Part shown: one piece after another, positions 1-64,000 of the stretch
Layout: each line of letters begins with the position of its first letter
Position numbering within the stretch: the first letter of the stretch is position 1
Virus record (IMG/VR): IMGVR_UViG_3300034071_001727
Location: 460 to 64,459 of that record
Reading direction: 5' to 3' (one strand)
Length of the DNA stretch: 64,000 bases
Source: a virus
Lineage: Duplodnaviria; Caudoviricetes
The notes under the pieces: model-generated
What the model was told of the DNA's origin: nothing
Seen by the model: only the letters and a program-made list of their open reading frames with translations
Database searches by the model: none
Position numbers and translations under genes: made by a program

Positions 1-133
1 CGCGCACCACTACGGGTACATCCGCGGCACCGAAGGCAAGGACGGCGATCACGTTGACGTCTTCCTCGGCCCCGACGCCGAGAACGCGGACCTGCCGGTG
101 TTCGTGGTCGACCAGGTGACGCAGGCCGGGCGC
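1..133. repeat. Terminal direct repeat, left copy (matches 63868-64000)
   Basis: Aligned by eye at offset 63867; mismatches at positions 1 and 34. Confidence 0.95.
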
Positions 134-3100
134 TTCGACGAGCACAAGGTCATGATGGGCTTCGCCGACGAGGCGGCTGCGCGCGAGGGCTATCTGGCCA
201 ACTACTCGCCGGGCTGGTCTGGCCTGGGCGACATCACGCAGATGGCGCTGGCGGACTTCAAGGTGTGGGTCATGGATCCAGCGCGGACCACCAAGCGCGC
301 GAGTCAGGCAGATTCTTTCGACGCCCGAGCCGCTTGGGAAGCAACGTCCAAGCCGGATCGCGCGCGAATGATCGACCGCTTTTTCGGTGAAGGACTGACC
401 GATGCAGGCGAACGCTACAGCGGTCGCACCTGGGAGCAGTTCAACGTGGGCGAACAAAGCACGCTTTCAGCTTTGCTGAAGGCTGCAGCCAATGCAGGCC
501 GCAGGGAGCCAGATGGCGCACAGCAAGAAGCTGCACCGGCCATCACGCGAGAACAGGAAGCAGCGCTCTACGAGTACCTGCGCGAACAGACCGAAGGCGA
601 CGCGCTGCGCTACCAGCTACTCGCCCAGAAGTTCCAGCGCGTTGCCGATGACCGGGCCAGCGAAGAAGACACACGGATCACCCTAGACTGGCTGCAGTCG
701 ATGGCCGAAGACGGCACAGAGAAGCAGCGACTGGCGGCGGAGGGCAAGGCCAAGGCTCAAGCTGACGCTGCAGAGAGTGAGCGCATTGCCGCGGAGCGAG
801 CGGCGGAGTCGCTGTCAGATCTTCGCGCAGGCAAAGCCGGCAATGAGCGCTATGCGCTGTTCCTGTCCACGCTGAGCCAGTCCGAGCGCGACGCCATCGA
901 AACGGTGGCCGGGTTCAACACGCGGTACATGGCATTTATCAGCGCTCGATCGGCTGAGTTCAAAGCGAAGGGACGCAGTGACAGCATCAATGACCAAGAT
1001 GCGTTCACGGCGCACATTCGAGCTTGGGTCGAGGGTCAGAAGCCCGCCGAAGTCAGCCCCAAGTCGACCAGCAAGACCCCCACCGTTGACCACCACATTG
1101 CCGTGATGGACGCAGTGCGCGACGGGACAGGCGATCTTGAGGCCTACCGGCAGAGCTTCGCCGCCCTCGCTGATGCACCGGAGGCGGTCAAGGCCGAGCT
1201 GGCCACGAAGACGAAGGACGAGCTGTTGAAGGCGGGCGGCCGGAACTTCTACGCGCGCTACAAGCCCGAAAAGAAAGACACGATCATCGCGGCGTTCTAC
1301 CGTGATCTTCTGGCCGAGTATGCGCTGGGCAAGTCTTATGGGCCGACCAGCTACTACATGACGCGCGGCGGCATGGCCGAGCACGAACGACTGAAAGCCG
1401 AGGCCCTGCGCGAGCTGGTAGCCGGGCAGACCGCCGAGACGCTGGCCGAGTACGCCGCAGAAGTGAAGGCCGCGCGCGCCGAATACAGCGAACGGTTGGC
1501 GGCGCGAAAGCAGGCGGTCACGGAGCCGAAGTCGCTCGACGACTTCCGGCAGGCCTTGAGCTTCCACATGGGGCAGGGCAAGACCCGCGACGAGGCGTTT
1601 CGCGAGCTGTCGCCCGAACAGCGCATCCGCTATGACGAGCTCGAAGCTGAGAGCACCCGCGAAGCGCGGGAAGCCCGCAAGCGTGAGGCGCGCACCAGCG
1701 TGCGGGCGGCCGGGCAGTCCACCAGCGGGCAAATCATCGAGACGAAGCACACCCGTGAGGGCTACGACCTGTTCGTGGTGCAGCTGTCCGACCGGCTGAG
1801 CCGCGAGGACTACCAGACCATGCTGGGGTCGGCCAAGCGCTTGGGCGGCTGGTACAGCAGCTTCCGCGGGCGCGGCGCCGTCTCCGGCTTTCAGTTCAAG
1901 GAGCGAGCCAGCGCCGAGGCCTTCGTGCAGCTGGCCGGCGGCGACACGCAGGCGGCGCAGGCACAGGCCGATCAGCGGCGTGATTCGTTCCAGGATGACC
2001 GCAGCCAGTCCGCCGTCGAGCGCTTGCGCGAAATGGCTGATCGCATCGAAGAGCGTGCAGACGATGCGCTGGGCGCCGATCGCAAAGTGAACACCGACCG
2101 CCGCGCTCGAATGGCGGCATCGGCAGAGCGGGCGGCGCAATCGGAGAAGGCACTGGCGCGCACCATGCGCAACATCGCTACTGCTATCGAAGCCGGCGAC
2201 GCCAAGTTTCTGGACGCGGTGCGGACGAAGACACAGGTAGAGCTGCTGGCCACCGAAGTCGGGTCGGCAAAGTACGAAGAGCTGCGCGCGAAGCACCCGA
2301 CCTACGCTGAGCAGGAGCGCCGCCGCGGTGAGCCGCCGACCGACGAGACGGCCGACTATGCGAAGTGGCCGACCTTCACCGCGTTCCGGTCGGACCTGGC
2401 CACGCTGGGGCGCCAGCTGTCTGACGTCGAAGGCACGAAGAAGCTGGGGCAGCAGATCCTCAGCGTCGCTGACGACGTGACCGATGCGTTCATCGACTTC
2501 GCCAAGGAAAACCCGCTCAACCTGGCCAAGCTGTCCACGATCGGCGTAGGCGACAAGGTGGCCGAGTTCGCCAACCGCGAGGCCGCAGAGCGCGCCATCC
2601 GTCGCAGCAAGCTGGTCGGAAAGGCCATCGTGCTGCCAATCAAGCGCGGCGTGAACCGCGTCATCATGAGCCCGAGCGAGGCCATGGCGCGCGGAGTCTG
2701 GCAAGGCGACGGCGACAAGCGCATCACACTGACCGGTGAGTTCGGCAGCAAGCTGGTCGAGACGATCGGCCGGCGAGCCAACGCGCAGAACCGGCTGTCT
2801 GTGCCTTGGCAGTTCGAAAGCGCCTACCAGAAGCGCAAGGCCCTGGCTCGCCTCGGCATCGAGACGCCCAGCGAGTTCCGCTCAGCGCTGCGTGAGTTCA
2901 TCCGCCTGCAGGAGCGCGCCACATCCAACCGTGTGCGCGAGCTTGAGCTGTCGATGGTCGGCCGCAAGAACGACGGGCTCGACTTCTTCCCGACGCCGCA
3001 GGGCGTGGCCGACCAGATGGTTGAGGCTGCAGAGATCACCCCCGACATGGCGGTGCTGGAACCCAGCGCAGGCATGGGGCACCTGGCCGACCGCATTCGC

Positions 3101-6100
3101 GCTGCTGGTGCTGAGCCGGACGTCATGGAGATCAGCCAAGAGCGCAGGCAGCTGCTGGAAGAGAAGGGCTATCACCTGGCTGAGGTCAACGACTTCTTGG
3201 CGCTGGAGCCGCGGAAGTTCTTCACGTTCGGCGACGTGTTCCGAGCGCCGGACGGCACTGAGGGCATCATGCGCGGGCAGGGCGGCATGGGTAGCCAGCG
3301 CATCCGCCTGGAAGACGAAGAAGGCCGCGGGCTTGGCACATTCGATCGCTCAGATCTTGAGGGCGTGCGCCATCGCGGCGTTGCCAGCGGCTACGACCGC
3401 ATCATCATGAACCCGCCTTTCAGCAAGCGCCGCGATGCGGAGCATGTGCGGCACGCCTACGAACTGCTGCGGCCGGGCGGCCGTATCGTCGCGATCATGG
3501 GCGAAGGCGTGTTCTTCGGCTCAGACGCGAAGGCTCAGGAGTTCCGCGAGTGGCTGGAGTCGGTCGGCGGCACGAGCGAAAAGCTCGAGGCCGGCAGCTT
3601 CATGGACGCATCGCTGCCCGTGAACACCGGCGTCAATGCGCGGATGGTGGTCATCGACAAGGCCGATCCGAACGCTGCAGCGGCGCCTGACGAGCAGGCA
3701 GCAGATCCCGAAGCAGACGGCCCGGCGCTGTTCTCGCTGCCGGACCCCGAGCCGCAGCCGGTGTTCTACTCGGCCGCTGCGCGCGCGATCGAGGAAGGCA
3801 AGGGCGCGCCCAAGAAGGGTGACGCAGCAGCCTGGAAGGGCTGGCTCGACGGCGCTGTGCGCCGCGGCGACATGAAGCAGAGCGAGCGCGATTGGCTGGA
3901 CATCGACGGCTGGCTTGATCGCCAGGAATCGAACTGGTCAGTTGTGGACAGCAGGGGGCGAGAGGTCGCCAGCTCCGATGACCGAGGCCGCGCGCTGGCA
4001 AACGCAAAGCGCAGGACGGAGAAAGGCGAGAAGCACGACATTCGCCCCATGGCCATCACGCGCGAGGCGCTGGCTGAGTTCGTGCGGGCGAATGAGGTTC
4101 GGGTCAGCGAGGTGGTGCTTGGCAACAAGGACAAGGCGGGCGAGTGGGAGCCGACCAAGGGCGGGTTCCGCCGCAGGATCGGCAACCGCTGGACTCACGT
4201 CTGGAATCCCGACAGCAAAGGCAATGTTTATGGTGCTGGACCGAGCGGGTTTCAGCGCAGGTTCGAGAGCGTGGACGAAGCCAAAGCGCACTTTGATTCG
4301 CTGGACATTGCTTCGTCAACGAAGCCGGTTAAGTTCGCCAAGCACCGCACCCCCGGCGGAGAGAACTACCGTGAGCTGCTGCTGATGCTTCCGAGCGAGC
4401 AGGTTTCGTTCAATCTTCAATGGGAACAGCAGACCGATGACATGCTCACGGCCGATCTCCCAAGCGGCCGTTTGGCGCTGATCGTCTACGACCGCCAAGC
4501 GCCCGAGAACGGGGCGACGCTCAATACCACCGACCAAGACGGCGAGGCCGGAACACCAGAGGTGCAGTATCCAAGCGTCGATGCGGCCAAAGACGCGGCG
4601 CGCGCCATGGTTGTATCCCGCAACGAGGATAAGCCTGGATACCGGTCAAGCCATTGGGACCAGCCCAACGTGCTCGCCCACATCCGCATGGACGAGCGCA
4701 CCGATGCCGAAGGCCGCCGCGTGCTGTTCGTGCAGGAGATTCAGAGCGATTGGCACCAGGCTGGGCGGAAGAAGGGATACAAGTCGCAATCGCTCCCGGC
4801 AGAGAACTTCGTCAAGAAGGTGGGCGACGAGTTCTTTGTATGGACCCGCGCAGTCGATCAACGGGAATGGACTCAGCCCGGCGCCACTGAGGCAGAGGCT
4901 GTAAGCAACTTCCTGTCCGACCAAGCTCGGGACACTCGCGTCCCAAACGCCCCCCTCAAGTCCACCGACGAATGGGCCATGCTCGCCTTCAAGCGCGCCG
5001 CTCGCTGGGCCGTGGACAACGGGTTCGACCGCATCGCCTGGGCGACCGGCGAGCAGAATGCCGAGCTGTTCGACCTGAGCAAGCGGATCAGTCGAGTCGA
5101 GTACACCGGCAACGGCACTCTGTTTGCCGATGACCTTCGTGGCAATCGCGTAATCAACGAGATTGTCAAAGAGGACAAGTTGCCGGACTACATCGGCAAG
5201 GAGGCCGCCGAAAAATTGCTCGCGCAAGAGCCAAAGGAAACCAGGAGTCCGACCGGGCTTCCGACGAAGCCTAGCCGGTTTCTTGAAGGCATCGACCTCA
5301 AGATCGGCGGCGAAGGTATGCGCGGCTTCTACGACAAGATCCTGCCGGCGGCCGTAGGCAAGTGGGCCAAGAAGTTCGGCGGCAAGGTCGGCTCTGCGGA
5401 GTTCATCGGCATCGAGGGTCCGAACGATGCCACCCGCGTGCATGCGATCGACATCACGCCGGCCATGGTCGATGCGATTGCGACAGGTCAGCCGCTGTTT
5501 TCGGGAATTCCCGGCCAGCCTGCGCGCGCGCTTGGCGTTGCGCCATCCCAGCTGCAGGCCGCTATCGCCAACGTCATCCGCGGCTGGAACGCTGACACCG
5601 CGCCGCGGGTGCGTGTGCTCGCCGACCCCGAGGGTCTGCCGGCGCGGGCGAAGCGTGATCCGCGCTACCGCATGGCGGAGGGCTTCTACGATCAGGGCAA
5701 CCGCACCGTCTACCTGATCGCGTCCAACCTGCCGACCGAACGCCGCGCCCTGCAGGTGCTGGCGCACGAGGCGGTGGGCCACTACGGCATGGAGGCGATC
5801 ACCGGGCCCGAGCTGTGGGCAGAGCTCGAGTCCGCTGTGGCGCGACTGGAGACGACCGCCACCGGCAAGGTGGGCGAGGCTTTGGCCAGCGCGCGCCGCC
5901 GCTACGCGGGCGCGGATCGAGCCACCTTCACGAAGGAGGCCATTGCGGTCCTGGCCGAGCGTGGAGTGCAGAACAGCATCGTCTCGCGTGTCGTGGCTTC
6001 GGTGCGCCGCTTCCTGCGCTCGCTGGGCTTCGACCTGCGCCTGTCGGAGTCGGACATCCTCGCCATGCTCCGCGACAGCGCTCGCTATCTCGAGCGCGGC

Positions 6101-9100
6101 CGACAGGTCGCGGCCGATCAGCCGGTGACGGGCGCCGCGTTCGCTCGCCCTGACCTGGACCCGAAGCGCCGCGTTCCCGTGATCGAAGCCAAGGCCAATG
6201 CCTACGGCCCGACCGGCGATGCTGAGCAGGTCCGTGCTGCGCGTGCAGCTGCCCGCGCGGATCTCAACACGCAACGCAAGGCGGGCACGAAATGGACCAA
6301 CGCCGAGAGCGGCATGCGCTTCCGACTGTCGAGCGACGGCATCGGCGAGCTGCTGTCCTGGACGGCTGACCCGTCAAAGCTGGACATGCTGGCCGCCCTG
6401 CAGCAGATCACCGAGCAGGGCATCGTCGCGCGCGTGGAATCAAGCCGAGTGGCGTCGCGTCAGGCTGGGCAGCCAGCGCAGGCGCAGACCTGGGCGACGC
6501 TCTATGCGCCGGTGAAGGTAGGGGGGAAGCTCAAGATCGCGCGCATGGTGGCGAAGGACGCCGGCGGCGGGGCTTTCGTCTACGACCTGCAACACTCGAC
6601 GGTGTTGGACCCCACGGATGCCGCCAGCGATTTGCCTGCTACCGAATCAGGTTCTACCGGCGGCCCCGCAGGGCGAGCGATGACGGTATCCCAGCTGCGC
6701 GCCATGGTCAACGCTGACGCGCGCGAGGCTTGGAACTGGTCGATGCCGGCCGATCAGCTGCCGGGCCTCACGGTGCCTGAGCGCACCACGGCCGCGGGCG
6801 TGCTGCGCACGATGGCCGAGCAGGGCGGGCTGTTCCGCTACCCGCCCAGCCGCGCGGGCGACCTGGCCACGGTCTTCGAGGAAGTGACCGAGGGCACCGT
6901 GTCCGCCACCTACAAGGGCGAGACGCTGGCCAACTTCACCGAAGACCTGGAGGACATGGCCGAGGTCCAGAAGTGGGAGCTGCGCACGAAGGACGGCCGC
7001 CCGATGTTCGTGTACGTCGAGGTCGGCGGCGAGAACCGCATGTACGTGGATGCCTCGCCGGGCCGCAGCGGCGCCAGCATGGGCAGCGCGGTCTATGCCG
7101 CCCTGTTCCAGTACGCGCTGAATGACGGCAAGGTGCTGATCGGCGACCCGAACGGACTGAGCCCCGAGGCGCTGCTGCGCCGGACGGAACACATGCTGTC
7201 CGCTGCGCTCAAGCACGGCACGACCCGCATGATGGCGCCGCACCCGCGACAGGTCGACCCGACGCAAGGCCAGTGGGACAGCGGCCCGCAGGCCTGGGCG
7301 CACCCGCTGCGCTGGGAGCCCGGCAACGATGACGCCAACCTGCGCGCGCTGATCGAGACGACGCACCACAACGCGGCGGCCTTCCTGCGCGGTACTGACG
7401 GCGAGGGTGCCGTCTACAGCTTTCCCGCCAAGAAGTTCCTGACCCGGGACGGGCGCGAGCTCACGCAGGCGGACATCGCCCGTATCAGCAAGCAGGCCGG
7501 CAAGAGCTGGCGCGCGGGCCTGGCGGAACCGCTGGGCAACCCGAACGTGTCCCTGATCGGCCCCACCACCGTGGCGCGCTCGATCATCGCCGGGACGCTG
7601 CTGCGCGCCGAGGACAGTCAGCTCGCAAAGCCGCTGCTGGCCGACATGAACCGACGCGCGCAGGCGGGCGCCGCTGCGCCTGCCGAAGGCCTGTTCTACA
7701 GCCTGCGCGAACCGGAGGCCATGGGCGCGAACGCGGACCCGCGCGGCTTCCTGGCGCGTCTCGGCGCACTGATGAAGCCGGAGAACCTGACCCTGCGCGA
7801 GGCGATCGCCGCAAAGCTGCAGGACGTCACGCCGGCCGCGTTGGGCGCGCTGACCCTGCGCCACATCGCCGAGCTGGGCAAGAAGTACCTGCCGCAGCTG
7901 CCGAGCTACATCGACAACCTGAACCGGATGCAGACCGACCGGAACATCCTGCAGGAGGAAGGCAACGAGCTGGCCGAGAAGTGGCGCGGCATGCAGGTCA
8001 AGGACCGCCAGAGCGCCGAGCAGATGGCCGACCTGATGCACGACGCCACCATCGAGGGCGTGGATCCGGCCGAGGAATACCAGCCGCTGACCATGGTGAA
8101 CCTGAGCCGCGAGACGGTGCCGATCACCGATGCCGCGGTGCGCGACCACATCAAACGCAAGCGCGCGCAGTTCCGCAGCCGGCCGGGCGACGACAAGCGG
8201 GCCGAGTTCGAGGAAATCAAGGTGCTGCGCCAGAAGCTGGCCGCGGAGAAGCGCCGTCGCCGCACGTACCCGCAGCTGGTGGCCCGCTGGAATCAGCTGC
8301 CGGCGGAGTGGAAAGAGCTCTACCGCGAAGCGCGCGACATGTATTCGAAGCGCTCCGACCAGACGCTTGAGGCGCTGATGGCGCGCATCGGCGACCTGGA
8401 CATGGAAGACGAGCAGAAGCGGAAGACCGGCGCGCAGATTCGCCTGATGTTTGAGCAGGCGCGGCTGTCTGGCCCCTACTTCCCGCTGCAGCGCTTCGGC
8501 AGCTATTGGGTGGCCGCCAAGAATCCCGACACCGGCAAACGCGACTTCTTCATGTTCGAGTCGGCGGCGGATCAGCTGGCCGGCCAGCGTGACCTGCAGG
8601 TGCAGGGCTACACGGACTTGGCGTCGGGCAAGAAGCTCGAACAGGCGCGCGATGCGTTCGGCGCCGGCGAAGGCTTCATGACGGAAGTTCAGCGCAAGCT
8701 GCAAAAGGCGCGCGTGCCGCCAGAACTGCAGGATGAAATCTGGCAGCTGTACCTGCACACGCTGCCGGACCTGAGCCAGCGAAAGCACATGATCCACCGC
8801 AAGAAGGTGGCCGGCTACAACCCGGACGCCCTGCGCGCCTTCGCGGCCAACGCCAACCACGGCGCCTATCAGGTCGCGCGCCTGCGCTACGGCCACAAAA
8901 TGCAGCGGCTGGTCATGCAGGCGAAGACCTGGGCGGACTCGAGCGCGAAGACCGATCAGGGCAACCAAGCGAGCATCTACTACAACGAGCTGGTGAAGCG
9001 GCACGATTGGGTCATGAACCCCAGCGACAGCGCGCTGGTGAACAAGATCAGCGGGCTGGGCTTTGCGTGGTATCTGGGCGTGACCCCGGGCGCGGCGATG

Positions 9101-10549
9101 GTGAACCTGACGCAGACCGCCATCGTGGCCGGGCCCGTGCTCGCCAGCCGCTTCGGTGCGGCGAAGTCGATGAACGCCCTGATGAAGGGCATGCGCGACT
9201 CGATCCGCACCGGGGGCAACATCGAGCGCACGCTTCGGGACGAAGAGCTGCGGGCCTACCAGGCCATGCGCGCATCGGGCGCGATCGACAAGACGCAGGC
9301 GCACAACCTGGCCGGCATCGCCGAAGTCGACAGCGCCCAATACAGCGACAGCTGGCACCGCGTCATGAAGGGGATCAGCTACCTGTTCCACAAAGCCGAA
9401 GTCGTGAACCGCGAGGCCACCGGCATGGCCGCGTACCGGCTGGGCCGAGAGCAGGGCATGAGCTTCGATGCGGCCGTGCAGTACGCTGAGGACATCATCT
9501 GGGAGTCGCACTTCGACTACTCGAACGCGAACCGCGCGCGCTTCATGCAGTCCGGCGCGGCCAAGGTGCTGCTGATGTTCCGGCAGTACAGCCTGAGCAT
9601 GAGCTACTTCCTGTGGCGCAACTTCTACCAGACCTTCAAGGGGGAAAGCCCCAAGATCAAGCAGGAGGCGCGGCGCAAGCTGCTGGGCGTTCTGGGCATG
9701 ACGTCGGTGTTCTCCGGCGCGCTGGGCCTGCCCGCCATGAGCATGGTGTTCGGCGTCGCCAACGCCCTGGCCGATGCGCTGGGCGATGACGAGGATCCGC
9801 CGTTCGATGCCGAGGCCGAATTCCGCAACTTCCTGACCGACTTCATGGGCGCCGACGTCGCGCGGCTGATCGCCCGCGGCCCGGTGAACTTCGTCACCGG
9901 TGCGGACATCGCCAGCCGCGTCACGCTCGACGGGCTGTGGCTGCGCGAGCCGGAGCGCGAGCTCGAGGGCAAGGCGCTGGCCAACTACTGGCTGGAGCAG
10001 GCTGCGGGCCCGATCGGCGGCATCTTCGTCAACGCGATGCAGGGGCTCAGCCTGTTCCAGCAGGGCGAGGCTTGGCGCGGCGTGGAAGCGATGACCCCGA
10101 AGTTCGTGAAGGACGCGCTGCGCTCAATCCGCTACTCGACCGAAGGCGTGAACACGCTCCGCGGCGATGCGCTGATCCCCGACCTGTCGCCGGCACAGAC
10201 CGTGTTGCAGCTGGCTGGCCTGGCGCCGGCGCAGGTCAACGAGCGCTACGACGCGAACAACGCCATCAAGCGCTACGAGGAATCGATCCTGCGCAGCCGC
10301 CAGCGGCTGTTGGACGGCTTCGCCCTGGCTGTGCGGCTGGAAGACGACCGCATGCGCGACAGCACCCTGCAGCGCATCCGGGCGTTCAACGCGGCCAACC
10401 CGGAGATTCCCATCGACGCGAAGACCATCCGCACCAGCCTGCAGGCGCGCGCGCGCTACACGGAACGCAGCCTGGGCGGCGTCGCGGTCAATTCGAAGAT
10501 CGAAGCGCGGGCGCGCGAGCAGGGTAGGTTTGCCGAGGATCAGCCGTGA
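2..10549 (+). CDS. 3' part of giant virion-delivered polyvalent protein (InPase-like end, N6-adenine MTase, LPD/nuclease-like, zincin peptidase, possible GNAT-like, PLxRFG C-terminus)
   Basis: The frame is open from base 2 and continuous with 60158-64000 through the terminal overlap. Motifs: DVFLGP..VFVVDQ..FDEHKVMMGF; DFFPTP..VLEPSAGMG..IIMNPPF; VQEIQSDW; LAHEAVGH; YFPLQRFG. Confidence 0.85.
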   Translation, partial: AHHYGYIRGTEGKDGDHVDVFLGPDAENADLPVFVVDQVTQAGRFDEHKVMMGFADEAAAREGYLANYSPGWSGLGDITQMALADFKVWVMDPARTTKRASQADSFDARAAWEATSKPDRARMIDRFFGEGLTDAGERYSGRTWEQFNVGEQSTLSALLKAAANAGRREPDGAQQEAAPAITREQEAALYEYLREQTEGDALRYQLLAQKFQRVADDRASEEDTRITLDWLQSMAEDGTEKQRLAAEGKAKAQADAAESERIAAERAAESLSDLRAGKAGNERYALFLSTLSQSERDAIETVAGFNTRYMAFISARSAEFKAKGRSDSINDQDAFTAHIRAWVEGQKPAEVSPKSTSKTPTVDHHIAVMDAVRDGTGDLEAYRQSFAALADAPEAVKAELATKTKDELLKAGGRNFYARYKPEKKDTIIAAFYRDLLAEYALGKSYGPTSYYMTRGGMAEHERLKAEALRELVAGQTAETLAEYAAEVKAARAEYSERLAARKQAVTEPKSLDDFRQALSFHMGQGKTRDEAFRELSPEQRIRYDELEAESTREAREARKREARTSVRAAGQSTSGQIIETKHTREGYDLFVVQLSDRLSREDYQTMLGSAKRLGGWYSSFRGRGAVSGFQFKERASAEAFVQLAGGDTQAAQAQADQRRDSFQDDRSQSAVERLREMADRIEERADDALGADRKVNTDRRARMAASAERAAQSEKALARTMRNIATAIEAGDAKFLDAVRTKTQVELLATEVGSAKYEELRAKHPTYAEQERRRGEPPTDETADYAKWPTFTAFRSDLATLGRQLSDVEGTKKLGQQILSVADDVTDAFIDFAKENPLNLAKLSTIGVGDKVAEFANREAAERAIRRSKLVGKAIVLPIKRGVNRVIMSPSEAMARGVWQGDGDKRITLTGEFGSKLVETIGRRANAQNRLSVPWQFESAYQKRKALARLGIETPSEFRSALREFIRLQERATSNRVRELELSMVGRKNDGLDFFPTPQGVADQMVEAAEITPDMAVLEPSAGMGHLADRIRAAGAEPDVMEISQERRQLLEEKGYHLAEVNDFLALEPRKFFTFGDVFRAPDGTEGIMRGQGGMGSQRIRLEDEEGRGLGTFDRSDLEGVRHRGVASGYDRIIMNPPFSKRRDAEHVRHAYELLRPGGRIVAIMGEGVFFGSDAKAQEFREWLESVGGTSEKLEAGSFMDASLPVNTGVNARMVVIDKADPNAAAAPDEQAADPEADGPALFSLPDPEPQPVFYSAAARAIEEGKGAPKKGDAAAWKGWLDGAVRRGDMKQSERDWLDIDGWLDRQESNWSVVDSRGREVASSDDRGRALANAKRRTEKGEKHDIRPMAITREALAEFVRANEVRVSEVVLGNKDKAGEWEPTKGGFRRRIGNRWTHVWNPDSKGNVYGAGPSGFQRRFESVDEAKAHFDSLDIASSTKPVKFAKHRTPGGENYRELLLMLPSEQVSFNLQWEQQTDDMLTADLPSGRLALIVYDRQAPENGATLNTTDQDGEAGTPEVQYPSVDAAKDAARAMVVSRNEDKPGYRSSHWDQPNVLAHIRMDERTDAEGRRVLFVQEIQSDWHQAGRKKGYKSQSLPAENFVKKVGDEFFVWTRAVDQREWTQPGATEAEAVSNFLSDQARDTRVPNAPLKSTDEWAMLAFKRAARWAVDNGFDRIAWATGEQNAELFDLSKRISRVEYTGNGTLFADDLRGNRVINEIVKEDKLPDYIGKEAAEKLLAQEPKETRSPTGLPTKPSRFLEGIDLKIGGEGMRGFYDKILPAAVGKWAKKFGGKVGSAEFIGIEGPNDATRVHAIDITPAMVDAIATGQPLFSGIPGQPARALGVAPSQLQAAIANVIRGWNADTAPRVRVLADPEGLPARAKRDPRYRMAEGFYDQGNRTVYLIASNLPTERRALQVLAHEAVGHYGMEAITGPELWAELESAVARLETTATGKVGEALASARRRYAGADRATFTKEAIAVLAERGVQNSIVSRVVASVRRFLRSLGFDLRLSESDILAMLRDSARYLERGRQVAADQPVTGAAFARPDLDPKRRVPVIEAKANAYGPTGDAEQVRAARAAARADLNTQRKAGTKWTNAESGMRFRLSSDGIGELLSWTADPSKLDMLAALQQITEQGIVARVESSRVASRQAGQPAQAQTWATLYAPVKVGGKLKIARMVAKDAGGGAFVYDLQHSTVLDPTDAASDLPATESGSTGGPAGRAMTVSQLRAMVNADAREAWNWSMPADQLPGLTVPERTTAAGVLRTMAEQGGLFRYPPSRAGDLATVFEEVTEGTVSATYKGETLANFTEDLEDMAEVQKWELRTKDGRPMFVYVEVGGENRMYVDASPGRSGASMGSAVYAALFQYALNDGKVLIGDPNGLSPEALLRRTEHMLSAALKHGTTRMMAPHPRQVDPTQGQWDSGPQAWAHPLRWEPGNDDANLRALIETTHHNAAAFLRGTDGEGAVYSFPAKKFLTRDGRELTQADIARISKQAGKSWRAGLAEPLGNPNVSLIGPTTVARSIIAGTLLRAEDSQLAKPLLADMNRRAQAGAAAPAEGLFYSLREPEAMGANADPRGFLARLGALMKPENLTLREAIAAKLQDVTPAALGALTLRHIAELGKKYLPQLPSYIDNLNRMQTDRNILQEEGNELAEKWRGMQVKDRQSAEQMADLMHDATIEGVDPAEEYQPLTMVNLSRETVPITDAAVRDHIKRKRAQFRSRPGDDKRAEFEEIKVLRQKLAAEKRRRRTYPQLVARWNQLPAEWKELYREARDMYSKRSDQTLEALMARIGDLDMEDEQKRKTGAQIRLMFEQARLSGPYFPLQRFGSYWVAAKNPDTGKRDFFMFESAADQLAGQRDLQVQGYTDLASGKKLEQARDAFGAGEGFMTEVQRKLQKARVPPELQDEIWQLYLHTLPDLSQRKHMIHRKKVAGYNPDALRAFAANANHGAYQVARLRYGHKMQRLVMQAKTWADSSAKTDQGNQASIYYNELVKRHDWVMNPSDSALVNKISGLGFAWYLGVTPGAAMVNLTQTAIVAGPVLASRFGAAKSMNALMKGMRDSIRTGGNIERTLRDEELRAYQAMRASGAIDKTQAHNLAGIAEVDSAQYSDSWHRVMKGISYLFHKAEVVNREATGMAAYRLGREQGMSFDAAVQYAEDIIWESHFDYSNANRARFMQSGAAKVLLMFRQYSLSMSYFLWRNFYQTFKGESPKIKQEARRKLLGVLGMTSVFSGALGLPAMSMVFGVANALADALGDDEDPPFDAEAEFRNFLTDFMGADVARLIARGPVNFVTGADIASRVTLDGLWLREPERELEGKALANYWLEQAAGPIGGIFVNAMQGLSLFQQGEAWRGVEAMTPKFVKDALRSIRYSTEGVNTLRGDALIPDLSPAQTVLQLAGLAPAQVNERYDANNAIKRYEESILRSRQRLLDGFALAVRLEDDRMRDSTLQRIRAFNAANPEIPIDAKTIRTSLQARARYTERSLGGVAVNSKIEARAREQGRFAEDQP

Positions 10550-10770
10550 GCAGCAACGTGATCGAAGCGTTCCCGGCGCACCCGCGCATGACCATCGAGC
10601 AGGCGCTACGAGAAGCCGAATCCGTCCAGCTGGCAGAAGTGCTGGTGCTTGGCGTAGACCAAGATGGGCAGCTGTTCGTGCGTAGTGGCAGCCATGACGG
10701 TGCCGGGATCAGCGATCGCGATGCGGTGTGGATGCTGGAAGCAGCGAAGCTGTACGCCTTCCGGCGCTGA
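10546..10770 (+). CDS. Hypothetical phage protein (74 aa)
   Basis: GTGA overlap with the giant gene stop; GAGG upstream. Confidence 0.7.
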   Translation: MSSNVIEAFPAHPRMTIEQALREAESVQLAEVLVLGVDQDGQLFVRSGSHDGAGISDRDAVWMLEAAKLYAFRR

Positions 10771-10796
10771 CCATTTTGCCGACGCCAACAAAATGG

Positions 10797-11075
10797 TCAG
10801 CCGAGGGTGCCAAGCCCGAACAGGCCGACCACGACCGACGCCCCAATGAGCCCGGCCCACGGGTTCATGGGGCGCGCGGCTGACTTCGAGTAGATCCAGG
10901 CGCAGCCCTGCACGACGGCATAGATGATGCTCAGCATCGTGATGACGGTCGGCACAAGGTGGCCGGGCTCCGTGGGGCCTTGGCGCTCGATCAGCAGCCC
11001 GAACAGCAGGGCCAGCCCGATGAACCATGCCAGCCCGATCAGGGCTTTCGGTGTTTCGCTTGTCGTATCAGCCAT
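10797..11075 (-). CDS. Small 3-TM membrane protein downstream of the integrase
   Basis: GGAG SD before the ATG at 11075; three hydrophobic segments. Confidence 0.65.
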   Translation of the reverse strand: MADTTSETPKALIGLAWFIGLALLFGLLIERQGPTEPGHLVPTVITMLSIIYAVVQGCAWIYSKSAARPMNPWAGLIGASVVVGLFGLGTLG

Positions 11076-11154
11076 GTCACGGTTCTCCGGAGTGCGTGGG
11101 TCACAGCCCTCCAGAAGCGGGCGACTTCGGCCGCGCGGCGGGTGGGCCACACGA

Positions 11155-12306
11155 TTATGCCCCCGGCAGGCAGAAGTCCGCCCAGGCCTGCATGAGCACC
11201 GCCCGCTTCTCGATCAGCTGGCCGCGGCGGTAGGCCGCTTCCACCTTGTTGCGGATCGTGTGCGCCAGCGCCATTTCGGCGACCTCATGCGTGGTGTTGG
11301 TCTGTTCGGACGTCCAGTCGCGAAACGCTGATCGGAAGCCATGCGTGGTGTACGGCAGCCCGAAGCCCTTCGGCGGCGGGCGCTGCAGCAGGTAGAGCAT
11401 GGCGTTCTCGGAGAGCGCGAAGGGCGGTTTGTCCCGGGGCATGGACTCGAGAACGCCCAGCGCCTGGCGCGAGAGCGGCACGACGTGCTCCCTGCCGGCC
11501 TTCATGCGCACCGCGGGAATCGTCCAGGTCGCTGCCTTCAGGTCGAACTCGGGCCAGTCGGCGCCGGTGACCTCGCCGGTGCGTGCGGCGGTCAGCACCG
11601 TGAATGCCAGCGCCATGCGGCTCAGGCTGGATCCAGACCGCAGCGAGGCCATGAAAGCCGGCACGTCCGCGTAGGGCATGGCCGCGTGGTTTTCGACCTT
11701 GCGCACCTTCGTGGGCGGCGGCAGCAGGTGTTTCAGGTGCCCCTTCCAGCGCGCCGGGTTCTCCCCGACGACGGCGCCGCCGGCGCGCTCGGCATCCCAG
11801 ATGCGCTCAATGCGCGCTCGCAGCCGCGTGGCCGTTTCGGTCTTCTCAGTCCAGATCGCCCGCAGGCAGCGCAGCACCATGGCTGTGTCGACGGCGCCGA
11901 CAGGCTTGTCGAAGGCCGGGCCGTAGTCGACCAGGGATTGCCGCCACTGCGCTTCCTGCGCGTCATTCTTCCAGCCGACGGCCTGCGCGCGCAGAAAGTC
12001 CCCGACCGCATCGCCCCATGTGCGTTCAGGCCGGGCCCTGGCCGCGTCTCGGGCGTCGATCGGGTCGATACCATCGGCGCGCAGCTTCCGTTGCGCTGCG
12101 GCGCGCGCGCGGGCCTCGGCAAGGGTAAAGTCCTGCAGGGAGCCAAGCCCCATGTCTCGAGGCCGGCCGAAGCAGCGGAAGCGGAAGATCCAGCTTCGTG
12201 CCCCGGTGGGGCGGACCAGCAGGTACAGACCGCCGCCGTCCGAGTGCATCCCCGGGCCCAGATTCGCGATGCCCTTGGCGGTGAGTTTGTGGAGCGAGCG
12301 TCCCAT
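11155..12306 (-). CDS. int: P4-type tyrosine integrase with arm-binding N-domain
   Basis: HSDGGGLYL..SWIFR..LG arm domain; catalytic TAARTGE, HGFR, LAH and AAYRR. Confidence 0.95.
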   Translation of the reverse strand: MGRSLHKLTAKGIANLGPGMHSDGGGLYLLVRPTGARSWIFRFRCFGRPRDMGLGSLQDFTLAEARARAAAQRKLRADGIDPIDARDAARARPERTWGDAVGDFLRAQAVGWKNDAQEAQWRQSLVDYGPAFDKPVGAVDTAMVLRCLRAIWTEKTETATRLRARIERIWDAERAGGAVVGENPARWKGHLKHLLPPPTKVRKVENHAAMPYADVPAFMASLRSGSSLSRMALAFTVLTAARTGEVTGADWPEFDLKAATWTIPAVRMKAGREHVVPLSRQALGVLESMPRDKPPFALSENAMLYLLQRPPPKGFGLPYTTHGFRSAFRDWTSEQTNTTHEVAEMALAHTIRNKVEAAYRRGQLIEKRAVLMQAWADFCLPGA

Positions 12307-12516
12307 ACTCTGTCCCATACACGCGCGTGGCATATCATGGCGGTCTATGGCGGTCTATGGCAAGGGAAGCCGCGCGGCGCCTCGCGCTGGTGCGGTACAT
12401 GGCGGTCCATGGCGGCGATGCGCCGGACTCCTTCTCCGCCATACAAACGCCGAAGGCCCTGAGAAATCAGGGCCTTTCGCGTTCTTGGGCCTGACGTCCC
12501 ACACCCTGTCCCATAC
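12300..12516. mobile_element. attP: core CTCCTTCTCCGCCA (12428-12441), paired arm-type repeats and 10-bp accessory repeats
   Basis: GTCCCAYAC at 12300, 12312, 12496 and 12508; ATGGCGGTCY-type repeats at 12337-12366 and 12399-12418. The core ends in CTCCGCCA like a tRNA-Ser 3' end. Confidence 0.75.
12446..12486. terminator. Probably bidirectional intrinsic terminator next to the att core
   Basis: AAGGCCCTGA-GAAA-TCAGGGCCTT hairpin extended by AACGC/GCGTT. Confidence 0.7.
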
Positions 12517-12697
12517 TCGGGGCGGCGCTTACGGCAGCATCCGCAGCCGCCCTGATCTTGTCGCCGACCCTCTCCCAACAGTCTGAGCGCCACCCCGCAT
12601 AGTGCGGGCCTTCGTCCTGGTATCCGTCGCACGCCTCCAGCAGCTTTTCAAGCTGCTCGGGCGTCAGGTCGATCGTGATCCGAATCTGCTTGTCCAT
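12467..12697 (-). CDS. Hypothetical protein, last gene of the leftward operon
   Basis: GGAGG SD; the ORF runs over the right arm sites. Confidence 0.55.
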   Translation of the reverse strand: MDKQIRITIDLTPEQLEKLLEACDGYQDEGPHYAGWRSDCWERVGDKIRAAADAAVSAAPSMGQGVGRQAQERERP

Positions 12698-12876
12698 GTC
12701 CACCCCTCCCCGCCCGCGTCGGTTCGGGGCTGTTCGGTGGTCGGCTCAGACCACTGGATGTCGATCCTCTGGACGACCCACCATCCCGCAACGGCTATCG
12801 CGATCACGCCGACTGCTGCGAGCACCAGCAGAACCTTGAAACAGCCTTCGAGCCCGTCAAAGTTCGGGACCATCAC
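12664..12876 (-). CDS. Small single-TM protein
   Basis: Hydrophobic stretch VLLVLAAVGVIAIAVAGWW; adjacent to its neighbours. Confidence 0.55.
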   Translation of the reverse strand: MMVPNFDGLEGCFKVLLVLAAVGVIAIAVAGWWVVQRIDIQWSEPTTEQPRTDAGGEGWTWTSRFGSRST

Positions 12877-13173
12877 TTACCCCTCCCTCGCCGCGCGGGC
12901 GGCGTCGTCTGCGGGCGGCTCTGGCACCCAATAGACTCGCCTGCTGCGCCCTGTGTATCCACATTCCGGGCAACCGCCGCCGTAGGATCGGTCCGGGTAG
13001 TAGCCCTCGTAGCAGCCGCTGCAAGCCTCCGACCATCGGATCAAGACATAGACCAGCGAGCCGGTGAGATTGCACGGCACTCCATCTTCCGGCGTCGCGT
13101 AGCGGCGGCGTCTATCGAGTCTGCCGCCGTGAAGCTGCTCGGCTTCCGCGATTGAAAGGTCACGCATGCTCAT
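12877..13173 (-). CDS. Zinc-finger-like hypothetical protein
   Basis: CSGC and CPECG pairs; ATGA coupling. Confidence 0.65.
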   Translation of the reverse strand: MSMRDLSIAEAEQLHGGRLDRRRRYATPEDGVPCNLTGSLVYVLIRWSEACSGCYEGYYPDRSYGGGCPECGYTGRSRRVYWVPEPPADDAARAAREG

Positions 13174-14339
13174 GACGGCTCCCTCGCCGCGCGGGCGGCC
13201 AGTATTTCGCGCGCCTTGCGCACGGGATCAAGGTCGCGCTCGACTCGACGCGGCAGGTCGCCGCGAGCTTTGACTTCGGCTTCGAGATCATCGGCACACT
13301 CGGCGCGGAGGCGGTGGGCAGCAGAGAGAACAGAGTCCGGGCAGTTCTTGTCAGCGCCAAGTGCGGAAGCGACAGCATCCCACTGAGCCTTTGCCTCGAT
13401 CGTCTGTGGGTGCTTCATCCACTCCCGCTCTAACTCTGCGCGTGCGGCGTCCGACCTGCGCTGTAGCGCGGCCCGAATCTGTTCTGGCGCGTCTCGCTTG
13501 AAGTCGATGGATGGATGCGCGGTGTTGTCCTGCATTTCGCCATCGTCTCGATAGGCCCGCATTCCAGCGTGCGCACTGCAAAGCAAATCCCGCAGCGACT
13601 CGTTCTCGGCGCGGAGGAGGTCGCGGTCGGCCTCGGCTTCGGCCCGCAGCTCGTGCGCGGTCTTGCCGGCCACCCGCTGGACAGTGACCACAAAAGCTTC
13701 ACCGGGTGCAGAGTGCTGAGAGGTGAAGCTGAGCTGCAGGTAATTCACAGCCGCGCTGTCGGCGTATTGCTTCGCCAGAATCTCCGCAAGCAGCTGTGCG
13801 CCACCGCCTTCAAGCGATAGAGAAAGCCCTCCGTTTTCGACAGCGATGTCGAGGATTCGAGTTCCGCCGGCTACTGCGTCGGCTATTGCGTCGGCAGCAA
13901 TTTCACGCTGCCGACCGACCTCCCGCTCCAGCTCCGCGACCCTCTCACGCAGCGAGTCCCTGTCAACGGCGAGAAGCAAATATTCCTCCTGCGCTGCTGC
14001 CATTGCCTGACGAAGCTTCTCGCCCTCGCCGCACGCCTCGTCATAGTCGGCGCGAAGCTGGCGCACTGCATCGACAGCGCGAGGGGCAAGCCGCCAGTTT
14101 TCTTTGCCGTCCGGGTCGGACCCGCTCAGGCGGAAGCACTGGCCGAGCTGGTCCCGCAGCGGCCCCGCCACCTGCTCGTCGCAGGCCGCGAAACACTGAG
14201 CGCCGTAGTTCTCGACCTCTGCGCGCAGGCTTTGGTCGACTTCCTTCGCTTGCCTCCAAGTAAGCCAGCCCGAATCGCGCAGGGTAGTGCGCAGCTCCGG
14301 CTCTCCCGGCAACACCGGCCCCGCGTTGGTGTTAGTCAT
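13170..14339 (-). CDS. Ead/Ea22-like mosaic coiled-coil early protein
   Basis: AGGAG SD; repeated coiled-coil linkers (LRERVAELE, LRAENESLR); position near int. Confidence 0.65.
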   Translation of the reverse strand: MTNTNAGPVLPGEPELRTTLRDSGWLTWRQAKEVDQSLRAEVENYGAQCFAACDEQVAGPLRDQLGQCFRLSGSDPDGKENWRLAPRAVDAVRQLRADYDEACGEGEKLRQAMAAAQEEYLLLAVDRDSLRERVAELEREVGRQREIAADAIADAVAGGTRILDIAVENGGLSLSLEGGGAQLLAEILAKQYADSAAVNYLQLSFTSQHSAPGEAFVVTVQRVAGKTAHELRAEAEADRDLLRAENESLRDLLCSAHAGMRAYRDDGEMQDNTAHPSIDFKRDAPEQIRAALQRRSDAARAELEREWMKHPQTIEAKAQWDAVASALGADKNCPDSVLSAAHRLRAECADDLEAEVKARGDLPRRVERDLDPVRKAREILAARAAREPS

Positions 14340-14348
14340 GGCGTGCTC

Positions 14349-14547
14349 CTATTCTGACTCAAATCGGGTTTCGCAGACATTGCATTCGTACAAATTGGGG
14401 GATTTCCTATCGGGCTTGTGGAATACGTTGCATCCGCAATTGCACCGAAATGGTTTCCCCCCCTACGCGGACTGTGAAGTTTTCAACATCCCCGGAAGTG
14501 GTGCGAACTGCGTTTGCGTAACGGTCATGGACAGGCAGACAATTCAT
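14349..14547 (-). pseudogene. Zinc-ribbon protein gene frameshifted at a G7 tract
   Basis: Starts with an ATGA overlap at 14547. Removing one G at 14457-14463 gives ..VGGKPFRCNCGCNVFHKPDRKSPNLYECNVCETRFESE*, which ends at the next gene's SD. Confidence 0.65.
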
Positions 14548-14828
14548 TCTGGCGCGCTCCCGTAGACCTTGGCGATGGCGGTGTCCACTTTGCGCCAGAA
14601 AATGTTAGGCCCGCCGTGGGTTTCTTCGTCGATCATTTCCAACGCCTCCAAACACTCCAGCGCCCCGCATTCGGTGAGGGCGGCTTGGGCTGCAAGAATC
14701 AGATTTTCGCTCTCGTTGGCCCACAGCTCGCTGTCTGACTCTTCCATCTGCCGTGCGACTGCTCTGCACAGTCCGCGCGCCGCCTTCATCACCATCGGGT
14801 GAATGCCGCCGTCGTTTGTCGTGGTCAT
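14544..14828 (-). CDS. Hypothetical protein, paralog A1
   Basis: AGGAG SD; first ~62 aa nearly identical to 15293-15598. Confidence 0.8.
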   Translation of the reverse strand: MTTTNDGGIHPMVMKAARGLCRAVARQMEESDSELWANESENLILAAQAALTECGALECLEALEMIDEETHGGPNIFWRKVDTAIAKVYGSAPE

Positions 14829-14862
14829 GCGTGTCTCCTGTTGATTGGCGAGGGTGGCCGGT
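14641..14862. repeat. Direct repeat copy 1 (T/acceptor end, SD and 5' coding part); copy 2 at 15408-15632
   Basis: Near-identical sequence with one 3-nt indel. Confidence 0.9.
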
Positions 14863-14938
14863 GCTGATCTCCGGCTTTGCGGTGTTTATTCAGGTTTCCC
14901 GCTCACCTGTTCGCGCATCAGCCTGCGCATTCACCCTC
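14846..14938 (-). ncRNA. tRNA-like structured RNA 1 (ends GCCA)
   Basis: 7-bp GAGGGTG/CACCCTC stem, GCGCA/TGCGC hairpin, GCCGG/CCGGC hairpin; the two loops are complementary. Confidence 0.6.
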
Positions 14939-15296
14939 TGGCCTGAACCCTGTCGCCAAGGCGCAACCTGACAAATCCATCAACCATCTTGTCTTTGATT
15001 TCGTTATCACGAACCCACTCCCTGAAAGCCTTGTCTGCATCTTTCCTGTAATAGTGCTCTTGCATTGGCATTTCTTGCACTACGACGCTATTTCCCTCTG
15101 GCAGCCACACGGATGCCTTGCCTCTTAGATAGCCTGGCCTTTCTGCATAAGATGAAAATCTTCCCCTTGGCGCTGGTGAAAAAGAAGAAGCCAGCAACCC
15201 ACAGTTATTCCCGGACATGTCTTTCATGAAAAACTCCAGCCCGCCTCGCTGAGACCCTAGCCCAGTTGATAGCACGAACTTAAATGATTCATTCAT
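14931..15296 (-). CDS. Hypothetical protein, AT-richer cargo
   Basis: ATGA coupling to the upstream gene; stop lies inside GAGGGTGA of RNA 1. Confidence 0.65.
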   Translation of the reverse strand: MNESFKFVLSTGLGSQRGGLEFFMKDMSGNNCGLLASSFSPAPRGRFSSYAERPGYLRGKASVWLPEGNSVVVQEMPMQEHYYRKDADKAFREWVRDNEIKDKMVDGFVRLRLGDRVQARG

Positions 15297-15598
15297 ATCT
15301 CTATGCCCGCTGAATTGATCGCGTCCTCCACAATTTGGATATCGAAGTCTTCCATTACAACCCACTCGTCCGCCCCGCCGCCGCCCAAGTTATCATGGAC
15401 GTGAATCAACGCCTTCAAACACTCCAGCGCCCCGCATTTGGTGAGGGCGGCTTGGGCTGCAAGAATCAGATTTTCGCTCTCGTTGGCCCACAGCTCGCTG
15501 TCTGACTCTCGCATCTGCCGTGCGACTTCTCTGCACAGTCCGCGCGCCGCCTTCATCACCATCGGGTGGGCCGGGCCGCGGTCGTTTGTCGTGGTCAT
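15293..15598 (-). CDS. Hypothetical protein, paralog A2
   Basis: AGGAG SD; same N-terminus as A1, different acidic C-terminus. Confidence 0.8.
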   Translation of the reverse strand: MTTTNDRGPAHPMVMKAARGLCREVARQMRESDSELWANESENLILAAQAALTKCGALECLKALIHVHDNLGGGGADEWVVMEDFDIQIVEDAINSAGIEI

Positions 15599-15615
15599 TC
15601 GTGTCTCCTGTTGAT

Positions 15616-15726
15616 TTGCGAGGGTGGCCGGGTGCGAGTCCGGCATGGCGGTGAACAGGCAGTTGCCCCACATAACGTTGCCGCCGCGTGTCCTCTTAGC
15701 GGGTCGCCCCCGCGTGCAACACCCTC
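15616..15726 (-). ncRNA. tRNA-like structured RNA 2 (ends GCAA)
   Basis: Same acceptor-like and T-like stems as RNA 1 with a different interior. Confidence 0.55.
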
Positions 15727-15764
15727 GGGCCTGAACCCTGTCGCCAAGGCGCAGGCCGGAGAGT

Positions 15765-15792
15765 GCCCGCCTTTCACGGCGGCGGGCTGCCG
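15765..15792 (-). repeat. 28-nt pseudoknot-like repeat, copy a
   Basis: CGGCAGCCCGCCGCCGTGAAAGGCGGGC, three exact copies. Confidence 0.9.
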
Positions 15793-15878
15793 ATCAGCGC
15801 TGCGATGGCACTAGCCGGTCGCATATTCCGCAGCGCTACATTCAGTTCCCGGCTTTCGACCCGCCGGGCAGTGGTGGC

Positions 15879-15906
15879 GCCCGCCTTTCACGGCGGCGGG
15901 CTGCCG
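15879..15906 (-). repeat. 28-nt pseudoknot-like repeat, copy b
   Basis: Exact copy; supplies the TGA stop of the upstream ORF. Confidence 0.9.
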
Positions 15907-16169
15907 GAGCCAACAGGGGGCCAGCTCCAGCGGGTAGACATAGCGGCTTGCTCAGCACGATCGAGCTCGGCAGCGTGTAGATGCTCAGCCCAGCCGTCTG
16001 CGCGCCAGACCATCGGGTGCCGCACACCGCGGATGCGGCTGGGATCGCCCAGGTAGATGAAATCGACGTGCGCCCGAACGTCCGCAGGCACAGCTGCCTT
16101 CGCTTCGAAGAAAAGCTGGTGTGTCCTCGCGCGCACGTAGACGCGGAACTTCCGATGTTCCTCAGCCAC
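15888..16169 (-). CDS. Hypothetical protein (93 aa)
   Basis: GTG start overlapping the AlpA-gene end, with AAGGGG upstream. Confidence 0.55.
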   Translation of the reverse strand: MAEEHRKFRVYVRARTHQLFFEAKAAVPADVRAHVDFIYLGDPSRIRGVRHPMVWRADGWAEHLHAAELDRAEQAAMSTRWSWPPVGSGSPPP

Positions 16170-16452
16170 GCCGGAGCCCCTTCGCTGATCGCGCCGGCGG
16201 CAGGGTGGCAATCTCCCAGCGCACGAAGGCGTCGATGACGCTGGCATTCCAGACGATCGTAGCGCCGCGGCGCTGCCCTTCCGGCGCGCGGCCTTCCTTG
16301 ATTGCTCGCCGCCATCCGCTTTCGCTGTAGCGCGTGCGCTCCAGGACGTCCGGCAGTCGGAGCCAAGCGGGCGCGGCGTGATCCTCGCCCATGTAGGCCG
16401 CCCATGGTGGTGGCGGATCGGGCTGCTGGTGCGGGTGCGTGGCTGTGCTCAT
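16162..16452 (-). CDS. AlpA-family excisionase / recombination directionality factor
   Basis: WLRLPDVLERTRYSESGWRRAIKEGRAP..GATIVWNASVIDAF winged HTH. Confidence 0.8.
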   Translation of the reverse strand: MSTATHPHQQPDPPPPWAAYMGEDHAAPAWLRLPDVLERTRYSESGWRRAIKEGRAPEGQRRGATIVWNASVIDAFVRWEIATLPPARSAKGLRRG

Positions 16453-16460
16453 GGATGCGC

Positions 16461-16802
16461 TCAGTCCGGCTGATTAGCCGAGGGGTTCATGAAAGTCACG
16501 GGCGACAGCTCGATACGTGCCCGCTCGTTTGCTTCTACGAGCTTCACCTTGCTGTTCTCGATGTGCGCCTTGATCACCGATACGGCCAGCACCGGACTTA
16601 CCTGGAAAAGGCGATGGCCTGCCTCGCCACAGGGGATGCCGAGCTGAAGGTGCTGCGCCCTTCCAAATGCGTCTTTCAGCGTGGGCGCGTACTTGTCAAT
16701 TTCCCACTTCATCCGCTCTGCCATGTCGGCAAGCAGCTTTTCCCCCGCCTCAATCTCGCGATGGGCGGCATAGATCAAGCTGGCTGTTTCTTGAGTGATC
16801 AT
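16461..16802 (-). CDS. Hypothetical phage protein (113 aa)
   Basis: AGGA SD, operon context. Confidence 0.7.
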   Translation of the reverse strand: MITQETASLIYAAHREIEAGEKLLADMAERMKWEIDKYAPTLKDAFGRAQHLQLGIPCGEAGHRLFQVSPVLAVSVIKAHIENSKVKLVEANERARIELSPVTFMNPSANQPD

Positions 16803-16824
16803 CGTCTTTTCCTGTAGGGGTGGG

Positions 16825-16852
16825 GCCCGCCTTTCACGGCGGCGGGCTGCCG
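16825..16852 (-). repeat. 28-nt pseudoknot-like repeat, copy c
   Basis: Exact copy just upstream of an SD. Confidence 0.9.
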
Positions 16853-17127
16853 GGCTCGCCCGTATGGCGTCGGGCTTGCAAGCCTGCGCGTCGGCAAACG
16901 CGCCGGCCCACTCTCAAAGCTGCCTGCGCATCACTACTCCGGAAATTCCGGAGGACTGAATCAAAGCCCCGTATCGCCGGGGCCACGCGGGGCCGTGTAG
17001 CTGGTTCCGGGGGGAGACGCCCCAGCGTTACGACCACTTCCCGTGCCTGCTTCCCGGTGGGCGGCGGGTTGCCCCTCGGCTACGTCCATGCAGCCGAACC
17101 GCGGCAGGCTCGCAGTACGCTCAGAAG

Positions 17128-17616
17128 TTAGATGTGCGTCGAAAAGTCGGAGTTGGCGCGAAGGTCGCGCAGTCGATGCCTGGCCGTGATCAGCGCGCGG
17201 GCTGCGCGCAGGCGCGCGTGCTGCAGCTCGCTCCACAGCTCGGGGTTGTCAGCAGGCGTGACGGGCTTGTCCTGGTGGATTGCCTGCTGCATGGCGTCAT
17301 CGATCAGGGTCTGGAACTTCGTGGTGCATCCGACCAGCGCGCCGAAAGCGTTGACGTACTCTCCTGTCGCCTGTCGCCGGCCTGCGAGCAGCCCCGCGTG
17401 ATAGGCAGGCATCTGGTTCAGCGGCTGTGCGCCGAAGTAGCGCACCCACAGCAGGCAGCGGCGCACGCTGGCAGCCACCACGTTGAGCCCGAGGGGCATC
17501 ACGATCGTGGAGCGCTTGAAAGGCGTCTGCCACGCCACGCCAAAGCCGCGGGGGATACCCTGGTTCATGTCGAGCTCGCGGACGAACAGGCCGATCAGAG
17601 CATTGAGGATCTTCAT
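17128..17616 (-). CDS. Hypothetical protein (162 aa)
   Basis: GGAG SD, operon context. Confidence 0.7.
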   Translation of the reverse strand: MKILNALIGLFVRELDMNQGIPRGFGVAWQTPFKRSTIVMPLGLNVVAASVRRCLLWVRYFGAQPLNQMPAYHAGLLAGRRQATGEYVNAFGALVGCTTKFQTLIDDAMQQAIHQDKPVTPADNPELWSELQHARLRAARALITARHRLRDLRANSDFSTHI

Positions 17617-17666
17617 GGGTGCGCTCCAAGGCTCCGCCGGCGCGCGGCCGGCGGGCCAGTGCTGGA

Positions 17667-18566
17667 TCAGGGGGTGAAGGTGCCGATGAAGCCGGGCACG
17701 TCGAGCTGACCGCGCAGCAGCTCATGGAACTCCACGGCCATCTGCTTGTTGAGCTCTTCGAGGCCTACCAGGCGCAGGGCCATGCGGATGCCGGTGCGTT
17801 CGTCGGCCGGGTAGGCGGTCAGCACCACGGTGACGGCGCGCCAGGCCAGATCCTCGTAGGGCTTGAGCTGGAAGATGAAGCCGGTGGGCAGCTCCACGCC
17901 GCCGCTGCTCAACTGCACGCTCTCGAAGCTGGACAGCTCGACGCCGTGGGAAGCCAGCGCGCTCTGCTGCGCGCGCTTCTCGTCGACCTTGACGTTCAGC
18001 AGAGCCTGAATCGCCGCGGACACCTGGACGGGGCGCGCCTCGGCCTCAGTGATCAGGCCGCCGCCGCCGAAGAGCGGCGTGATGATCGAGCGCCAGTCAG
18101 TGAGGAAGTCGGCCATGTCGCGCTGGCTGTGCTTCTGGCCAGCGAAGGCGAGCAGCGCCATCCACTCGGGCGACTTGACCAGCTTGAGCACGCTGCGATC
18201 GTCGCAGTGCCCGGGCTCTTCGATCCCGCCCAGGTTGTGGATGGCGGTGGCGTCAAACGCTTCCGGGTCGATGAACAGCACGGTGCTATCGGTGAGCTCG
18301 ATCGTGAGCGCGGGATTCTGCGCGCCTTTTTCGTTGAGGATCGCGATTTCTTCAATACGCGCCTTCACGTAGTGGACGAACGCCTGCAGCGATCGCGTCT
18401 TGAAGGTGCCGCGAAAACGATCGCGCTCAGGGCGCAGGTTTTCGAGGCTGACTACCTTGTCCCCCAACAGCAGCGCGTGCGGCATGTCGGTGCGGTGGTG
18501 GAACTTGTTGGCGTCCTGTGAATTGATGGCTAAGGCTTCGATGCGTTGAATTGCTGCAGCTTCCAT
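17667..18566 (-). CDS. DUF2303 (YfdQ-like) protein
   Basis: SLE..R.RFRG, NLG....PGH.D, SQRDMADFLTDW, PYEDL, FIGTF motifs. Confidence 0.85.
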   Translation of the reverse strand: MEAAAIQRIEALAINSQDANKFHHRTDMPHALLLGDKVVSLENLRPERDRFRGTFKTRSLQAFVHYVKARIEEIAILNEKGAQNPALTIELTDSTVLFIDPEAFDATAIHNLGGIEEPGHCDDRSVLKLVKSPEWMALLAFAGQKHSQRDMADFLTDWRSIITPLFGGGGLITEAEARPVQVSAAIQALLNVKVDEKRAQQSALASHGVELSSFESVQLSSGGVELPTGFIFQLKPYEDLAWRAVTVVLTAYPADERTGIRMALRLVGLEELNKQMAVEFHELLRGQLDVPGFIGTFTP

Positions 18567-18622
18567 GGGTGTTCCTCAGTAGTAAAAGGGGAGTCCGGCG
18601 GATCCGCCGCCGGCGCGGTGGA

Positions 18623-19030
18623 TCACTTGCGGCGCGGGTTGGCCGGCAGTTCGAGCTCCAGCTGATCGGGACCATGGAACGGGGTGACGCCGCCGCCCTT
18701 CTGGACGAACATCACGGCCTCGCCGCCCGTTTCTTCGGACTTCTTGCCGCGCGCGGTCGGGCACTTGAAGGCCAGCGTGTGGATCAGCTCGACCTGGCTG
18801 GTGCCCTTGATCGGCCGCGTGACCACCTTGAACAGCAGTTCCCCCTTGCCCTGGTGCAGGGCAGACGACAGGCTGATGTTGTTCAGGGCGACGGAAAGCG
18901 CGTCCTTGACGGCGCCGGCCTCCAGTTCGTCCAGCAGCTGCGGGAACGTGTGCAGCCGCGTGGTAGGGGTCTGCATCGCGGCAATGGGTGAAACACTCGC
19001 CGGCGCTGCCGGCTTCTCTTCGGTGCTCAT
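18623..19030 (-). CDS. YfdP-like partner of DUF2303
   Basis: GGAG SD; HTLAFKCPTARGKKSEE..MFVQKGG motif; adjacent to the DUF2303 gene. Confidence 0.75.
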   Translation of the reverse strand: MSTEEKPAAPASVSPIAAMQTPTTRLHTFPQLLDELEAGAVKDALSVALNNISLSSALHQGKGELLFKVVTRPIKGTSQVELIHTLAFKCPTARGKKSEETGGEAVMFVQKGGGVTPFHGPDQLELELPANPRRK

Positions 19031-19061
19031 GGGTGTCTCCGGGAAATGCCCTTGCGGGCGG

Positions 19062-19367
19062 TCAGTGCGTGCGTGCGCCTTCGGCCGCTGGTTCCGGCGG
19101 TGCTTTGTCAGGAAGTGCGTCACAAGAGTCAGCGGCGTGCCTCAGCAAACTCGAGGCGTATTCAGGGCTGGTCGCCGCAGCAAGCGAACCGACAATGCAG
19201 CCCAACAGGCTGGACATAGCGCCTACGCAGGCGTCGATCGGATCAGGCCTAGAACCGATGTAGGCCTGTAGCAAAGGGACGAACACCTGCCGGTACAGTT
19301 CGTTGGCAAAGGCTTGTGGCTCGGCATCCAGGGACACCGAAGTCATCTGAACATCGGGCTCGCTCAT
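19062..19367 (-). CDS. Hypothetical protein
   Basis: GGAG SD before MSEPDVQ. Confidence 0.6.
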   Translation of the reverse strand: MSEPDVQMTSVSLDAEPQAFANELYRQVFVPLLQAYIGSRPDPIDACVGAMSSLLGCIVGSLAAATSPEYASSLLRHAADSCDALPDKAPPEPAAEGARTH

Positions 19368-19444
19368 GGCAGTTCTCCGGTCAGACGGCGCAGGAACCGA
19401 AGCAGCCGCGCGCGCCAGCGCTGCATGCGGGTGGGCGCGCTCAT
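19364..19444 (-). CDS. 26-aa basic amphipathic peptide (MSAPTRMQRWRARLLRFLRRLTGELP)
   Basis: Fills the gap and ends in an ATGA overlap; SD weak. Confidence 0.35.
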   Translation of the reverse strand: MSAPTRMQRWRARLLRFLRRLTGELP

Positions 19445-19464
19445 TCGCGTGATCGGCGACGGGA

Positions 19465-19761
19465 TCACAGCGCGCTCGGGGGTGCGTCGGACGTCTCATG
19501 GCGGGCCACCGCAACATCAGCAGGTGCGTCGATGGTCAGCGGCTGCTGGGGCGTCTGGTCAGGCGCTTCGGCGGGCACAGCGCGCTCGATCGGAAACCCA
19601 GCCTTCACCGCTTCGGCGCCGGCGATGCCGTCGCACAGCTCGATGCCCAGCAGGTTCTTCGACACGTAGGCGAGCGCCTGGCCGGGAGTGTTCGCGATCA
19701 CGAAGCGATCGGTGGCGCCCGGGGTGTTGTTGCTGACGCGGTACAGGTATTCCTTGGCCAT
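19465..19761 (-). CDS. Hypothetical protein (98 aa)
   Basis: Operon context; high-GC3 codons. Confidence 0.7.
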   Translation of the reverse strand: MAKEYLYRVSNNTPGATDRFVIANTPGQALAYVSKNLLGIELCDGIAGAEAVKAGFPIERAVPAEAPDQTPQQPLTIDAPADVAVARHETSDAPPSAL

Positions 19762-19770
19762 GGTCTTCTC

Positions 19771-20010
19771 TCAGGGGTTCAGCAGGTAGGAAGGGACTCG
19801 CTCGACTTCGAGCTTTGGAGTCTTGGGCGGAAACAGCACTTCGCTGTCGCGGCCCTCGTCGTCGATGAAGCGATGCCGGATCTCAAGCCTCGGGGTCAGT
19901 TCGACCACCGTTGCCCGGTACATGGCGGGCGCGCCATCGACAGGCGCATTGCGGATGACGTCACCAGGGCAACAGCGGCCCGAACGCAATTGCAGGTGGA
20001 CTTTGTGCAC
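19771..20010 (-). CDS. Hypothetical beta-rich protein (79 aa)
   Basis: GGAGG SD, GTG start. Confidence 0.6.
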   Translation of the reverse strand: MHKVHLQLRSGRCCPGDVIRNAPVDGAPAMYRATVVELTPRLEIRHRFIDDEGRDSEVLFPPKTPKLEVERVPSYLLNP

Positions 20011-20011
20011 G

Positions 20012-20266
20012 TCAGCGCCTCCGCTGCTTGCGGGCTGCGCGCTTGATCGCCCGGACGCCGCTGTGTCTCTGCGATGCGCGGTAGGGCTTGTTCCGACCGG
20101 TGGCAGAGCCTGCGCGGTACGGGTTGCGCCAGCCCGAGAAGCTTCTCGGGTACGCAGATGGCGTGTAGTTCACAAACGCGCCAACGGACCCTGCACTAGA
20201 GGCCAAGGCACCGCCCAGCATCCCAAGCGCAGCAGTCATGCGAATCACAACCGTCGACCCGCGCAT
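20012..20266 (-). CDS. Hypothetical protein with Arg-rich C-terminus
   Basis: TGATG coupling; ends AIKRAARKQRRR. Confidence 0.55.
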   Translation of the reverse strand: MRGSTVVIRMTAALGMLGGALASSAGSVGAFVNYTPSAYPRSFSGWRNPYRAGSATGRNKPYRASQRHSGVRAIKRAARKQRRR

Positions 20267-20526
20267 CACAGCTGCCGCTCGCGCAGCTTCCCCGCTCGCG
20301 CCCTGCCGATGCGGATTGCGTGCATGGTGTTGAAGCCGTTCCGATGCGCCCAGGCCACGGCGGCAGTGGTGTTGCTGTCGTCGCAGCCGATCAGGCCGCA
20401 GTGAATGCGCACCTGGCGTTCGACGGCGGCATGGTCGAGCACCACCGGCGGCGCGTCGCACACCGGCAGAACGGGGCGGAAGTCAAGCCCGGCAATTGCT
20501 GCGGGCATGGCGGTTGTGCAGTGCAT
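20266..20526 (-). CDS. First gene of the leftward early operon (hypothetical)
   Basis: GGAG SD just downstream of the PL-like promoter. Confidence 0.6.
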   Translation of the reverse strand: MHCTTAMPAAIAGLDFRPVLPVCDAPPVVLDHAAVERQVRIHCGLIGCDDSNTTAAVAWAHRNGFNTMHAIRIGRARAGKLRERQL

Positions 20527-20554
20527 AGCGGCTCCGTGCGGTGGATGACGGATT

Positions 20555-20597
20555 CAGGTTGCCACCGAAGTTGCCAGCCCGCAAGATGGATTGCCAC
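20555..20597 (-). promoter_or_regulatory. PL-like promoter with two operator-like sites
   Basis: TTGCGG-17-CAACCT; TGGCAATCCATCTTGCGG and TGGCAACTTCGGTGGCAA fit GCAA-N6-TTGC (the second with one mismatch). Confidence 0.6.
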
Positions 20598-20606
20598 TTG
20601 TGGCGC

Positions 20607-20632
20607 AAAAAAAGGGGCCGCAAAGCAGCCCC
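20607..20632 (-). terminator. Intrinsic terminator of cI
   Basis: GGGGCTGC-TTT-GCGGCCCC followed by T7. Confidence 0.85.
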
Positions 20633-20659
20633 TCGGCGTAAACAATTGTCACATGCGCG

Positions 20660-21349
20660 TTACCAGCGGCGAACACCCAGGCTTACGACCACCCGCCCCG
20701 AGATAGGCATGTGCGGGATGTCTGCCGCCGGGATGATTTCAGGCGGGTAGGCGGGATTGGTGCAGCCTACGATCAGGTCGCCGCCCACGCGCTGGTGGAG
20801 CTGCCGCGGCTGCGGCTGTCCACCGATCACCACCACATAGATGCCGGGCCCATCCCACACGGCCCGTTGGGTGTCCACAAACACAAGATCCCCGTCGTCG
20901 ATCGATCCTCGTAGGGCGTCGCCGCGGTTCGTCATCAAACGCACTCGATCATATGGGCGGGGCAGGTTCTGCTGCGCCCACCATTCCGCAATGTCCATGC
21001 CTTTCACGGCCTCACCCCTGTTTCTATCACCGTCGATCACAAGCACGGCGATGTGAACGTAGTCACGCTCTGCGCCCGCTGCAATAGGACTGTGCGCACT
21101 TGCGGTCGCGCGGGGTGAGACAGTGGGAGAGGCCTCGCCGTTCCATCCGTTGAGCTGTTCGACGGTCATCCCGAACGCCGCGGCGAGCTCAGCCACCCAC
21201 GCCACGCGGCGGCCTCGTGTGCGCACCAGGGCGCTGATGTGCTGATGCTTGATGTTGGGCAGGCCTTGGGCCGCCAAGCGGTCAGCCAGCTGCCGCATGG
21301 ACCACCGGCGTTCGCGCAACAGGGCTTCGATTTTCTGGCCAAGATCCAT
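20660..21349 (-). CDS. cI: CI-like repressor (HTH plus degenerate S24 domain), probably leaderless
   Basis: N-terminal HTH; GDAL..IDDGDLVFVD..GIYV..NPAY; CATACT -10 lies 6 nt before the ATG; divergent from the cro-like gene. Confidence 0.85.
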   Translation of the reverse strand: MDLGQKIEALLRERRWSMRQLADRLAAQGLPNIKHQHISALVRTRGRRVAWVAELAAAFGMTVEQLNGWNGEASPTVSPRATASAHSPIAAGAERDYVHIAVLVIDGDRNRGEAVKGMDIAEWWAQQNLPRPYDRVRLMTNRGDALRGSIDDGDLVFVDTQRAVWDGPGIYVVVIGGQPQPRQLHQRVGGDLIVGCTNPAYPPEIIPAADIPHMPISGRVVVSLGVRRW

Positions 21350-21400
21350 GTGTGAAGTATGGCCTCACGGCCGCACGGATCGAGCGTCTGCACGCCACGC

Positions 21401-21448
21401 TTGACGTGGCAATATGGATTGCGGCAAAGTCGGCATCACTGATTGCCG
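21401..21448 (+). promoter_or_regulatory. PR-like promoter with two operator-like sites
   Basis: TTGACG-18-CAAAGT; TGGCAATATGGATTGCGG and CGGCATCACTGATTGCCG. Confidence 0.6.
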
Positions 21449-21458
21449 GAGCCCGCCC

Positions 21459-21842
21459 ATGGATGACCTTGAACTGAGCTCCCTGATCGTCGGCAGCTTC
21501 GGAAAGCTGGCCGCGAGGGTGGGCTGCAGCCGCCAGAACATCACGCAGTTTCGGGGCAAGAGCCTGCCTGCCGAACTGGCTGGAAAGATCGAGCTTGCTG
21601 TCCGGTCTGCTGTCGAAGAGGACGCGGAAGCCGCTGACCGTGCCCAGCAGCTGGGCCGGCTGCCGAAGGCCGAGGCCATGGCGCCTGGCCGCGAGTACCT
21701 GCGCGACGCTGAGGGCGGTCTGCACCTGACCCTCGGCCGGAGCTCGCACCCATCGATGCGGCGCCGGAAGCCTGCGCGCGTATCGGCGCGCGTTCTCAAG
21801 CATGGCCGCACGTCCTCCCCCCTATCGACCGGCGCGCGCTGA
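21459..21842 (+). CDS. Cro-like HTH regulator with C-terminal extension
   Basis: GGAG SD; GSFGKLAARVGCSRQNITQF HTH. Confidence 0.7.
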   Translation: MDDLELSSLIVGSFGKLAARVGCSRQNITQFRGKSLPAELAGKIELAVRSAVEEDAEAADRAQQLGRLPKAEAMAPGREYLRDAEGGLHLTLGRSSHPSMRRRKPARVSARVLKHGRTSSPLSTGAR

Positions 21843-21888
21843 GCGTGCGCGGCCTGCTGCTACGCGTCCTGGATCAACTGGAGCACGC

Positions 21889-22305
21889 ATGAACGTCGAG
21901 CGCGCATGGATTGCCTTACCCAAGCCACCGGAGAGGGTGCGTGTGTACGCGCGCCGCGTTCGGGACGGGCACTTGGATGTAGCGCTGAAGCTGCGGCCGA
22001 AGGGTACTGAGTGGGAATTCGTGGGATGGCTCGCGAACGACATGCTGCTGGCGGATTTCCGGATCGCGTGCAATCACGCACTGACAGATGCGGAGCGCAA
22101 GGTCACAGCCGCGCTGAACGAAGGACCTGACACGCCTTTCATGCTGAGCGTTTCAACCGGCGCTGGCGGGAGCCGCGTCTACTCCGTGATTCGCTCAATG
22201 CTCGCGCGCCGAAAGGTGTCCGAGACCGCCATGTTCGAGGGCCGCGAGAGCGCGAACCAGCGTGCGAAGCCGCTGCGCGTGCTGATGCTGGCGGAGGCGT
22301 CGTGA
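21889..22305 (+). CDS. Hypothetical protein, possibly DNA-binding
   Basis: GGAG SD before MNVERAW. Confidence 0.6.
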   Translation: MNVERAWIALPKPPERVRVYARRVRDGHLDVALKLRPKGTEWEFVGWLANDMLLADFRIACNHALTDAERKVTAALNEGPDTPFMLSVSTGAGGSRVYSVIRSMLARRKVSETAMFEGRESANQRAKPLRVLMLAEAS

Positions 22306-22661
22306 TGCAGCACTCGACCCCCCAGGCGACCGAGGCACAGAAGTGGCGTTTCGTGCTGATGAAGGAAATCGGCTGCGTGCCGTGCTGGATGCGCGGACAC
22401 CAGAACGTAGAGCCGGAGATTCATCACCTGCTGTCCGGCGGCATCCGCCGCGGCCATGACGAAACCGTCGCGCTGTGCCAGTGGCACCACAAGGCATGGC
22501 CGATCGCGAATCGCTCGCACAAGTGGTGCCGCGAGCATCTGGGCCCAAGCCTGCTGGAGTCGTCTGAGCAATTTCACTTCGAGTTCGGCAGCGACGATGA
22601 CCTGCTGAGCCTGCAGAACCAGTTCCTGCGCGCCGCAACAGGAGGCCGATATGCCGCGTAG
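22305..22661 (+). CDS. Ref-like HNH nuclease
   Basis: GCVPC..EIHH..GH.ETVALCQWHH..FGSDDDLL. Confidence 0.8.
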   Translation: MQHSTPQATEAQKWRFVLMKEIGCVPCWMRGHQNVEPEIHHLLSGGIRRGHDETVALCQWHHKAWPIANRSHKWCREHLGPSLLESSEQFHFEFGSDDDLLSLQNQFLRAATGGRYAA

Positions 22662-22929
22662 CTACCCACTGCGCCCGGTCGACCTGCGCGCGCACCTGGA
22701 CGCCGCAGGTCGCGCCAAGGCGATGGATTGGATGCTCGCTCGCAAGGCATGGACTGCCGGCGCTTTGTGCCGCTACCTGATCGACGAGGACGCCGTGCAG
22801 ACGCGCCGTTGCCTGCTGATCGAGGCATTCCGGGCGGTGGACGGTCTGCACCGCGAGCTGATCGCTGAGGGGCAGCTGCGCCAGATCCCGACCGAGACCG
22901 CGCTGATGTACGGCTGGGCTGACGCATGA
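22651..22929 (+). CDS. Hypothetical protein (92 aa)
   Basis: AGGAGG SD. Confidence 0.7.
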   Translation: MPRSYPLRPVDLRAHLDAAGRAKAMDWMLARKAWTAGALCRYLIDEDAVQTRRCLLIEAFRAVDGLHRELIAEGQLRQIPTETALMYGWADA

Positions 22930-23114
22930 ACGCGCTCAAGCCTCCGCAGTTCACCCCTGAGCAACAACTGCCCCACGCGGTGCGTGCCGCCCTGCGCATC
23001 GAGCGAGACAGCGAACGCCTGCTGGTGCTGGTGGGCGTACACGCCTGGCTGCAGCGCAGCCCAACCCCCATGCCGCGCATTGCCGCGGCGCTCAACCTGG
23101 ACACCGCCGAATGA
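22926..23114 (+). CDS. Hypothetical protein (62 aa)
   Basis: ATGA coupling on both sides. Confidence 0.55.
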   Translation: MNALKPPQFTPEQQLPHAVRAALRIERDSERLLVLVGVHAWLQRSPTPMPRIAAALNLDTAE

Positions 23115-23455
23115 ACGCGACGCCTGACGATTCACCCTCACTGATTCCGGCGCTGCCGGGCTACCGCTCCGTGAGCCCGGAAGAGCTGCAGCTGATCGGC
23201 GCGATCAAGGCGCACGAACAGGAAACCCTGCGCTTGCTCCACGACGTGCGCGCACACCTGGCGAAGCAGGACGGCGCCGCGCGTCGCTCCGTAGAGCCGG
23301 GCATGACCCACGCGGGATTCGCCGAAGCCGAGCGAGAGCTGGCCCGCCTGATAGACGCCGAGCCCCTGCGCTGGCACTCGATCGCCCGCACGGAGCTGCA
23401 GCAGGGATTCATGGCGCTGGTTCGAGCCGTGGCGCAGCCGAGGACGCAGGCATGA
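23111..23455 (+). CDS. acb2: Acb2-family anti-CBASS cyclic-nucleotide sponge
   Basis: GYR..S.EE....IK and AEPLRWHSIARTELQQGFMALVRAVAQP match the Acb2 signature. Confidence 0.85.
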   Translation: MNATPDDSPSLIPALPGYRSVSPEELQLIGAIKAHEQETLRLLHDVRAHLAKQDGAARRSVEPGMTHAGFAEAERELARLIDAEPLRWHSIARTELQQGFMALVRAVAQPRTQA

Positions 23456-23709
23456 GCACGCCCAAGCATCGCCTGACGGCCGAGGCCCACGCCCGGCGAA
23501 TTTACGCCATCGTGCGCCGGTCGGACGGCCGCGTGCTCGAAACGTTCTGCACGCGCTCGGGCGCGATCCTGTACCGAGGCGAGCAGGTCAAAGCCGGGCA
23601 TTGGAAAGCCCGCTCGACACGCATCGTGGCCGGCTGGTTCACGCCCGGCGCGGCGCGCCAGGTTGTCCTCGTCCCGCGGCAGGTAGTGGGTGCCCCAAAC
23701 GATGTCTGA
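23452..23709 (+). CDS. Hypothetical protein (85 aa)
   Basis: GAGG SD, ATGA coupling. Confidence 0.6.
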   Translation: MSTPKHRLTAEAHARRIYAIVRRSDGRVLETFCTRSGAILYRGEQVKAGHWKARSTRIVAGWFTPGAARQVVLVPRQVVGAPNDV

Positions 23710-23947
23710 GGCCCCGCTGTTCGCGCTGGCCGACCTGACGTCGGCCGACCTGGTGCTGCTGCGCGGCGCGCTTGACCTTGAGTCGGTAAGGCACGGCGAG
23801 ACGATGCGGAGCATTCGCTACAACAAGCGCTGCACGACGCACGACGCGATCAACCGCTATCCCACGTTCCGCGCCGCGCTCGCGAACCAGAAGCGCTGCG
23901 CCGAACTGCAGAGCCAGATCTTGCGCTTGCTGGAGCCGCCTGGATGA
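23702..23947 (+). CDS. Hypothetical protein
   Basis: Overlapping operon context. Confidence 0.55.
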   Translation: MSEAPLFALADLTSADLVLLRGALDLESVRHGETMRSIRYNKRCTTHDAINRYPTFRAALANQKRCAELQSQILRLLEPPG

Positions 23948-24114
23948 AGCGCCCGACGGCCCGTGACCTGATACGGCTGGCGCGCATGCGGCAGTGCCAG
24001 CAGGAGGCGGACGTCGAGCACACGGACGAGCAGGTCCGCGCCGCTGCGCGCGCGCTTGGCCGAGAGAGTCACCTACCGGACCCCGAGCAGCTGGAACTGA
24101 TGACGGACGAGTAG
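23944..24114 (+). CDS. Hypothetical protein (56 aa, MKRPTARDLIRL..)
   Basis: GGAG SD, ATGA coupling; below the ORF-track cutoff. Confidence 0.55.
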   Translation: MKRPTARDLIRLARMRQCQQEADVEHTDEQVRAAARALGRESHLPDPEQLELMTDE

Positions 24115-24211
24115 GCACCGAACACCCCCGCCCGGCCTGCGGCTTGATCCCCGCAGGTATGCCAACCCTCCAGCAGTCGGGCGGGGGTACTTGGAGGGGG
24201 AGGACGTGACG

Positions 24212-24868
24212 ATGACTCGACAGAAAGCGGAAACAGCGTTCGGCGCTCCGAGAGAGCGCCCGATTCTCTTCAGCGCGCCGATGGTGCGCGCGATTCTCGA
24301 CGGCCGGAAGACGCAGACGCGGCGGGTGCTTAAGTTCCCGCGCTTCATCGTCAACGCGCTCGACCAGGAAGAACTGGTTGAAGCACTCAACAAGGCCAAA
24401 ACCAAGGCGGTTGTCGAGCGCGGGCCTTGCGATGGCGTGAAGAATCGATATTCCTGCCCCTACGGCCAGCCCGGCGACCGGCTGTGGGTGCGGGAGGCTT
24501 GGTCGACGCACGCAATCTTCGATCCCTTGCCCCCACGCGACATCACCGCGCGGTCGGTCCACTACTGGGCGGACGGCGATGCTCAGACCGGCAAGCGGCG
24601 CCCCGGAATGTTCTTGCCCCGCTGGGCCAGCCGCATCACGCTCGAAGTCACAGGCGTGCGCGTGGAGAGGCTGCGGGACATAAGTGAGAAAGACGCTGAG
24701 GCCGAGGGCTGTCCGCTGGATCGCCTGCTAGCGCGCGACTGGTACAGCCAGCTCTGGGAATCCATCAACGGCCCCGGCAGCTGGGACGCCAACCCGTGGG
24801 TGTGGGTGGTCGCGTTCAAGCGCATCGAAGCCCCGCAAGGAATTCCAGGAGCTCCCCATGGCGGGTGA
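24212..24868 (+). CDS. ASCH/PUA-like conserved phage protein
   Basis: RPILFSAPMVRAILDGRKTQTRR, CPYGQPGDRLWVRE, RWASRITLE, NPWVWV. Confidence 0.8.
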   Translation: MTRQKAETAFGAPRERPILFSAPMVRAILDGRKTQTRRVLKFPRFIVNALDQEELVEALNKAKTKAVVERGPCDGVKNRYSCPYGQPGDRLWVREAWSTHAIFDPLPPRDITARSVHYWADGDAQTGKRRPGMFLPRWASRITLEVTGVRVERLRDISEKDAEAEGCPLDRLLARDWYSQLWESINGPGSWDANPWVWVVAFKRIEAPQGIPGAPHGG

Positions 24869-25745
24869 CTGGATCAAGATGCGCTCCAACCTGTGGGACG
24901 ACCCACGCGTGGCCGCGGTGTGCGATGCCTGCGGCTGTGGCGAGGCCCAGGCGGTGGGGGCGATGTACTGGCTGTGGGCGACTGCAGACCAGCACAGCGA
25001 GGACGGGCTGCTGCCTGGCATGACGGCGCGCCAGATCAACCGCAAGACGGGCGTACAGGGCTTCGCAGAGGCTCTGCAGGCGGCTGGCTGGCTGATTCTG
25101 TCCGAAGAAGGGGCGCAGATTGTCCGCTTCGACGAGCACAACGGGACGAGCGCAAAGCGCAGGGCGTCCGAATCGCGCCGCAAAATGTCCGCACGCGATG
25201 CGGACAAGCAGCGGACGGAAAGCGGATGCGGCGCGGAAGGCGAGCGGACTGATCCCGGACAGCCTGCGCACCTAGAGGAAGAGAGAGAGAAGAGAGAAGA
25301 GCAAGAGCCATCCTCGCTTCGCTCGGATTCGTCATCGGCTGGCGCCGAAGACGCGAAGCGAGCGAAGCAGGAGGCGAAAAAGCAGCGGCTCAAGCAGGTG
25401 ACCCAGGAGGCGATCGACGCCTACAACGCCCGCATGGCGAAGCCCCGCGGCCTGTTGCCGGGGGTCCGGCTGCTGACCGACGAGCGCATGCGGCAGGTCA
25501 AGCGCTGCCTGCCCACCGCGGTCCAGATCGCGCAGAGCACCACCGGCGCGACTGTCATCACGCCCGAGTTCTGGGCGGACTACTTCGAGGCGGTCAGCGC
25601 TGATCCGTTCTGGAGCGGGCAAACGCCACCAGGCCGCGGGCACGAGAGCTGGACGCCGAACTTCGACAGCCTCACGCAGCCGGACGTCATGGCGAAGATC
25701 TACGAGCGCACCGAGCAGGATGCGCCGCTGGAAGGTGCCGCATGA
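24858..25745 (+). CDS. Phage replication initiator
   Basis: MAGDWIKMRSNLWDDP N-terminus; W..YF..DPFW.G..W.PNFD C-domain; DnaB downstream. Confidence 0.75.
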   Translation: MAGDWIKMRSNLWDDPRVAAVCDACGCGEAQAVGAMYWLWATADQHSEDGLLPGMTARQINRKTGVQGFAEALQAAGWLILSEEGAQIVRFDEHNGTSAKRRASESRRKMSARDADKQRTESGCGAEGERTDPGQPAHLEEEREKREEQEPSSLRSDSSSAGAEDAKRAKQEAKKQRLKQVTQEAIDAYNARMAKPRGLLPGVRLLTDERMRQVKRCLPTAVQIAQSTTGATVITPEFWADYFEAVSADPFWSGQTPPGRGHESWTPNFDSLTQPDVMAKIYERTEQDAPLEGAA

Positions 25746-26827
25746 CCGTCCAGATCATCAACGGCGACTGCATCGAGTCGATGCGCGGCATGGCGGACCA
25801 GTCCGCGCACTGCTGCATCACGAGCCCGCCGTACTTCGGCCTGCGCGACTACGGCGTCGATGGTCAGATCGGGCTGGAGCAGAGCCCGGCCGAGTTCGTC
25901 GCCAAGCTGGTCGAAGTGTTCCGCGAAGTGCGCCGCGTGCTGCGCGATGACGGAACGCTGTGGCTGAACCTGGGCGACAGCTACGCCAATGACGGCAAAT
26001 GGGGCGGCAGCAGCGGCGGCAAGCATGCAAGCCCGCTGCACGGAAACACCAGCATCGGGCGCACAAAGGTGCAGACCGGCCTCAAGCCGAAAGACCTGAT
26101 CGGCATCCCCTGGCGCGTAGCCTTCGCGCTGCAGGCCGACGGCTGGTATCTGCGGCAGGACATCATCTGGGCCAAGCCCAACCCCATGCCCGAGAGCGTG
26201 CGCGACCGCTGCACGAAGGCGCACGAGTACCTGTTCCTGCTGTCGAAGTCAGAGCGGTACTACTTCGACGGCGAGGCGATCAAGGAGCCGGCCATCTACG
26301 GCGGCCCGAACAACGGGGTCGGATTCGGCCACGGTACCGACCGCGACGCGCGCGGTCGCGGGCGGATCTACCAGCCCCCGCAGGGCGGGCCGGTACCGGG
26401 TTCGCCGCCGCAGTCGAGAACCCGCCACAAAGGCAACCGCAAGACTTTTCGAGGGGGCGGGGTCTACACCAATGGTCAGGCGTTCAACAACTCAGAGCCT
26501 GCCCCTGCGGATTCGATCGGCAACGCACCGAGCGAGACGGGCACACGAAACCGCCGCAGCGTCTGGACCGTCGCCACACGCCCGTTCAAGGGCGCGCACT
26601 TCGCCACCTTCCCGCCTGCGCTGATCGAGCCGTGCGTGCTGGCTGGCTGTCCTGTCGGCGGCGCGGTGCTCGATCCGTTCGGCGGTGCTGGCACGACCGG
26701 TGTGGTGGCGCAGCGCCACGGACGAAACGCGGTGCTGTGCGAGCTGAACCCGGAGTACGCCGCCATGGCCGAAGCGCGGATTCGCGCTGATCGGCCGCAG
26801 CCTGACCTGTTTGGAAGTGCCGCATGA
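25742..26827 (+). CDS. Orphan beta-class N4-C/N6-A DNA methyltransferase
   Basis: ITSPPY, HFATFP, VLDPFGGAGTT. Confidence 0.92.
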   Translation: MTVQIINGDCIESMRGMADQSAHCCITSPPYFGLRDYGVDGQIGLEQSPAEFVAKLVEVFREVRRVLRDDGTLWLNLGDSYANDGKWGGSSGGKHASPLHGNTSIGRTKVQTGLKPKDLIGIPWRVAFALQADGWYLRQDIIWAKPNPMPESVRDRCTKAHEYLFLLSKSERYYFDGEAIKEPAIYGGPNNGVGFGHGTDRDARGRGRIYQPPQGGPVPGSPPQSRTRHKGNRKTFRGGGVYTNGQAFNNSEPAPADSIGNAPSETGTRNRRSVWTVATRPFKGAHFATFPPALIEPCVLAGCPVGGAVLDPFGGAGTTGVVAQRHGRNAVLCELNPEYAAMAEARIRADRPQPDLFGSAA

Positions 26828-27507
26828 AGATCAAACCCGAAGTCATCGAACGCGCCTATGAGGAGCTGTCCGGCCGCAAGCTGTGGCGCAGGCCGCTGGC
26901 GGTGTATCTCACAAGGTCGGGCCGGATCATCGTCGGCACGGGTGGAGCGCCGATACCTGCATCGGCCTCGCTGGTGTGCAACTACCGTCCGCCGCTGGTC
27001 AGCCTGGCCGAGTTCACGGGCGACATCGAGCACGAGGCGCAGCTGATGCAGGCGGTTGAGGTAGCGCTGCCTGAGCGAATCCTTGCAGTTCTGTCGAGGG
27101 CCCGAAAGGGCTGGCTGACGACCAACCTTGCCCGCGAGGTAGGCGCCCGCACGCCCGAGACAGGCGACGCCTGCGAAGCGCTGTGGCGCGAAGGGAAGAT
27201 CGGCCGCAAGCGCGAAAAGCCCATCCGCGGCCCGTGGCGCGAACTGTGGGTGAAGCAGACCGACAAGCCAACCCTGCGCCCGGTGCACCTACCCACGGGC
27301 CCTGACGCTCCAGCGCGGTGCGCAGGCCGCTACACCACGCCTGGCGCGAAGGTCTGCCAGCGCCGCGAGGACTGCGCCCGCTACCGCGCGCTGATCGACA
27401 CCTGGAACCAACTGCCCGACGCCGAACGCATGGCCACGCCGGTGCACTCGCAAATGTGCACGGGCAGCGGCACCCCCCACTTCATGGAGATTCGCGATGA
27501 AGAGTGA
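26824..27507 (+). CDS. Hypothetical protein (wHTH-like middle, Cys-rich end)
   Basis: ATGA coupling; TTNLAREVG helix; CAG..CQRREDCARY. Confidence 0.65.
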   Translation: MKIKPEVIERAYEELSGRKLWRRPLAVYLTRSGRIIVGTGGAPIPASASLVCNYRPPLVSLAEFTGDIEHEAQLMQAVEVALPERILAVLSRARKGWLTTNLAREVGARTPETGDACEALWREGKIGRKREKPIRGPWRELWVKQTDKPTLRPVHLPTGPDAPARCAGRYTTPGAKVCQRREDCARYRALIDTWNQLPDAERMATPVHSQMCTGSGTPHFMEIRDEE

Positions 27508-28378
27508 AACCCCGCAGCCCGCAAACATCGGCGACGTGCACAGCAACGAGCCCGGCAGCGGCGCGCGCTACAACGCCGGCAAACCGGCCTTCGAGCTGGT
27601 GCCCCTGGTCGCGCTGGAAGATTGCGCGAAGGTGTTCGACTACGGGCGCCAGAGGTACGCGCCGTGGGATTGGGCCAAGGGCATGCCGTGGAGCGCCCCG
27701 CTTGGCTGCCTGCTACGCCACCTGAGCGCGTGGCAGCGCGGCGAGGACAACGACCCGGAGAGCGGCCTTCCGCATCTGGGCCACGTCATGGCCAACCTGG
27801 TCATGCTCACGACCTACGCGCGGACCTACCCGCAGGGGGATGACCGGACGGAGTGGCTGAAGGAAGCCGCGGCGCAGAAGGAGCCGCCGGATCGAATTAG
27901 ACCCGAGTGCGGCACCGGCTACCTCGCCCGCTGGGCCAATGCGCCAGAGTGGGCGCAGTGGCTATCTCAAGACGCCGATGGCGCATGCGCATTTAGGGCC
28001 GACAAGCCTTTTCTTCACAGAGACTTTTTCCGTCCTGAAAGCTCGTGTTGGAGAGGCGGGCACATGTACCAGTTTACCCGCAGCAACCTCCTCGGCCGCG
28101 TCGCCTGCGAGCCGCGGCCGGAGAATGTGATCGACCCTAAGCGAGAGGCGTACCTGAAGCGCTGGAATCAAATCCCACAGTGGGCGAATTACCTAACTCA
28201 AGACGTGAACGGAGCCAATACCATCTGGGCACATCGGCCGGAGAAGTCGCCACTCGGGGATACATGGGTTGTTTCAAGCAACGAGCCGAATAGCAGATTC
28301 TCCCATTTCTTCGACGACGGCCACGCGCTTGGTCTGGGCTATTTCGGCTGCGAAGTGCGCCCGGGGCTCACGCCGTGA
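27497..28378 (+). CDS. DUF5664 dATP/dGTP diphosphohydrolase-like domain fused to two APEWA-type repeats
   Basis: GARYNAGKP..W.KG..RHL.AW..GED.DPESGLPHLGH; WANAPEWAQWLSQDADG and WNQIPQWANYLTQDVNG. Confidence 0.8.
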   Translation: MKSETPQPANIGDVHSNEPGSGARYNAGKPAFELVPLVALEDCAKVFDYGRQRYAPWDWAKGMPWSAPLGCLLRHLSAWQRGEDNDPESGLPHLGHVMANLVMLTTYARTYPQGDDRTEWLKEAAAQKEPPDRIRPECGTGYLARWANAPEWAQWLSQDADGACAFRADKPFLHRDFFRPESSCWRGGHMYQFTRSNLLGRVACEPRPENVIDPKREAYLKRWNQIPQWANYLTQDVNGANTIWAHRPEKSPLGDTWVVSSNEPNSRFSHFFDDGHALGLGYFGCEVRPGLTP

Positions 28379-29853
28379 GCGCTGAGCTTCAACTGCGCCC
28401 TATCCCATCCAGCCGCGAAGCCGAAGAGGCCTTGCTTGGCGGCCTTCTGCTGTCGCCGAAGGCGCTGGCGAGGATCGCCGACATCGTGCAGCCGGATGAT
28501 TTCTTCTACGGCGGCAATGGCGCCCTGTATGCCGAGCTGCGCCGCGCCATCGCCGAGCTGCCGGCCGACGACTCGACCACGATCGACGCCCTGACGATTG
28601 CAGAGCGCATCGAGGGTACGAAGCTGCACAAGGATTGGGGCTGGGGCGTCGGTGAGCTGCTGGAGCTGTCAAGCCACACCCCTGGCGCGGCCAACATCCG
28701 GGCCTACGCTGAAATCGTCCGGGAGCACAGCGCGAAGCGGCAGCTGCTGGACGTCTACATGCGGGCCGTCAACGCGCTCTACGACGACCGCACTCGCGGG
28801 GCGGCCGAGATTGCAGCCGAGATCCAGCGCGCGACGCTGCACATCACCGCGCGCGCGGATCGAGGGACAGGGCTTCGCCCACTGCGCGACTTCCTGCGCG
28901 AGTGGTTCGCTCTCCTGCAGCAGCGCTACCACGCCGGCATCACCATGACCGGCCTGCCGAGCCCTTGGCCGAGCATCGATGCGCTGACGTTCGGCTGGCA
29001 GCAGGAACACCTGATCACGGTAGGCGCTAGGCCGGGCATGGGCAAAACCATATTCGGCTGGGAACAGGCCGTGCACAGCGGCATGTTGGGCATGCGCACC
29101 GCAATCTTCTCGCTGGAAATGGGCGGCACTGAGCTTGCGCAGCGCGCTGTGTCGTCGCGCGGGCGAGTGCCTTGGGACTTCCTGCGCAGCCCGCGTGCCT
29201 GGACGCGCGGTGACGACGACGAGTTTTGGTCGCGTACCGCTGCTGTGGTTTCCCAGCTCGCCGACGGCAAGATTTTGATTGACGAGACGCCAAGCCTCGC
29301 CATCGGGCAGATCGAGGCCCGCTCCGAGCGGGCTCACATGGACGAGCCACTTTCCTGCGTCGTGATCGACCACATCCACCTGATGGACGCGGAGCAGAAG
29401 AGCAACCAGAACCAGGCCGATGCGCTCGCGAAGATCAGCGGAGGCCTCAAGCGGCTGGCCAAGCGCCTGCACATCCCCGTGATCGCGCTCGCGCAGCTGA
29501 ACCGACAGAACACCCAGCGCACCGACAAGCGCCCGACCATGGCCGACCTGCGCAACTCCGGCGCGATCGAGCAGGACAGCGACATCGTGCTGCTGCTGCA
29601 TCGAGAGGACTACTACCAGCCGCCTGGCGCCGCTAGGACGCACCGCACGGACGTCATCATCGGCAAGGGCCGCAGCCTGCCTGCCGGCGAGGCGATCACG
29701 CTCAAGGACCGGTACGACGAAATGCGGCTGGAAGAGTGGGGCGAGGGCGGGCCGCCTGCGATCGAGGAAGAGCGCTCGGGGCCGCTGGCGCGCACCGGCA
29801 CACGGTGGGGGCAGCGCGGATCGAAGGCGCGCGACAGGGGAGACTCAGAATGA
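28375..29853 (+). CDS. dnaB: DnaB-like replicative helicase
   Basis: GARPGMGKT, FSLEM, AQLNR, DLRNSGAIEQDSD. Confidence 0.95.
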   Translation: MSAELQLRPIPSSREAEEALLGGLLLSPKALARIADIVQPDDFFYGGNGALYAELRRAIAELPADDSTTIDALTIAERIEGTKLHKDWGWGVGELLELSSHTPGAANIRAYAEIVREHSAKRQLLDVYMRAVNALYDDRTRGAAEIAAEIQRATLHITARADRGTGLRPLRDFLREWFALLQQRYHAGITMTGLPSPWPSIDALTFGWQQEHLITVGARPGMGKTIFGWEQAVHSGMLGMRTAIFSLEMGGTELAQRAVSSRGRVPWDFLRSPRAWTRGDDDEFWSRTAAVVSQLADGKILIDETPSLAIGQIEARSERAHMDEPLSCVVIDHIHLMDAEQKSNQNQADALAKISGGLKRLAKRLHIPVIALAQLNRQNTQRTDKRPTMADLRNSGAIEQDSDIVLLLHREDYYQPPGAARTHRTDVIIGKGRSLPAGEAITLKDRYDEMRLEEWGEGGPPAIEEERSGPLARTGTRWGQRGSKARDRGDSE

Positions 29854-30245
29854 AGGCCGTCATCGTCAACAGGGACATGGAGCCGATCACGAGCGTCGAT
29901 TTAACGCCCGGAATGGTCAGGATTCTGCAGGATCATCGCGGCCAGCTGGTGCTGTCCTGCATGGACAGGCCAAAGCCCGACTACGATCCGATCGCGATGC
30001 CGTTGCGATTGAGCATGCGCACCGTTCACCTGCGCGCACTGGTGCCGCAGCTGACCATCCTGCAGACCGACGATGAAGTGGATGCGCTCACCCTGGACGC
30101 CGTATTCCTGGCTGGCCAGCAGTCCGCAGTCAACGCGGTACACGAGCGCGGGCGCGTGCAAGGCTTTGGACAAGGGCTCAGGGCCATGGGGACGATTGCC
30201 AGTCAGCTGCGCCGCGGTCTGCAACAGAAGGGCGAGGACGACTGA
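29850..30245 (+). CDS. Hypothetical protein
   Basis: GGAG SD, ATGA coupling. Confidence 0.65.
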   Translation: MKAVIVNRDMEPITSVDLTPGMVRILQDHRGQLVLSCMDRPKPDYDPIAMPLRLSMRTVHLRALVPQLTILQTDDEVDALTLDAVFLAGQQSAVNAVHERGRVQGFGQGLRAMGTIASQLRRGLQQKGEDD

Positions 30246-30601
30246 TGGCGATCGCCGAGTATCTGATCCCCTGCAAAACGCCCAACCCGACGCGGGGTTC
30301 GCAAGGCAGCTGGCGGGCAGCGGCAGCTCGGCGCAAGCGCCAGCGCCGCGACGCGGCCTACCTGACGCCACGGCGCCTGCGCGCCCCGTGCGTCGTTCAG
30401 ATGACGCGCTTGAGCCCCGGCGAACTCGACGACGACAACCTGCGGCCGGCTCTCAAGAGCATCCGCGACGGCATCGCTGACGCGCTTGGCATCGATGACC
30501 GCGACCCGGCAGTGCGCTGGGAGTACGCCCAGGCTCGATGCAAGCGCGGGGACGAGGGTGTGCGGGTGCGGATCACCAACGGCAAGGACTTGAGCCCATG
30601 A
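30245..30601 (+). CDS. RusA-like Holliday junction resolvase
   Basis: LDDDNL..ALKSIRDGIADALGIDD. Confidence 0.8.
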   Translation: MAIAEYLIPCKTPNPTRGSQGSWRAAAARRKRQRRDAAYLTPRRLRAPCVVQMTRLSPGELDDDNLRPALKSIRDGIADALGIDDRDPAVRWEYAQARCKRGDEGVRVRITNGKDLSP

Positions 30602-31197
30602 GCGCCGCGGAACGCCTGCTGTGCATGCTCAACCCCGGCGCGATGAACCCGCTGCGCTTGCAGGAGGGCAGCAGCAGCACCAGCCCCATGCGGACAGATG
30701 CGATGCAGGTTCGCGCGGCCCTGGAGGCCATGCGCCCGCGCGTGCTGTGCACGGCCCTGCTGCTGCGACACATCCCCGAAATGATCCACACCGAAGAGCT
30801 CCGCGTGTACCAGCTGCATCTGCTGTCGGAGCTCCAGGAGCGCCAGCGCAAGGAGCGCCATTGGACGCGGCGGCTGCTGCAGCAGGCCGCGATCGTGCGC
30901 GCGGCAGTCGCCGAGACAGTGAGCCCTGAGCGCGTGTGCAGGGCATGCGCAGGCGAGGGCACCGTGCCGGTACGTGTGCGCGGCCTGATCGTGCGCACCG
31001 AGCCGTGCCAAGCCTGCGACGGGACCGGCCTGCGCCGCTGGCGGCCATCCAAGCGCCGGCGCGCTGCAGGGATCAAGAGTGAGAGCACCTGGCTTCGCAG
31101 CTGCGCCGACCCGCACGACTGGCTGGTGCGCTACATCGAGCAGCACCAGCGCGAGGGCGAGCGCGTGCTGATTCGGACGCTAGGGCGTGAACAATAG
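30598..31197 (+). CDS. Lambda Q-like late antiterminator
   Basis: CRACAGEG..CQACDGTG zinc finger; position between RusA and lysis genes. Confidence 0.75.
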   Translation: MSAAERLLCMLNPGAMNPLRLQEGSSSTSPMRTDAMQVRAALEAMRPRVLCTALLLRHIPEMIHTEELRVYQLHLLSELQERQRKERHWTRRLLQQAAIVRAAVAETVSPERVCRACAGEGTVPVRVRGLIVRTEPCQACDGTGLRRWRPSKRRRAAGIKSESTWLRSCADPHDWLVRYIEQHQREGERVLIRTLGREQ

Positions 31198-31207
31198 TCA
31201 CAGATCG

Positions 31208-31245
31208 CTAAACCGGTTGACTAAACCGGTATAAGTGCGCAATAT
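31208..31245 (+). promoter_or_regulatory. Sigma70 promoter overlapped by two CTAAACCGGT direct repeats
   Basis: TTGACT(31217)-17-CAATAT(31240); repeats at 31208 and 31221. Confidence 0.65.
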
Positions 31246-31285
31246 GCTCCCACGCCAGCAAAAGCTGGACTCACGGGAGACGGAC

Positions 31286-31522
31286 ATGAGCGCATGCGAC
31301 CACGTTTTCACAGCTACCTTCGCCCATGGCGGGAGCGATTCGCCGGGACGAATCACGCTGGATGCAGCAACCGAATCTGAGGCTATCGCTGAGGCAAACG
31401 CTTTCGTCGTTGCCGGGATGCGCAATGGCACATGGATCAACGTGACGCTTCCCGACGGCGCTTACGCCGCAAGGAACGTTCACGGAAAAGCGGTCGGAGC
31501 AACGACAAGGCACTCAGCATGA
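31286..31522 (+). CDS. Moron hypothetical protein 1
   Basis: GGGAG SD. Confidence 0.65.
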   Translation: MSACDHVFTATFAHGGSDSPGRITLDAATESEAIAEANAFVVAGMRNGTWINVTLPDGAYAARNVHGKAVGATTRHSA

Positions 31523-31737
31523 GCGCCTTCGACAAAGCACTGGCCGACTTCATCGCGGTCGCGCGCGCCGAGCTGGAGCTGAAAACCAGCGCGAAGAGCA
31601 TCGCGTACACGTTCGCAGACGGTGTGCGCCTGCTTTCACCTGACGACGAAGACGACGCGGACGACACGGATGCGCTTGGGCATGCCCTTGAAGCCGCTGC
31701 CTACAAGATGACTGACACCGAACATGCCGAAGCGTAA
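31519..31737 (+). CDS. Moron hypothetical protein 2 (acidic)
   Basis: ATGA coupling; PDDEDDADDTD. Confidence 0.6.
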   Translation: MSAFDKALADFIAVARAELELKTSAKSIAYTFADGVRLLSPDDEDDADDTDALGHALEAAAYKMTDTEHAEA

Positions 31738-31933
31738 GCCCAAGCAGCAATCGGCATACAGCATGGCAACGCGCTCACGCGCGATCCAGGGTGGCGCCCA
31801 GCGGATCGAGGTCATGTTTCCGCCAGACGACATGCAGCGGCTTGAAGCGCTCAAGGCCGCAGGCTTCGCAGACAGCTCAGCCGAGTGCATTCGGCGCGCA
31901 GTGCGCGAGGCAGCAACCGGTGTTGACAAGTGA
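31724..31933 (+). CDS. Ribbon-helix-helix (CopG-like) protein
   Basis: QRIEVMFP..DMQRLEAL..G..SSAECIRRAV pattern. Confidence 0.7.
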   Translation: MPKRKPKQQSAYSMATRSRAIQGGAQRIEVMFPPDDMQRLEALKAAGFADSSAECIRRAVREAATGVDK

Positions 31934-31953
31934 CGGTTTTTGCCCCCTAATTT
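31923..31953 (+). promoter_or_regulatory. Candidate late promoter pR'
   Basis: TTGACA-19-TAATTT (long spacer) followed by a terminator, just before the lysis genes. Confidence 0.4.
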
Positions 31954-31978
31954 GCCCATCCTGACCGTTCTCTGCCTG

Positions 31979-32013
31979 ACGCCCCGCCCTAAACCGGCGG
32001 GGCGTTTGCTTTT
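31979..32013 (+). terminator. Intrinsic terminator (tR'-like) before the lysis cassette
   Basis: ACGCCCCGCC-CTAAACC-GGCGGGGCGT-TTGCTTTT. Confidence 0.8.
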
Positions 32014-32024
32014 GGGGGTGCCAA

Positions 32025-32306
32025 ATGTTTGAGCTGAAAGGGAAAACCCGTTGGGCCATTGTTCTGGGCCTGTGCTTTCTCGCCGGATGCGCAGCGTGGC
32101 TGCTGATGGACTGGTCCGGCTACGTCCAAGGCTGGATCGGCTCGACCTTCCGCGCTGCCTCAGGCGGCGTGATCGGGTGGGCGGTCAGCCGATACGTGGT
32201 GCGGCTGGACCTGTCCTCACTGCCATCGGAGCAGCGACCGCTTGCCGGTCTGTCGCAAGCGCTGTTGATTGCCGGCTTCGCTGTTGCGGTCGCTGTCGGG
32301 GTCTGA
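32025..32306 (+). CDS. Putative holin (2-3 TM)
   Basis: Small hydrophobic protein immediately before the endolysin. Confidence 0.65.
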   Translation: MFELKGKTRWAIVLGLCFLAGCAAWLLMDWSGYVQGWIGSTFRAASGGVIGWAVSRYVVRLDLSSLPSEQRPLAGLSQALLIAGFAVAVAVGV

Positions 32307-32309
32307 GTC

Positions 32310-32984
32310 GTGCAGCCTGGACGTCACGACAGCCGCGTAGCGTGGCTGGTGGTCCTGCTATGCGGCGCGCTGATCGCCATCGCCTGGTCGACGGCGCCCA
32401 AGGCCGCTCCGCGTGTGTCAACCCACGTTAATCAGTCCCCGCCAGCCGCGGCCGAGCAGTATCGAGCCGCGATGACGCGGAGCGCATACCGCATCCATGG
32501 GCCGTCAGCGCCTGTCGCAATGCTCGCCGGGCAGATCCACCAGGAAAGCGCGTGGCAGCCGCAGGCGCGCTCCCGGGTGGGTGCCGAGGGCCTGGCGCAG
32601 TTCATGCCCGGCACAGCCGCAGACATGGCCGCACGCTTCCCCGCGGACTGCGCACCCGCCAACCCGTTCAGCCCAGCATGGGCCTTCGTGTGCCGCGATC
32701 GATACATGGCAGGCCTGCGCAGGCAGCTGCAGAGCCAAGGCAGCGGGCTAGGCGAGTGCGCACGGTGGGTGTTCGCCCTGCGGGCCTACAACGGCGGCAT
32801 GGGGTGGGTCATCCGCGACAGGCGCAAGGCCAGCGCAGCCGGAGCGGATGCCGACGACTGGATCATCGTGCAGGGCTTCAACGCCGGCCGATCAGCCGCG
32901 AACTTCCGCGAGAACACAGAGTACGCGCCGCGCATCCTGCGCTTGCAGGAGCGGTATCGCGGATGGGGCGCCGAGGCCTGCTGA
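32310..32984 (+). CDS. SLT transglycosylase endolysin with N-terminal signal-anchor
   Basis: QIHQESAW..SRVGAEGLAQFMP..AYNGG..ENTEY; N-terminal hydrophobic helix. Confidence 0.9.
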   Translation: MQPGRHDSRVAWLVVLLCGALIAIAWSTAPKAAPRVSTHVNQSPPAAAEQYRAAMTRSAYRIHGPSAPVAMLAGQIHQESAWQPQARSRVGAEGLAQFMPGTAADMAARFPADCAPANPFSPAWAFVCRDRYMAGLRRQLQSQGSGLGECARWVFALRAYNGGMGWVIRDRRKASAAGADADDWIIVQGFNAGRSAANFRENTEYAPRILRLQERYRGWGAEAC

Positions 32985-33544
32985 TGGACGCCGCGCTGAT
33001 CTTCGATTGGGCCAAGGCCATCGCCGCCGTGGCCGCTGCTGTCGCCGCCCTCGTGGCGCTTGGGAGGTGGGTGCGTGGCAGGGCGCAGAAGCTGATGGGG
33101 CCAGTCAAAGAAGCGCTCGCCGCGCTCAAGCTGATCCCAAAGCTGGTTTCGAAGATGGACGAAATCAGCCACAAACTCATGCTGGCCGAGGCGGAGAATC
33201 GCGCCCTGGCAGACAGTGACCCGCACATCGCCCGTTTCACATGCGGCGAAGGCGGATCGAACGAATACGTCAACGCCACATACGCGCGATGGCTCGAAGT
33301 CTCCCGTTCGGACCTGATGGGCTGGCGCTGGCTGTCGTATGTGCCCGAAGCCGACCGCGATCGGCTGCGCGAAGAGTGGGAAACCGCACGCGTCGAGCGG
33401 CGCGTGTATCGCGTCAGGCACGCAATGCAGACCGCCTACGGTCGACTGATCTACGTAGACACCACAGTCACCCCCGTCCCCGAGGACGGTCCCGTGCATC
33501 GCTGGATCGGCGTCATGCGCCGAGTCGAGCACTCAGCAGAGTAG
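32984..33544 (+). CDS. Membrane-anchored PAS/PAC domain protein in the lysis cassette
   Basis: TM, then coiled coil, then YVNATYARWLEVSRSDLMGWRWLSYVPEADRDRLREEW..G.LIYV..WIGVMR; TGATG coupling. Confidence 0.8.
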   Translation: MDAALIFDWAKAIAAVAAAVAALVALGRWVRGRAQKLMGPVKEALAALKLIPKLVSKMDEISHKLMLAEAENRALADSDPHIARFTCGEGGSNEYVNATYARWLEVSRSDLMGWRWLSYVPEADRDRLREEWETARVERRVYRVRHAMQTAYGRLIYVDTTVTPVPEDGPVHRWIGVMRRVEHSAE

Positions 33545-33553
33545 GAGCAACCC

Positions 33554-34309
33554 ATGATCCGCATCATCATCGCGCTGGCCACCGTGCTGGCGCTGTCGGC
33601 GTGCGCGTCGACAAAGCTCAACCAGAACCACAAGGCAAGCACTGACGCGTACACGGCAGGACAGACTCAGCTGTCTGTCGCGATCCAGACGATCGCGGAC
33701 TCCAGCGCGTGCGGGGAAGACGGCCGTTGCGTCGAGAACGCAAAAGCGTTTGCCGCGCTTGCGCTGGCTGCCGCAGGCGCAGGCGGCGCGGCGGCACAGG
33801 TGCCCGTGTACGTGGAGCAGCACCACCCAGCGTGGGGCGTGCTCGGGAGTGTGCTCGGCGTTGGTCTACGCGAAACCGGCGCGACGATTCGATCCGAGCA
33901 CGCGCGCGACCAGTTCCTGGGGCAGGTCGAAGGACAGACGCGCATGTCCGAAGCCGCGTTCGGTCTGGGCGCTGCGGCCGTGGCAGGCGCAAGCCGAACT
34001 GCCGAGGCCTACGCAGGCGCGCTGCCTGGACTCGCGCCGTCCATCGTGGTTGGCGGGAACTACGGCGACACCGCCACCGCAGGCCGCGACATGTGGGGCA
34101 ACGACAACCGCGTGGGCGATGACACGCGCATCCGAACTGGCGCAATCAACACCGGCACACAGAACCGAGGCGGCGTGATCGGCAGCGGTCAGGTCGGCAA
34201 CGGCCGTCAGGGCTCGCCGGGTCCGTTCCGCGACATTGGCCCGCAGTGTCAGGGTGAGCAGTGCCAGCAGGTGACGCCACCGCCGCCGCCGGTTGATCCG
34301 GAGGGCTGA
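33554..34309 (+). CDS. Gly-rich lipoprotein of unknown function
   Basis: AGGAG SD; LSAC lipobox. Confidence 0.75.
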   Translation: MIRIIIALATVLALSACASTKLNQNHKASTDAYTAGQTQLSVAIQTIADSSACGEDGRCVENAKAFAALALAAAGAGGAAAQVPVYVEQHHPAWGVLGSVLGVGLRETGATIRSEHARDQFLGQVEGQTRMSEAAFGLGAAAVAGASRTAEAYAGALPGLAPSIVVGGNYGDTATAGRDMWGNDNRVGDDTRIRTGAINTGTQNRGGVIGSGQVGNGRQGSPGPFRDIGPQCQGEQCQQVTPPPPPVDPEG

Positions 34310-34311
34310 CC

Positions 34312-34662
34312 ATGCTGGTGCGAGCAATCATCACGTACATCGCCCTCGCGCTCTCGCTGCTGGCCAATGCCTGGCTGGTGGCCGGTCGCATGGGCGAGGA
34401 CAAGCGCACTACGCAGACCTGCAACCTGCGCGCGGCCGAGGCAAGCGTGGAAGTGCTGAAAAACCGCGTGGGCGTGCTCGACTGGCTGCTGGTGCAGACG
34501 GCAGCGGATCAGGCAGCAACGCTGGCAAGGCTTGATGCAGTCGCAGAGCGTGCGCGAGAGCGTGACGTGCGTTGGCTGCAGGCAGACGTGCCGACGCCAG
34601 CGTGCGGGCCTGGACAGGCCTTCATCGACGCGACGAATGCGACGCTGGGGCACGGGCAGTGA
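34312..34662 (+). CDS. Rz-like inner-membrane spanin
   Basis: N-terminal TM plus helical domain; precedes a lipoprotein gene. Confidence 0.6.
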   Translation: MLVRAIITYIALALSLLANAWLVAGRMGEDKRTTQTCNLRAAEASVEVLKNRVGVLDWLLVQTAADQAATLARLDAVAERARERDVRWLQADVPTPACGPGQAFIDATNATLGHGQ

Positions 34663-34994
34663 TGCGCATAGCGCTGCTGCTGATCGCTCTGGCGCTGGCC
34701 GGGTGCGATCGGAACAACGTGCGCCCGCAGATCGAGCCGCCGCAGCCGCTGGCGAACGTCTGCGATGCGGCGTGCATGACTCCATGCGACGACGCCAAGG
34801 CCGTGGCTCTGTGGCAATGCCCAGATCCGGACGCCGGTGAGTGCTGGAAGCTCCAGAACAGTCAAGTGATCAACCCGCTGGTCACGCTCGCAGAGCGCTG
34901 CGAGGTCAAGCGCGCGGCATGCGCGGCCTGCATCGAGCGCAGCGAGAACGCCAACGCTACATGCGGGACCGTGAAGCCGTGTGGCAAGGAGTGA
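34662..34994 (+). CDS. Rz1-like outer-membrane lipoprotein spanin
   Basis: MRIALLLIALALAGC lipobox; Pro/Cys-rich. Confidence 0.65.
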   Translation: MRIALLLIALALAGCDRNNVRPQIEPPQPLANVCDAACMTPCDDAKAVALWQCPDPDAGECWKLQNSQVINPLVTLAERCEVKRAACAACIERSENANATCGTVKPCGKE

Positions 34995-34998
34995 CACC

Positions 34999-35610
34999 GT
35001 GTCGACGCGAAAGAAGCCGCCCGCCAAGGGACGCAAAGCGCAGTCCGTCCGCAACGGGCTGAATCTCAAGCAAGCCGCGTTCGTTGCTGCCTACACGACC
35101 AACGGCGGGGACGGGAAGAGGGCAGCGCTCGCAGCCGGGTACGGTGAGAAGGGCGCAGAACAACAGGCTTCCAGGCTACTGACCATGCCGCGCGTGCGCG
35201 CCGAGGTGCAGCGCATCGCCGCAGCAGGCGCTGAGCGCGCTGAAATCACGGTCGAGCGGATCATGGACGAGCTCGCCCTGGGCGGGTTCGCGGACATCAC
35301 CGACTTTGTGGAGTGGGATGCACGCGGCGTGCGGCTCAAGCCGTCAAGGAAGCTCGATGCAGCCAAGCGACGCGCCATCGTCGAGGTCGCCGAGACGATG
35401 AACGGCGTCAAGATCAAGCTGATGAACAAGCTCGGGGCGCTGGAGCGCATGGGCCAGCAGATCGGCATGTTCAAGCACCAGGTCGAGCTGCCGAGCGATC
35501 CAGCGACAGGCCAGCCGCTGGGACTGATCCTCGTGCCGTACAAGGCCCCGGCCCCGACAGCACCACCGCCTGCGCCGCCTGAGCCCGCCGGCGGCGACGA
35601 TGGGGATTGA
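34999..35610 (+). CDS. terS: Terminase small subunit
   Basis: LNLKQAAFV..RAALAAGY..QASRLL..IKL.NKLGALE. Confidence 0.9.
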   Translation: MSTRKKPPAKGRKAQSVRNGLNLKQAAFVAAYTTNGGDGKRAALAAGYGEKGAEQQASRLLTMPRVRAEVQRIAAAGAERAEITVERIMDELALGGFADITDFVEWDARGVRLKPSRKLDAAKRRAIVEVAETMNGVKIKLMNKLGALERMGQQIGMFKHQVELPSDPATGQPLGLILVPYKAPAPTAPPPAPPEPAGGDDGD

Positions 35611-37048
35611 GGGAGCAGCACGGCCCCCGATCATCTGGGAGCCCAACCCGAAGCAGCTCGACTTTCTGGCGAGCGACGACTTTGAAGTGCTGTTCGGTGG
35701 GGCCGCAGGCGGCGGCAAAAGCGACGCCCTGCTGGTCGACGCGATGGGCGGGCACTGCGGCGGCGTCCAGAACAAGGCATGGCGCGCCATCATCTTCCGG
35801 CGCACGTTCCCCGAGCTCCAAGACCTGATCGACCGCAGCCAAGAGCTGTACCCGCTCGCGGTTCCAGGCGCGAAATACAACAAGGTCGAGCACGTTTGGG
35901 TGTTCCCCAGCGGCGCGAAGATCTACCTCGGCCACCTGCAGCACGACGCCGACCGGTTCAAGTACCGCGGGCGCAACTTCAACTACATCGCGTTCGACGA
36001 GCTCACGCTCTGGGCAACGTCGAAATGCTGGGAATACCTGCGCTCACGCAACCGAACGCAGGACCGATCGCTGCCGTGCTACATGAGGGCAACGACCAAC
36101 CCGGACGGACCCGGGCAGAAGTGGGTCATGGACTGGTGGGGGATCAGCGAGGACGGCAAGGGCACCCGCCTGACCCGCCTGATCCTGACCGAGGAGTTCG
36201 ACGAAGAGAAACAGGACTGGATCGAGGTCGAGCGCGAGCGCGCGCGCACCTTCATCCCCGCCAAGCTGGCCGACAACAAACACCTTCGCGGCACCGGCTA
36301 CCGCGAAACCCTCATGGACATGCCGCCCGAGCAGCGAGACGCGCTGCTGTACGGGCTGTGGCGTGGCAACGCGGTCGAGGGCGCGTACTACCAAGCGCAA
36401 ATGAGCAAGGTGCGCGCCGAGAACCGCATCACGCGCGTGCCCTGGCTGGTCGACGTGCCCGTCAACACGTTCTGGGATCTTGGCTTCAACGACACCACCG
36501 CAATCTGGTTCCACCAGTTCGCGGCCATGGCGCATCGGTTCCCGCTCGCCTACGAAAACAGCGGCGAGACGCTGGCGCACTTCGCGAACTACCTGCAGCA
36601 GGTCGGCAAGGACAACGGCATCGTCTACGGCACGCACTACCTGCCGCACGACGCGGACAACCACAGCCTGCAGACCGGCAAGACCGCCAAGCAGATCCTG
36701 CAGGAGCTGTTGCCCGGGCATAGGTTCGAGGTTCTTCCACGCACGCCCAACGTGGTGCTGGGCATCCAGCAGACGCGCGCCGCGTTCCCCCACGTGTGGC
36801 TCGATCGAGAGGGCTGCAGCGACGGCATCGCCGCGCTGGACGCCTACCGCAAGAGATGGAACCGCCGCGTCGAGGCTTGGATGGACGAGCCCGAGCATGA
36901 CCGGTTCAGCAACTACGCCGACGGGTTCCGCCAGTTCGGTGAGGGCTACTTCCCTCGCCACCGGCACCGCACGACCGTCACCGACGAAGCCAAAGAAGGC
37001 CGCCCGCGCCGCAAGCGCAGTGGCAAGGGCAATTGGAGAGCCGCGTGA
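35600..37048 (+). CDS. terL: Terminase large subunit
   Basis: FGGAAGGGKS, IAFDE, TTNPDG, WDLG..D, LPHD, H..SNYAD. Confidence 0.95.
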   Translation: MGIEGAARPPIIWEPNPKQLDFLASDDFEVLFGGAAGGGKSDALLVDAMGGHCGGVQNKAWRAIIFRRTFPELQDLIDRSQELYPLAVPGAKYNKVEHVWVFPSGAKIYLGHLQHDADRFKYRGRNFNYIAFDELTLWATSKCWEYLRSRNRTQDRSLPCYMRATTNPDGPGQKWVMDWWGISEDGKGTRLTRLILTEEFDEEKQDWIEVERERARTFIPAKLADNKHLRGTGYRETLMDMPPEQRDALLYGLWRGNAVEGAYYQAQMSKVRAENRITRVPWLVDVPVNTFWDLGFNDTTAIWFHQFAAMAHRFPLAYENSGETLAHFANYLQQVGKDNGIVYGTHYLPHDADNHSLQTGKTAKQILQELLPGHRFEVLPRTPNVVLGIQQTRAAFPHVWLDREGCSDGIAALDAYRKRWNRRVEAWMDEPEHDRFSNYADGFRQFGEGYFPRHRHRTTVTDEAKEGRPRRKRSGKGNWRAA

Positions 37049-37557
37049 GTCAGATCATCATTCCAGGCAACACGCTACGCGCTGCGGCGATCGCCAACGC
37101 TGCGCCCGGCCAGCAGGCTAAGGCTGCGCTGGACGCCGAAATCATGCCAACCCTGGCCGCGCTGAGGCTGGACATGGCGCAGGTGCGGGCAATCGGCAGC
37201 AAGGGCGACCTGCTGCTGTTCCGCGGCTACCGAGACCTGTTCGGCTTCGGCGCGCGCCCGGCAATGCTGCTGGCGCGCAAGCGCGAGCCCGCGACCAACC
37301 ATGTGTGGTTCCCGCTTGAAAACCTGTATGTAATCGTCAGCGGCGACGCCGTGCCGCACGCCATTCGGATCGCGGAGCAGCTCTACACATTCGCCACGAA
37401 GCAGGACGCGCACAGGGTGCTGGATTGCCTGTTCGAGTTCGCGGAGGACTTGCTTCGCACACCGCCGCAGAAGCGCCTGAGCGCGCGGCAGTGGCTGGAC
37501 GCGTGCGCCGAGGACGGGATGAAGGTCTTCCACCAGGGTGCCGCGGTCAATGGATGA
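37045..37557 (+). CDS. Hypothetical protein between terminase and portal
   Basis: GGAG SD, GTGA coupling. Confidence 0.7.
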   Translation: MSQIIIPGNTLRAAAIANAAPGQQAKAALDAEIMPTLAALRLDMAQVRAIGSKGDLLLFRGYRDLFGFGARPAMLLARKREPATNHVWFPLENLYVIVSGDAVPHAIRIAEQLYTFATKQDAHRVLDCLFEFAEDLLRTPPQKRLSARQWLDACAEDGMKVFHQGAAVNG

Positions 37558-39727
37558 GATTCGCACCGAGCCCGCGTTCGACCCGGACAGCCGGTACACC
37601 GGCCCGGGTGGCGTGTTTCTGCAGGGGCTGCCGCCTGCGAAGCCCAACGCCAAGGCCAACGCGGAGGAAACCCGCCGCGTCCTGAGCCAGCTTGAGGACT
37701 GGTTTCAGGAAGGCCGCGACATGCACGCGGACAACAGGCGCGAACAGTTCATCGACTCGGATTTCTACGACGGCGATCAGATCGACCCCGAGACGCGTGC
37801 GGAGCTCGAAGACCGCAACCAGGCGCCGCTGGTCTACAACATCATCCACCCGACCATTCAGTGGGTAGTCGGCACGGAGCGCCGAACGCGGATCGACTGG
37901 AAGGTGCTGCCGCGCGGGAGCGAGGACGTAGGCCCAGCCAGCGCGAAGACCAGCCTTCTGAAGTTCACGAGCGATGCCAACAACGCCGGCTGGGAGCGCA
38001 GCGCCGCGTTCAAGGACGCAGTGCGTGTGGGCGTTGGCTGGACTGAGGAATTCCTGCGCACCGACGCGCTGGAGGAAGAGGTCGGCATCCGGCACCAGCG
38101 CTGGCAGGAAATGTGGTGGGATCCATTCTCCCGCGCAGCCAACGCGCAGGACTGCCGGTGGATGGACCGCTCGAAGTACACCGACCTAGACTATGCGATC
38201 GCCATGTGGCCGGACCACGCACCTGCGCTGCGCGCAGCTGCGGTGCAGTTCGCCGAGGCAGAAGAGGATCAGGTCGACGAGTGGGACTTGCCCAGCATCT
38301 TCATGCAGGCGCACCGCCGCGACGACCCGCGCAAGCGGTTCCTGGGCGTCACCGGAGGCACCAACCGCTGGCGCACGCGAGTGCGCATTCACGAGACGTG
38401 GTTCAAGCGACCGAAGGTGCAGCGCCGCGTGCGCGCGCTGGTGGACAGCTACAGCGACCTGAATGGGTCGGTCTTCGACCCGAGTGAAGAGCTGCCCGAG
38501 AACGTGGCGCGCGCGCAGCAGCGCGGCGTGATCAGCCTCGTCGACTCGCTCACCGACACCATGTGGCAGGCGTTCTGGCTGCCCGGGACCATGCTGCAGC
38601 TGCGGCCAAGCCCGTACAGGCACAACCGGTTCCCGTTCACGCCTATCTGGTGCTACCGGCGCGAGCGCGACGGCATGCCGTACGGCCTGATTCGCATGGT
38701 CCGCGACCCGCAGGAGGACTACAACAAGCGCCGCGGCAAAGCCCTGTTCGCCATGTCGACGCATAGGGTGCTGTACGAGGACGACGCGTTCCACGAGGAC
38801 GATGAAGAGGAAGGCCTTGAGCAGGCCACCATGCCCAATGGGCAGGTCAGGCTGCGGCCGGGTGGCTTGGCCAAGATCAAAGTCGAGACGATGGCCGACG
38901 TGGCGAAAGGGCATCTGGAGCTTGCCGAGCAGAGCAAGACGCAGATCCTGGAGACGTCGGGCGTCACGCGGGACAACCTGGGGCAGGAGAGCAGCGCAGC
39001 CAGCGGTCGCGCGATCCTCGCGAAGCAACAGCAGGGCGCCGTGGTCACCGCCGAGGTCTTCGACAACTACCGGCTCGCGATCCAGCTCAGCGGCCAGAAG
39101 ATGCTGAGCATCATCGAGCAATACGTGACGATGCCGAAGCAGATCCGCATTCTCGGGCCCACCGGTGGCGCGGAGTTTCTGACCATCAACGAGCCGCACT
39201 TCGACCCGATGACGGGCGAGGTCTGGTTCGACAACGACGTCACCAAGGGCCTGGCGGACTTCGTGGTCGATCAGCAGGACTACCGCGAAACGCAGCGCAT
39301 GGCCATGGCCGAGCAGCTGTTCGAAATGATCGGCCGCCTGCCGCCTGAAATGGCGATCATGCTGATGGACCTGCCCATCGAGCTGTCGGACCTGCCGAAC
39401 AAGGACGAGTTCATCCGCCGCATTCGCGCGATGAACGGCACAGACCCGCAGCCCGAAGACCCCAACGCGGCAGCCGAGCAGGCCGCACAGCAGCAGGCAC
39501 AGCAGCGTCAGCAGCAGCTGCAGGAAGAAATCGCCGCGGCCAAGGCCGACCGCGAGCGTGCAGCGGCCGAAAACCTGCGCGCGCAGGCCAAGGCCAAGAG
39601 CATGGAAGGCCGAGCCAAGTCCCTGGACGTCGCCGCACTGGCGGCGGCCTCAATACCGCTGGTGCCCGCAGCTGATCGGCTCTATGAGCCGCCCAAGCCG
39701 CAGCAGCAGCCCATCCCCCCACAGTGA
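37550..39727 (+). CDS. P22-like portal protein
   Basis: DFYDGDQ, PL.YN.I, PYGLIR...DPQ..YNKR, SGRAI...QQQG. Confidence 0.92.
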   Translation: MDEIRTEPAFDPDSRYTGPGGVFLQGLPPAKPNAKANAEETRRVLSQLEDWFQEGRDMHADNRREQFIDSDFYDGDQIDPETRAELEDRNQAPLVYNIIHPTIQWVVGTERRTRIDWKVLPRGSEDVGPASAKTSLLKFTSDANNAGWERSAAFKDAVRVGVGWTEEFLRTDALEEEVGIRHQRWQEMWWDPFSRAANAQDCRWMDRSKYTDLDYAIAMWPDHAPALRAAAVQFAEAEEDQVDEWDLPSIFMQAHRRDDPRKRFLGVTGGTNRWRTRVRIHETWFKRPKVQRRVRALVDSYSDLNGSVFDPSEELPENVARAQQRGVISLVDSLTDTMWQAFWLPGTMLQLRPSPYRHNRFPFTPIWCYRRERDGMPYGLIRMVRDPQEDYNKRRGKALFAMSTHRVLYEDDAFHEDDEEEGLEQATMPNGQVRLRPGGLAKIKVETMADVAKGHLELAEQSKTQILETSGVTRDNLGQESSAASGRAILAKQQQGAVVTAEVFDNYRLAIQLSGQKMLSIIEQYVTMPKQIRILGPTGGAEFLTINEPHFDPMTGEVWFDNDVTKGLADFVVDQQDYRETQRMAMAEQLFEMIGRLPPEMAIMLMDLPIELSDLPNKDEFIRRIRAMNGTDPQPEDPNAAAEQAAQQQAQQRQQQLQEEIAAAKADRERAAAENLRAQAKAKSMEGRAKSLDVAALAAASIPLVPAADRLYEPPKPQQQPIPPQ

Positions 39728-40623
39728 GCGAGACACCTATGAACGATCCCCGCGACGAACGGCTGGACTACGACGACCTGAGCGACGCCGAGCGCGCCGC
39801 GATCGAGGGCGATACCGACACGGGCAGCGCGCCGGCGCCAGCGCCTGCGCCGACACCGGAGCCGACGCCGACCCAGACCCCCGCAGATGACAGCGCAACG
39901 CATGAGCTGCGCGAAGCAGCCAGCGCGCTGACCGCGGCGGCGCAGGCGCTGCAGCAGAGTCAGGCACAAGCCGCAGCGCAACAGCAGCCGGCAGCCCAAG
40001 AAACAGCCGCCGCGCCGCGCGACTTCAATGCGGAGCTGGTCGCGCTGGAAACCCGGTACGACGATGGCGAGCTGGACATGAAGGAGTTCCTGCGCGCTCG
40101 CGATGAAGTCAACCGCGCGCAGGTGGCTGCTGAAATGGCGCAGCAGCTTTCAGCCCAGCAGCAGCAGCAGGCCCACCAGGATTGGGCCAGCGCATACGTC
40201 GGATTCTTCAGCGGCGCGGAAGCCGAAGCGAACGCGCGTCTTGCAACCGATGCCCTGAAACCCGGGTTCGATGCGCTGGCTGTGCGGCTGGTCGCCGAAG
40301 GCAAGGGCTACCAGGAAGCACTCACGGAAGCTCGCCGGGTGGTGTTCGAGCAGGTAGGCATTCCGCTGCCTGGGGCTGTCTCACGCGACGACGCTGTAGC
40401 CAAGGCGCTGAAGGATCGCCAGCCCGGCACGCGGCCCGGCCCCTCGCTGGGCGACCTGCCCACCGCAGCAGGCATGGCAACGGGCGCGGCCGAACAGATC
40501 GACAGCCTGCCGATCGAGGAAATGGAAGCCCGCATCGCGCGCATGAACCCGACAGAGCTCGAAGAGTTCTTGGCCAGCGCGGAAGGCGGGTTGCGTGACT
40601 ATCCCCGCGCTGGCCGCGACTGA
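39724..40623 (+). CDS. Putative scaffolding protein
   Basis: Acidic helical protein between portal and capsid. Confidence 0.7.
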   Translation: MSETPMNDPRDERLDYDDLSDAERAAIEGDTDTGSAPAPAPAPTPEPTPTQTPADDSATHELREAASALTAAAQALQQSQAQAAAQQQPAAQETAAAPRDFNAELVALETRYDDGELDMKEFLRARDEVNRAQVAAEMAQQLSAQQQQQAHQDWASAYVGFFSGAEAEANARLATDALKPGFDALAVRLVAEGKGYQEALTEARRVVFEQVGIPLPGAVSRDDAVAKALKDRQPGTRPGPSLGDLPTAAGMATGAAEQIDSLPIEEMEARIARMNPTELEEFLASAEGGLRDYPRAGRD

Positions 40624-40633
40624 GTAGCCACGC

Positions 40634-40882
40634 ATGGCGATGTTCCAAGACCTGCGGCCGGGCGACTCCATCCGCGTCGGCACCACCACAATCACCGTCC
40701 AGGCAAAGACCGGAGCCCGCGCACGGCTCCGGATCGACAGCCCCGAGGACGTCCAAGTGGTGCGCGCGGAGGACGCCAGCAGCGACGTCGCCGACACCAC
40801 GCCGCGCGCTCCGGGCATGACCCCAAGCGCGCCGGCAGCAAAACCCACATCGCTGGCTGTTCCCGCGCTCAAGTTCGGGTAA
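40634..40882 (+). CDS. CsrA-like small RNA-binding protein
   Basis: LRPGDSIRVG.TTITV..K.G.RARLRIDSPEDVQVVRAE parallels CsrA RRVGE...IG..V.V....G.QVRIG..AP..V.VHREE. Confidence 0.6.
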   Translation: MAMFQDLRPGDSIRVGTTTITVQAKTGARARLRIDSPEDVQVVRAEDASSDVADTTPRAPGMTPSAPAAKPTSLAVPALKFG

Positions 40883-40894
40883 GCTGGCGCCACT

Positions 40895-40960
40895 CCGCGC
40901 GCATGAGCGCGCGGCCCAATCCGTAGGCGCATGAGTGCCGACCCCTGTTTCCTCAAGGAG
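40895..40960 (+). promoter_or_regulatory. Two GC-AUGA-G hairpins and a CAAGGAG SD in the capsid leader
   Basis: CCGCGCGC-ATGA-GCGCGCGG; GGCGC-ATGA-GTGCC. Confidence 0.55.
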
Positions 40961-40967
40961 TCCACTC

Positions 40968-42080
40968 ATGTCTCAGACTGTTCATGGCGTCAACAGCCCG
41001 CAGGCTGTCAAGCGCTGGGCCGCTACCCTCTACGTCGATCAGGTCCGCGAGAGCTATTGGGGCTCGCGCTTCGAAGGCGCCGGCCAGACCCCCAACACGC
41101 CCATTCAGGTGCTGACCGACCTGCAGAGCGAAGCGGGCGACACGATCAAGTTCGACCTGGCCAAGCAGCTGCGCGGCCGTGCCACGTTCGGCGATGACCG
41201 TCTCGCCGGCAAGCTCGAAGCGCTGCGCTTCGCACAGGACGAAATCAAGATCAACCAGGTCCGCTGCGGCGTCTCGGCCGGTGGCCGCATGACCCGTAAG
41301 CGCGTGCTGCACGACCTGCGCTCTGTCGCCCGCGCGCGTCAGTCCGAATGGTGGGCGCGTTGGAACGACGAATTCCACGCGATGACCGCCGCCGGTGCCC
41401 GTGGCATCAACGACGACTTCATCGAAGGTCTGGACTTCAACGGCATCCCGGACACGCAGGTGTTCCAGGCGCCGGACGCAGGCCATACGCTGTTTGGCGG
41501 CGCGGCCACCAGTAAGGGCTCGCTGACCGTCAACGACAAGTGTTCGCTGTCGCTGATCGAAAAGCTGGTGACCAAGGCCAAGACCTACGGCGGCGGAAGC
41601 AAGGACGAGTCGCGTATCAAGCCGATCCGCATCGACGGCGGCGAGCACTTCGTCTACCTGATCCACCCGTTCCAGGAATACGACCTGCGCGTCAACACCA
41701 GCGTCGGCCAGTGGCTCGACATCCAGAAGGCTGCGGCGGGTGCTGAGGGTCGCAAGGGCCCGATCTTCCGCGGCGGCGTCGGCATGTACAACAACGTCGT
41801 GATTCACACCCACGAAACCGTTGTTCGCTTCGGTGACTACGGCGTGGGCAACAACGTTGCGGCTGCCCGCGGCATCTTCATGGGCAAGCAGGCGATGACC
41901 AAGGCCTACGGCAGCCCGGGTAACGACATGCGCATGAAGTGGTTCGAGGAGCTGGAAGACCACGACAACGAAATCGTCATGTCGTCGAGCTGCATCAAGG
42001 GCCTCAAGGCCACGCAGTTCGATGGCAAGCGCTTCGGCATGCTGGTCACCGACACCGCCGCCGCGGATCCCAACGTCTGA
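40968..42080 (+). CDS. Major capsid protein (N4-gp56-like)
   Basis: AVKRW..DL..EAGD.I.FDL..L.G, R.GV..GG.M..KR, PIFRG..GMYN; strong SD. Confidence 0.92.
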   Translation: MSQTVHGVNSPQAVKRWAATLYVDQVRESYWGSRFEGAGQTPNTPIQVLTDLQSEAGDTIKFDLAKQLRGRATFGDDRLAGKLEALRFAQDEIKINQVRCGVSAGGRMTRKRVLHDLRSVARARQSEWWARWNDEFHAMTAAGARGINDDFIEGLDFNGIPDTQVFQAPDAGHTLFGGAATSKGSLTVNDKCSLSLIEKLVTKAKTYGGGSKDESRIKPIRIDGGEHFVYLIHPFQEYDLRVNTSVGQWLDIQKAAAGAEGRKGPIFRGGVGMYNNVVIHTHETVVRFGDYGVGNNVAAARGIFMGKQAMTKAYGSPGNDMRMKWFEELEDHDNEIVMSSSCIKGLKATQFDGKRFGMLVTDTAAADPNV

Positions 42081-42142
42081 CCGCCTGACGCGCCGGGTTC
42101 ACCGCCCGGCGCGTCACCGCTCACCCTTCAAGGAGCACTCCA

Positions 42143-42601
42143 ATGCCCGATTTCAACAACCCCGCCACTGTCCAGGGCCCGCAGCCGACGCCCTACAACA
42201 ATGGCCAACCGTGCGTCATTTCCTCGCGCTTCGACTTCGCGAACGCGGCGTATCGCCCTGCCGCTCTGGCGGCCAACGACCGCATCTTGATCGGCATCGT
42301 GCCTGCCGGCTGCAAGCTGGTGCCCCACCTGAGCCGGATTGCCCTGCCTGCGCTGTCCACCGGCACCGGCAACTACTCCGTTGGCATCACGGGCTCTGCC
42401 GCCAACCTGGCTGCAGCTGCGGTTTCGAACACCGCTCGCGTGCTGTCGGGGGAAACGATTCTGCAAGGGTCGGTCGGTAGCCGCGAGGTCGATACGCCGA
42501 TCTATGCAGTGATCACCGTCGCTTCGCAGGCGGTCCCCGTGACCGGCGCGATCGTCGCGGATCTCGTCGTGCGCCCCTACGACACCACCATCGACGGCTG
42601 A
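42143..42601 (+). CDS. Putative capsid decoration/cement protein
   Basis: AAGGAG SD; beta-rich 152 aa immediately after the capsid gene. Confidence 0.6.
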   Translation: MPDFNNPATVQGPQPTPYNNGQPCVISSRFDFANAAYRPAALAANDRILIGIVPAGCKLVPHLSRIALPALSTGTGNYSVGITGSAANLAAAAVSNTARVLSGETILQGSVGSREVDTPIYAVITVASQAVPVTGAIVADLVVRPYDTTIDG

Positions 42602-42683
42602 TCGCCGATCGAGCAACCACTGTGAACACGACGCCCGGCCTCGCGCCGGGCGTCGCACATAGCGACCACGGAGACGTCAACCC

Positions 42684-43223
42684 ATGAGCACATTCAAGCC
42701 CCATATCGTCGAGTGCATCCTTCGCCGCGAAGGCGGCACGCACGTTGCGTTCGACGACTGCGCCCGCTGGCCTGCCGGCGCCTATCACTTCCGGCCGGGC
42801 CTGCTGCAGGACGCCCGCCACGCCTGCGTGATCCCCGTGCGGGAGCACTTCGAGCGCCTGATCAGCCTGCCGGAGGCCTATCGTGTGCCTCACGCGGATG
42901 ACCTGATCACGGCACCGCCCGCGCCTGCTGCGCCGAAAGCGGCTGCAGCGGCCAGCGCGCCCGCCGCGGCTCAGGAAGGCGAGCAGTCGCCCGACGGCCA
43001 GAAGGACGGCGATGATGACGATGACGATGACGACACCACTGCCGACGCCTGGGACGCCACCAAGGTGCTTGCGCTAGGGGTCAACAAGATCACCCCGCTG
43101 GCCAAGAACTACACGGACGAGCAGCTGCGCGAGCTGATCGACAAGGAAGGCCAGCGCCCTGACCCGCGCGAAAGCCTCGTGCGACTGCTGACCGCCACCC
43201 TGCGCGGCCGAGCTGCAGGCTGA
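42684..43223 (+). CDS. Head-associated hypothetical protein with acidic linker
   Basis: GGAG SD; poly-Asp tract; small helical C-domain. Confidence 0.7.
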   Translation: MSTFKPHIVECILRREGGTHVAFDDCARWPAGAYHFRPGLLQDARHACVIPVREHFERLISLPEAYRVPHADDLITAPPAPAAPKAAAAASAPAAAQEGEQSPDGQKDGDDDDDDDDTTADAWDATKVLALGVNKITPLAKNYTDEQLRELIDKEGQRPDPRESLVRLLTATLRGRAAG

Positions 43224-43226
43224 TCC

Positions 43227-43925
43227 ATGGAGCGCCGGGAACTGCGCCAGCTGCTGCGGGACGTGCTGGATGACAACAACGTCCCGCCGCTGTGGTCAGA
43301 CAGCGCGTTAAACGAGTACCTGTCCGACGCTGTGCAGCAGGCATGCGTGCGCGCGCGCCTGCTGCAGGAGTCCGTGGACCCTGCGCTGACGCGTATCGAG
43401 CTGATCGAAGGCCAGTCGCTCTACACCCTGCACCCGCAGGTGCTGGCTATCCGCTCCGCCGCGCTGGTAGTGCGGAAACACCCCTGCGAGCTGACCACGG
43501 TGCGCCAGATGGATCGGGACTATCCCGGCTACCAGGTGCGCGAGACCAACGGCGGCAACCGCGAAACGTTCCTCGTGCTCGACGAGCAGAAAGGCCACAT
43601 TCGCGTGTGGCCTACGCCCAGCGCGCCGGATGACCCGCTGGTGCCCGAAGCGCTGGCGCTGACTGTGTGGCGGCTGCCCACCGAAATGGAAGCGATGGAC
43701 AGCGACTCGGACGAGCCCGCTGTGCCCGTGCACATGCACCGCGACCTGATCGATTGGGCCGAGCATCTGGCCTATCTCAGGACGGACGCCGAGACGCGTG
43801 ACGTGGGGCGATCGAACGAGGCTGCCGGTCGCTTTGCGGCGAAGTTCGGCATCAACCCGACTTGGCGGCAGATCCAGCTTTGGGGGCACTCGCCCCGCCG
43901 CGGCTCGCGCGCGAGGTTCACCTGA
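43227..43925 (+). CDS. Head-tail adaptor
   Basis: LWSD..L..Y..A..AC.RARL, IRVWPTP, H.DLIDW..AY...D.E. Confidence 0.75.
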   Translation: MERRELRQLLRDVLDDNNVPPLWSDSALNEYLSDAVQQACVRARLLQESVDPALTRIELIEGQSLYTLHPQVLAIRSAALVVRKHPCELTTVRQMDRDYPGYQVRETNGGNRETFLVLDEQKGHIRVWPTPSAPDDPLVPEALALTVWRLPTEMEAMDSDSDEPAVPVHMHRDLIDWAEHLAYLRTDAETRDVGRSNEAAGRFAAKFGINPTWRQIQLWGHSPRRGSRARFT

Positions 43926-44335
43926 TGGCACGGACCTTCGGCGAATACAGCCCGGACGTGCCGCTCAACACGACGTGGGAGGAAGAGCTGGTACTGGCCG
44001 ACGAGGACGGCGTGCCGCTCGACCTGACTGGCTACGAGGCGCGCGCCCAGCTGCGCACGAGCAAGGATGCGCCCGGGCCCCCGGTGTTCGCGCTCTCAAG
44101 CGTTGGCGCCGGCGCCACGCTGACCGTGCAGCCTGGCGGAGAGATTGGGCTGCTGGCCTTGGCGGTGCCGCGCACGCAGGTCATGGCGCTCTCCCCCAAC
44201 AACGCCAAACGCAAGCTGGTGTGGGACATCGAGCTCTACATCCCCGGCACCGGCGGCGCTGACGACTATGTGATTCCCGCGGTGCAGGGCAAGGTCAATC
44301 TACTGCCGCGCGCAACCAGGGCCGACTTGGCATGA
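43925..44335 (+). CDS. Virion structural beta-sandwich protein
   Basis: PLDLTGYEARAQLR..WDIEL motif; TGATG coupling. Confidence 0.7.
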   Translation: MARTFGEYSPDVPLNTTWEEELVLADEDGVPLDLTGYEARAQLRTSKDAPGPPVFALSSVGAGATLTVQPGGEIGLLALAVPRTQVMALSPNNAKRKLVWDIELYIPGTGGADDYVIPAVQGKVNLLPRATRADLA

Positions 44336-44664
44336 GCATCACCGTCCGACCCACTGTCGTCACTGTCCGCGGCGGCCGTCAGAACGTCGTCCGCGTCGAC
44401 CGCACCACTGCCGTGCGCATCGCGGCCGGCGTCGGCCCACGCGGGCCCGCAGGCCCCTCTGGCGCGGCGCAAGACAGTTTCGACTTCACGCAGGCATCGC
44501 CTGCACTGCAGTGGTCAATCAGCCACAACCTGGGGCGGCGGCCGATCGTTGAGCTGTTCAGCGTAGGCGGCGCCGAAATCGAGGCCGACGTGATCCACCT
44601 GAGCAACGATCAAGTGATCGTCAACTTCGTGATTCCCACTGCGGGCTCCGCTCGCCTGATCTAA
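44332..44664 (+). CDS. Small fiber-like protein with short collagen motif
   Basis: GPRGPAGPSG; W.I.HNLGR.P. Confidence 0.7.
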   Translation: MSITVRPTVVTVRGGRQNVVRVDRTTAVRIAAGVGPRGPAGPSGAAQDSFDFTQASPALQWSISHNLGRRPIVELFSVGGAEIEADVIHLSNDQVIVNFVIPTAGSARLI

Positions 44665-44673
44665 GGACACCCC

Positions 44674-45471
44674 ATGGCACGGCAGGTACTCACTGACCTT
44701 GATTTCAACAGCGTCGCGCGGATCAACAACCTGCCGGATGCTGTCAGTGCACAGCAGCCGGTCACGCTCGCCCAGCTCAACGCGGTCAACGAGGGGCTGA
44801 GCTGGAAAGACTCGGTTCGCGTTTCGACTGCCAGCAACATCAACTTGGCATCGCCCGGTGCGTCGCTTGACGGCATCACCATGGCGACGAACGACCGCGT
44901 GCTGGTGCGCGGACAGACGCTGCAGCCCGCGAACGGCGTCTACATCTGGAACGGCGCGGCTACCCCGATGACGCGCTCGCCAGACGCGAACACAGCGAAC
45001 GAGCTGGAGTCCGCGGTAGTCGTGGTCGAAGAGGGCACCAGCGGCGGCTCGACGTTCCGCCAGCAGACGGTGAACTTCGTGCTCGACACGGGGAACGTGG
45101 TGTGGGTCGCGTTCGGTACGGCCACGCCGCCCGCCACGGAAGCGACTGCAGGTATCGCAGAGATTGCCACGCAGGCCGAAACGGACACCGGCACCGACGA
45201 CACGCGCATCGTCACCCCGCTCAAGCTGACAAATTGGGCAGGGCGCGCGCGGAAACACACGGTCGACATCGGCGACGGTTCAAACACGAGCTACACGGTC
45301 ACGCACAACTTCAACACCCGCGACGTCGACGTGGCCGTCCGCCGAAACAGCGGCGCCTTTGACTTCGTGATCGTCGACACAGAGGCCACCACGCTCAACA
45401 CGGTGACGGTGCGCTTTGCCTCAGGTTTGGCGCCAGCTTCGAACGCCTTCCGCGTCTTCGTCCAGGGGTAA
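44674..45471 (+). CDS. Head/tail fiber protein
   Basis: WKDSVRV, DRVLVRGQT...NGVY.W, ATE..AGIAEIATQAE, VTHN. Confidence 0.75.
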   Translation: MARQVLTDLDFNSVARINNLPDAVSAQQPVTLAQLNAVNEGLSWKDSVRVSTASNINLASPGASLDGITMATNDRVLVRGQTLQPANGVYIWNGAATPMTRSPDANTANELESAVVVVEEGTSGGSTFRQQTVNFVLDTGNVVWVAFGTATPPATEATAGIAEIATQAETDTGTDDTRIVTPLKLTNWAGRARKHTVDIGDGSNTSYTVTHNFNTRDVDVAVRRNSGAFDFVIVDTEATTLNTVTVRFASGLAPASNAFRVFVQG

Positions 45472-45480
45472 CGCGACTCC

Positions 45481-47595
45481 GTGGCTATCACCGTAGTCCA
45501 GACGTCAGCGCTGACCCGGACGAGCTTCGGGAGCGGCAACCCGACGGTTTCGTTTTCGACGGCGCCCGGCGTGGGGTCGACGATCCTGATCGTCGTGGTG
45601 AACTATCACGCGCTGAGCCCCGTGCTGAACAGCGTAACGGTTAACGCCGAGGAAGCGCTGAACGACGCGACACACACGTCGGGCACGTCACAAGTCAGCA
45701 TCTGGCGGGTCAGCGAATATCCCGGCGGCACAGCCACCATCACAGTCAACCCGTTCGAGACGTCCGGGCACTTCATCACAGCGTGCGCAATCGAGGTCAC
45801 AGGGCTCGATCCCACCGAGCCATTGGGACAGACAGCGAACCAGACCAGCACAGGCAGCCCTCAAGTTGTGCCGTCAGGCGGCATGCTGTCGGTGCCGCAG
45901 TTTGTGCTCGGCGCGTTCGGGATCACTACAGGCATCACGAACAACGGCGTGGTCGCCACTGCCGGCACTCCGCTCTACACGGAGAGCAACAGCAACAGCT
46001 TTGCAGCCGGCGGGGCGTCCTACATTCAAGCGGTCAATACGCTTGGGGCCAGTGTCAGCTGGACCACGACGTCGAGCCCCCCGTGGTTCAGTGTCGTCGC
46101 GGCGTACAAGCCGCCGCCGCAAGCTGGCGCGTCGTTCGTGCCCGGGATCACGCTCGCCAATGAGACCGTGTTCGTCCCTGTCGTCGAAGAGAGCATCGGA
46201 GCGTTCAACGCAGGATCGATCCCGCGTCTGGGGCCGACGGGCAAGCTCGATCCCAGCATGGTCGACATCACCGCAGCGGGTACGACAGATGCGGTGCAGC
46301 TGAGGGGCGTGACTGGTCAGCTCTCGTCAGACGAGTTCCTGTTCTGGGACAACTTCAACAACATCCTCAACTCGGGCGGCGGCTTCGGGTGGATCAACGC
46401 AGGTGTGGGACCGACTCGGCTGGTGCCTATCGCCGCGGGTGGGCGCAATGGCGCACAGCTGACCACGCAGTACAGCGCCAACAACGCGTTCGCCGGGCTC
46501 CGCATGTACGCGCGCGATACGTCGCTGGGCGAGCAGTGCGAGTCGTGGCTGATCTCGTCGGGCGACCTTGGCGGCGTGGAGGCAAGCGTTCGCGTCCTGA
46601 GTGGGGCGTTCGAGCCGGTGTTCTACAGTAGCTTGCTCAGCGTCGACCCGTTTCCAGTGCTGCATACAGGGAACACGCGCACGATCAACGACATCGGTCT
46701 CTGGGGCACCGGCAACATCAGCATCGGCGCGTCAGTAGTCGTAGATCCGCTGACTCTCTCAAACTCGACTCCGGCTGCACCGGCCGCCAACAACGTGCGT
46801 GTGTTCGGCCGGAAGCTCGCGGAACGCATGCACCCGGCGTTCATTGGGCCAAGCGGGCTGGCGCAAGGCATGCAGCGGACGCTGGCAGGCGCCAATGTCG
46901 GGTATTGGGCACCGCCGGGTAATGCAACAACCGTCCCCGCTGTTCTTGGCTTCACTGCGGTTACTGTCACGGGCTTCACCGCGACAGCGCGCAACATCGC
47001 CACGACTAACCGCTTCACGCGCATGCGTAGGCTCGGCTATGTGACCGCAGCGACCGCCGGCACGGTAGGACATTGGCGCGTAGGCGTATACCAGTACACG
47101 GTCGGCGGAGCGTCTGGGAGCGGCGGGTTCTTCTACGTCAAGCGGTTCGGAATCTCAGACCCAGCCGCTGTCGCGGGTGCTCGCATGTTCATTGGCATGC
47201 GGTTCAGCTCGACGCCTGCCAACGCGGAGCCGTCCACGCTGACCAACTGCGTAGGCGTCGGCCACAACGCGGCGCATACGAACCTGCACATTTTCTACGG
47301 CGGCAGCGCGGCCCAGACGCCTATCAATCTGGGCGCGAACTTCCCAATCACCCATGGGTCGGTGGAGGCGTACGAGCTGGCGCTGTTCAGTGCGTCCAAC
47401 AGCGGCGATGTGCACTGGCAGGTGACTCGGCTGTCGAACGGCAACACGGCCTCCGGGACCATCGTCAACAGCGGGGCCACCGTGCTCCCGACTGAAACCA
47501 CGCTGTTGGCCCCGTGGGGCTACCGAACCAACAACGCCACGGCCCTGGCGGTCGGCTTGGACGTCATGTCCGCCTACATCGAGACGGACTTCTGA
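45481..47595 (+). CDS. Putative fiber / receptor-binding protein
   Basis: 704 aa, S/T/G-rich beta modules in the tail region. Confidence 0.65.
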   Translation: MAITVVQTSALTRTSFGSGNPTVSFSTAPGVGSTILIVVVNYHALSPVLNSVTVNAEEALNDATHTSGTSQVSIWRVSEYPGGTATITVNPFETSGHFITACAIEVTGLDPTEPLGQTANQTSTGSPQVVPSGGMLSVPQFVLGAFGITTGITNNGVVATAGTPLYTESNSNSFAAGGASYIQAVNTLGASVSWTTTSSPPWFSVVAAYKPPPQAGASFVPGITLANETVFVPVVEESIGAFNAGSIPRLGPTGKLDPSMVDITAAGTTDAVQLRGVTGQLSSDEFLFWDNFNNILNSGGGFGWINAGVGPTRLVPIAAGGRNGAQLTTQYSANNAFAGLRMYARDTSLGEQCESWLISSGDLGGVEASVRVLSGAFEPVFYSSLLSVDPFPVLHTGNTRTINDIGLWGTGNISIGASVVVDPLTLSNSTPAAPAANNVRVFGRKLAERMHPAFIGPSGLAQGMQRTLAGANVGYWAPPGNATTVPAVLGFTAVTVTGFTATARNIATTNRFTRMRRLGYVTAATAGTVGHWRVGVYQYTVGGASGSGGFFYVKRFGISDPAAVAGARMFIGMRFSSTPANAEPSTLTNCVGVGHNAAHTNLHIFYGGSAAQTPINLGANFPITHGSVEAYELALFSASNSGDVHWQVTRLSNGNTASGTIVNSGATVLPTETTLLAPWGYRTNNATALAVGLDVMSAYIETDF

Positions 47596-47597
47596 TC

Positions 47598-48926
47598 GTG
47601 CCCAAGGTCAACGACAACGAGCTGATTCAGATCGCGGGCTTTTCCGGCCTGAACAACGTCGACCGCGAGTTCGCTTCGGTGTTGGGCGGCGAGCCTGGCG
47701 GCGCGCGCGTGGCGCCGCTACGCGCGGCTGAGAACGTCGACATCGACAACGCCCTCAAGATGCGCACGCGCCGCGGCTGGGCGCGGCTTCTGGCGGCTGA
47801 CAACGCGCGCGGGCTCTGGTCGGTCGAGGGCCTGGGCTGGGGGTTGGTCGCGTTCGGCGAAGAGCTGCACCAGGTGCAAGCAGACGGCACGACCGCAGTG
47901 GTGGCAACCGGGCTCGACCCCAACGCCACGCCCTGCTATGCCGAAATCAACGGGGTCGCATACTGGTCAGACGGCCGCACCATCGGGCGCGTGTTCGCTG
48001 ACGGCAGCACAGCGCGCGTGGGGTGCGAGCAGCCTGCAGGGCAGCCGCTGGTCAGCCCTGCAAGCGCTGGCGGTCTCGCCGCCGGGATCTACCAGATCGC
48101 GATCACCTACCAGGACTCTACCGGCCAAGAGTCCGGCGCAGGCCTGGCCGTCGAGCTCAGCGTGCAGGCCGGGCAGGGCATCGAGCTACAGGCCATCCCG
48201 CAGCCGGCAGACCCGACCACGCGCGTCAACGTGTACGCGACGTCCGCCAACGGTTCGGAGTTCCACCTGCGCGCCCAGCTGCCCGCAGGCGCGACGGTCT
48301 TCGTGCTCGGGCACGGGCCCGAAGGCCGAAAGCTGGAAACGCAGTTCCTGGCGCCAATGCCCGCCGGGCAGATGATGGCCGCAGCGAATGGGCGCCTCTT
48401 CGTCATGCGCGGGAACGTGCTCTGGCACTCGGAGCCGCTGCGCTACGGGCTCACGCGGCCGGCGGCCAATTGGGTCACCTACGCCGGCGCGCCCTCGCTG
48501 CTGCTGGCTGTCGGCGCTGCAGATGCCGGCAGCGGCCTGTTCGTCGCCGCGGGCTCGCGCACCTACTGGCAGTCCGGCGCCGATCCGCGCAACTGGCAGC
48601 GCGTCATCGCCTACCCGCATGGCGCCATCGCCGGCACCGGCATGGTCGCGCCTGGGAGCTACTTCGGGCTGGAGACGACTCAGCCGGTGGCGTACTGGCT
48701 GGCCAGCAATGGCGTGTTCTGCATCGGCTCGCCGGGCGGCAACGTGTCGCCGTTCTCCGAACGTACCTTCGTGGCCGACCCCGCCGACCAGGGCGCCAGC
48801 CTGCTGCGCGAGGTCGACGGCATCCGGCAGGCAATCACGGTGACGCGCGGCGGGCGCCGGAGCGGGTTCGCTCTGCGCGACTCGGCCAGCGCCGAAGTCG
48901 TGCGCAACGGAATCAGGGAGCCCTGA
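47598..48926 (+). CDS. Tail structural protein (nozzle/stabilization-like)
   Basis: FSGLNN..A.NVDID..R.G N-terminus; beta-propeller-like repeats. Confidence 0.65.
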   Translation: MPKVNDNELIQIAGFSGLNNVDREFASVLGGEPGGARVAPLRAAENVDIDNALKMRTRRGWARLLAADNARGLWSVEGLGWGLVAFGEELHQVQADGTTAVVATGLDPNATPCYAEINGVAYWSDGRTIGRVFADGSTARVGCEQPAGQPLVSPASAGGLAAGIYQIAITYQDSTGQESGAGLAVELSVQAGQGIELQAIPQPADPTTRVNVYATSANGSEFHLRAQLPAGATVFVLGHGPEGRKLETQFLAPMPAGQMMAAANGRLFVMRGNVLWHSEPLRYGLTRPAANWVTYAGAPSLLLAVGAADAGSGLFVAAGSRTYWQSGADPRNWQRVIAYPHGAIAGTGMVAPGSYFGLETTQPVAYWLASNGVFCIGSPGGNVSPFSERTFVADPADQGASLLREVDGIRQAITVTRGGRRSGFALRDSASAEVVRNGIREP

Positions 48927-49108
48927 TGCTCGACCATCTTCGACGCGCGCCCGATCAGCAGATCGCAGAGCGCCGCGCCCTCTGCAACAGCTGCGAGCAC
49001 CGCGTCCCTGCAGCTGGGATCAGACCCGCGACATGTGGAAAGTGCGGCTGTGTGCTGGCCGTGAAAACCGCCTTCAAAACCCAATCCTGCCCACTCAAGA
49101 AATGGTGA
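48926..49108 (+). CDS. Small Cys-rich protein (DUF6171-like)
   Basis: R..C..C..C.KCGC...K.....CP..KW; GGAG SD. Confidence 0.7.
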   Translation: MLDHLRRAPDQQIAERRALCNSCEHRVPAAGIRPATCGKCGCVLAVKTAFKTQSCPLKKW

Positions 49109-49113
49109 CCCGC

Positions 49114-49701
49114 ATGAGTCTTCTCGCCCGCCTGGAAAAGGACCGCTCCGCGCTGGGGCGGATGATCCGTAACCACCACTACGAGCGCGCCTCCGATGGC
49201 GTGCGCATGCGCAATGGCCTGTTCATCGGCGGCCATGCCGAGGTCGCCGTCAACGGCGGGCCTTGGGAAGTGGCCCCGAATCTGGTGACCAACCAGGGTA
49301 TCGACTACCTGCTGTCGGCTGCGCTGAACGGCGGAACGCCTGACTCCGGATGGCATCTGGCCCCCTACTTCGGCACCGCCAGCCCCGTGGCTACCGTGAC
49401 GGCAGCCACCTTCAACGCGACCATGCAGGAGTTCCAGAACTACGCCGAGACCCCACGCCCCGCATGGACGGTCACCGCCGGCGCGCAGTCGCTCAGCAAT
49501 GCCACCGCGGCTGCGCTGATCACCATCAATCAGGCGAACCAGACCGTTCGCGGCATCGGTGTCATGAGCGTCGGCACCAAGCTGGCTGGCAGTGGCTTCC
49601 TTCTGGCCATCGCGCCGTTCGCGTCCGCCAAGACCGCCCTGGGCGTGGACGACACGCTCAGCCTGATCTACACCCTGACCGGGGCCGACGGCGGGCCGTA
49701 A
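49114..49701 (+). CDS. Tail structural protein
   Basis: NLVTNQGIDYLL..W..A..RP.W..N.A motif. Confidence 0.7.
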   Translation: MSLLARLEKDRSALGRMIRNHHYERASDGVRMRNGLFIGGHAEVAVNGGPWEVAPNLVTNQGIDYLLSAALNGGTPDSGWHLAPYFGTASPVATVTAATFNATMQEFQNYAETPRPAWTVTAGAQSLSNATAAALITINQANQTVRGIGVMSVGTKLAGSGFLLAIAPFASAKTALGVDDTLSLIYTLTGADGGP

Positions 49702-52700
49702 ATGCGCTTCACCGGCGAAGTCACATGGAAGACGGTAGGCGACGCCCAGCAGGCCGCCGCCTACCGTCCGACTGCCCGCCTTCTGGTCGGGCAGACCCTG
49801 ACGACGCTCGGGCCTGGGGTCGACACCTACACGCGCAGGGTGCGGCTGAACGACGGAACGTTGATCACCGTGCAGCTGCTGCCGCAACAGCAGCCGATTG
49901 TCACCATCGACGTGGCGACCGGGCGGCCCGCACAGCGACGGCAGGTGCTGGAGGCGTCCATCTGGATCCCGCGCGGGTTCGTGGTGCTGCCGATCAACTC
50001 GGCCAACCGCGCAGGCTGGGGGCTGCCGATCGTGCAGGAGTTCGACCCCGCGTTCTCGGAGGACTTGCAGACCTTCGCGCCGGGGAATCTGGCGCCCGGG
50101 CTGGACGTGGCGCGCTGGACGCCTGGCGGGCCGCTGGCGCAGGTGCTGATCACCCGCGATCGAGACGGCGGGTATCCGGTAGAGCCCAACACGCGCAGCC
50201 GCACCTATGTGGACGTCTCGCCCAACTATCACCCGCGGTTCGGACCCTTCCCCGCAGTGCTGGACGTGCCGACAGGCCCATGGGGTGCCTACCGGCTGGA
50301 GTTCAACGACTTCGAGCTGCAGTCGCTCCGCACCGACGTGGACCCGCAGACCGTCAAGGACTCGAAGCGGGAAATGTTCAACCTGCTGAACGGGCACCGC
50401 GCTTCGGTGGGCCGCCCGCCGCTGAATCCGCCGCTCCGCGGCAGCTTCGACTCAGCGCAGGTCGCGTGTGAGGCCAGCTGGGAGACGCGCCTGTACGGGC
50501 ACATGGTCGGGGGCTTCCCGAGCACGTACAAGACCTACAACGCGCGCAGCGCCAAGAACGGTTGGCTGTGCGAAGAGGACGGCGGCACCAGCGAGTTCAG
50601 CATGGTCGAGCGCGTGGCCATGTACGGATCGGAAATCCTCGTCGGCTTCGCGGACGAGTACGAATCCCTCGGGCTCGACCTGAACGGCTGGCCGGTGCTG
50701 CGGCTGGTTGGCACTCGCTACCAGATCACCCCCACGTTCGCACTCGCTGGCTGGCTCAGCTCCACGCGACATCGCGCCGTCATCGAGTCGCCCATCTACG
50801 ACGACAAGCCCGCGCAGGCAACGACCACGCACCTGGGCTTTCGTCCTGGCACCGTCGCCGCCGTGTTCGAGCGCAACCAGCAGTGGATCCAGTGCGGGAA
50901 CCGGTATTGGCTGTCCCAGCACCCGGAAGTGCCGCCGCTGTCGTGGAAGAGCTTCGACACGCTCAATCTGCTGTGGGAGACGATGCCGGTCGCACTGCAG
51001 GCGGGCTTGCCCGTCTCTGGCGGCGGGCTGCGCGCTGCGTTCACGTTCTACTTCAACGAGCCGCAGGACTGGCTGGACGAAACCACGATCGGGACCGATC
51101 CACCGGGCGAGGAAGTGCCGTTCACCTTCAATCGCGATGCGCAGGTGCTGCGGCAGCTGGCAGGCGGACAAATCAACTACCGCACGCCCCTGGGCGGCGA
51201 GCTCTACATGCGCGGGCGCTGCATCGCCATCGCCCCCGACAGCGGTTTCGTGCTCGGCGCCGGCGTGGCGCGGCTCAACTTCGACAACCGCACCGTGTGG
51301 CGCCTGATCGTGATCGCCCACCATCGCGAGGACCAGCCGGCAGAGACGCTGCCGGAAGTCTTCACGCTTTCCACGCCGGTTCCGGAGTTCACCGCGCGCT
51401 GCCGGCTCTGGTGGACCGACTTCGAGAATGACCCGGCTGTCGCCCCGGACGAGCAGGGCTCGCGCGTGATCCTGCCCTGCCACCCGCGTACCGTCGTGCG
51501 CAAGGTGTTCGGCCGCGAGGAAGGCAGCGACGGCCCGCATCCGTCCATCGAGTTCGGCCCGGAAAGCACATGGCGCGGCGGCGAGCTGCTGGACGTGAGC
51601 CGCACCGGCCTGGCCTACCTTCTCAAGTACGACTGCCTGTGGACGTTCGACCCGCCCGGGCTGCAGGCGGCGTGCATCCGCAGCGGCTTCTACGCCAGCG
51701 AGTTCGACACCTGGAGCTTCAGTACCGATCCGCTCAACCAGCAATCTACGTGGGTGCGCACCGCGGAGCCTAGCCTGCTGTCGCCTATCTGGGAGGAAGG
51801 TGCGGGCTCGATCAGCATCACCAACAAGCGCTTCAACTTCATCCCCGGCGGCGATCCGATCTACTGCCGACTGCAGCTGACGCACCAGCAGAACAGCGTG
51901 TCGGCCTCGCTGACCTTCGAGCACTTTGCCGGCGAGCTCAACGCGGCGGAGCCAGCCGAGGACTACGTATTCAGCGCCAACCCGCCGCGGCTTCACCAGC
52001 AGTGGGCCGCCGACAACTACGCCGGCTGCGCGCCGCGCGTGCTTCGTCCTGTTGCCGTCTACTGGCGGGGGTCCGCCCTACGCGCGCTCTACGATGTTTC
52101 CATCATCGAGCCCACGACCCGCATGAATACGATCGACCGCGGTCCGCCTGTTGTCACCACGCTCGCGTTCCCGGATCTTGACCTTGCCTGCGTCGGCCGT
52201 GGTCTGGTTCGGGGGCCGGCAATGCTCGACGCGGAAACTGCCCGCGGCCTCGTCTATGACGCGGAGCTCTACAGCTCCGACATCGCCCAGCACGACGTGG
52301 ACATCGCTGCACTGTGGGCGTCGGTCTATCACGTCTCGGATGACCACTTGGCCTATGCCGTAGTCGGTGCGCGCACGCCGTTCTACTTCGACGAATCGCC
52401 CACCTTCGGCGCGTCCTGGTGCGGCGGGCGGGACCTGCTGGTGAGGCGCTTTCCGGGCTACGACGCGCCTGATCCGGAGGACACGCGTTACGAGGACACC
52501 TACTTCGAAGACTTCTGCGATTGGGCGCCGACCACGCGCGAGACGATCGCGGTTCGAGTCGTGCACAACGGCATCGCAGTGGTGGACACCAACCTACCGA
52601 ATCCGGGCGGGCACTACACATTCCCGCGCGGGCTCTGGGCCACGGCCTCTACGATCTTCGGCGGCCTATGCCCTCGCAACGCGAGCCCCTATTCGAGCGG

Positions 52701-52986
52701 AAACCTGTGCGTGGACCGCGCCGGAAACTGGCTGCTTGCCGTGACGTTCGGGGCACAGCCCGGCGGCTTTCCGAAGCGCATGACGACTCCCGCTGCATCC
52801 GCCGGCCCGTTCAGCTGTTCCACCGGCGGCACCTTGGTGGTGCCCATCATCGGGCTGGGCGCGCGCTTCTCCCAGAACGGCGAGCCCTGCAACGTGGCTG
52901 GCCACTGGTCCAGCAGCTTCGCCGACCTGGGCGAGCTGACCGAAACACCGGGCGAGTCCTGGTCTGTCTACGTGAGGCTGGTATGA
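49702..52986 (+). CDS. Large tail-region protein containing a CAP/SCP-like domain
   Basis: 1094 aa; LLNGHRASVGRPPL..GH..SEIL..WLSSTRHRAVI. Confidence 0.7.
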   Translation: MRFTGEVTWKTVGDAQQAAAYRPTARLLVGQTLTTLGPGVDTYTRRVRLNDGTLITVQLLPQQQPIVTIDVATGRPAQRRQVLEASIWIPRGFVVLPINSANRAGWGLPIVQEFDPAFSEDLQTFAPGNLAPGLDVARWTPGGPLAQVLITRDRDGGYPVEPNTRSRTYVDVSPNYHPRFGPFPAVLDVPTGPWGAYRLEFNDFELQSLRTDVDPQTVKDSKREMFNLLNGHRASVGRPPLNPPLRGSFDSAQVACEASWETRLYGHMVGGFPSTYKTYNARSAKNGWLCEEDGGTSEFSMVERVAMYGSEILVGFADEYESLGLDLNGWPVLRLVGTRYQITPTFALAGWLSSTRHRAVIESPIYDDKPAQATTTHLGFRPGTVAAVFERNQQWIQCGNRYWLSQHPEVPPLSWKSFDTLNLLWETMPVALQAGLPVSGGGLRAAFTFYFNEPQDWLDETTIGTDPPGEEVPFTFNRDAQVLRQLAGGQINYRTPLGGELYMRGRCIAIAPDSGFVLGAGVARLNFDNRTVWRLIVIAHHREDQPAETLPEVFTLSTPVPEFTARCRLWWTDFENDPAVAPDEQGSRVILPCHPRTVVRKVFGREEGSDGPHPSIEFGPESTWRGGELLDVSRTGLAYLLKYDCLWTFDPPGLQAACIRSGFYASEFDTWSFSTDPLNQQSTWVRTAEPSLLSPIWEEGAGSISITNKRFNFIPGGDPIYCRLQLTHQQNSVSASLTFEHFAGELNAAEPAEDYVFSANPPRLHQQWAADNYAGCAPRVLRPVAVYWRGSALRALYDVSIIEPTTRMNTIDRGPPVVTTLAFPDLDLACVGRGLVRGPAMLDAETARGLVYDAELYSSDIAQHDVDIAALWASVYHVSDDHLAYAVVGARTPFYFDESPTFGASWCGGRDLLVRRFPGYDAPDPEDTRYEDTYFEDFCDWAPTTRETIAVRVVHNGIAVVDTNLPNPGGHYTFPRGLWATASTIFGGLCPRNASPYSSGNLCVDRAGNWLLAVTFGAQPGGFPKRMTTPAASAGPFSCSTGGTLVVPIIGLGARFSQNGEPCNVAGHWSSSFADLGELTETPGESWSVYVRLV

Positions 52987-53456
52987 GCGGATGCTTCTGG
53001 ACCGGGTACATCAACTGTGCGGAACCCTCCTGCGGAGGCGACACCCCGGTGACTCCAACGGGCGTGCAGCACATCGCCATCTACACCGGAAATCCGCCCG
53101 CGTTTTTGGGCACGATCAGCGCGCTCGACTATTTCGACGGCTACGAATTCGAATGGCCGGGCTTGGGCGTTGCCTTTGACTGCGCCAACGAGCGTTCCCC
53201 GTTCGACGGACCCGAAGAACCGACCAGCATGTTCGGCCTTGGCTACGACGAAGTGCAGGTAGGCGGCATCTGGTACTCCACCACTGACTTCATCCCGCCG
53301 CCCGGAAGCTTTGAAGAGCAGAGCCCCTGCGTCGACACGCCGCCTGGCGATGAATTTCTCTACCAGCTGCTGGGGCCTTTCACCGTGCGCTTCCGCGGCG
53401 GTGCGCTTCCCGAGGTCGAGCTGCCGGCCTACATCGTTTCCAACACGGGAAGCTGA
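52983..53456 (+). CDS. Hypothetical acidic tail-region protein
   Basis: GAGG SD, ATGA coupling. Confidence 0.6.
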   Translation: MSGCFWTGYINCAEPSCGGDTPVTPTGVQHIAIYTGNPPAFLGTISALDYFDGYEFEWPGLGVAFDCANERSPFDGPEEPTSMFGLGYDEVQVGGIWYSTTDFIPPPGSFEEQSPCVDTPPGDEFLYQLLGPFTVRFRGGALPEVELPAYIVSNTGS

Positions 53457-53457
53457 C

Positions 53458-53937
53458 ATGACCCTTCAAGTCTCCAACGGCTTCAAAGCGCTGATCCTGG
53501 GGCCGCGGTCCTTCGAGAGCATCTTCGCGGGCGGCGCCATCGCGGTCTACTCGGGCGACCGACCGGACACGGCCGATGATCAGATCCCGGTAGGCGCCGT
53601 GCTTCTCGGGCACATCACGACCAACGGCCTGCCCTGGTCGGCGCTCAGTCAAGCCAACGGGCTGACCTATGCGCGCCAAGGCCCGTTCGTCACCAAGCCC
53701 ATCGGCGTGCCTTGGGCGATCACGCCCACAGGCTCAGGGCTGGCGACCTGGTTCCGCGTGCTCAGCAACACGCCCGACAACGGATCGCTGAGCTTCGACC
53801 TTGCGCGCATCGACGGCGACATTTCACCCAGCAACCCAGACGCAGAAATGCGCCTTCTCAACCCCGTGCTGCAGGTCGGCGTCGTCAAGACGCTCGACCA
53901 CTTCCTCTACACCATCCCCCCCGTCGTAGGACTCTGA
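53458..53937 (+). CDS. Tail structural protein
   Basis: I.VYSG.RP.TAD..G.ATWFR..RIDG. Confidence 0.7.
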   Translation: MTLQVSNGFKALILGPRSFESIFAGGAIAVYSGDRPDTADDQIPVGAVLLGHITTNGLPWSALSQANGLTYARQGPFVTKPIGVPWAITPTGSGLATWFRVLSNTPDNGSLSFDLARIDGDISPSNPDAEMRLLNPVLQVGVVKTLDHFLYTIPPVVGL

Positions 53938-53940
53938 GCC

Positions 53941-54462
53941 ATGGCCATCCAGTATTCCGTTGCGCTGAAAAACGCACTGCTTGCCTCCAACAGCCTCAAG
54001 GAAGCGTTGGAGTCGGCAAACGCCGCACCGGTCGGCATGTACCTGTTCCTGTTCGCTGGCCCGGTGCCAGCGACGCCCGATGCCGCCCTGAACATGGCCG
54101 CCGACCATACGCAGGTGGTCAAGGTCGCGGCCGATGCCACGGCCATCGCCAATGGCATCGTGCCGCTGCAGCTCGCCGCGACCGCCACCGCTGGCTACAT
54201 CACGAAGGCCACGGCACAGACGTGGAAGGGCTTGATCGACTTCGACGGCGTGAGTTCGGCTGCGCCCAGCCTGGCGCCGACGTTCTTCCGGCTCTGCGCC
54301 GGCGGTGACAACGGCCGCGGCGCGGGCGGCGCTTCGAGCTTCCGCGTGCAGGGCACCTGCGGCGTCGTCGGCGCTGACCTGCTGCTACCGAATGCCACGC
54401 TCGAAGACAACGGCACCAACGAGTTCGGCTTGGGCGCAGCGCAGTTCGGGTTCCCGGCCTGA
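53941..54462 (+). CDS. Tail structural protein, paralog of the preceding gene
   Basis: FAGPVP.TPD..TFFR..RVQG. Confidence 0.7.
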   Translation: MAIQYSVALKNALLASNSLKEALESANAAPVGMYLFLFAGPVPATPDAALNMAADHTQVVKVAADATAIANGIVPLQLAATATAGYITKATAQTWKGLIDFDGVSSAAPSLAPTFFRLCAGGDNGRGAGGASSFRVQGTCGVVGADLLLPNATLEDNGTNEFGLGAAQFGFPA

Positions 54463-54464
54463 TC

Positions 54465-54731
54465 ATGCTTCGCAAGGTCGGGCCACTGACGGTGCTGGTG
54501 CCTGGGGTTGTCGGCAGCGCGGCACAGCCTGCGCGCAGCTGGTGCGTGCCGTCTGCCGCAAACCCGGGCAACGGCACGCCCAATCCTCAGCCACCGCCCA
54601 ACGGCGGCAGCAACTCGGGCGGCGGCTGCGGTGAGGGCGGGTTCCTGATCTTCCTGCCTCCGTGCAGACCGAATCCCCTTCAACCGGGGCAGCTGCTGTG
54701 CACGCCCTACATCGCGCCGTGCCCGCCATGA
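54465..54731 (+). CDS. Pro/Gly/Cys-rich small protein
   Basis: Fills the gap; ATGA-coupled to the next gene. Confidence 0.55.
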   Translation: MLRKVGPLTVLVPGVVGSAAQPARSWCVPSAANPGNGTPNPQPPPNGGSNSGGGCGEGGFLIFLPPCRPNPLQPGQLLCTPYIAPCPP

Positions 54732-55207
54732 CCCAGCCTTGCAACCGCGTCAGCACCGTACCGCTGTGCTACTTCTGCCCAGCGGTCCCCGCGCAGGCAA
54801 CCATCCCGCCCGTGATCGGGGAAGGCCTCAACCTGGGCTGGAACGCCAGCGCTTTCAGCATCACCCGCCTGTCCGGCGACTGCTACACCGCCTTCAATAT
54901 CAGCCTCGGCGCCGGCATCGCCATTGGGCTCTCGAACCAGCGCACAGCGACCGACCCGAGCACGCTGGAGCACGGCCTGCTGTTCCAGAACATCAACGGC
55001 TTCCAGCTGCTGCAGGTCATCGAGCGGGGCGTGCCGATCGGGCTTCCGCAGCCGGCAGACCCAGCCGCGCGCTACCGCATCGAGCGTGATCGGGCCCGGG
55101 TTCGGTTCTTCATGGGCAGCGAGCTGATCGCCGATCGGCTGGCGGTGACCGCCGCATCGCTGGTGGTGGTGGCCTGCCTGTACGCCGTTGGCGACGAGGT
55201 TCAATGA
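54728..55207 (+). CDS. Tail-region protein
   Basis: LGWNASAFS..YRIER..LYAVGD. Confidence 0.6.
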   Translation: MTQPCNRVSTVPLCYFCPAVPAQATIPPVIGEGLNLGWNASAFSITRLSGDCYTAFNISLGAGIAIGLSNQRTATDPSTLEHGLLFQNINGFQLLQVIERGVPIGLPQPADPAARYRIERDRARVRFFMGSELIADRLAVTAASLVVVACLYAVGDEVQ

Positions 55208-56796
55208 TGGATGACATCGAGTTCGAACCGCTTGCCAGCGCAATCGACTATGCGCAGCTCCTGGCCGAGCTGCCCTTGCCGGACGGCCTGCTGATCGAAC
55301 AGGAGCTGTCGGAAACTGGCGTGCTGCGCGTGCCCTTCGGGCTGTCGGTCGAGCTGCAAGCGTTCTCGACGCAGTTCGGCACGCTCAACGCCACGCTGAG
55401 GCCTGTCGGCGTGCTGTCTGCTGTCAATGGGGCGCTTCTGCTGGCCGAGCTGCCCGCGCCGGCGTTCGGTGCAGCCTCCGGGCTGCCGACACCGAGCGTC
55501 AGCCTGTTGCTGGCGGCACTGCCGGTGCCCGCGCTGCAGGCCAGCACGTACACGGTGACCTTCGGCGAAATCGATGCGGCCATGGACCCGCCTTCGGGGA
55601 TCCTGATCGGGCCCGAAGGCGGCGCCCTGCTGGCCGAGCTGCCCGCGCCTGCATTCGGTGCCAGCAGCGGCCCGCCCGGCGCGATCAATGACTATGCGCT
55701 GATCAGCCAGTCCCCGGGCTTCATCTGGGCCTACGGCGCCTGGGAATACGAGCTTCTGTCCGACGCTCTGCGGTTCAGCGGGACGGCAGCCGATCGCCTT
55801 GGCGTGATCCTCGCCGACCAGCTGCTGCTGGGGCAGTCGCTGGCCGTGCAGGGTACGTACACCGGGCGCAGCGCCGACCGCCTGCAGCTGGCCGCGCAGA
55901 TCAGCGCCGGCTTCCGGATGCTGCTGGGCGACGCGCTGTCCTTCACGGACTCGGCGAGCATCACCGGGCAGGCCTTGGCGGAGGTCATCGACTTCCTGTT
56001 GCTGTCCGAAACCGTGCACGCGCGGCGCGACGCCATCGCCATCGTGGTGTCGGGCCTGGCGCTCGCTGACCTGTCGGCCGCGGCCGATGCCGTGCTGCTG
56101 GATGATGCGCTCGAGTTTTCCGAGGCCTTGGACGTCCGCCTACAGGCGGCCGTGGTGCTGGTGGATTCGCTGCTGCTGGACGACGGCGCGCAGGGCACGG
56201 GCGGATTCTCCGCGATCGTGGCCGACAGCCTGGACCTTGGGGACTCGATCGCTGTCGCCGCAGCCCTGATCGCCATCGTGCAGGACGGGTTCCGCATCGT
56301 CGGCCGGCTGCGGCTGGGCGAGGAAGAATTCATCGGCTACGTGTGCAACGCGGCCAATCGCGCGTTCACCACGTACACGGGCTTCAATTTCAACTCGATG
56401 GCCGGCATCGGTGGCCGCTACTTCGCCGCGGGCGACGACGGCCTGTATCTGCTGGACGGCGACGATGACGACGGCGAGCCGATCCGCGCTCGCGCCCGCA
56501 TGGCCCTGACCAACCTGGGCACCGGGAAGCAGAAGCGCATGCCTTCGGCCTACATCGGGTACAGCGGCGGGCGGCTGATCCTGAAAACCATCACGACGAG
56601 CGCCGAAGGCCTCAAGCAGGAGCATTGGTATCGCGTCGAGGCGCGGCCAGCAGAGGCAACCCGCGAAAGTCGAATCCCGATCGGCCGCGGCCTGAAGTCT
56701 GTGTATTGGGCCTTCGAGCTGGTCAACGATGGCGGCGACGCTTTCGAGCTCGACACGCTGCAGCTCTTCCCCATGATCTTGGAGCGCCGTCTATGA
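55204..56796 (+). CDS. Tail protein with internal LLAELPAPAFG and D-spaced repeats
   Basis: Repeats near 55258, 55438 and 55627; C-terminal Y.GF.FNS..GRGLKS.YW.F. Confidence 0.7.
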   Translation: MMDDIEFEPLASAIDYAQLLAELPLPDGLLIEQELSETGVLRVPFGLSVELQAFSTQFGTLNATLRPVGVLSAVNGALLLAELPAPAFGAASGLPTPSVSLLLAALPVPALQASTYTVTFGEIDAAMDPPSGILIGPEGGALLAELPAPAFGASSGPPGAINDYALISQSPGFIWAYGAWEYELLSDALRFSGTAADRLGVILADQLLLGQSLAVQGTYTGRSADRLQLAAQISAGFRMLLGDALSFTDSASITGQALAEVIDFLLLSETVHARRDAIAIVVSGLALADLSAAADAVLLDDALEFSEALDVRLQAAVVLVDSLLLDDGAQGTGGFSAIVADSLDLGDSIAVAAALIAIVQDGFRIVGRLRLGEEEFIGYVCNAANRAFTTYTGFNFNSMAGIGGRYFAAGDDGLYLLDGDDDDGEPIRARARMALTNLGTGKQKRMPSAYIGYSGGRLILKTITTSAEGLKQEHWYRVEARPAEATRESRIPIGRGLKSVYWAFELVNDGGDAFELDTLQLFPMILERRL

Positions 56797-58658
56797 GCGA
56801 TTCCCCCGTGACGACGTTCGACCTGGTGTCCGGCAATTTCGACCAGTTCCGGAACTACGCCAACGAGAGCATGGCCAACGCGCAGAACGCTCTGGTAGCG
56901 CTGGGCGGCATCGCGCTGGGCAACGTGCAGGCCTCCGCCAACTTCGGCAATCCGAACATTGGGATTGCCCAGCTCCCAGACCTGACCGCGGGCGGCCCGG
57001 CGCAGTCGAGCGATACGCTTGTCGTACCCGATCCGCAGACGGAGATTCCCGTCGCGCCGGAGTTCGACGCGCCATCGCTGCAGATCCCGAACGCTCCGCA
57101 GCTGGCCGCCAATGTGCGCCCGCCCACCATCACTTTGGGCAACGAGCCCGGCCCGTTCAACGAGGCGCGCCCCGGCCCGCGGCCTGCGCTGATCCCGATC
57201 GCGCTCCCTGACGAGCCCACCCTGCGCGACATCGCGATCCCGACGCTGATCGAGCTCGACGTGCCCGAGTTCGTGCCCGTCGTCATGCCGGTGTTCCAGG
57301 GCGTGCGCCCGGTGCGGGACTTCATCGCGCCCGACAACACATTCAGCTTCGTGCCGACGCAGTTCAGTGATGCGCTGCTGGACTCGACCCGGCAACGGCT
57401 TCAGGCCATGCAGCAGGGCGGAACCGGCCTGCCGGCGGCGATCGAGCAGGCGCTGTTTGCGCGCGCGCGTGACCGTGAGGAAGCCGAAACACAGCGCGCC
57501 GTGCAGGAGGTCTGGGCCGATTCCGCGAACCGCGGATTCGACGCGCCCACCGGCGCCACGCTCGCGCGCGTGGCCGAAGTGCGGCAGCAGTCCGCGAACC
57601 GCCGCGCCGACCTGAACCGGGACATCCTGATTCAGGTTCACACCGTCGAGATTGAAAACCTGCGCTTCTCAGTGACGCAGGGCGTGGCGCTGGTGCAGGT
57701 GCTGACCGGCCTGCACATCCAGTACCAGGAGCTGCTGCTGCGCGCCGAGCAGGCCGCGATCCAAGCCGCCATCGACGTGCTGAACGCGAACATCGCGATC
57801 TTCAACGCCGAGCAGCAGGCCTACAGCGTGGACGCTCAGGTGTTCCGCGACCGCGTGTCTGCCGCGCGCGATCAGGTGGACATGTACCGGACGCGCGTCG
57901 AAGCGGAAATCGCCAAGAACCAGATCAACCGGGACACGGTGCAGCTCTATGCCGAGAGCATTCGCGCCGAAAACCTGCTGGTGGAGCGCTACCGCGCCTT
58001 CGTCGACGCCCGCCGCGTGCAGTCCGAAATCAACGAGCAGTCGCTGCGCGCCTATACGGCTGAGGTCGGCGCCTTCGCGGAGCTCGCGCGCGTGCATGGC
58101 ATCGAGTGGGAGGCCTACGCCGCGCGCATCCGCGGGCAGGAGTCGAAGGTGAACCTGTTCGACTCGCAGGTGCGCGCCTACGCCACCAACGTGGGCGCCT
58201 GGGCGCAGGTGGCCCAGACCCGCATCGCCGAGACGGAGCAGCGCACGCGCATTGAAGAGGCACGGGTGCGCGCGTTCGAGGCCAGCGTCAACGGTGCCCG
58301 CGCCGTGCTCGACAAGGACCGCGCCGTCATCGATGCGCGGCTGGGCGTGTATCAGGCCACGTCGCAGCGGCTGGAGGCACGTAGCCGGATCCTGCAGGGC
58401 GAAGAGGCGACGCGCACTGCACGCCTTGGGCTACAGCTGCAGGAAGAAACGACGAAGGCCCAGCTCACGCTGGAGCAGGCGCGCGTCAACATCAGCCAGA
58501 TGCAGGAGTCTGCCCGCATCGCCATTGCGCAGTTCGGTGACATCGCGAGAACCCAAGCCCAGCTCACCGCGGCGTCGCTGTCTGCAATCAGCGTCAGCGC
58601 CAGTGTCGGCGCCAGCAGCAGCCTGGGCGTGTCCTTCAACTACTCCGGAGACGTCTGA
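56793..58658 (+). CDS. Coiled-coil virion protein, possibly an ejection protein
   Basis: GGAG SD; Pro-rich N-terminus, GGTGL..AIEQA, long coiled coil. Confidence 0.7.
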   Translation: MSDSPVTTFDLVSGNFDQFRNYANESMANAQNALVALGGIALGNVQASANFGNPNIGIAQLPDLTAGGPAQSSDTLVVPDPQTEIPVAPEFDAPSLQIPNAPQLAANVRPPTITLGNEPGPFNEARPGPRPALIPIALPDEPTLRDIAIPTLIELDVPEFVPVVMPVFQGVRPVRDFIAPDNTFSFVPTQFSDALLDSTRQRLQAMQQGGTGLPAAIEQALFARARDREEAETQRAVQEVWADSANRGFDAPTGATLARVAEVRQQSANRRADLNRDILIQVHTVEIENLRFSVTQGVALVQVLTGLHIQYQELLLRAEQAAIQAAIDVLNANIAIFNAEQQAYSVDAQVFRDRVSAARDQVDMYRTRVEAEIAKNQINRDTVQLYAESIRAENLLVERYRAFVDARRVQSEINEQSLRAYTAEVGAFAELARVHGIEWEAYAARIRGQESKVNLFDSQVRAYATNVGAWAQVAQTRIAETEQRTRIEEARVRAFEASVNGARAVLDKDRAVIDARLGVYQATSQRLEARSRILQGEEATRTARLGLQLQEETTKAQLTLEQARVNISQMQESARIAIAQFGDIARTQAQLTAASLSAISVSASVGASSSLGVSFNYSGDV

Positions 58659-58660
58659 CC

Positions 58661-60148
58661 ATGGCCATCGGTCCCAGCGACGAGAACATGCGCGGCAACC
58701 CGCAGCGCCGCCCTGGCTTGCCCGCGACCTTCGAGACGAATCCGGTGCGCAGCGGCCCGCCGGGGCAGGGCCCGGCTGCACCGATCACTGGCAGCGCGCC
58801 GGCGGCAGGTGGTCAGGGGCGAAGCGGCCCCGGGCCGGCAGCACGCAACACGCCCGCCCCTCCGGGCCTGTCGCTGGGCCAGACCGCTGGCGCTGCTGTC
58901 AGGCTCGCGCAGGGGCTTGGCCGCCCTGAAACATTGCCCAGCGTGGCGGCGCAGCCTGTTGAGCCCAGCCCGTTCCAGAAAGGCGGCTCGATGGGGCTGG
59001 TGGCGCCGGGCTTGAGCGCGCGCGAGCGCGGGCAGGAGTTCACCGCCGGCGTGAAGGGTATCGCCAGCGACATCGGCAGCCAGCTGAAAGGCGCCTACAT
59101 GTCCGCCGCCGCGGCGTCCGATGCCGTGATCAGCCCGATCAAGGAATTCGGGCAAGGTGCCTTGGGCATCGAGCCGCAGAAGCCGGGCCTTCGTGATGCC
59201 CTCATGTCCGCGCAGGCGGATCGCGTGGCTGCAGGCCGACCGACTCAGCAGGTGGGCATGGTGCCCGCTCCGACACCGGCGATCGTCGATCCGGCCCCGA
59301 AGTCGCTTCCTCCGGCGGCTCCCGCTGCCGCAGCCGCGCCGGCAGCAGCACCGGACCCGCGCCTGCAGGCTGCGCCACCGAACACCATCATCGGCGCAGA
59401 CGGCCAACCGCGCGCGGCTGTGATCGCCCCTGGCTTGCAAGGCGCGCCAGCCCCGAGCATGGCGACTGCTGGCGTGGCGCAGGCGCCTGCACTGCCGCAG
59501 ATGGTCATGGCCCCGAGCAGTGTCGGCCCGGTCGATCCGGGGCGTCGGCGCGAGGGCGACCAGGCCGTACGCAACGCGTCGAGCCAGCTGGAAAGCCTGC
59601 TGTTCCGCACGCAGCTCGCCGCCGGCCGCGGCTCGCGCTCCGGTCGCGCGCTGCAGGGGCAGCTGGCGGGGCAGCTCGCAGGGCTGGCCCCGACTCTCGG
59701 CGCCTCGGCCGATGCAGCGGACGCCCGCAACGTGCAGGCGCGTACCACGCTCGCGCAGACGCAGGCCCAGCAGCAGGCCGCGCAGCTGCAGGCGCAGACC
59801 GCCACCGGCGTCAACGAGCGCCGCGCGCAGGCGGCGGAGCTGGTAGCCCAGATCGGCGCCGGCGCTCGACCGCCGACGCTGCTGACCGGCGAGCAGGGCG
59901 CGTTCTCGATCGGACCCAACGGCCAAGCCGTGCCAGTGCTGGCGCCGGATGGCTCGCAAGTCAGGCCGGCTGGCGGCGGGGGGCAGGGTGTTCGGCCCGA
60001 TACGCTCTTCAAGGAGTTCAACGGACGCATCGCGGCCATTCAGGGCGATCAGACCTTGAGCCCCGAAGTCAAGAAGCAGCAGATCCAGCAGCTCTACGCC
60101 GATCCGCTGTTTCAAGGCCTCGCGCAGTACCTGCAGCCCAGCCAGTAA
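58661..60148 (+). CDS. Ala/Gln/Pro-rich putative ejection protein
   Basis: GGAG SD; composition and position before the giant gene. Confidence 0.65.
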   Translation: MAIGPSDENMRGNPQRRPGLPATFETNPVRSGPPGQGPAAPITGSAPAAGGQGRSGPGPAARNTPAPPGLSLGQTAGAAVRLAQGLGRPETLPSVAAQPVEPSPFQKGGSMGLVAPGLSARERGQEFTAGVKGIASDIGSQLKGAYMSAAAASDAVISPIKEFGQGALGIEPQKPGLRDALMSAQADRVAAGRPTQQVGMVPAPTPAIVDPAPKSLPPAAPAAAAAPAAAPDPRLQAAPPNTIIGADGQPRAAVIAPGLQGAPAPSMATAGVAQAPALPQMVMAPSSVGPVDPGRRREGDQAVRNASSQLESLLFRTQLAAGRGSRSGRALQGQLAGQLAGLAPTLGASADAADARNVQARTTLAQTQAQQQAAQLQAQTATGVNERRAQAAELVAQIGAGARPPTLLTGEQGAFSIGPNGQAVPVLAPDGSQVRPAGGGGQGVRPDTLFKEFNGRIAAIQGDQTLSPEVKKQQIQQLYADPLFQGLAQYLQPSQ

Positions 60149-60157
60149 GGAAGCCCG

Positions 60158-63100
60158 ATGGCGATCGATCCGAACACGCAGCGGCCGAAGCCGCGCACGC
60201 TCTCCGACTTCGCCCCGCCTGCGCTGCAAGGACCGCTCGCGCCCCAAGCACCGAAGAAGCGCACCGGCGGCGAGATCCTGGCCGACAGCGCGCGTGGTGT
60301 CGCACAAGGCGCGCAGTCGCTGTCGACAGGGCTCGCGCAGGTGCCCAACCTGCTGACCGGCGGGGCGCTCGATCAGTACGTCGTCCGGCCCGCTCAGCGG
60401 ACGCTGGACAAGGCGCTTGGCGGGCCGGGGCAGGACTACGGCATCGCAGGCGCCAGCGGTCGCATGAGCGAAGGCCTGTCGTCAGGGCTGAGCCCCGTGC
60501 TCAAGGCCGAACAGCAGAAGCTGCAGGACGCCGATGGCTGGCTGGCCAAGGCGGGCACCGTGGCGACCAACCCGACCTTGCTGGGGCAGTTCGCCGCCGA
60601 GCAGGTGCCGATGCTGGCCACGCTGGGCACAGGCGCTGCGGGCACGGCCTCGGCGAAGGGTGCGCAGGCAATCGCGCAGGGCGCCACGCCGGCAGTCGCG
60701 CAGCAGGTCGGCAAGAAGGCGGCAGAGCGCGCGCTGATCGGTGCCAACACCGCCATGGGCGCGGGCTTCGCAGGCACTGGCGCGCAGCAGGACGCCATGA
60801 GCCAGCCGCAAGAGGTCTGGGACGCAAACCCCGAGTATCAGGCGCTGGTGCGGGCGGGCACGGCCCCCGACCAGGCAAAGCAGCAGCTCGCGTTGCGCGC
60901 CGGTCAGATCGCCGGCGCCATCGCCGCGCCGATCAGTGGCGCCGCCGGCGCGATCACCGCACCGCTGGAAGCATCGATCTTCACCCGCACGCTGGGCGCC
61001 GGCGTGCCGGCCCTGCTGTCGAAGCAAGGCGCGGGCATCGTTGCCCGAGGCATCGGCAAAGAGGCAGCGGAAGAGGCGATTCAGGAAGGCGGCGAGCAGT
61101 TCGGGCAGAACGTCGGCATCCAGCAGGCGGTGGACCCCACGCGCGCGCTGTCGCAGGACGTGGCCGACAATGCCGCGATCGGTGGCGTGCTGGGCGGCGT
61201 GCTGGGCGGCGGCCTGACCGCTGGCGGTCTGGCGCTCTCGCGCGATCCGCTGCGCGATGTTCCGCCCCTGCCCGGGGCACAGCCGGGACCGCAGCAAGGC
61301 CAGCCCCCGCGGCCTGCCGCGCCGCGCCCGCCGTCGCCCGCCGAGCAGGAGCAGCAGCTGCGCACCGCCGTGGCCATGGCGCAGACGCCCGAGCAGGCTG
61401 CAGCCGCAGGGCAGGCCCTGGCCGGCTTCCTGGAGCAGCAGGGCCGTCTGCTGGAGCCGCCGCAGACCATCGTGGGCGACTCGCAGGGCAATCTGCAGCC
61501 CAACGCACCGACACCGCCGCAGCTGTTCGATGCGCCGCGCATCCGCCTGGGCAGCGTGCCCGGTGGCGTGGGCTCTGTGCAGCAGGCGCCCCGAGGCGTG
61601 CCGGCGCAGCCGCGCGTGCCGTTTCCCGATGCCGCGCCGGGCACCCTGCAGGATGCGGTCAACGCGATCACCGAGGCGCAGCCGGAAGCCGCGGCACCTG
61701 CTGCCGTTGAGCCGCCCCAACTGCGCCCTGGCGAAACCATGGACCCCGAGACGGGCGAGGTCAAACCGCGCGAAGTGTCGGCCGCGCAACAGCAGCAGAT
61801 GGACCTACAGGCCGCGCTGGCGGCCAGCCCGACCCCTGACCTACTGACCCCGGCCGGCAAGCGCGGGAAGGAGCGACGCCGTGACAAGAAAGACCCCAAA
61901 GCCGCGGGGATGGCTGGCCCGCGAACATTGGAACAACCTGTCGTTGCGGCGGAAGGTGCAGCAGAAATCGGGCGGACTCCCGCCAATCCGATGGGTGAAG
62001 CCGACGCCGGAACTGTTGAGCTCGCTGAAAGGGATTCGGTACGTCGAGCTGCCGATTCTGCTGGTGCAGACCCCGATCAAACCGCGTCGTTCGGCGACGC
62101 CTCCGATCCCATTCGATCCCGAAGCACTGGCGACGCAACTCGCGTGTCCGGACCTTCTGTCGCCGGAGTTTCTGGTTTTGGCGCGACGCCCGCGACGCCC
62201 GACGAGGCAGCTGATCCCGGTCGATCCGGACTCCCCGATGCTCGAAGTGGTGCCGTCGATGGCGAGCGTTCCGATCGAGCTACAGGGACGCAAGACGCTG
62301 GTAGTGGTTTCGACACCCAAGTAGCCCAGCAAACCCCCGACCCCGCCACGCAGGAGGGCCAGACCGATGGACGAGGAAGAGCTGCAGAGCCGCTGGCACA
62401 AGGCGGAGCGGATGGCTTGGAACCTGTCGGGGCAAGTGGCCAAGGAGCGACTGCTGCGCGTGATGGTGACGGTGAACCTGCAGTCGAAGCGCCCGCTGGC
62501 GCCGCTGCCGCCACCGCTGCAGCGCCTGGAGCCCCCGAAGTAGATGCCGCCGCGGCCGGCTTCGCCGCGAACACGACCGAAGGAGACACCGATGTACGGA
62601 CGAATCCCGAACAAGGGCGCAGCACCGGGCAAGGCACCGCCGAAGCCGTCGAAAGCACCGCCCAAGGGCAAGAAGTCGAAGGCGAGCAAGCACAGCAGCA
62701 GCTGACAGGCGAAGCGCTCACTGCAGAGCGCAAGCGCATTGGCCTTCCGCGAGTGATCCGGAAGGCCGATGCCGTCGCGGCCCTGCGCCGTGCCGGGATG
62801 AAGAAGGCAGAGGCAGAAACCGCGTTCCTCAAGCTGAATCAGAAGGGGCTCAGGGACGGCACCCGCATGGGTGACGACGTGGCCGCGCTGATTGCAGCGC
62901 GCACGCAGCCGGCGGCGTCGGCGCCGGCACCAGGGGAGGTGGTCGAAAGTGGTCCCGCATCCGGGCGAGCGCCTGTAGATCCGCCCGCCGCGGCCACCGA
63001 TGCAGCGGCGGGCGCACAGTCGCCCGCGAAGGACAAGGCCCTGCGCCGGATCGAGCGCGGCACCGCGTTCTTCGCGACACGCGATCGCGCCGACGAGTTC

Positions 63101-64000
63101 ATCGCCGCCGGCGGCATCGGCGACACGCACGAAGCTGTGCAGGCCAAGCCCGGCCGCTTCGACGTGCGAGCGAAGCAGGCCAGCGCTGAGCCCGCAGCAG
63201 CCGCGCCGGAGCCGCTGCCGAAGCGCGGCGAGGAAGACCGCAAGGCCATGGCCGAGCGCGGCATCAAGCCGGGCATGCGCGTGGCCTACGAAGGCAAGGA
63301 CGGCCGCGTCGAGGGCACCGTGCAGTCCGTGGACCGCAGCGGCACTGAGGCTGACGTCGATGGTGTGTATGTGCGTGGGCTGAAACTCGAGCCCGTGGCT
63401 GAGCAGGCAAGCCCCAACCGGCCTGAACAGATTGATGCCGGGTTTCAGGCCAATCGCGAAGCGATCGAGCGCGAGCGCTTCAAGAAAGGCGACCCGGTGG
63501 AGTTCACCGCCGCTGGGCCGTTCACCAACGCTGACGGCAGCGTTGACCAGCAGCGCACGCGGCGGGGCACGATCGAGAAGATCGACGCCGACCAGGGCAC
63601 CGTCAAGGTCATCGTGCCGGGCGCGCGCGGCATGGCCGACTACACAGTGGCGGCGCGCGAGCTGCGCCGCGCGGTTGAGCCCGACGCTTCCAAGGTAGAG
63701 ACTGCCGCCGCCGAAGCCGCGACCAGCCCGACCAACGACCTGCCGGCGCCGACCGAGGCGCAGAAGGACGCGGGCAACTACAAGAAGGGCGCGCTGAGCC
63801 TGCACGGCCTGCGGATCAGCATCGAGAACCCGGCCGGCACCCGCCGCCGACCCGAGTGGCCGCCGTTGGCGCACCACTACGGGTACATCCGCGGCACCGA
63901 GGGCAAGGACGGCGATCACGTTGACGTCTTCCTCGGCCCCGACGCCGAGAACGCGGACCTGCCGGTGTTCGTGGTCGACCAGGTGACGCAGGCCGGGCGC
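60158..64000 (+). CDS. 5' part of the giant polyvalent protein (runs off the window end and continues at base 2)
   Basis: AAGGA SD, ATG at 60158, no stop found in this frame. Contains EAAEEAIQEGGEQ/GGVLGG, two SH3-like modules and PT.AQK.AGNYKKG..IENP.G..HYGYI (InPase-like). Confidence 0.85.
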   Translation, partial: MAIDPNTQRPKPRTLSDFAPPALQGPLAPQAPKKRTGGEILADSARGVAQGAQSLSTGLAQVPNLLTGGALDQYVVRPAQRTLDKALGGPGQDYGIAGASGRMSEGLSSGLSPVLKAEQQKLQDADGWLAKAGTVATNPTLLGQFAAEQVPMLATLGTGAAGTASAKGAQAIAQGATPAVAQQVGKKAAERALIGANTAMGAGFAGTGAQQDAMSQPQEVWDANPEYQALVRAGTAPDQAKQQLALRAGQIAGAIAAPISGAAGAITAPLEASIFTRTLGAGVPALLSKQGAGIVARGIGKEAAEEAIQEGGEQFGQNVGIQQAVDPTRALSQDVADNAAIGGVLGGVLGGGLTAGGLALSRDPLRDVPPLPGAQPGPQQGQPPRPAAPRPPSPAEQEQQLRTAVAMAQTPEQAAAAGQALAGFLEQQGRLLEPPQTIVGDSQGNLQPNAPTPPQLFDAPRIRLGSVPGGVGSVQQAPRGVPAQPRVPFPDAAPGTLQDAVNAITEAQPEAAAPAAVEPPQLRPGETMDPETGEVKPREVSAAQQQQMDLQAALAASPTPDLLTPAGKRGKERRRDKKDPKAAGMAGPRTLEQPVVAAEGAAEIGRTPANPMGEADAGTVELAERDSVRRAADSAGADPDQTASFGDASDPIRSRSTGDATRVSGPSVAGVSGFGATPATPDEAADPGRSGLPDARSGAVDGERSDRATGTQDAGSGFDTQVAQQTPDPATQEGQTDGRGRAAEPLAQGGADGLEPVGASGQGATAARDGDGEPAVEAPAGAAAATAAAPGAPEVDAAAAGFAANTTEGDTDVRTNPEQGRSTGQGTAEAVESTAQGQEVEGEQAQQQLTGEALTAERKRIGLPRVIRKADAVAALRRAGMKKAEAETAFLKLNQKGLRDGTRMGDDVAALIAARTQPAASAPAPGEVVESGPASGRAPVDPPAAATDAAAGAQSPAKDKALRRIERGTAFFATRDRADEFIAAGGIGDTHEAVQAKPGRFDVRAKQASAEPAAAAPEPLPKRGEEDRKAMAERGIKPGMRVAYEGKDGRVEGTVQSVDRSGTEADVDGVYVRGLKLEPVAEQASPNRPEQIDAGFQANREAIERERFKKGDPVEFTAAGPFTNADGSVDQQRTRRGTIEKIDADQGTVKVIVPGARGMADYTVAARELRRAVEPDASKVETAAAEAATSPTNDLPAPTEAQKDAGNYKKGALSLHGLRISIENPAGTRRRPEWPPLAHHYGYIRGTEGKDGDHVDVFLGPDAENADLPVFVVDQVTQAGR
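61881..62324 (+). CDS. Candidate overprinted ORF n1 (+1 frame, 147 aa)
   Basis: AAGGAG 7 nt before the GTG; host-frame GC3 drops here. Confidence 0.4.
   Translation: MTRKTPKPRGWLAREHWNNLSLRRKVQQKSGGLPPIRWVKPTPELLSSLKGIRYVELPILLVQTPIKPRRSATPPIPFDPEALATQLACPDLLSPEFLVLARRPRRPTRQLIPVDPDSPMLEVVPSMASVPIELQGRKTLVVVSTPK
62367..62543 (+). CDS. Candidate overprinted ORF n2 (+1 frame, 58 aa)
   Basis: AGGAGG SD; phage-typical codons in the nested frame. Confidence 0.5.
   Translation: MDEEELQSRWHKAERMAWNLSGQVAKERLLRVMVTVNLQSKRPLAPLPPPLQRLEPPK
62592..62705 (+). CDS. Candidate overprinted ORF n3 (+1 frame, 37-aa Lys/Pro-rich peptide)
   Basis: AAGGAG 6 nt before the ATG. Confidence 0.4.
   Translation: MYGRIPNKGAAPGKAPPKPSKAPPKGKKSKASKHSSS
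63868..64000. repeat. Terminal direct repeat, right copy
   Basis: Matches 1-133 with 2 mismatches. Confidence 0.95.

What the first reader, a model, noticed from the sequence alone, without database searches (positions are those of the whole stretch)
32984..33544. Membrane-anchored PAS sensor embedded in the lysis cassette
Seen: a 186-aa gene translationally coupled (TGATG) to the endolysin and lying upstream of the spanins. It has one TM helix followed by basic RWVRGRAQK, a coiled coil, and a PAS/PAC-like domain (YVNATY..LMGWRWLSYVPEADR..WIGVMR) with no output domain. Known: PAS domains sense ligands or redox, and the single-TM T4 holin T carries a globular GAF-like domain used in lysis inhibition. 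Inference: the positive-inside rule puts the PAS in the cytoplasm, so this may be a holin or holin regulator that ties lysis timing to host physiology.
Basis: partly seen in the sequence, partly recalled or inferred. Interest (0 to 1): 0.78.

Follow-up and report, generated by a model that had tools for sequence, protein, structure and literature searches.

The report
Membrane-tethered PAS protein in phage lysis cassette
An uncultured phage carries, right behind its cell-wall-cutting enzyme, a small protein that hangs a cytoplasmic PAS "sensor" domain from one membrane helix, and its relatives in other phages sit exactly where the lysis-timing holin gene normally lies, so it probably helps decide when the host bursts, which has not been described or tested.

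Summary
ORF 32984..33544 (+) encodes 186 aa whose ATG overlaps the TGA of an SLT endolysin. It has one N-terminal TM helix, a helical linker and a PAS domain with nothing after it (Pfam PAS_3 40.6 bits against a cut-off of 25.6; the model matches solved PAS/LOV structures).

The TM flank charges predict N-out/C-in in all 10 close homologues. dN/dS against a related phage is 0.10.

New here: of 48 kept loci with relatives, 38 carry the PAS. In 15 of those 38 the gene overlaps the start of a Phage_lysozyme that has a basic N-tail plus a TM (SAR-like). That is the classical holin slot.

All 17 loci whose protein matches ours at BLASTP E<=1e-16 lie among lysis genes. The 19 most distant PAS-bearing loci showed no lysis neighbour among those I scanned.

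No match to DUF2730 (the Mu releasin family) or to any holin family. Four family members found nothing in 50,697 GenBank phage records. Four literature searches found no paper linking PAS domains to phage lysis.

Best reading: a lysis-timing component for Sec-exported endolysins, holin-like or releasin-like, with a cytoplasmic PAS as input. Sensing and timing are inferred, not shown.

The scan had noted PAS proteins in lysis cassettes before, on other DNA.

The parts
31978..32006 (+). Terminator-like G+C-rich hairpin with a T tail, just upstream of the lysis cassette
   Evidence: 11-pair stem, 9 of them G-C, then TGCTTTTGGG. The scan found 10 terminator-like sites in 31000..35200 against 3.2 +/- 1.9 in shuffles. 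It lies after a 199-aa gene at 30598..31197. A role as a lambda-like late terminator is inference.
32025..32306 (+). 93-aa small membrane protein. It is a holin candidate by position and size only.
   Evidence: TM segments at residues 10-28 and 73-91, and a lipobox-like LAGC. No Pfam or PHROG family. 90% identical in L001, dN/dS 0.06. 41.5% identical over 65 aa to the gene in the same position in phage MACPNOA1. No similarity to the JBD18 Holin_2-3 protein. The Atlas search was uninformative.
32310..32984 (+). SLT-type endolysin, 224 aa, with an N-terminal basic tail (MQPGRHDSR) and a hydrophobic segment at residues 10-27. It is Sec-exported, either through a SAR anchor or a cleavable signal; which one is not resolved.
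   Evidence: PF01464 at 2e-13 and phrog_669 endolysin at 3.4e-45. N-terminal analysis. 174 phage records hold relatives, mostly Ralstonia, Pseudomonas and Burkholderia phages.
32984..33544 (+). The finding: a 186-aa membrane-tethered PAS protein (P0001)
   Evidence: dN/dS 0.10 against L001.
33011..33073 (+). Ala-rich TM helix (residues 10-30), predicted N-out/C-in
   Evidence: Kyte-Doolittle 2.07. The N flank has net charge -1 and the C flank has 4 K/R. The bias is the same in 10 of 10 homologues. This is the least conserved part: 43% mean pairwise identity against 69% for the PAS.
33074..33184 (+). Juxtamembrane basic stretch and helical linker (residues 31-67), with conserved Pro52
   Evidence: Predicted as a helix at pLDDT 53-72. 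Pro52 is at least 90% conserved in A2. hhalign to the short TM-PNGG phage proteins gives 67.6% probability over residues 16-65, which is inconclusive.
33185..33223 (+). Junction motif AEAENRALADSDP (residues 68-80), the most conserved stretch of the close family
   Evidence: 92% mean pairwise identity in A1.
33224..33523 (+). PAS domain (residues 81-180)
   Evidence: PAS_3 and PAS_4 above their cut-offs. Strands 82-87, 92-96, 142-149, 155-166 and 171-180. PDB matches are PAS/LOV. The position of the LOV photoactive Cys is occupied by an aromatic residue, so it is not a LOV domain.
33554..34309 (+). 251-aa lipoprotein of unknown function, wedged between the PAS gene and the spanins
   Evidence: Signal plus lipobox LSAC. 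No family. 76% identical in L001 and 49% over 84 aa to the MACPNOA1 gene in the same slot. The nearest Atlas clusters are viral hypothetical proteins.
34312..34662 (+). i-spanin-like protein, 116 aa, with an N-terminal TM
   Evidence: TM at residues 5-23. BLASTP hits to the gene in the same position in L001, L004 and L008. No Pfam family. Assigned by position and architecture.
34659..34994 (+). o-spanin-like lipoprotein, about 111 aa
   Evidence: Lipobox LAGC after MMRIALLLIA. BLASTP hits to lipoproteins in L001, L004, L008 and L009. It is followed by the terminase small subunit (phrog_51 at 4.8e-25).

Best explanation
The gene encodes a dedicated lysis-cassette protein. It consists of a cytoplasmic PAS domain tethered to the inner membrane by one N-out/C-in helix, and it acts together with a Sec-exported (SAR-type or signal-anchored) endolysin.

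Proposed mechanism:
1. It is made from the late operon, translationally coupled to the endolysin, and accumulates in the inner membrane.
2. Its membrane helix and juxtamembrane part are the output. They either depolarise the membrane, like a one-TMD holin or pinholin, or help the endolysin's N-terminal anchor leave the bilayer, like the Mu releasin.
3. The conserved PAS domain sets when this happens, by dimerising or by responding to a cytoplasmic ligand, redox state or partner protein.

In this phage a separate 93-aa membrane protein precedes the endolysin, so here the PAS protein is more likely the auxiliary or regulating partner. In many relatives it is the only candidate in the holin slot.

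Shown: the gene, its fold, its predicted topology, purifying selection, and conserved linkage to exported endolysins.
Inferred: action on the membrane or the endolysin, any sensing, and any effect on timing.
For: 1. It is a real, constrained gene. dN/dS against L001 is 0.10, lower than the endolysin (0.16) and the spanins (0.28-0.29).

2. The PAS is confirmed by sequence and by fold.

3. Topology. All 10 close homologues have a short acidic or neutral N flank and 3-6 K/R after the TM. Among 90 short representatives of the wider family, 60 have a 17-mer with Kyte-Doolittle >=1.6, and 57 of those 60 show the same K/R bias.

4. Linkage.
- 48 loci with relatives were kept, 38 of them with a PAS.
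- In 15 of the 38, the stop of the gene overlaps the start of a PF00959 lysozyme by 4-34 nt. In 10 of the 15 the overlap is a 4-nt NTGA. These starts come from my own gene caller.
- Those lysozymes carry 1-5 K/R in an N-tail followed by a hydrophobic 18-mer that is 33-56% Gly/Ala/Ser/Thr/Cys (which covered 9 of the 15).
- Spanin-like genes follow; in L038 one is an Rz1-like LysC (PF23793, 3.9e-15).
- Of the 17 loci at BLASTP E<=1e-16 to P0001, 13 show this arrangement. L001 copies the window. In L004 the gene follows a spanin pair homologous to the window's. L006 and L007 precede a two-TM protein, and in L006 a weak lysozyme match follows.
- Two of the 15 are prophages in MAGs titled Lysobacter sp. 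and Luteimonas sp..

5. Holin slot. In 12 of the 15 I saw no other small membrane-protein gene in the cassette apart from spanin-like ones. The check for uncalled ORFs covered 9 of the 15.

6. Precedents for this topology in lysis.
- Mu gp25 releasin is 99 aa, N-out/C-in, has a 73-aa cytoplasmic domain and is needed to release a SAR endolysin (PMC9239132, passages).
- LysF1b of F1 mycobacteriophages is a one-TMD N-out/C-in protein with holin function (bioRxiv 10.64898/2025.12.04.692442, abstract and passages).

7. In relatives with the linker motif EVxPNGGxSLRD, the N-terminal module matches phrog_9869 (L008 3.4e-6, L004 1.4e-4, P0015 4.8e-4). Stand-alone forms without a PAS match phrog_9869 (down to 1e-22) and phrog_15431 'holin' (3.6e-7 and 3.6e-11). 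They sit directly after Amidase_2 endolysins in L033 and L035. Their relatives in Arthrobacter phages are labelled 'holin' in RefSeq.

8. Phage MACPNOA1 has the same cassette (92-aa protein, SLT endolysin 64% identical, 260-aa lipoprotein). In the slot of the PAS gene it has a different membrane-anchored cytoplasmic helical protein, 165 aa with a C-terminal TM.
Against: - There is no experiment of any kind.
- P0001 matches no holin, antiholin or releasin family. PF10805 (DUF2730) and PF10874 (DUF2746) are absent at E<=1, and PF10805 is absent from the whole virus record.
- P0001 lacks the PNGG motif and does not match phrog_9869. Its only PHROG match is phrog_12535 (unknown function, E 0.0028).
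- hhalign of its family against the short TM-PNGG proteins is inconclusive (67.6% probability; 19% for A4).
- The TM is the least conserved part (43% identity against 69% for the PAS). That fits an anchor better than a pore-forming helix.
- The cytoplasmic part has net charge +3, not anionic like Mu gp25.
- In this window the gene lies after the endolysin, not before it, and a separate holin candidate exists.
- In L005, L048 and L050, extra small TM ORFs lie downstream of the lysozyme and could be the real holins.
- 19 of the 38 PAS-bearing loci, the most distant ones, showed no lysis gene among the neighbours I scanned. Their neighbours include virion structural, ribonucleotide-reductase-like and integrase genes.
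- Whether the window's endolysin is SAR-type or has a cleavable signal is unresolved. Its MACPNOA1 and JBD18 relatives look like cleavable or lipoprotein signals.
- No cofactor-binding signature was found, so the PAS may be only an oligomerisation or docking module.
Confidence: 0.5

Rival explanations
1. It is itself the holin or pinholin, of a one-TMD N-out/C-in class. The PAS is only the cytoplasmic oligomerisation or timing domain and senses nothing. This is a special case of the best explanation, scored here on its own.
For: It occupies the holin slot directly before SAR-like lysozymes in 15 loci, and in 12 of them I saw no other small membrane protein. One-TMD N-out/C-in holins now have an experimental precedent in LysF1b. 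Charged residues (DEKRH) make up 54 of the 160 cytoplasmic residues, 34%, inside the 30-50% range given for LysF1b-like proteins. The TM is rich in small residues.
Against: The TM is poorly conserved relative to the PAS. There is no holin family match. In the window a separate 93-aa membrane protein holds the slot before the endolysin. A domain as strongly conserved as this PAS and its junction motif (92% identity) suggests more than a spacer.
Confidence: 0.25
2. It is an antiholin or regulator that binds the 93-aa membrane protein at 32025 and delays or licenses its triggering.
For: The two genes occur together, with the endolysin between them, in the window and in L001. Both are under strong purifying selection, dN/dS 0.06 and 0.10. 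Cytoplasmic and membrane antiholins exist (T4 RI and RIII, P1 LydB), known to me from search listings only and from recall.
Against: None of the other 46 kept loci has a BLASTP match to the 93-aa protein (which covered the loci fetched up to then, L001-L043). The conserved partner across the family is therefore the exported endolysin, not this protein. MACPNOA1 keeps the 92-aa homologue without a PAS gene. No binding test was run for this pair.
Confidence: 0.15
3. It is an accessory gene (moron) unrelated to lysis that merely rides in the late operon. Examples would be a decoy that interferes with host PAS signalling, or a superinfection or defence-related factor.
For: Lysis regions are common insertion sites for accessory genes (general knowledge, recalled). 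The gene is absent from MACPNOA1 and JBD18, which have homologous endolysins. 19 distant family members are not next to recognised lysis genes. A 27-28-aa stretch resembles the PAS of host NtrB-like kinases in Lysobacteraceae genomes.
Against: Adjacency with overlapping stop and start to exported lysozymes is kept across 25-43% identity and in phages with different neighbouring modules. In L004 the gene has moved but stays beside the spanins. dN/dS is as low as for core genes.
Confidence: 0.12

Closest known systems
Phage Mu gp25 'releasin' (DUF2730, PF10805); PMC9239132, abstract and passages read; supplementary tables not seen
   Same: A single N-terminal TMD predicted N-out/C-in, with almost nothing in the periplasm. 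The rest is a cytoplasmic domain. It is a late gene within a few genes of a Sec-exported, membrane-anchored endolysin and next to the spanins. Per the paper, one DUF2730 type pairs with transglycosylase SAR endolysins, and the window's endolysin is a transglycosylase.
   Different: No sequence match to PF10805 in the protein or anywhere in the virus record. It is 186 aa against 99. The cytoplasmic domain is a PAS fold with net charge +3, not a short anionic domain. Relatives lie before the endolysin rather than after the spanins. The phage is not Mu-like in the region read; it has a lambdoid order with terminase genes following.
LysF1b, the one-TMD N-out/C-in holin-like protein of F1-cluster mycobacteriophages (assigned by the authors to DUF2746, PF10874); bioRxiv 10.64898/2025.12.04.692442, abstract and passages read
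   Same: One N-terminal TMD, N-out/C-in. Basic residues follow the TMD. The cytoplasmic domain is highly charged (34% DEKRH here). It is encoded in the lysis cassette and is paired in some phages with a second small membrane protein.
   Different: No PF10874 match at E<=1. The hosts here are Gram-negative, and the partner endolysins are exported. The cytoplasmic domain is a folded PAS rather than a charged tail.
Pinholin S21-68 with SAR endolysin R21 of phage 21 (recalled knowledge; mentioned in passages)
   Same: The gene order in 15 relatives is membrane protein, SAR-like lysozyme, i-spanin, o-spanin, with overlapping stop and start.
   Different: The pinholin has two TMDs, one of them a SAR domain, and a short cytoplasmic tail. 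Here there is one TMD and a 105-aa PAS. There is no sequence similarity to any Pfam or PHROG holin family.
T4 lysis inhibition: holin T with antiholins RI (periplasmic) and RIII (cytoplasmic) (PMC11413866 and PMC8385771, search listings only; the rest recalled)
   Same: The concept is the same: lysis timing is set by a signal read through a globular domain attached to, or acting on, a one-TMD lysis protein.
   Different: T is N-in/C-out with a periplasmic globular domain, and the signal is superinfection sensed in the periplasm. Here the globular domain is a cytoplasmic PAS. No homology was tested or expected.
Stand-alone TM-EVxPNGGxSLRD-helix proteins (phrog_9869; related to phrog_15431 'holin'), labelled 'membrane protein' or 'holin' in Arthrobacter phages such as Mufasa8 and Laroye
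   Same: They have the same N-terminal module as the PNGG-type TM-PAS relatives (L008, L004, P0015). They are placed directly after Amidase_2 endolysins in L033 and L035.
   Different: They have no PAS. P0001 itself lacks the PNGG motif and has no phrog_9869 match. The profile-profile link is inconclusive. As far as I saw, 'holin' is an annotation and not a tested function.

Membership tests
PAS domain (Pfam PAS_3 PF08447 / PAS_4 PF08448) | Profile match above the curated gathering score | tested here: met
   PAS_3 40.6 bits against 25.6, and PAS_4 40.0 against 23.1, over residues 87-181. All 10 clusters carry the same precomputed Pfam hits.
PAS domain (Pfam PAS_3 PF08447 / PAS_4 PF08448) | PAS fold: a five-stranded antiparallel sheet flanked by helices | tested here: met
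   The model has pLDDT about 90 over the domain, with strands at 82-87, 92-96, 142-149, 155-166 and 171-180. Foldseek top hits are 5luv, 3olo, 2gj3 and 8px4, with TM-score by target 0.70-0.86.
PAS domain (Pfam PAS_3 PF08447 / PAS_4 PF08448) | Bound cofactor or ligand (optional for the family) | not testable with these tools
   No coordinates or pocket analysis were available. No heme-His or LOV-Cys signature was seen.
LOV (flavin photoreceptor PAS) | Photoactive Cys in the conserved Cys-Arg-Phe-Leu stretch | tested here: not met
   In the profile alignment to 5luv, the LOV 'DCRFLQ' aligns with the family consensus 'gwgflnf', so the Cys position holds an aromatic residue.
Mu gp25 releasin / DUF2730 (PF10805) | Match to PF10805 over the whole protein, including the TMD | tested here: not met
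   Not listed at E<=1 for P0001. 0 matches in the own virus record. 0 of 5 records behind L045, L044, L038, L004 and L008.
Mu gp25 releasin / DUF2730 (PF10805) | N-terminal TMD, N-out/C-in, with a minimal periplasmic part | tested here: met
   By prediction only: about 9-11 residues precede the TM, and the K/R bias points to C-in in 10 of 10 homologues.
Mu gp25 releasin / DUF2730 (PF10805) | Late gene within about 5 genes of the endolysin, which is a SAR endolysin in types I and II | tested here: inconclusive
   Adjacency is met. The window's endolysin has a basic tail plus a hydrophobic segment, but SAR against cleavable signal is unresolved. 15 relatives abut TM-bearing lysozymes.
Mu gp25 releasin / DUF2730 (PF10805) | Required for release of the endolysin from the membrane | not testable with these tools
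   This needs expression and fractionation experiments.
Holin (functional class) | Small membrane protein encoded with the endolysin in the late lysis cassette | tested here: met
   Relatives occupy the position before the endolysin in 15 loci.
Holin (functional class) | Match to a described holin family | tested here: not met
   No holin family in Pfam or PHROGs for P0001, nor for L038, L042, L047 and L050. Only PNGG-type relatives reach phrog_9869, and only the forms without a PAS reach phrog_15431 'holin'.
Holin (functional class) | Lethal membrane permeabilisation at a set time, triggered early by energy poisons | not testable with these tools
   An experiment is needed.
LysF1b-like one-TMD holins (DUF2746, PF10874) | Profile match to PF10874 | tested here: not met
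   Not listed at E<=1 for P0001, nor for L033 and L035. HMMER filters drop most matches above E of about 0.1.
LysF1b-like one-TMD holins (DUF2746, PF10874) | One N-terminal TMD, N-out/C-in, basic residues after it, and 30-50% charged residues in the cytoplasmic part | tested here: met
   26 K/R, 23 D/E and 5 H in 160 residues, which is 34%. The criteria come from passages of the preprint.
Class II pinholin (S21-68 type) | Two TMDs, the first a SAR domain | tested here: not met
   Only one hydrophobic segment. The criterion is recalled.

The most novel reading that the evidence does not exclude
These proteins form an undescribed class of phage lysis effector. A cytoplasmic PAS sensor is wired directly, through one helix, to a single membrane-spanning segment. 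That segment takes the holin's place in front of SAR endolysins. An intracellular signal read by the PAS (energy or redox state, a metabolite, or a phage or host protein) then gates membrane depolarisation or endolysin release. Lysis timing would be decided by sensing and not only by holin accumulation.
Probability: 0.33. Interest if true: 0.85.

Novelty: new variant of a known kind. Interest (0 to 1): 0.74.

Why it matters
In the studied models, when a phage lyses its host is set by holin accumulation. In T4 and N4 it is also set by lysis inhibition after superinfection.

A family that puts a PAS domain, the commonest cytoplasmic sensor module in bacteria, on a one-helix membrane protein in the holin position would give phages a direct way to couple burst timing to the state of the infected cell.

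It would also widen the newly recognised group of N-out/C-in one-TMD lysis proteins (Mu releasin, LysF1b) to uncultured phages and to prophages of Lysobacteraceae.

It offers a compact two-gene system, PAS protein plus SAR lysozyme, that can be tested in E. coli. If the PAS binds a ligand, that system could become a switchable lysis module.

Tried and rejected
The contexts of the public homologues P0005, P0008, P0009 and P0011, and of the 90 short representatives, could therefore not be read. I used the search for related loci instead.

**Searches that found nothing.**
- The search for related loci with A1 found nothing in genome contigs or viral contigs.
- The same tool with A6 found nothing in viral contigs.
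- tblastn against 50,697 phage records found nothing for P0001, P0015, the L038 protein, the L047 protein or the L032 short protein.
- P0001 as a sequence query to the scan's own notes found nothing.

**Rejected ideas.**
- LOV or flavin photoreceptor: rejected.
- DUF2730 membership: rejected. I had guessed that the 129-aa N-TM helical protein of JBD18 (L045) would be DUF2730. It gave no Pfam hit and the record holds no PF10805 match, so I make no such claim.
- Similarity of the 93-aa protein to the JBD18 Holin_2-3 holin: none.

**Uninformative or inconclusive.**
- The Atlas look-ups of the 93-aa and 251-aa proteins were uninformative.
- hhalign of the N-terminal module against the short TM-PNGG family was inconclusive.
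- Longer representatives were checked for informative fusions. P0142 is a tandem TM-PNGG-PAS repeat. P0064 and P0079 are ordinary multi-PAS proteins or kinases.

**Complex prediction.** I ran one job: P0001 with alignment A1, plus endolysin residues 1-60. The tool gave 'no answer', with score 0.00 against a mark of 0.32, and did not fold the controls. This is evidence neither for nor against binding. The pair with the 93-aa protein and the homo-oligomer were not run because the cap is one job.

**Gene calling.** My first three gene-calling scripts mis-called the high-GC cassette and were replaced by a codon-usage caller. That caller reproduces the window's cassette. Its start codons are still only estimates.

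**Rows dropped before counts.**
- L052 and L053: host NtrB-like kinases with a 27-28-aa match only.
- L003: the window itself.
- L044 and L045: fetched through the endolysin, not through the PAS protein.

**Near-duplicates kept in counts.** L013, L014 and L015 are the same. L016 and L017 are the same. L047 and L049 are 99.6% identical, and L008 and L009 are 87% identical.

**Papers.** Supplementary files were not opened. Table S1 and Fig. 6 of PMC9239132, and the supplementary figures of the LysF1b preprint, may list family members that bear on the comparison.


Full report
**1. What is there**

The window is a virus record of 64,459 bases, rated 90% complete. Around the finding, the + strand carries a lambdoid-type late region:

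- a terminator-like hairpin at 31978-32006;
- a 93-aa membrane protein at 32025..32306;
- an SLT endolysin at 32310..32984 (PF01464 2e-13; phrog_669 3.4e-45);
- the finding at 32984..33544;
- a 251-aa lipoprotein at 33554..34309;
- an i-spanin-like gene at 34312..34662;
- an o-spanin-like lipoprotein at 34659..34994;
- the terminase small subunit (phrog_51 4.8e-25) and large subunit.

The finding's ATG overlaps the endolysin's TGA, giving TGATG, and GAGG lies 7 nt upstream.

**2. The protein**

P0001 is 186 aa.

- Pfam: PAS_3 40.6 bits (cut-off 25.6) and PAS_4 40.0 bits (cut-off 23.1) on residues 87-181. Nothing else reached its cut-off.
- PHROGs: only a weak hit of the N-terminal 65 residues to phrog_12535, of unknown function (E 0.0028).
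- AlphaFold with a 10-row alignment: mean pLDDT 76.6. There is one helix at 3-78 (pLDDT 53-72) and a PAS unit at pLDDT about 90.
- Foldseek: PAS/LOV domains in the PDB (E about 1e-7). In BFVD it found small 'PAS domain' proteins of uncultured phages and of Cellulophaga phages, aligned over nearly the whole length.
- It is not a LOV domain.
- The hydrophobic segment is Ala-rich. Its N flank is short and acidic and its C flank carries 4 K/R. All 10 close homologues show the same bias, so N-out/C-in with a cytoplasmic PAS is the predicted topology.

Within the close family, conservation differs by region:

| Region | Mean pairwise identity |
|---|---|
| N-tail and TM, residues 1-30 | 43% |
| Linker, residues 31-67 | 40% |
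| Junction motif AEAENRALADSDP, residues 68-80 | 92% |
| PAS, residues 81-180 | 69% |

'Coiled coil' is not established. The linker holds Pro40 and a Pro52 that is at least 90% conserved in the wide alignment.

**3. It is a real gene under constraint**

A metagenome contig (L001) carries the same cassette in the same order. Against it:

| Gene | dN/dS |
|---|---|
| 93-aa protein | 0.06 |
| TM-PAS | 0.10 (dS 0.87) |
| Endolysin | 0.16 |
| Lipoprotein | 0.19 |
| TerS | 0.20 |
| Spanins | 0.28-0.29 |

**4. The family**

- The word-indexed search gave only 10 clusters of 183-198 aa.
- A profile search of 1.84 billion representatives gave 6,866 hits at E<=1e-3, 502 at <=1e-10 and 16 at <=1e-30.
- Of the best 150, 59 are long multi-PAS proteins and 91 are 119-270 aa.
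- Of the 90 short ones other than P0003:
 - 60 have a 17-mer with Kyte-Doolittle >=1.6 near the N-terminus;
 - 57 of those 60 have more K/R after it than before it;
 - 45 of the 90 carry a linker motif PN[GN]G, in full EVxPNGGxSLRD.
- P0001 lacks that motif.

**5. Where relatives lie**

I fetched 50 loci with a tblastn-confirmed relative: 2, 34, 6, 4 and 4. I dropped L052 and L053, which are host NtrB-like kinases with a 27-28-aa match only. That leaves 48.

Ten of the 48 are short forms without a PAS: L025-L027, L029 and L032-L037. The other 38 carry a PAS. Genes were called with my own codon-usage caller.

Result for the 38:

(a) In 15 loci (L005, L008, L009, L038-L043, L046-L049, L050, L051), the stop of the PAS gene overlaps the start of a gene that Pfam calls Phage_lysozyme. 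E ranges from 1.3e-11 to 7.2e-38, and all 15 are above the cut-off.
 - The overlap is 4 nt (NTGA) in 10 of the 15 and 8-34 nt in the other 5.
 - The lysozymes have an N-tail with 1-5 K/R and then a hydrophobic 18-mer that is 33-56% small residues. This was measured for 9 of the 15. It is the build of SAR endolysins as described in PMC9239132.
 - Spanin-like genes follow. L038 has an Rz1-like LysC.

(b) L001 repeats the window.

(c) In L004 the gene follows a lipoprotein and a spanin pair whose members match the window's spanins (1e-9 and 2.6e-9). It precedes the large terminase.

(d) L006 and L007 lie after tail-fibre-like genes and before a two-TM 128-aa protein. In L006 a protein with a sub-threshold lysozyme hit follows (20.0 bits against 22.3).

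(e) The remaining 19 loci are L002, L010-L024 without L021's exception noted below, L028, L030 and L031; in full: L002, L010, L011, L012, L013, L014, L015, L016, L017, L018, L019, L020, L021, L022, L023, L024, L028, L030 and L031.
 - They showed no recognised lysis gene among the neighbours I scanned: 8 proteins, 4 and 10. Not every neighbour was scanned.
 - Their neighbours include a virion structural protein and a tape-measure-like protein (L024), an integrase (L016), and large replication or nucleotide-metabolism-like genes (L010, L012, L019).
 - Several (L002, L018, L021, L022, L030, L031) are flanked by small TM proteins.

By similarity to P0001, the 17 loci at BLASTP E<=1e-16 are all in classes (a) to (d). 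L008 and L009, at about 1e-8, are in class (a). The lysis linkage therefore holds for the part of the family to which the window's protein belongs, and it fades in the most distant part.

**6. Is it the holin there?**

In 9 class (a) cassettes I searched for uncalled + strand ORFs of >=25 aa with a TM. I found only an o-spanin-like lipoprotein ORF in L043 and a 33-aa ORF inside another gene in L039.

Among called genes:
- L005 has a 42-aa TM ORF.
- L048 has a 126-aa two-TM protein.
- L050 has 41-aa and 45-aa TM ORFs downstream of the lysozyme.

In the other 12 I saw no membrane protein besides the lysozyme and the spanin-like genes. A holin elsewhere in those genomes is not excluded.

**7. Relation to known lysis proteins**

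- Mu gp25, the 'releasin', is a 99-aa N-out/C-in protein with four periplasmic residues and a 73-aa cytoplasmic domain. It is needed to free the SAR endolysin gp22. Its family, DUF2730, maps within five genes downstream of the endolysin, and one type pairs with transglycosylase SAR endolysins (PMC9239132).
- P0001 shares the topology and the neighbourhood but not the sequence. PF10805 is absent from P0001, from the whole record and from five related records. Its cytoplasmic part is not anionic.
- LysF1b of F1 mycobacteriophages is a one-TMD N-out/C-in protein. Its deletion abolishes sharp lysis, and on its own it supports poison-triggerable lysis. The authors call it a new class of holin. P0001 fits the descriptive criteria but not PF10874.
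- The N-terminal module of PNGG-type relatives matches phrog_9869.
- The stand-alone forms also match phrog_15431 'holin' and lie right after Amidase_2 endolysins. Their relatives in Arthrobacter phages are annotated 'membrane protein' in GenBank and 'holin' in RefSeq.
- A profile-profile link between P0001's own N-terminus and this module is only suggestive (67.6%).

**8. The cassette in cultured relatives**

The SLT endolysin has relatives in 174 phage records: Ralstonia 97, Pseudomonas 50, Burkholderia 13.

- MACPNOA1 has a 92-aa protein (41.5% identical over 65 aa to the 93-aa protein), an SLT endolysin (64%) and a 260-aa lipoprotein (49% over 84 aa). Between the endolysin and the lipoprotein it has a 165-aa helical protein with a C-terminal TM instead of the PAS protein.
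- JBD18 has a Holin_2-3 holin, a 52-aa TM protein, the SLT endolysin (54%), an Rz-like gene and a 129-aa N-TM helical protein.

The slot therefore accepts different membrane-anchored cytoplasmic proteins, and the PAS version is one option among them.

**9. Literature**

- 'PAS domain' with 'holin', 'endolysin' and 'spanin': 0 papers.
- 'PAS domain' with 'holin' and 'bacteriophage': 9 papers, none about a phage PAS lysis protein, judged by title and start of abstract.
- 'PAS domain' with 'endolysin': 15 papers, none relevant by title.
- In a two-of-five-terms search, none of the 25 listed papers holds 'PAS domain'.

Subscription journals are outside that library.

The scan's own notes list PAS proteins in the lysis cassettes of other phages. 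Those are unchecked AI notes on other DNA. They agree with what I find here independently.

**10. Verdict**

The reading 'lysis component' is well supported by conserved gene linkage. 'Sensor that ties timing to host physiology' remains inference.

I put 0.5 on a role in controlling the release or activation of the exported endolysin. The holin-like and releasin-like modes are unresolved, and in this phage the protein probably works alongside the 93-aa protein.

For the rival readings I put:
- 0.25 on a plain one-TMD holin that senses nothing;
- 0.15 on an antiholin of the 93-aa protein;
- 0.12 on an unrelated accessory gene.

These readings overlap in part.

Noticed in passing
window 32025..32306: The presumed holin (93 aa) matches no holin family. 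It carries a lipobox-like LAGC ending at Cys22, after a basic N-terminus, plus a C-terminal TM that runs to the last residue. It is the most constrained gene of the cassette (dN/dS 0.06 against L001).
   Followed up: partly
window 33554..34309; L001 8568..9326; L044 4036..4818: A 251-260-aa lipoprotein with a Gly/Asn-rich C-terminal half sits between the endolysin region and the spanins in three related cassettes. It has no family. The nearest Atlas clusters are all viral hypothetical proteins.
   Followed up: partly
L044 3537..4034 (phage MACPNOA1, KY697807): In the slot of the PAS gene this phage has a 165-aa helical protein with a single C-terminal TM, annotated 'cell adhesion'. It is a tail-anchored cytoplasmic protein inside a lysis cassette, of unknown role.
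   Followed up: partly
L023 6004..7023: A 339-aa relative fuses the TM-PNGG-PAS unit to a C-terminal stretch that looks like a response-regulator receiver, judged by eye from the translation. It follows a 174-aa two-TM protein and a 190-aa protein with no Pfam hit.
   Followed up: no
L033 5857..6174; L035 5737..6156; L026, L027, L032: Stand-alone TM-EVxPNGGxSLRD-helix proteins of 100-140 aa (phrog_9869) lie directly after Amidase_2 endolysins in high-GC contigs, or directly after very large (about 1,960-1,980 aa) genes. A preprint seen only as a search listing (10.64898/2026.08.27.747656) says that phage D29 has a one-TMD lysis regulator downstream of the tape measure. A link was not tested.
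   Followed up: partly
L052 3003..4055; L053 4950..5990: Host NtrB-like kinases of Lysobacteraceae genomes, next to NtrC-like and glnA-like genes by eye, share a 27-28-aa stretch (about 50-56% identity) with the PAS of the phage family around the ARWLGVG motif. It may hint at the origin of the phage PAS, or it may be chance.
   Followed up: no
window 31978..32006 and 30598..31197: A strong terminator-like hairpin directly precedes the lysis cassette. It follows a 199-aa gene with paired Cys-x-x-Cys motifs. The layout recalls lambda Q, the late terminator and the lysis genes.
   Followed up: no
P0142 (385 aa): One representative repeats the whole linker-PAS unit twice behind a single TM.
   Followed up: no

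Follow-up and report, generated by a model that had tools for sequence, protein, structure and literature searches.

The giant gene and its linker

The DNA analysed here, hereafter the window, is a 64,000-nt stretch of a tailed-phage genome that consists of a single contig of 64,459 bp, the ends of which overlap imperfectly. The 5′ part of a gene for a giant polyvalent virion protein occupies positions 60158..64000 of the plus strand. Its frame (frame 0) is open to the window end, runs across the contig junction and continues into window positions 2..10549. The product is near-identical to P0002, a protein of 4704 aa in which the Pfam domains LPD37 (166 bits), InPase (150 bits), LPD39 (121 bits) and LPD3 (30.7 bits) were all found above their cut-offs of about 27. 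With several polyvalent-associated domains in one giant phage polypeptide, the gene is a member of the polyvalent proteins. The InPase domain corresponds to aa 1200–1279 of the part encoded in the window, and the N-terminal 561 aa match the PHROG families 'virion RNA polymerase' and 'DarB-like'. Terminase, portal and major head genes were found upstream, and all identified neighbours are located on the plus strand. No tRNA genes were found in the genome and hence no suppressor tRNA for TAG stops.

At 61862..62705 (plus strand) the giant gene encodes an acidic low-complexity linker of ~281 aa (about residues 569–849; pI 4.3, net charge −22), which is rich in Ala, Gly, Asp, Thr, Glu, Pro and Arg and uses codons resembling those of an off-frame. 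The frame-0 GC content at the three codon positions changes from about 0.76/0.56/0.86 upstream to 0.75/0.69/0.50 at 61958–62258. For a null expectation, the linker protein was held fixed and codons were sampled from the phage's own usage. This gave a GC3 of 0.833 ± 0.022 (minimum 0.745 in 5000 draws) compared with an observed value of 0.539, more than 13 SD lower. The codon switch of the host frame that a sequence-only reading of this DNA had described is thus real. The codon score of frame 0 drops to between −0.2 and −0.38 bits/codon in the linker; real genes score 0.47 ± 0.17.

The nested reading frames

Three complete ORFs with their own start and stop codons lie inside 60158..64000, all on the plus strand and all offset by +1 from the giant gene. 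Their coordinates, as well as the strong Shine-Dalgarno (SD) sequence claimed for each of them in the sequence-only reading, were confirmed. ORF147 (147 aa, GTG start, TAG stop) extends from 61881 to 62324 and is preceded by AAGGAG at 61868..61873 with a spacer of 7 nt; the AAGGAG-N7-GTG arrangement is present in all three DNA sequences available for the linker (the window and the relatives L012 and L001), and the same bases encode 'GKE' in frame 0. ORF58 (58 aa, ATG start, TAG stop) is located at 62367..62543, behind an AGGAGG at 62352..62357 with a 9-nt spacer, which is intact in the window and L012 and decayed to GAGAG in L001. The ATG of ORF53 (53 aa, 62544..62705) directly abuts the ORF58 stop in a TAGATG junction. 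This junction and the ATG and TAG of ORF58 are kept in all three sequences. An alternative internal ATG of ORF53 at 62592, with AAGGAG at 62580–62585 and a 6-nt spacer, defines ORF37 (37 aa, 62592..62705), the form in which the third ORF had originally been described; its SD is intact in the window and L012, and weaker in L001. The internal ATG with its SD is there as described, but translation more likely starts at the conserved TAGATG junction at 62544, giving 53 aa rather than 37 aa. Initiation signals are thus found at the nested starts, those of ORF58 and ORF37 being weakened in L001.

AAGGAG or AGGAGG sequences followed by a start codon occur nine times on the plus strand of the 64-kb window, and three of these sites fall within this 840-nt stretch. 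When the linker's own codons were shuffled, at least three such sites were obtained in 0.2% of 3000 shuffles (P = 0.002). The openness of the +1 frame, on the other hand, is expected from composition: 89% of the null draws had at most three +1 stops (P = 0.89) and 85% contained an open +1 run of at least 147 codons. Since the amino acids of the linker already predict an open +1 frame, the length of the +1 ORFs carries no evidential weight. No sigma-70-like promoter was found, terminator-like sites numbered one compared with a shuffle mean of 1.4, and a search of 61000–63500 against Rfam gave a single sub-threshold match of 17 bits.

A frame-specific scan showed that the gene-like score flips to the +1 frame in the linker, where codon log-odds are best in this frame across 61838–62558. 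ORF58 reaches 0.57 bits/codon, which is inside the range of real genes; real genes read one base out of frame (+1) give −0.69 ± 0.13 and never exceed −0.36. ORF147 and ORF53 reach only 0.06 and 0.07 bits/codon. The correlation of the +1 ORFs with genome usage (r = 0.51) is intermediate between in-frame controls (minimum 0.61) and off-frame controls (maximum 0.49). The flip to +1 recurs in L012 and L001, their unique cassettes included.

The predicted nested products are small and basic: ORF53 is Lys/Pro-rich with a pI of 11.7, and ORF147 (pI 11.1) is rich in Pro, Leu and Arg. ORF58 is predicted to form one long helix (residues 3–39) followed by a Pro-rich tail (AF2 pLDDT 82). A 55-aa homologue of ORF58 from another metagenome, P0008, shares 51% identity over 45 aa and was detected with a profile E-value of 1.2e-6 in a search of 1.84 billion proteins. 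For ORF147, AlphaFold2 gave a pLDDT of 36 and no confident fold. Its conserved parts are the N-terminal ~26 aa and the C-terminal ~23 aa, with a variable middle; in L012 these ends enclose a shorter middle, giving 102 aa in total, and P0005 and P0006 are called 102-aa proteins of that type. P0005–P0008 derive from four Logan contigs on which gene callers picked the +1 ORFs. None of the three +1 ORFs matched Pfam at E ≤ 1 or PHROGs at E ≤ 0.1, and ESM Atlas contained no usable match to ORF58 or ORF147. TnpV (PF14198) was rejected as an identity for the window ORFs, given the lack of Pfam matches at E ≤ 1 and of a TnpV-like ORF in the genome by tblastn. Prediction of a complex of two ORF58 copies yielded a score of 0.01 and no usable model, which speaks neither for nor against such a pairing.

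Relatives, cassette exchange and frame-specific selection

Few relatives of the region were recovered. Blastn of 61500–63000 against GenBank phages gave no match, and a homologous-protein search with the linker found none at 'near' lengths. A first metagenome scan (A2) yielded 0 of 593, and a second (A3) yielded one of 549, L012. A 26-mer of the window found the L001 contig only. With a 21-mer, seven stretches were recovered, six of which (L006–L011) show no similarity outside those 21 bases and were discarded as chance matches. Searching viral contigs, none of three pattern matches to ORF147 was confirmed, and P0008 and the ORF58 alignment both led only to the L001 contig again; the ORF58 alignment gave 0 of 10 among genome contigs. 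Additionally, contigs from 4 of 24 sequencing runs (X2, X3, X4 and X6) were obtained. Their conserved parts share about 99% identity, and they therefore provided cassette junctions and almost no substitutions for the selection test. No RNA data set was listed among the 24 runs. A sequencing or assembly frameshift was rejected as the cause of the layout, since the layout recurs in independent assemblies (L001, L012 and the run contigs) and the +1 frame has conserved stops of its own.

A hypervariable cassette at 61957..62319 (plus strand), lying within both the linker and ORF147, is exchanged in relatives. In the X3 contig, position 61957 is joined to 62196 with 127 nt replacing 238, and in X4 it is joined to 62319 with 463 nt replacing 361. 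The length differences of 111 and 102 are multiples of three, so that the swaps are in frame. The middle sequence is also different in each of L012, L001, P0003 and P0004. Frame 0 of the linker is open in all six relatives examined, including L001, L012 and P0002–P0004. If only the +1 peptides mattered, the chance of this openness would be P = 0.011, 0.016 and 0.002. Because frame 0 is open in the relatives, the X3 and X4 swaps are in frame and openness is improbable given the +1 peptides, we conclude that selection keeps this frame open.

The selection test used the three DNA sequences with the linker, changes being called against the majority state. Of 267 changes in the N-terminal domain, 153 were synonymous in frame 0 only (75 expected). 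At 62367–62668, by comparison, such changes made up 17 of 69 (20.5 expected), and 29 of the 69 were synonymous in the +1 frame only (19.7 expected, p = 0.011). The linker differs from the N-terminal domain in both classes, the Fisher test giving p = 1.5e-6 where changes are frame-0-synonymous and p = 2.5e-6 where they are +1-synonymous. Over 62366–62668, pN/pS in the three pairs was 0.31/0.49/0.46 in the +1 frame and 1.30/1.06/1.29 in frame 0; in the flanking domains this is reversed, the changes there being synonymous in frame 0. The dual-frame comparison of the window with L012 and L001 therefore reveals purifying selection on the nested frame of ORF58 and ORF53, with the starts and stops of both kept.

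With three sequences, this direct test is modest; taken singly, the +1-synonymous excess has p = 0.056 for ORF58 and p = 0.073 for ORF53. ORF58 has identical length, start and stop in all three, amino-acid identities of 90% and 66%, and a pN/pS of 0.23–0.56 in the +1 frame compared with 1.12–1.73 in frame 0. ORF53 aligns to its relatives with 84% and 71% identity, and 11 independent changes at 62544–62668 are +1-synonymous (7.2 expected). For ORF147, the comparison of the window with L012 gave 13 +1-synonymous changes against 7.7 expected, a count that covers the conserved ends, the middle having no alignable relatives. Divergence is uneven along the gene, and the low overall divergence of the region could partly come from recent recombination.

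A model for the joint and its alternatives

Selection in the +1 frame, the preserved starts and stops, the codons of ORF58 and the homologue P0008 make it probable that ORF58 and ORF53 are genuine nested genes; ORF58 is the best supported. In favour of this reading, the substitution signature recurs in a second +1 ORF that L012 and L001 have in a different linker. For ORF147, with its conserved ends and swappable middle, a nested gene is plausible. The earlier suggestion of hidden genes in a disordered linker is thus upheld for ORF58 and ORF53, and is plausible for ORF147. On this sequence evidence we consider it rather probable that the joint of the polyvalent virion-protein gene is dual-coding, specifying a tether in frame 0 and small basic proteins in the +1 frame. 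Ribosomes reading frame 0 would pass straight through and produce an acidic tether joining the N-terminal module to the remainder of the ~4,700-aa protein; here selection would act on openness only and leave the amino-acid sequence free. In the +1 frame, the ribosome-binding sites on the same late mRNA would allow independent initiation and hence synthesis of the small basic proteins. ORF53/37 may be made by re-initiation at TAGATG and/or from its own SD, and the ORF147 product is probably made as well.

An unexpressed by-product or fossil would be a different explanation, in which the linker arose by out-of-frame capture or remodelling of DNA, or from dead small genes, so that the +1 frame would retain open stretches and gene-like statistics although untranslated, and conservation reflects recent recombination. 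The chance expectation of an open +1 frame fits this idea, as do the swapping of the middle cassette among near-identical relatives, which means that recombination is active here, the lack of a fold for ORF147, the absence of family matches for the nested ORFs, the missing ORF58 SD in L001 and a selection test that reached just p = 0.011 with three sequences. We nevertheless regard it as unlikely: +1-synonymous changes still accumulate in the surplus given above, frame-0 third positions account for 17 of 69 changes at 62367–62668 compared with 169 of 267 in the N-terminal domain, and the ATG, TAG and TAGATG of ORF58/53 are intact in all three sequences. The improbable triple of SD plus start and the distant P0008, at 51% identity, also argue against a fossil. 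A further idea is a rare-codon linker without a second product, in which A/T-ending codons slow ribosomes or loosen mRNA or DNA structure between domains, and the +1 ORFs and SD-like motifs merely come along with G/E/K-rich codons. In its favour are the general idea that rare codons help domains to fold, the exact match between the codon shift and the joint between domains, and the ease with which GGA, GAG and AAG codons produce SD-like strings. However, shuffled linker codons seldom yield three SD-led +1 ORFs, the +1-synonymous preference, the conservation of the ORF58 start and stop and the existence of P0008 would be left unexplained, and in the more distant relatives L002–L004 the GC3 dips are mild (0.51–0.65 compared with about 0.72). 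This makes such a linker a highly improbable explanation.

The +1 signal might also be the shadow of a selected antisense frame, namely a minus-strand ORF at 63919..61841 whose codons are the reverse complement of the frame-0 codons. This ORF is long (692 aa), it shares third positions with the +1 frame, and its pN/pS over 62366–62668 is 0.40/0.60/0.60. Yet pN/pS is lower in the +1 frame in all three pairs, and the antisense codon score shows no increase in the linker (−0.41 to 0.12, compared with about 0 elsewhere). Its product would be rich in Ser, Gly, Arg and Cys in the linker region, the ORF extends over DNA that is plainly coding in frame 0, the identified neighbouring genes are all on the plus strand, and P0008 fits the +1 product, so that selection on the antisense frame is hardly credible. 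Just as improbable is a programmed frameshift from frame 0 to +1 near 61850–61880, ending at the stop at 62322 and giving a short N-terminal module with an alternative tail. It would suit L012, where an open +1 stretch of 322 codons begins well ahead of the GTG, but the window has a +1 stop just 12 codons ahead of this start, and ORF58 and ORF53, which have their own starts and are preceded by conserved +1 stops, would not be accounted for.

Within the dual-coding model, the joint may have originated when the giant gene came to be read across small genes in their −1 frame, the off-frame in which stops are least frequent, given the GC-rich genome. Since the small genes and cassettes have the more genome-like codons, the linker of the giant gene is probably the younger reading. 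The small ORFs had been taken to be overprinted on the giant gene; with the linker reading of the giant gene being the one atypical in codon usage, this direction is probably reversed. The small proteins might serve as accessory proteins produced in step with the giant protein. Their strong positive charge, set against the −22 of the tether or against nucleic acid, may hint at binding or neutralizing partners. The data lend no particular support to the earlier suggestion that they might inhibit or chaperone the injected enzyme domains.

Comparable systems and wider implications

A similar layout in a phage is that of the Rz/Rz1 spanins of lambda, where Rz1, complete and separately initiated, is contained entirely in a larger gene of the same strand but is read in the +1 frame. 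Rz1, however, is a lipoprotein of the lysis cassette and is nested in a small gene under its own sequence constraint, whereas the nested ORFs here, two or three in a row and without a lipobox, occupy a flexible joint in a polyvalent gene of ~4,700 aa, the host frame of which shows no amino-acid constraint. An Rz1-type o-spanin was rejected as an identity for the nested products: ORF58 and ORF53 have no Cys, the single Cys of ORF147 is far from the N-terminus, and the host gene is polyvalent and not a spanin. In Bacillus subtilis, comS within srfAB encodes a very small out-of-frame protein with a known regulatory role. It resembles the present case in that a tiny out-of-frame protein is encoded in a giant multi-module gene, and differs in being a single nested ORF in an NRPS gene on a bacterial chromosome.

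Overlap with the spacer of an enzyme gene is found in hepatitis B virus, where, according to a review by Pavesi (PMC8227390), the polymerase spacer overlaps the preS/S gene, which is proposed to have originated as a short gene between two parts of the polymerase gene; a sliding codon-usage analysis is used there. Both cases involve a tolerant spacer of a multi-domain enzyme, a separate protein in the other frame and a comparable codon analysis. Hepatitis B virus infects animals, has a genome of 3 kb and pairs the spacer with an envelope protein, while ours is a 64-kb tailed phage with predicted small basic proteins. Polyvalent proteins of phages and conjugative elements are the subject of Iyer et al. 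(2017, PMC5512222), and the host gene, with LPD37, LPD39, LPD3 and InPase in one polypeptide beside virion genes, is a member of the class. In the main text of that paper, supplementary files aside, 'overlapping' occurs 0 times, and the one 'reading frame' passage concerns neighbouring cassettes and not nested frames. The literature searched, which did not extend to these supplementary files, contained no description of nested small genes in polyvalent-gene linkers.

Standard annotation would overlook the nested +1 proteins of this joint. Gene finders forbid long same-strand overlaps, and such proteins would consequently be missing from phage annotations and protein databases. If the nested genes are real, polyvalent virion and host-takeover genes encode small proteins that annotations lack and that are expressed in step with the giant protein, and large multi-domain genes can arise by read-through of small genes. 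A collapse of GC3 in the host frame together with synonymous substitutions flipped to the other frame would then provide a signature for searches.

A more general and tentative proposal, which we hold to be possible but doubtful, is that small exchangeable genes dock at the joints of polyvalent genes in phages, with the linker as the younger reading and cassettes swapped in frame between related phages. Each giant protein would then travel with changing hidden partner proteins from the same mRNA. The docked cassettes would comprise the ORF147 family, the ORF58–ORF53 pair and a TnpV-like gene of the relatives. The last of these is a second +1 ORF that L012 and L001 carry in another linker, with a pN/pS of 0.35 in the +1 frame and 2.27 in frame 0; it matches TnpV (PF14198) with 16.6 bits, below the cut-off of 27.

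Nested ORFs in the linker of a polyvalent protein gene

The phage genome is a single contig of 64,459 bp (66.7% GC), nearly all of which is covered by the window. The plus strand carries terminase, portal, major head and virion-protein genes upstream of a giant ORF, which begins at 60158 and is open past the window end. The first 561 residues of its product match the PHROG families 'virion RNA polymerase' and 'DarB-like antirestriction'. In P0002, a near-identical database protein of 4704 aa, LPD37, InPase, LPD39 and LPD3 all exceed the Pfam cut-offs. With these features, the host gene qualifies as a phage polyvalent protein as defined in the main text of Iyer et al. (2017; PMC5512222).

Three Shine-Dalgarno (SD)-led +1 ORFs had been reported inside the giant frame from the sequence alone, and all are present in the linker (61862–62705). 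ORF147 (61881–62324, plus strand, 147 aa) has a GTG start behind AAGGAG-N7 and ORF58 (62367–62543, plus strand, 58 aa) an ATG start behind AGGAGG-N9. The reported 37-aa third ORF, starting at 62592 with AAGGAG-N6 (ORF37), exists as a short form of a full +1 ORF of 53 aa (ORF53, 62544–62705, plus strand). A hexamer SD with a start codon occurs at nine sites on the window plus strand, three of them within the linker's 840 nt; at least three other such sites are found at plausible real starts (34999, 40968 and 42143). Of 3000 shuffles of the linker's own codons, 0.2% contained at least three +1 ORFs led by an SD. TAG terminates two of the three nested ORFs in the window and all three in L012, a metagenome contig carrying the linker, because of the frame-0 codon pattern GTA-G. 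Ten large plus-strand genes checked end in TGA (nine) or TAA (one), none in TAG. No tRNA genes were found in the genome.

Codon usage and frame-specific substitutions in the linker

Codons were sampled from phage usage with the frame-0 linker protein held constant (5000 draws). At most three +1 stops were present in 89% of draws, and 85% had an open +1 stretch of at least 147 codons; the length of the nested ORFs is therefore no evidence. Frame-0 GC3 was expected to be 0.833 ± 0.022 (minimum 0.745) and is 0.539, and the GC content of the host frame by codon position changes from about 0.76/0.56/0.86 to 0.75/0.69/0.50 in the linker, which makes the codon switch noted in the sequence-only reading a strong one. 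Read in +1, this stretch gives 0.69/0.50/0.80, the normal gene pattern for this genome. Real genes had codon log-odds of 0.47 ± 0.17 bits per codon, and reading them in the +1 off-frame gave −0.69 ± 0.13 (maximum −0.36). Within the linker, the score of frame 0 drops to −0.2 to −0.38 and that of +1 climbs to about 0 to 0.17 (ORF58 0.57, ORF37 0.26, ORF53 0.07, ORF147 0.06). When the +1 peptides were held constant instead, frame 0 was open in 1.1% (window), 1.6% (L012) and 0.2% (L001, an IMG/VR contig) of draws.

Linker DNA is known from these three sequences only. Differences between the window and L012 at frame-0 codon positions 1/2/3 number 37/34/117 in the N-terminal domain and 9/2/4 in the ORF58 region; for the latter, the counts are 18/15/12 (window versus L001) and 21/15/9 (L012 versus L001). 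Nei-Gojobori pN/pS over 62366–62668, computed in all frames for the three pairs, was 1.30/1.06/1.29 in frame 0 and 0.31/0.49/0.46 in the +1 frame. In the N-terminal domain, dN/dS is about 0.19–0.20 in frame 0 and about 2 in +1. Counting each change once, polarised by the majority of the three sequences, 29 of 69 changes in 62367–62668 are synonymous in +1 only (19.7 expected, p = 0.011) and 17 in frame 0 only (20.5 expected). Among 267 changes in the N-terminal domain, 39 are synonymous in +1 only (69.3 expected) and 153 in frame 0 only (75.2 expected), and this domain differs from the linker with p of about 1e-6; in the domain 3′ of the linker, the corresponding counts are 11 and 29 of 59 changes. 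The conserved ends of ORF147 carry 13 +1-synonymous changes between the window and L012 (7.7 expected). Taken singly, ORF58 and ORF53 give p values of 0.056 and 0.073, so direct support for +1 selection is genuine yet modest.

The selected frame might instead be the antisense one, the reverse complement of the frame-0 codons, whose pN/pS over 62366–62668 is 0.40/0.60/0.60 (above 1 in the remaining three frames). Antisense and +1 codons have their third positions at the same bases, so substitutions alone do not separate the two frames. However, the antisense codon score does not increase in the linker, the product would be rich in Ser, Gly, Arg and Cys, and the ORF continues across DNA where frame 0 is plainly coding. 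On the minus strand it is open for 692 aa (61841–63919), and around 62280–62693 all six frames are mostly open. Long −1-frame ORFs inside real genes are frequent in this genome (e.g. 35779–36723 within 35600–37048), and ORF length thus has little weight here. True dual coding is the best explanation of the linker: in frame 0 openness as a tether would be sufficient, and the +1 frame would encode the coupled ORFs ORF58 and ORF53. This part of the proposed hidden mini-operon is supported; ORF147, which is variable, is only probably encoded as well.

Conservation, exchange and predicted products of the nested ORFs

L001 and L012 share 77% (N-terminal module) and 85% (flanking domain) amino acid identity with the window, and the conserved parts of the linker recur in P0003 and P0004, known as proteins only (4517 and 4543 aa). 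The more distant viral contigs L002–L004 (36–41% identity) also have giant ORFs, with different linkers and only mild GC3 dips. Frame 0 of the linker is open in all of these relatives. ORF58 keeps its ATG, length and TAG in L012 and L001 (90% and 66% amino acid identity), and in both the following ORF starts at the same TAGATG junction as in the window; in L001 the ORF58 SD is lost and that of ORF37 weakened. The SD-GTG of ORF147 is kept in all three DNA sequences, and its ends are kept in L012 and in two called proteins of 102 aa (P0005 and P0006). Its middle variants are mutually unrelated, and L001 has a version of about 145 aa plus an additional 68-aa ORF.

The central part of the linker (61957 to about 62196–62319) is different in each of P0003, P0004, L012 and L001. 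In contigs from two sequencing runs, 127 nt substitute for 238 nt (X3) and 463 nt for 361 nt (X4), both in frame. The segment 61957–62319 is a recombination hot spot, with relatives about 99% identical on either side and unrelated in-frame cassettes between.

None of the nested ORFs had family, PHROG or Atlas matches. A three-sequence ORF58 profile retrieved two proteins from 1.84 billion representatives: P0007, which is identical to ORF58 of L001, and P0008 (55 aa, from a 1,024-nt Logan contig; E = 1.2e-6, 51% identity across 45 aa). AlphaFold2 predicted a single helix for ORF58 (residues 3–39, mean pLDDT 82), followed by a tail that is loose and Pro-rich, and gave a pLDDT of 36 for ORF147. 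A basic pI of 10.0–11.7 is predicted for the nested products, compared with an acidic 4.3 (net charge −22) for the frame-0 tether. By charge alone, we favour putative accessory proteins co-produced with the giant protein.

Age of the frames and other variable parts of the giant gene

According to the part of Pavesi's review (PMC8227390) on codon usage, the younger of two overlapping frames has the less genome-like usage. Correlation with genome usage was r = 0.38 for the frame-0 linker and 0.51 for the +1 ORFs, both intermediate between the controls, which gave 0.85 in frame (minimum 0.61) and 0.25 off frame (maximum 0.49). Frame-0 usage being less genome-like, the +1 ORFs are more likely the older partners and the frame-0 linker the younger, opposite to the suggestion that the +1 ORFs overprinted the giant gene.

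Nested genes are known in phages, e.g. lambda Rz/Rz1. The overlap of preS/S with the spacer of the hepatitis B polymerase, as treated in PMC8227390, is a near analogue in logic. In full-text literature searches, we found no description of nested genes in polyvalent-protein joints, and the word 'overlapping' does not occur in the main text of PMC5512222.

In the giant gene of L012 and L001, another +1 ORF lies in a second joint (5264–5575, 104 aa, in L012; 9446–9757 in L001), with a codon score of 0.39–0.56 and a sub-threshold similarity to TnpV (PF14198; E = 0.0079, 16.6 bits, cut-off 27). Its pN/pS is 0.35 for the +1 frame and 2.27 for frame 0. By tblastn, the window's genome has no such ORF. 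Within the part of the giant gene examined in L012 and L001, the codon score turns to +1 solely in the two joints.

The two contig ends overlap imperfectly. Parts of the giant protein (KPGMRVAYEGKDG... as well as the start of InPase) occur both in window 63300–64000 and in genome bases 1–600 (window 2–140), flanking two differing middle segments, one found in P0002 and the other in L012. Plain end-to-end joining puts the giant frame out of frame. The repeat represents either two population variants assembled across a circular junction or a genuine internal repeat. Near their C-termini, P0003 and P0004 carry an insertion of about 370 aa, seen in protein only, which begins with Cys and ends ...GN before Ser; P0002 is uninterrupted there, FDY being directly followed by SNANRARF. 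Pfam gave no match to the insertion at E ≤ 0.001; by position, it looks like an intein.
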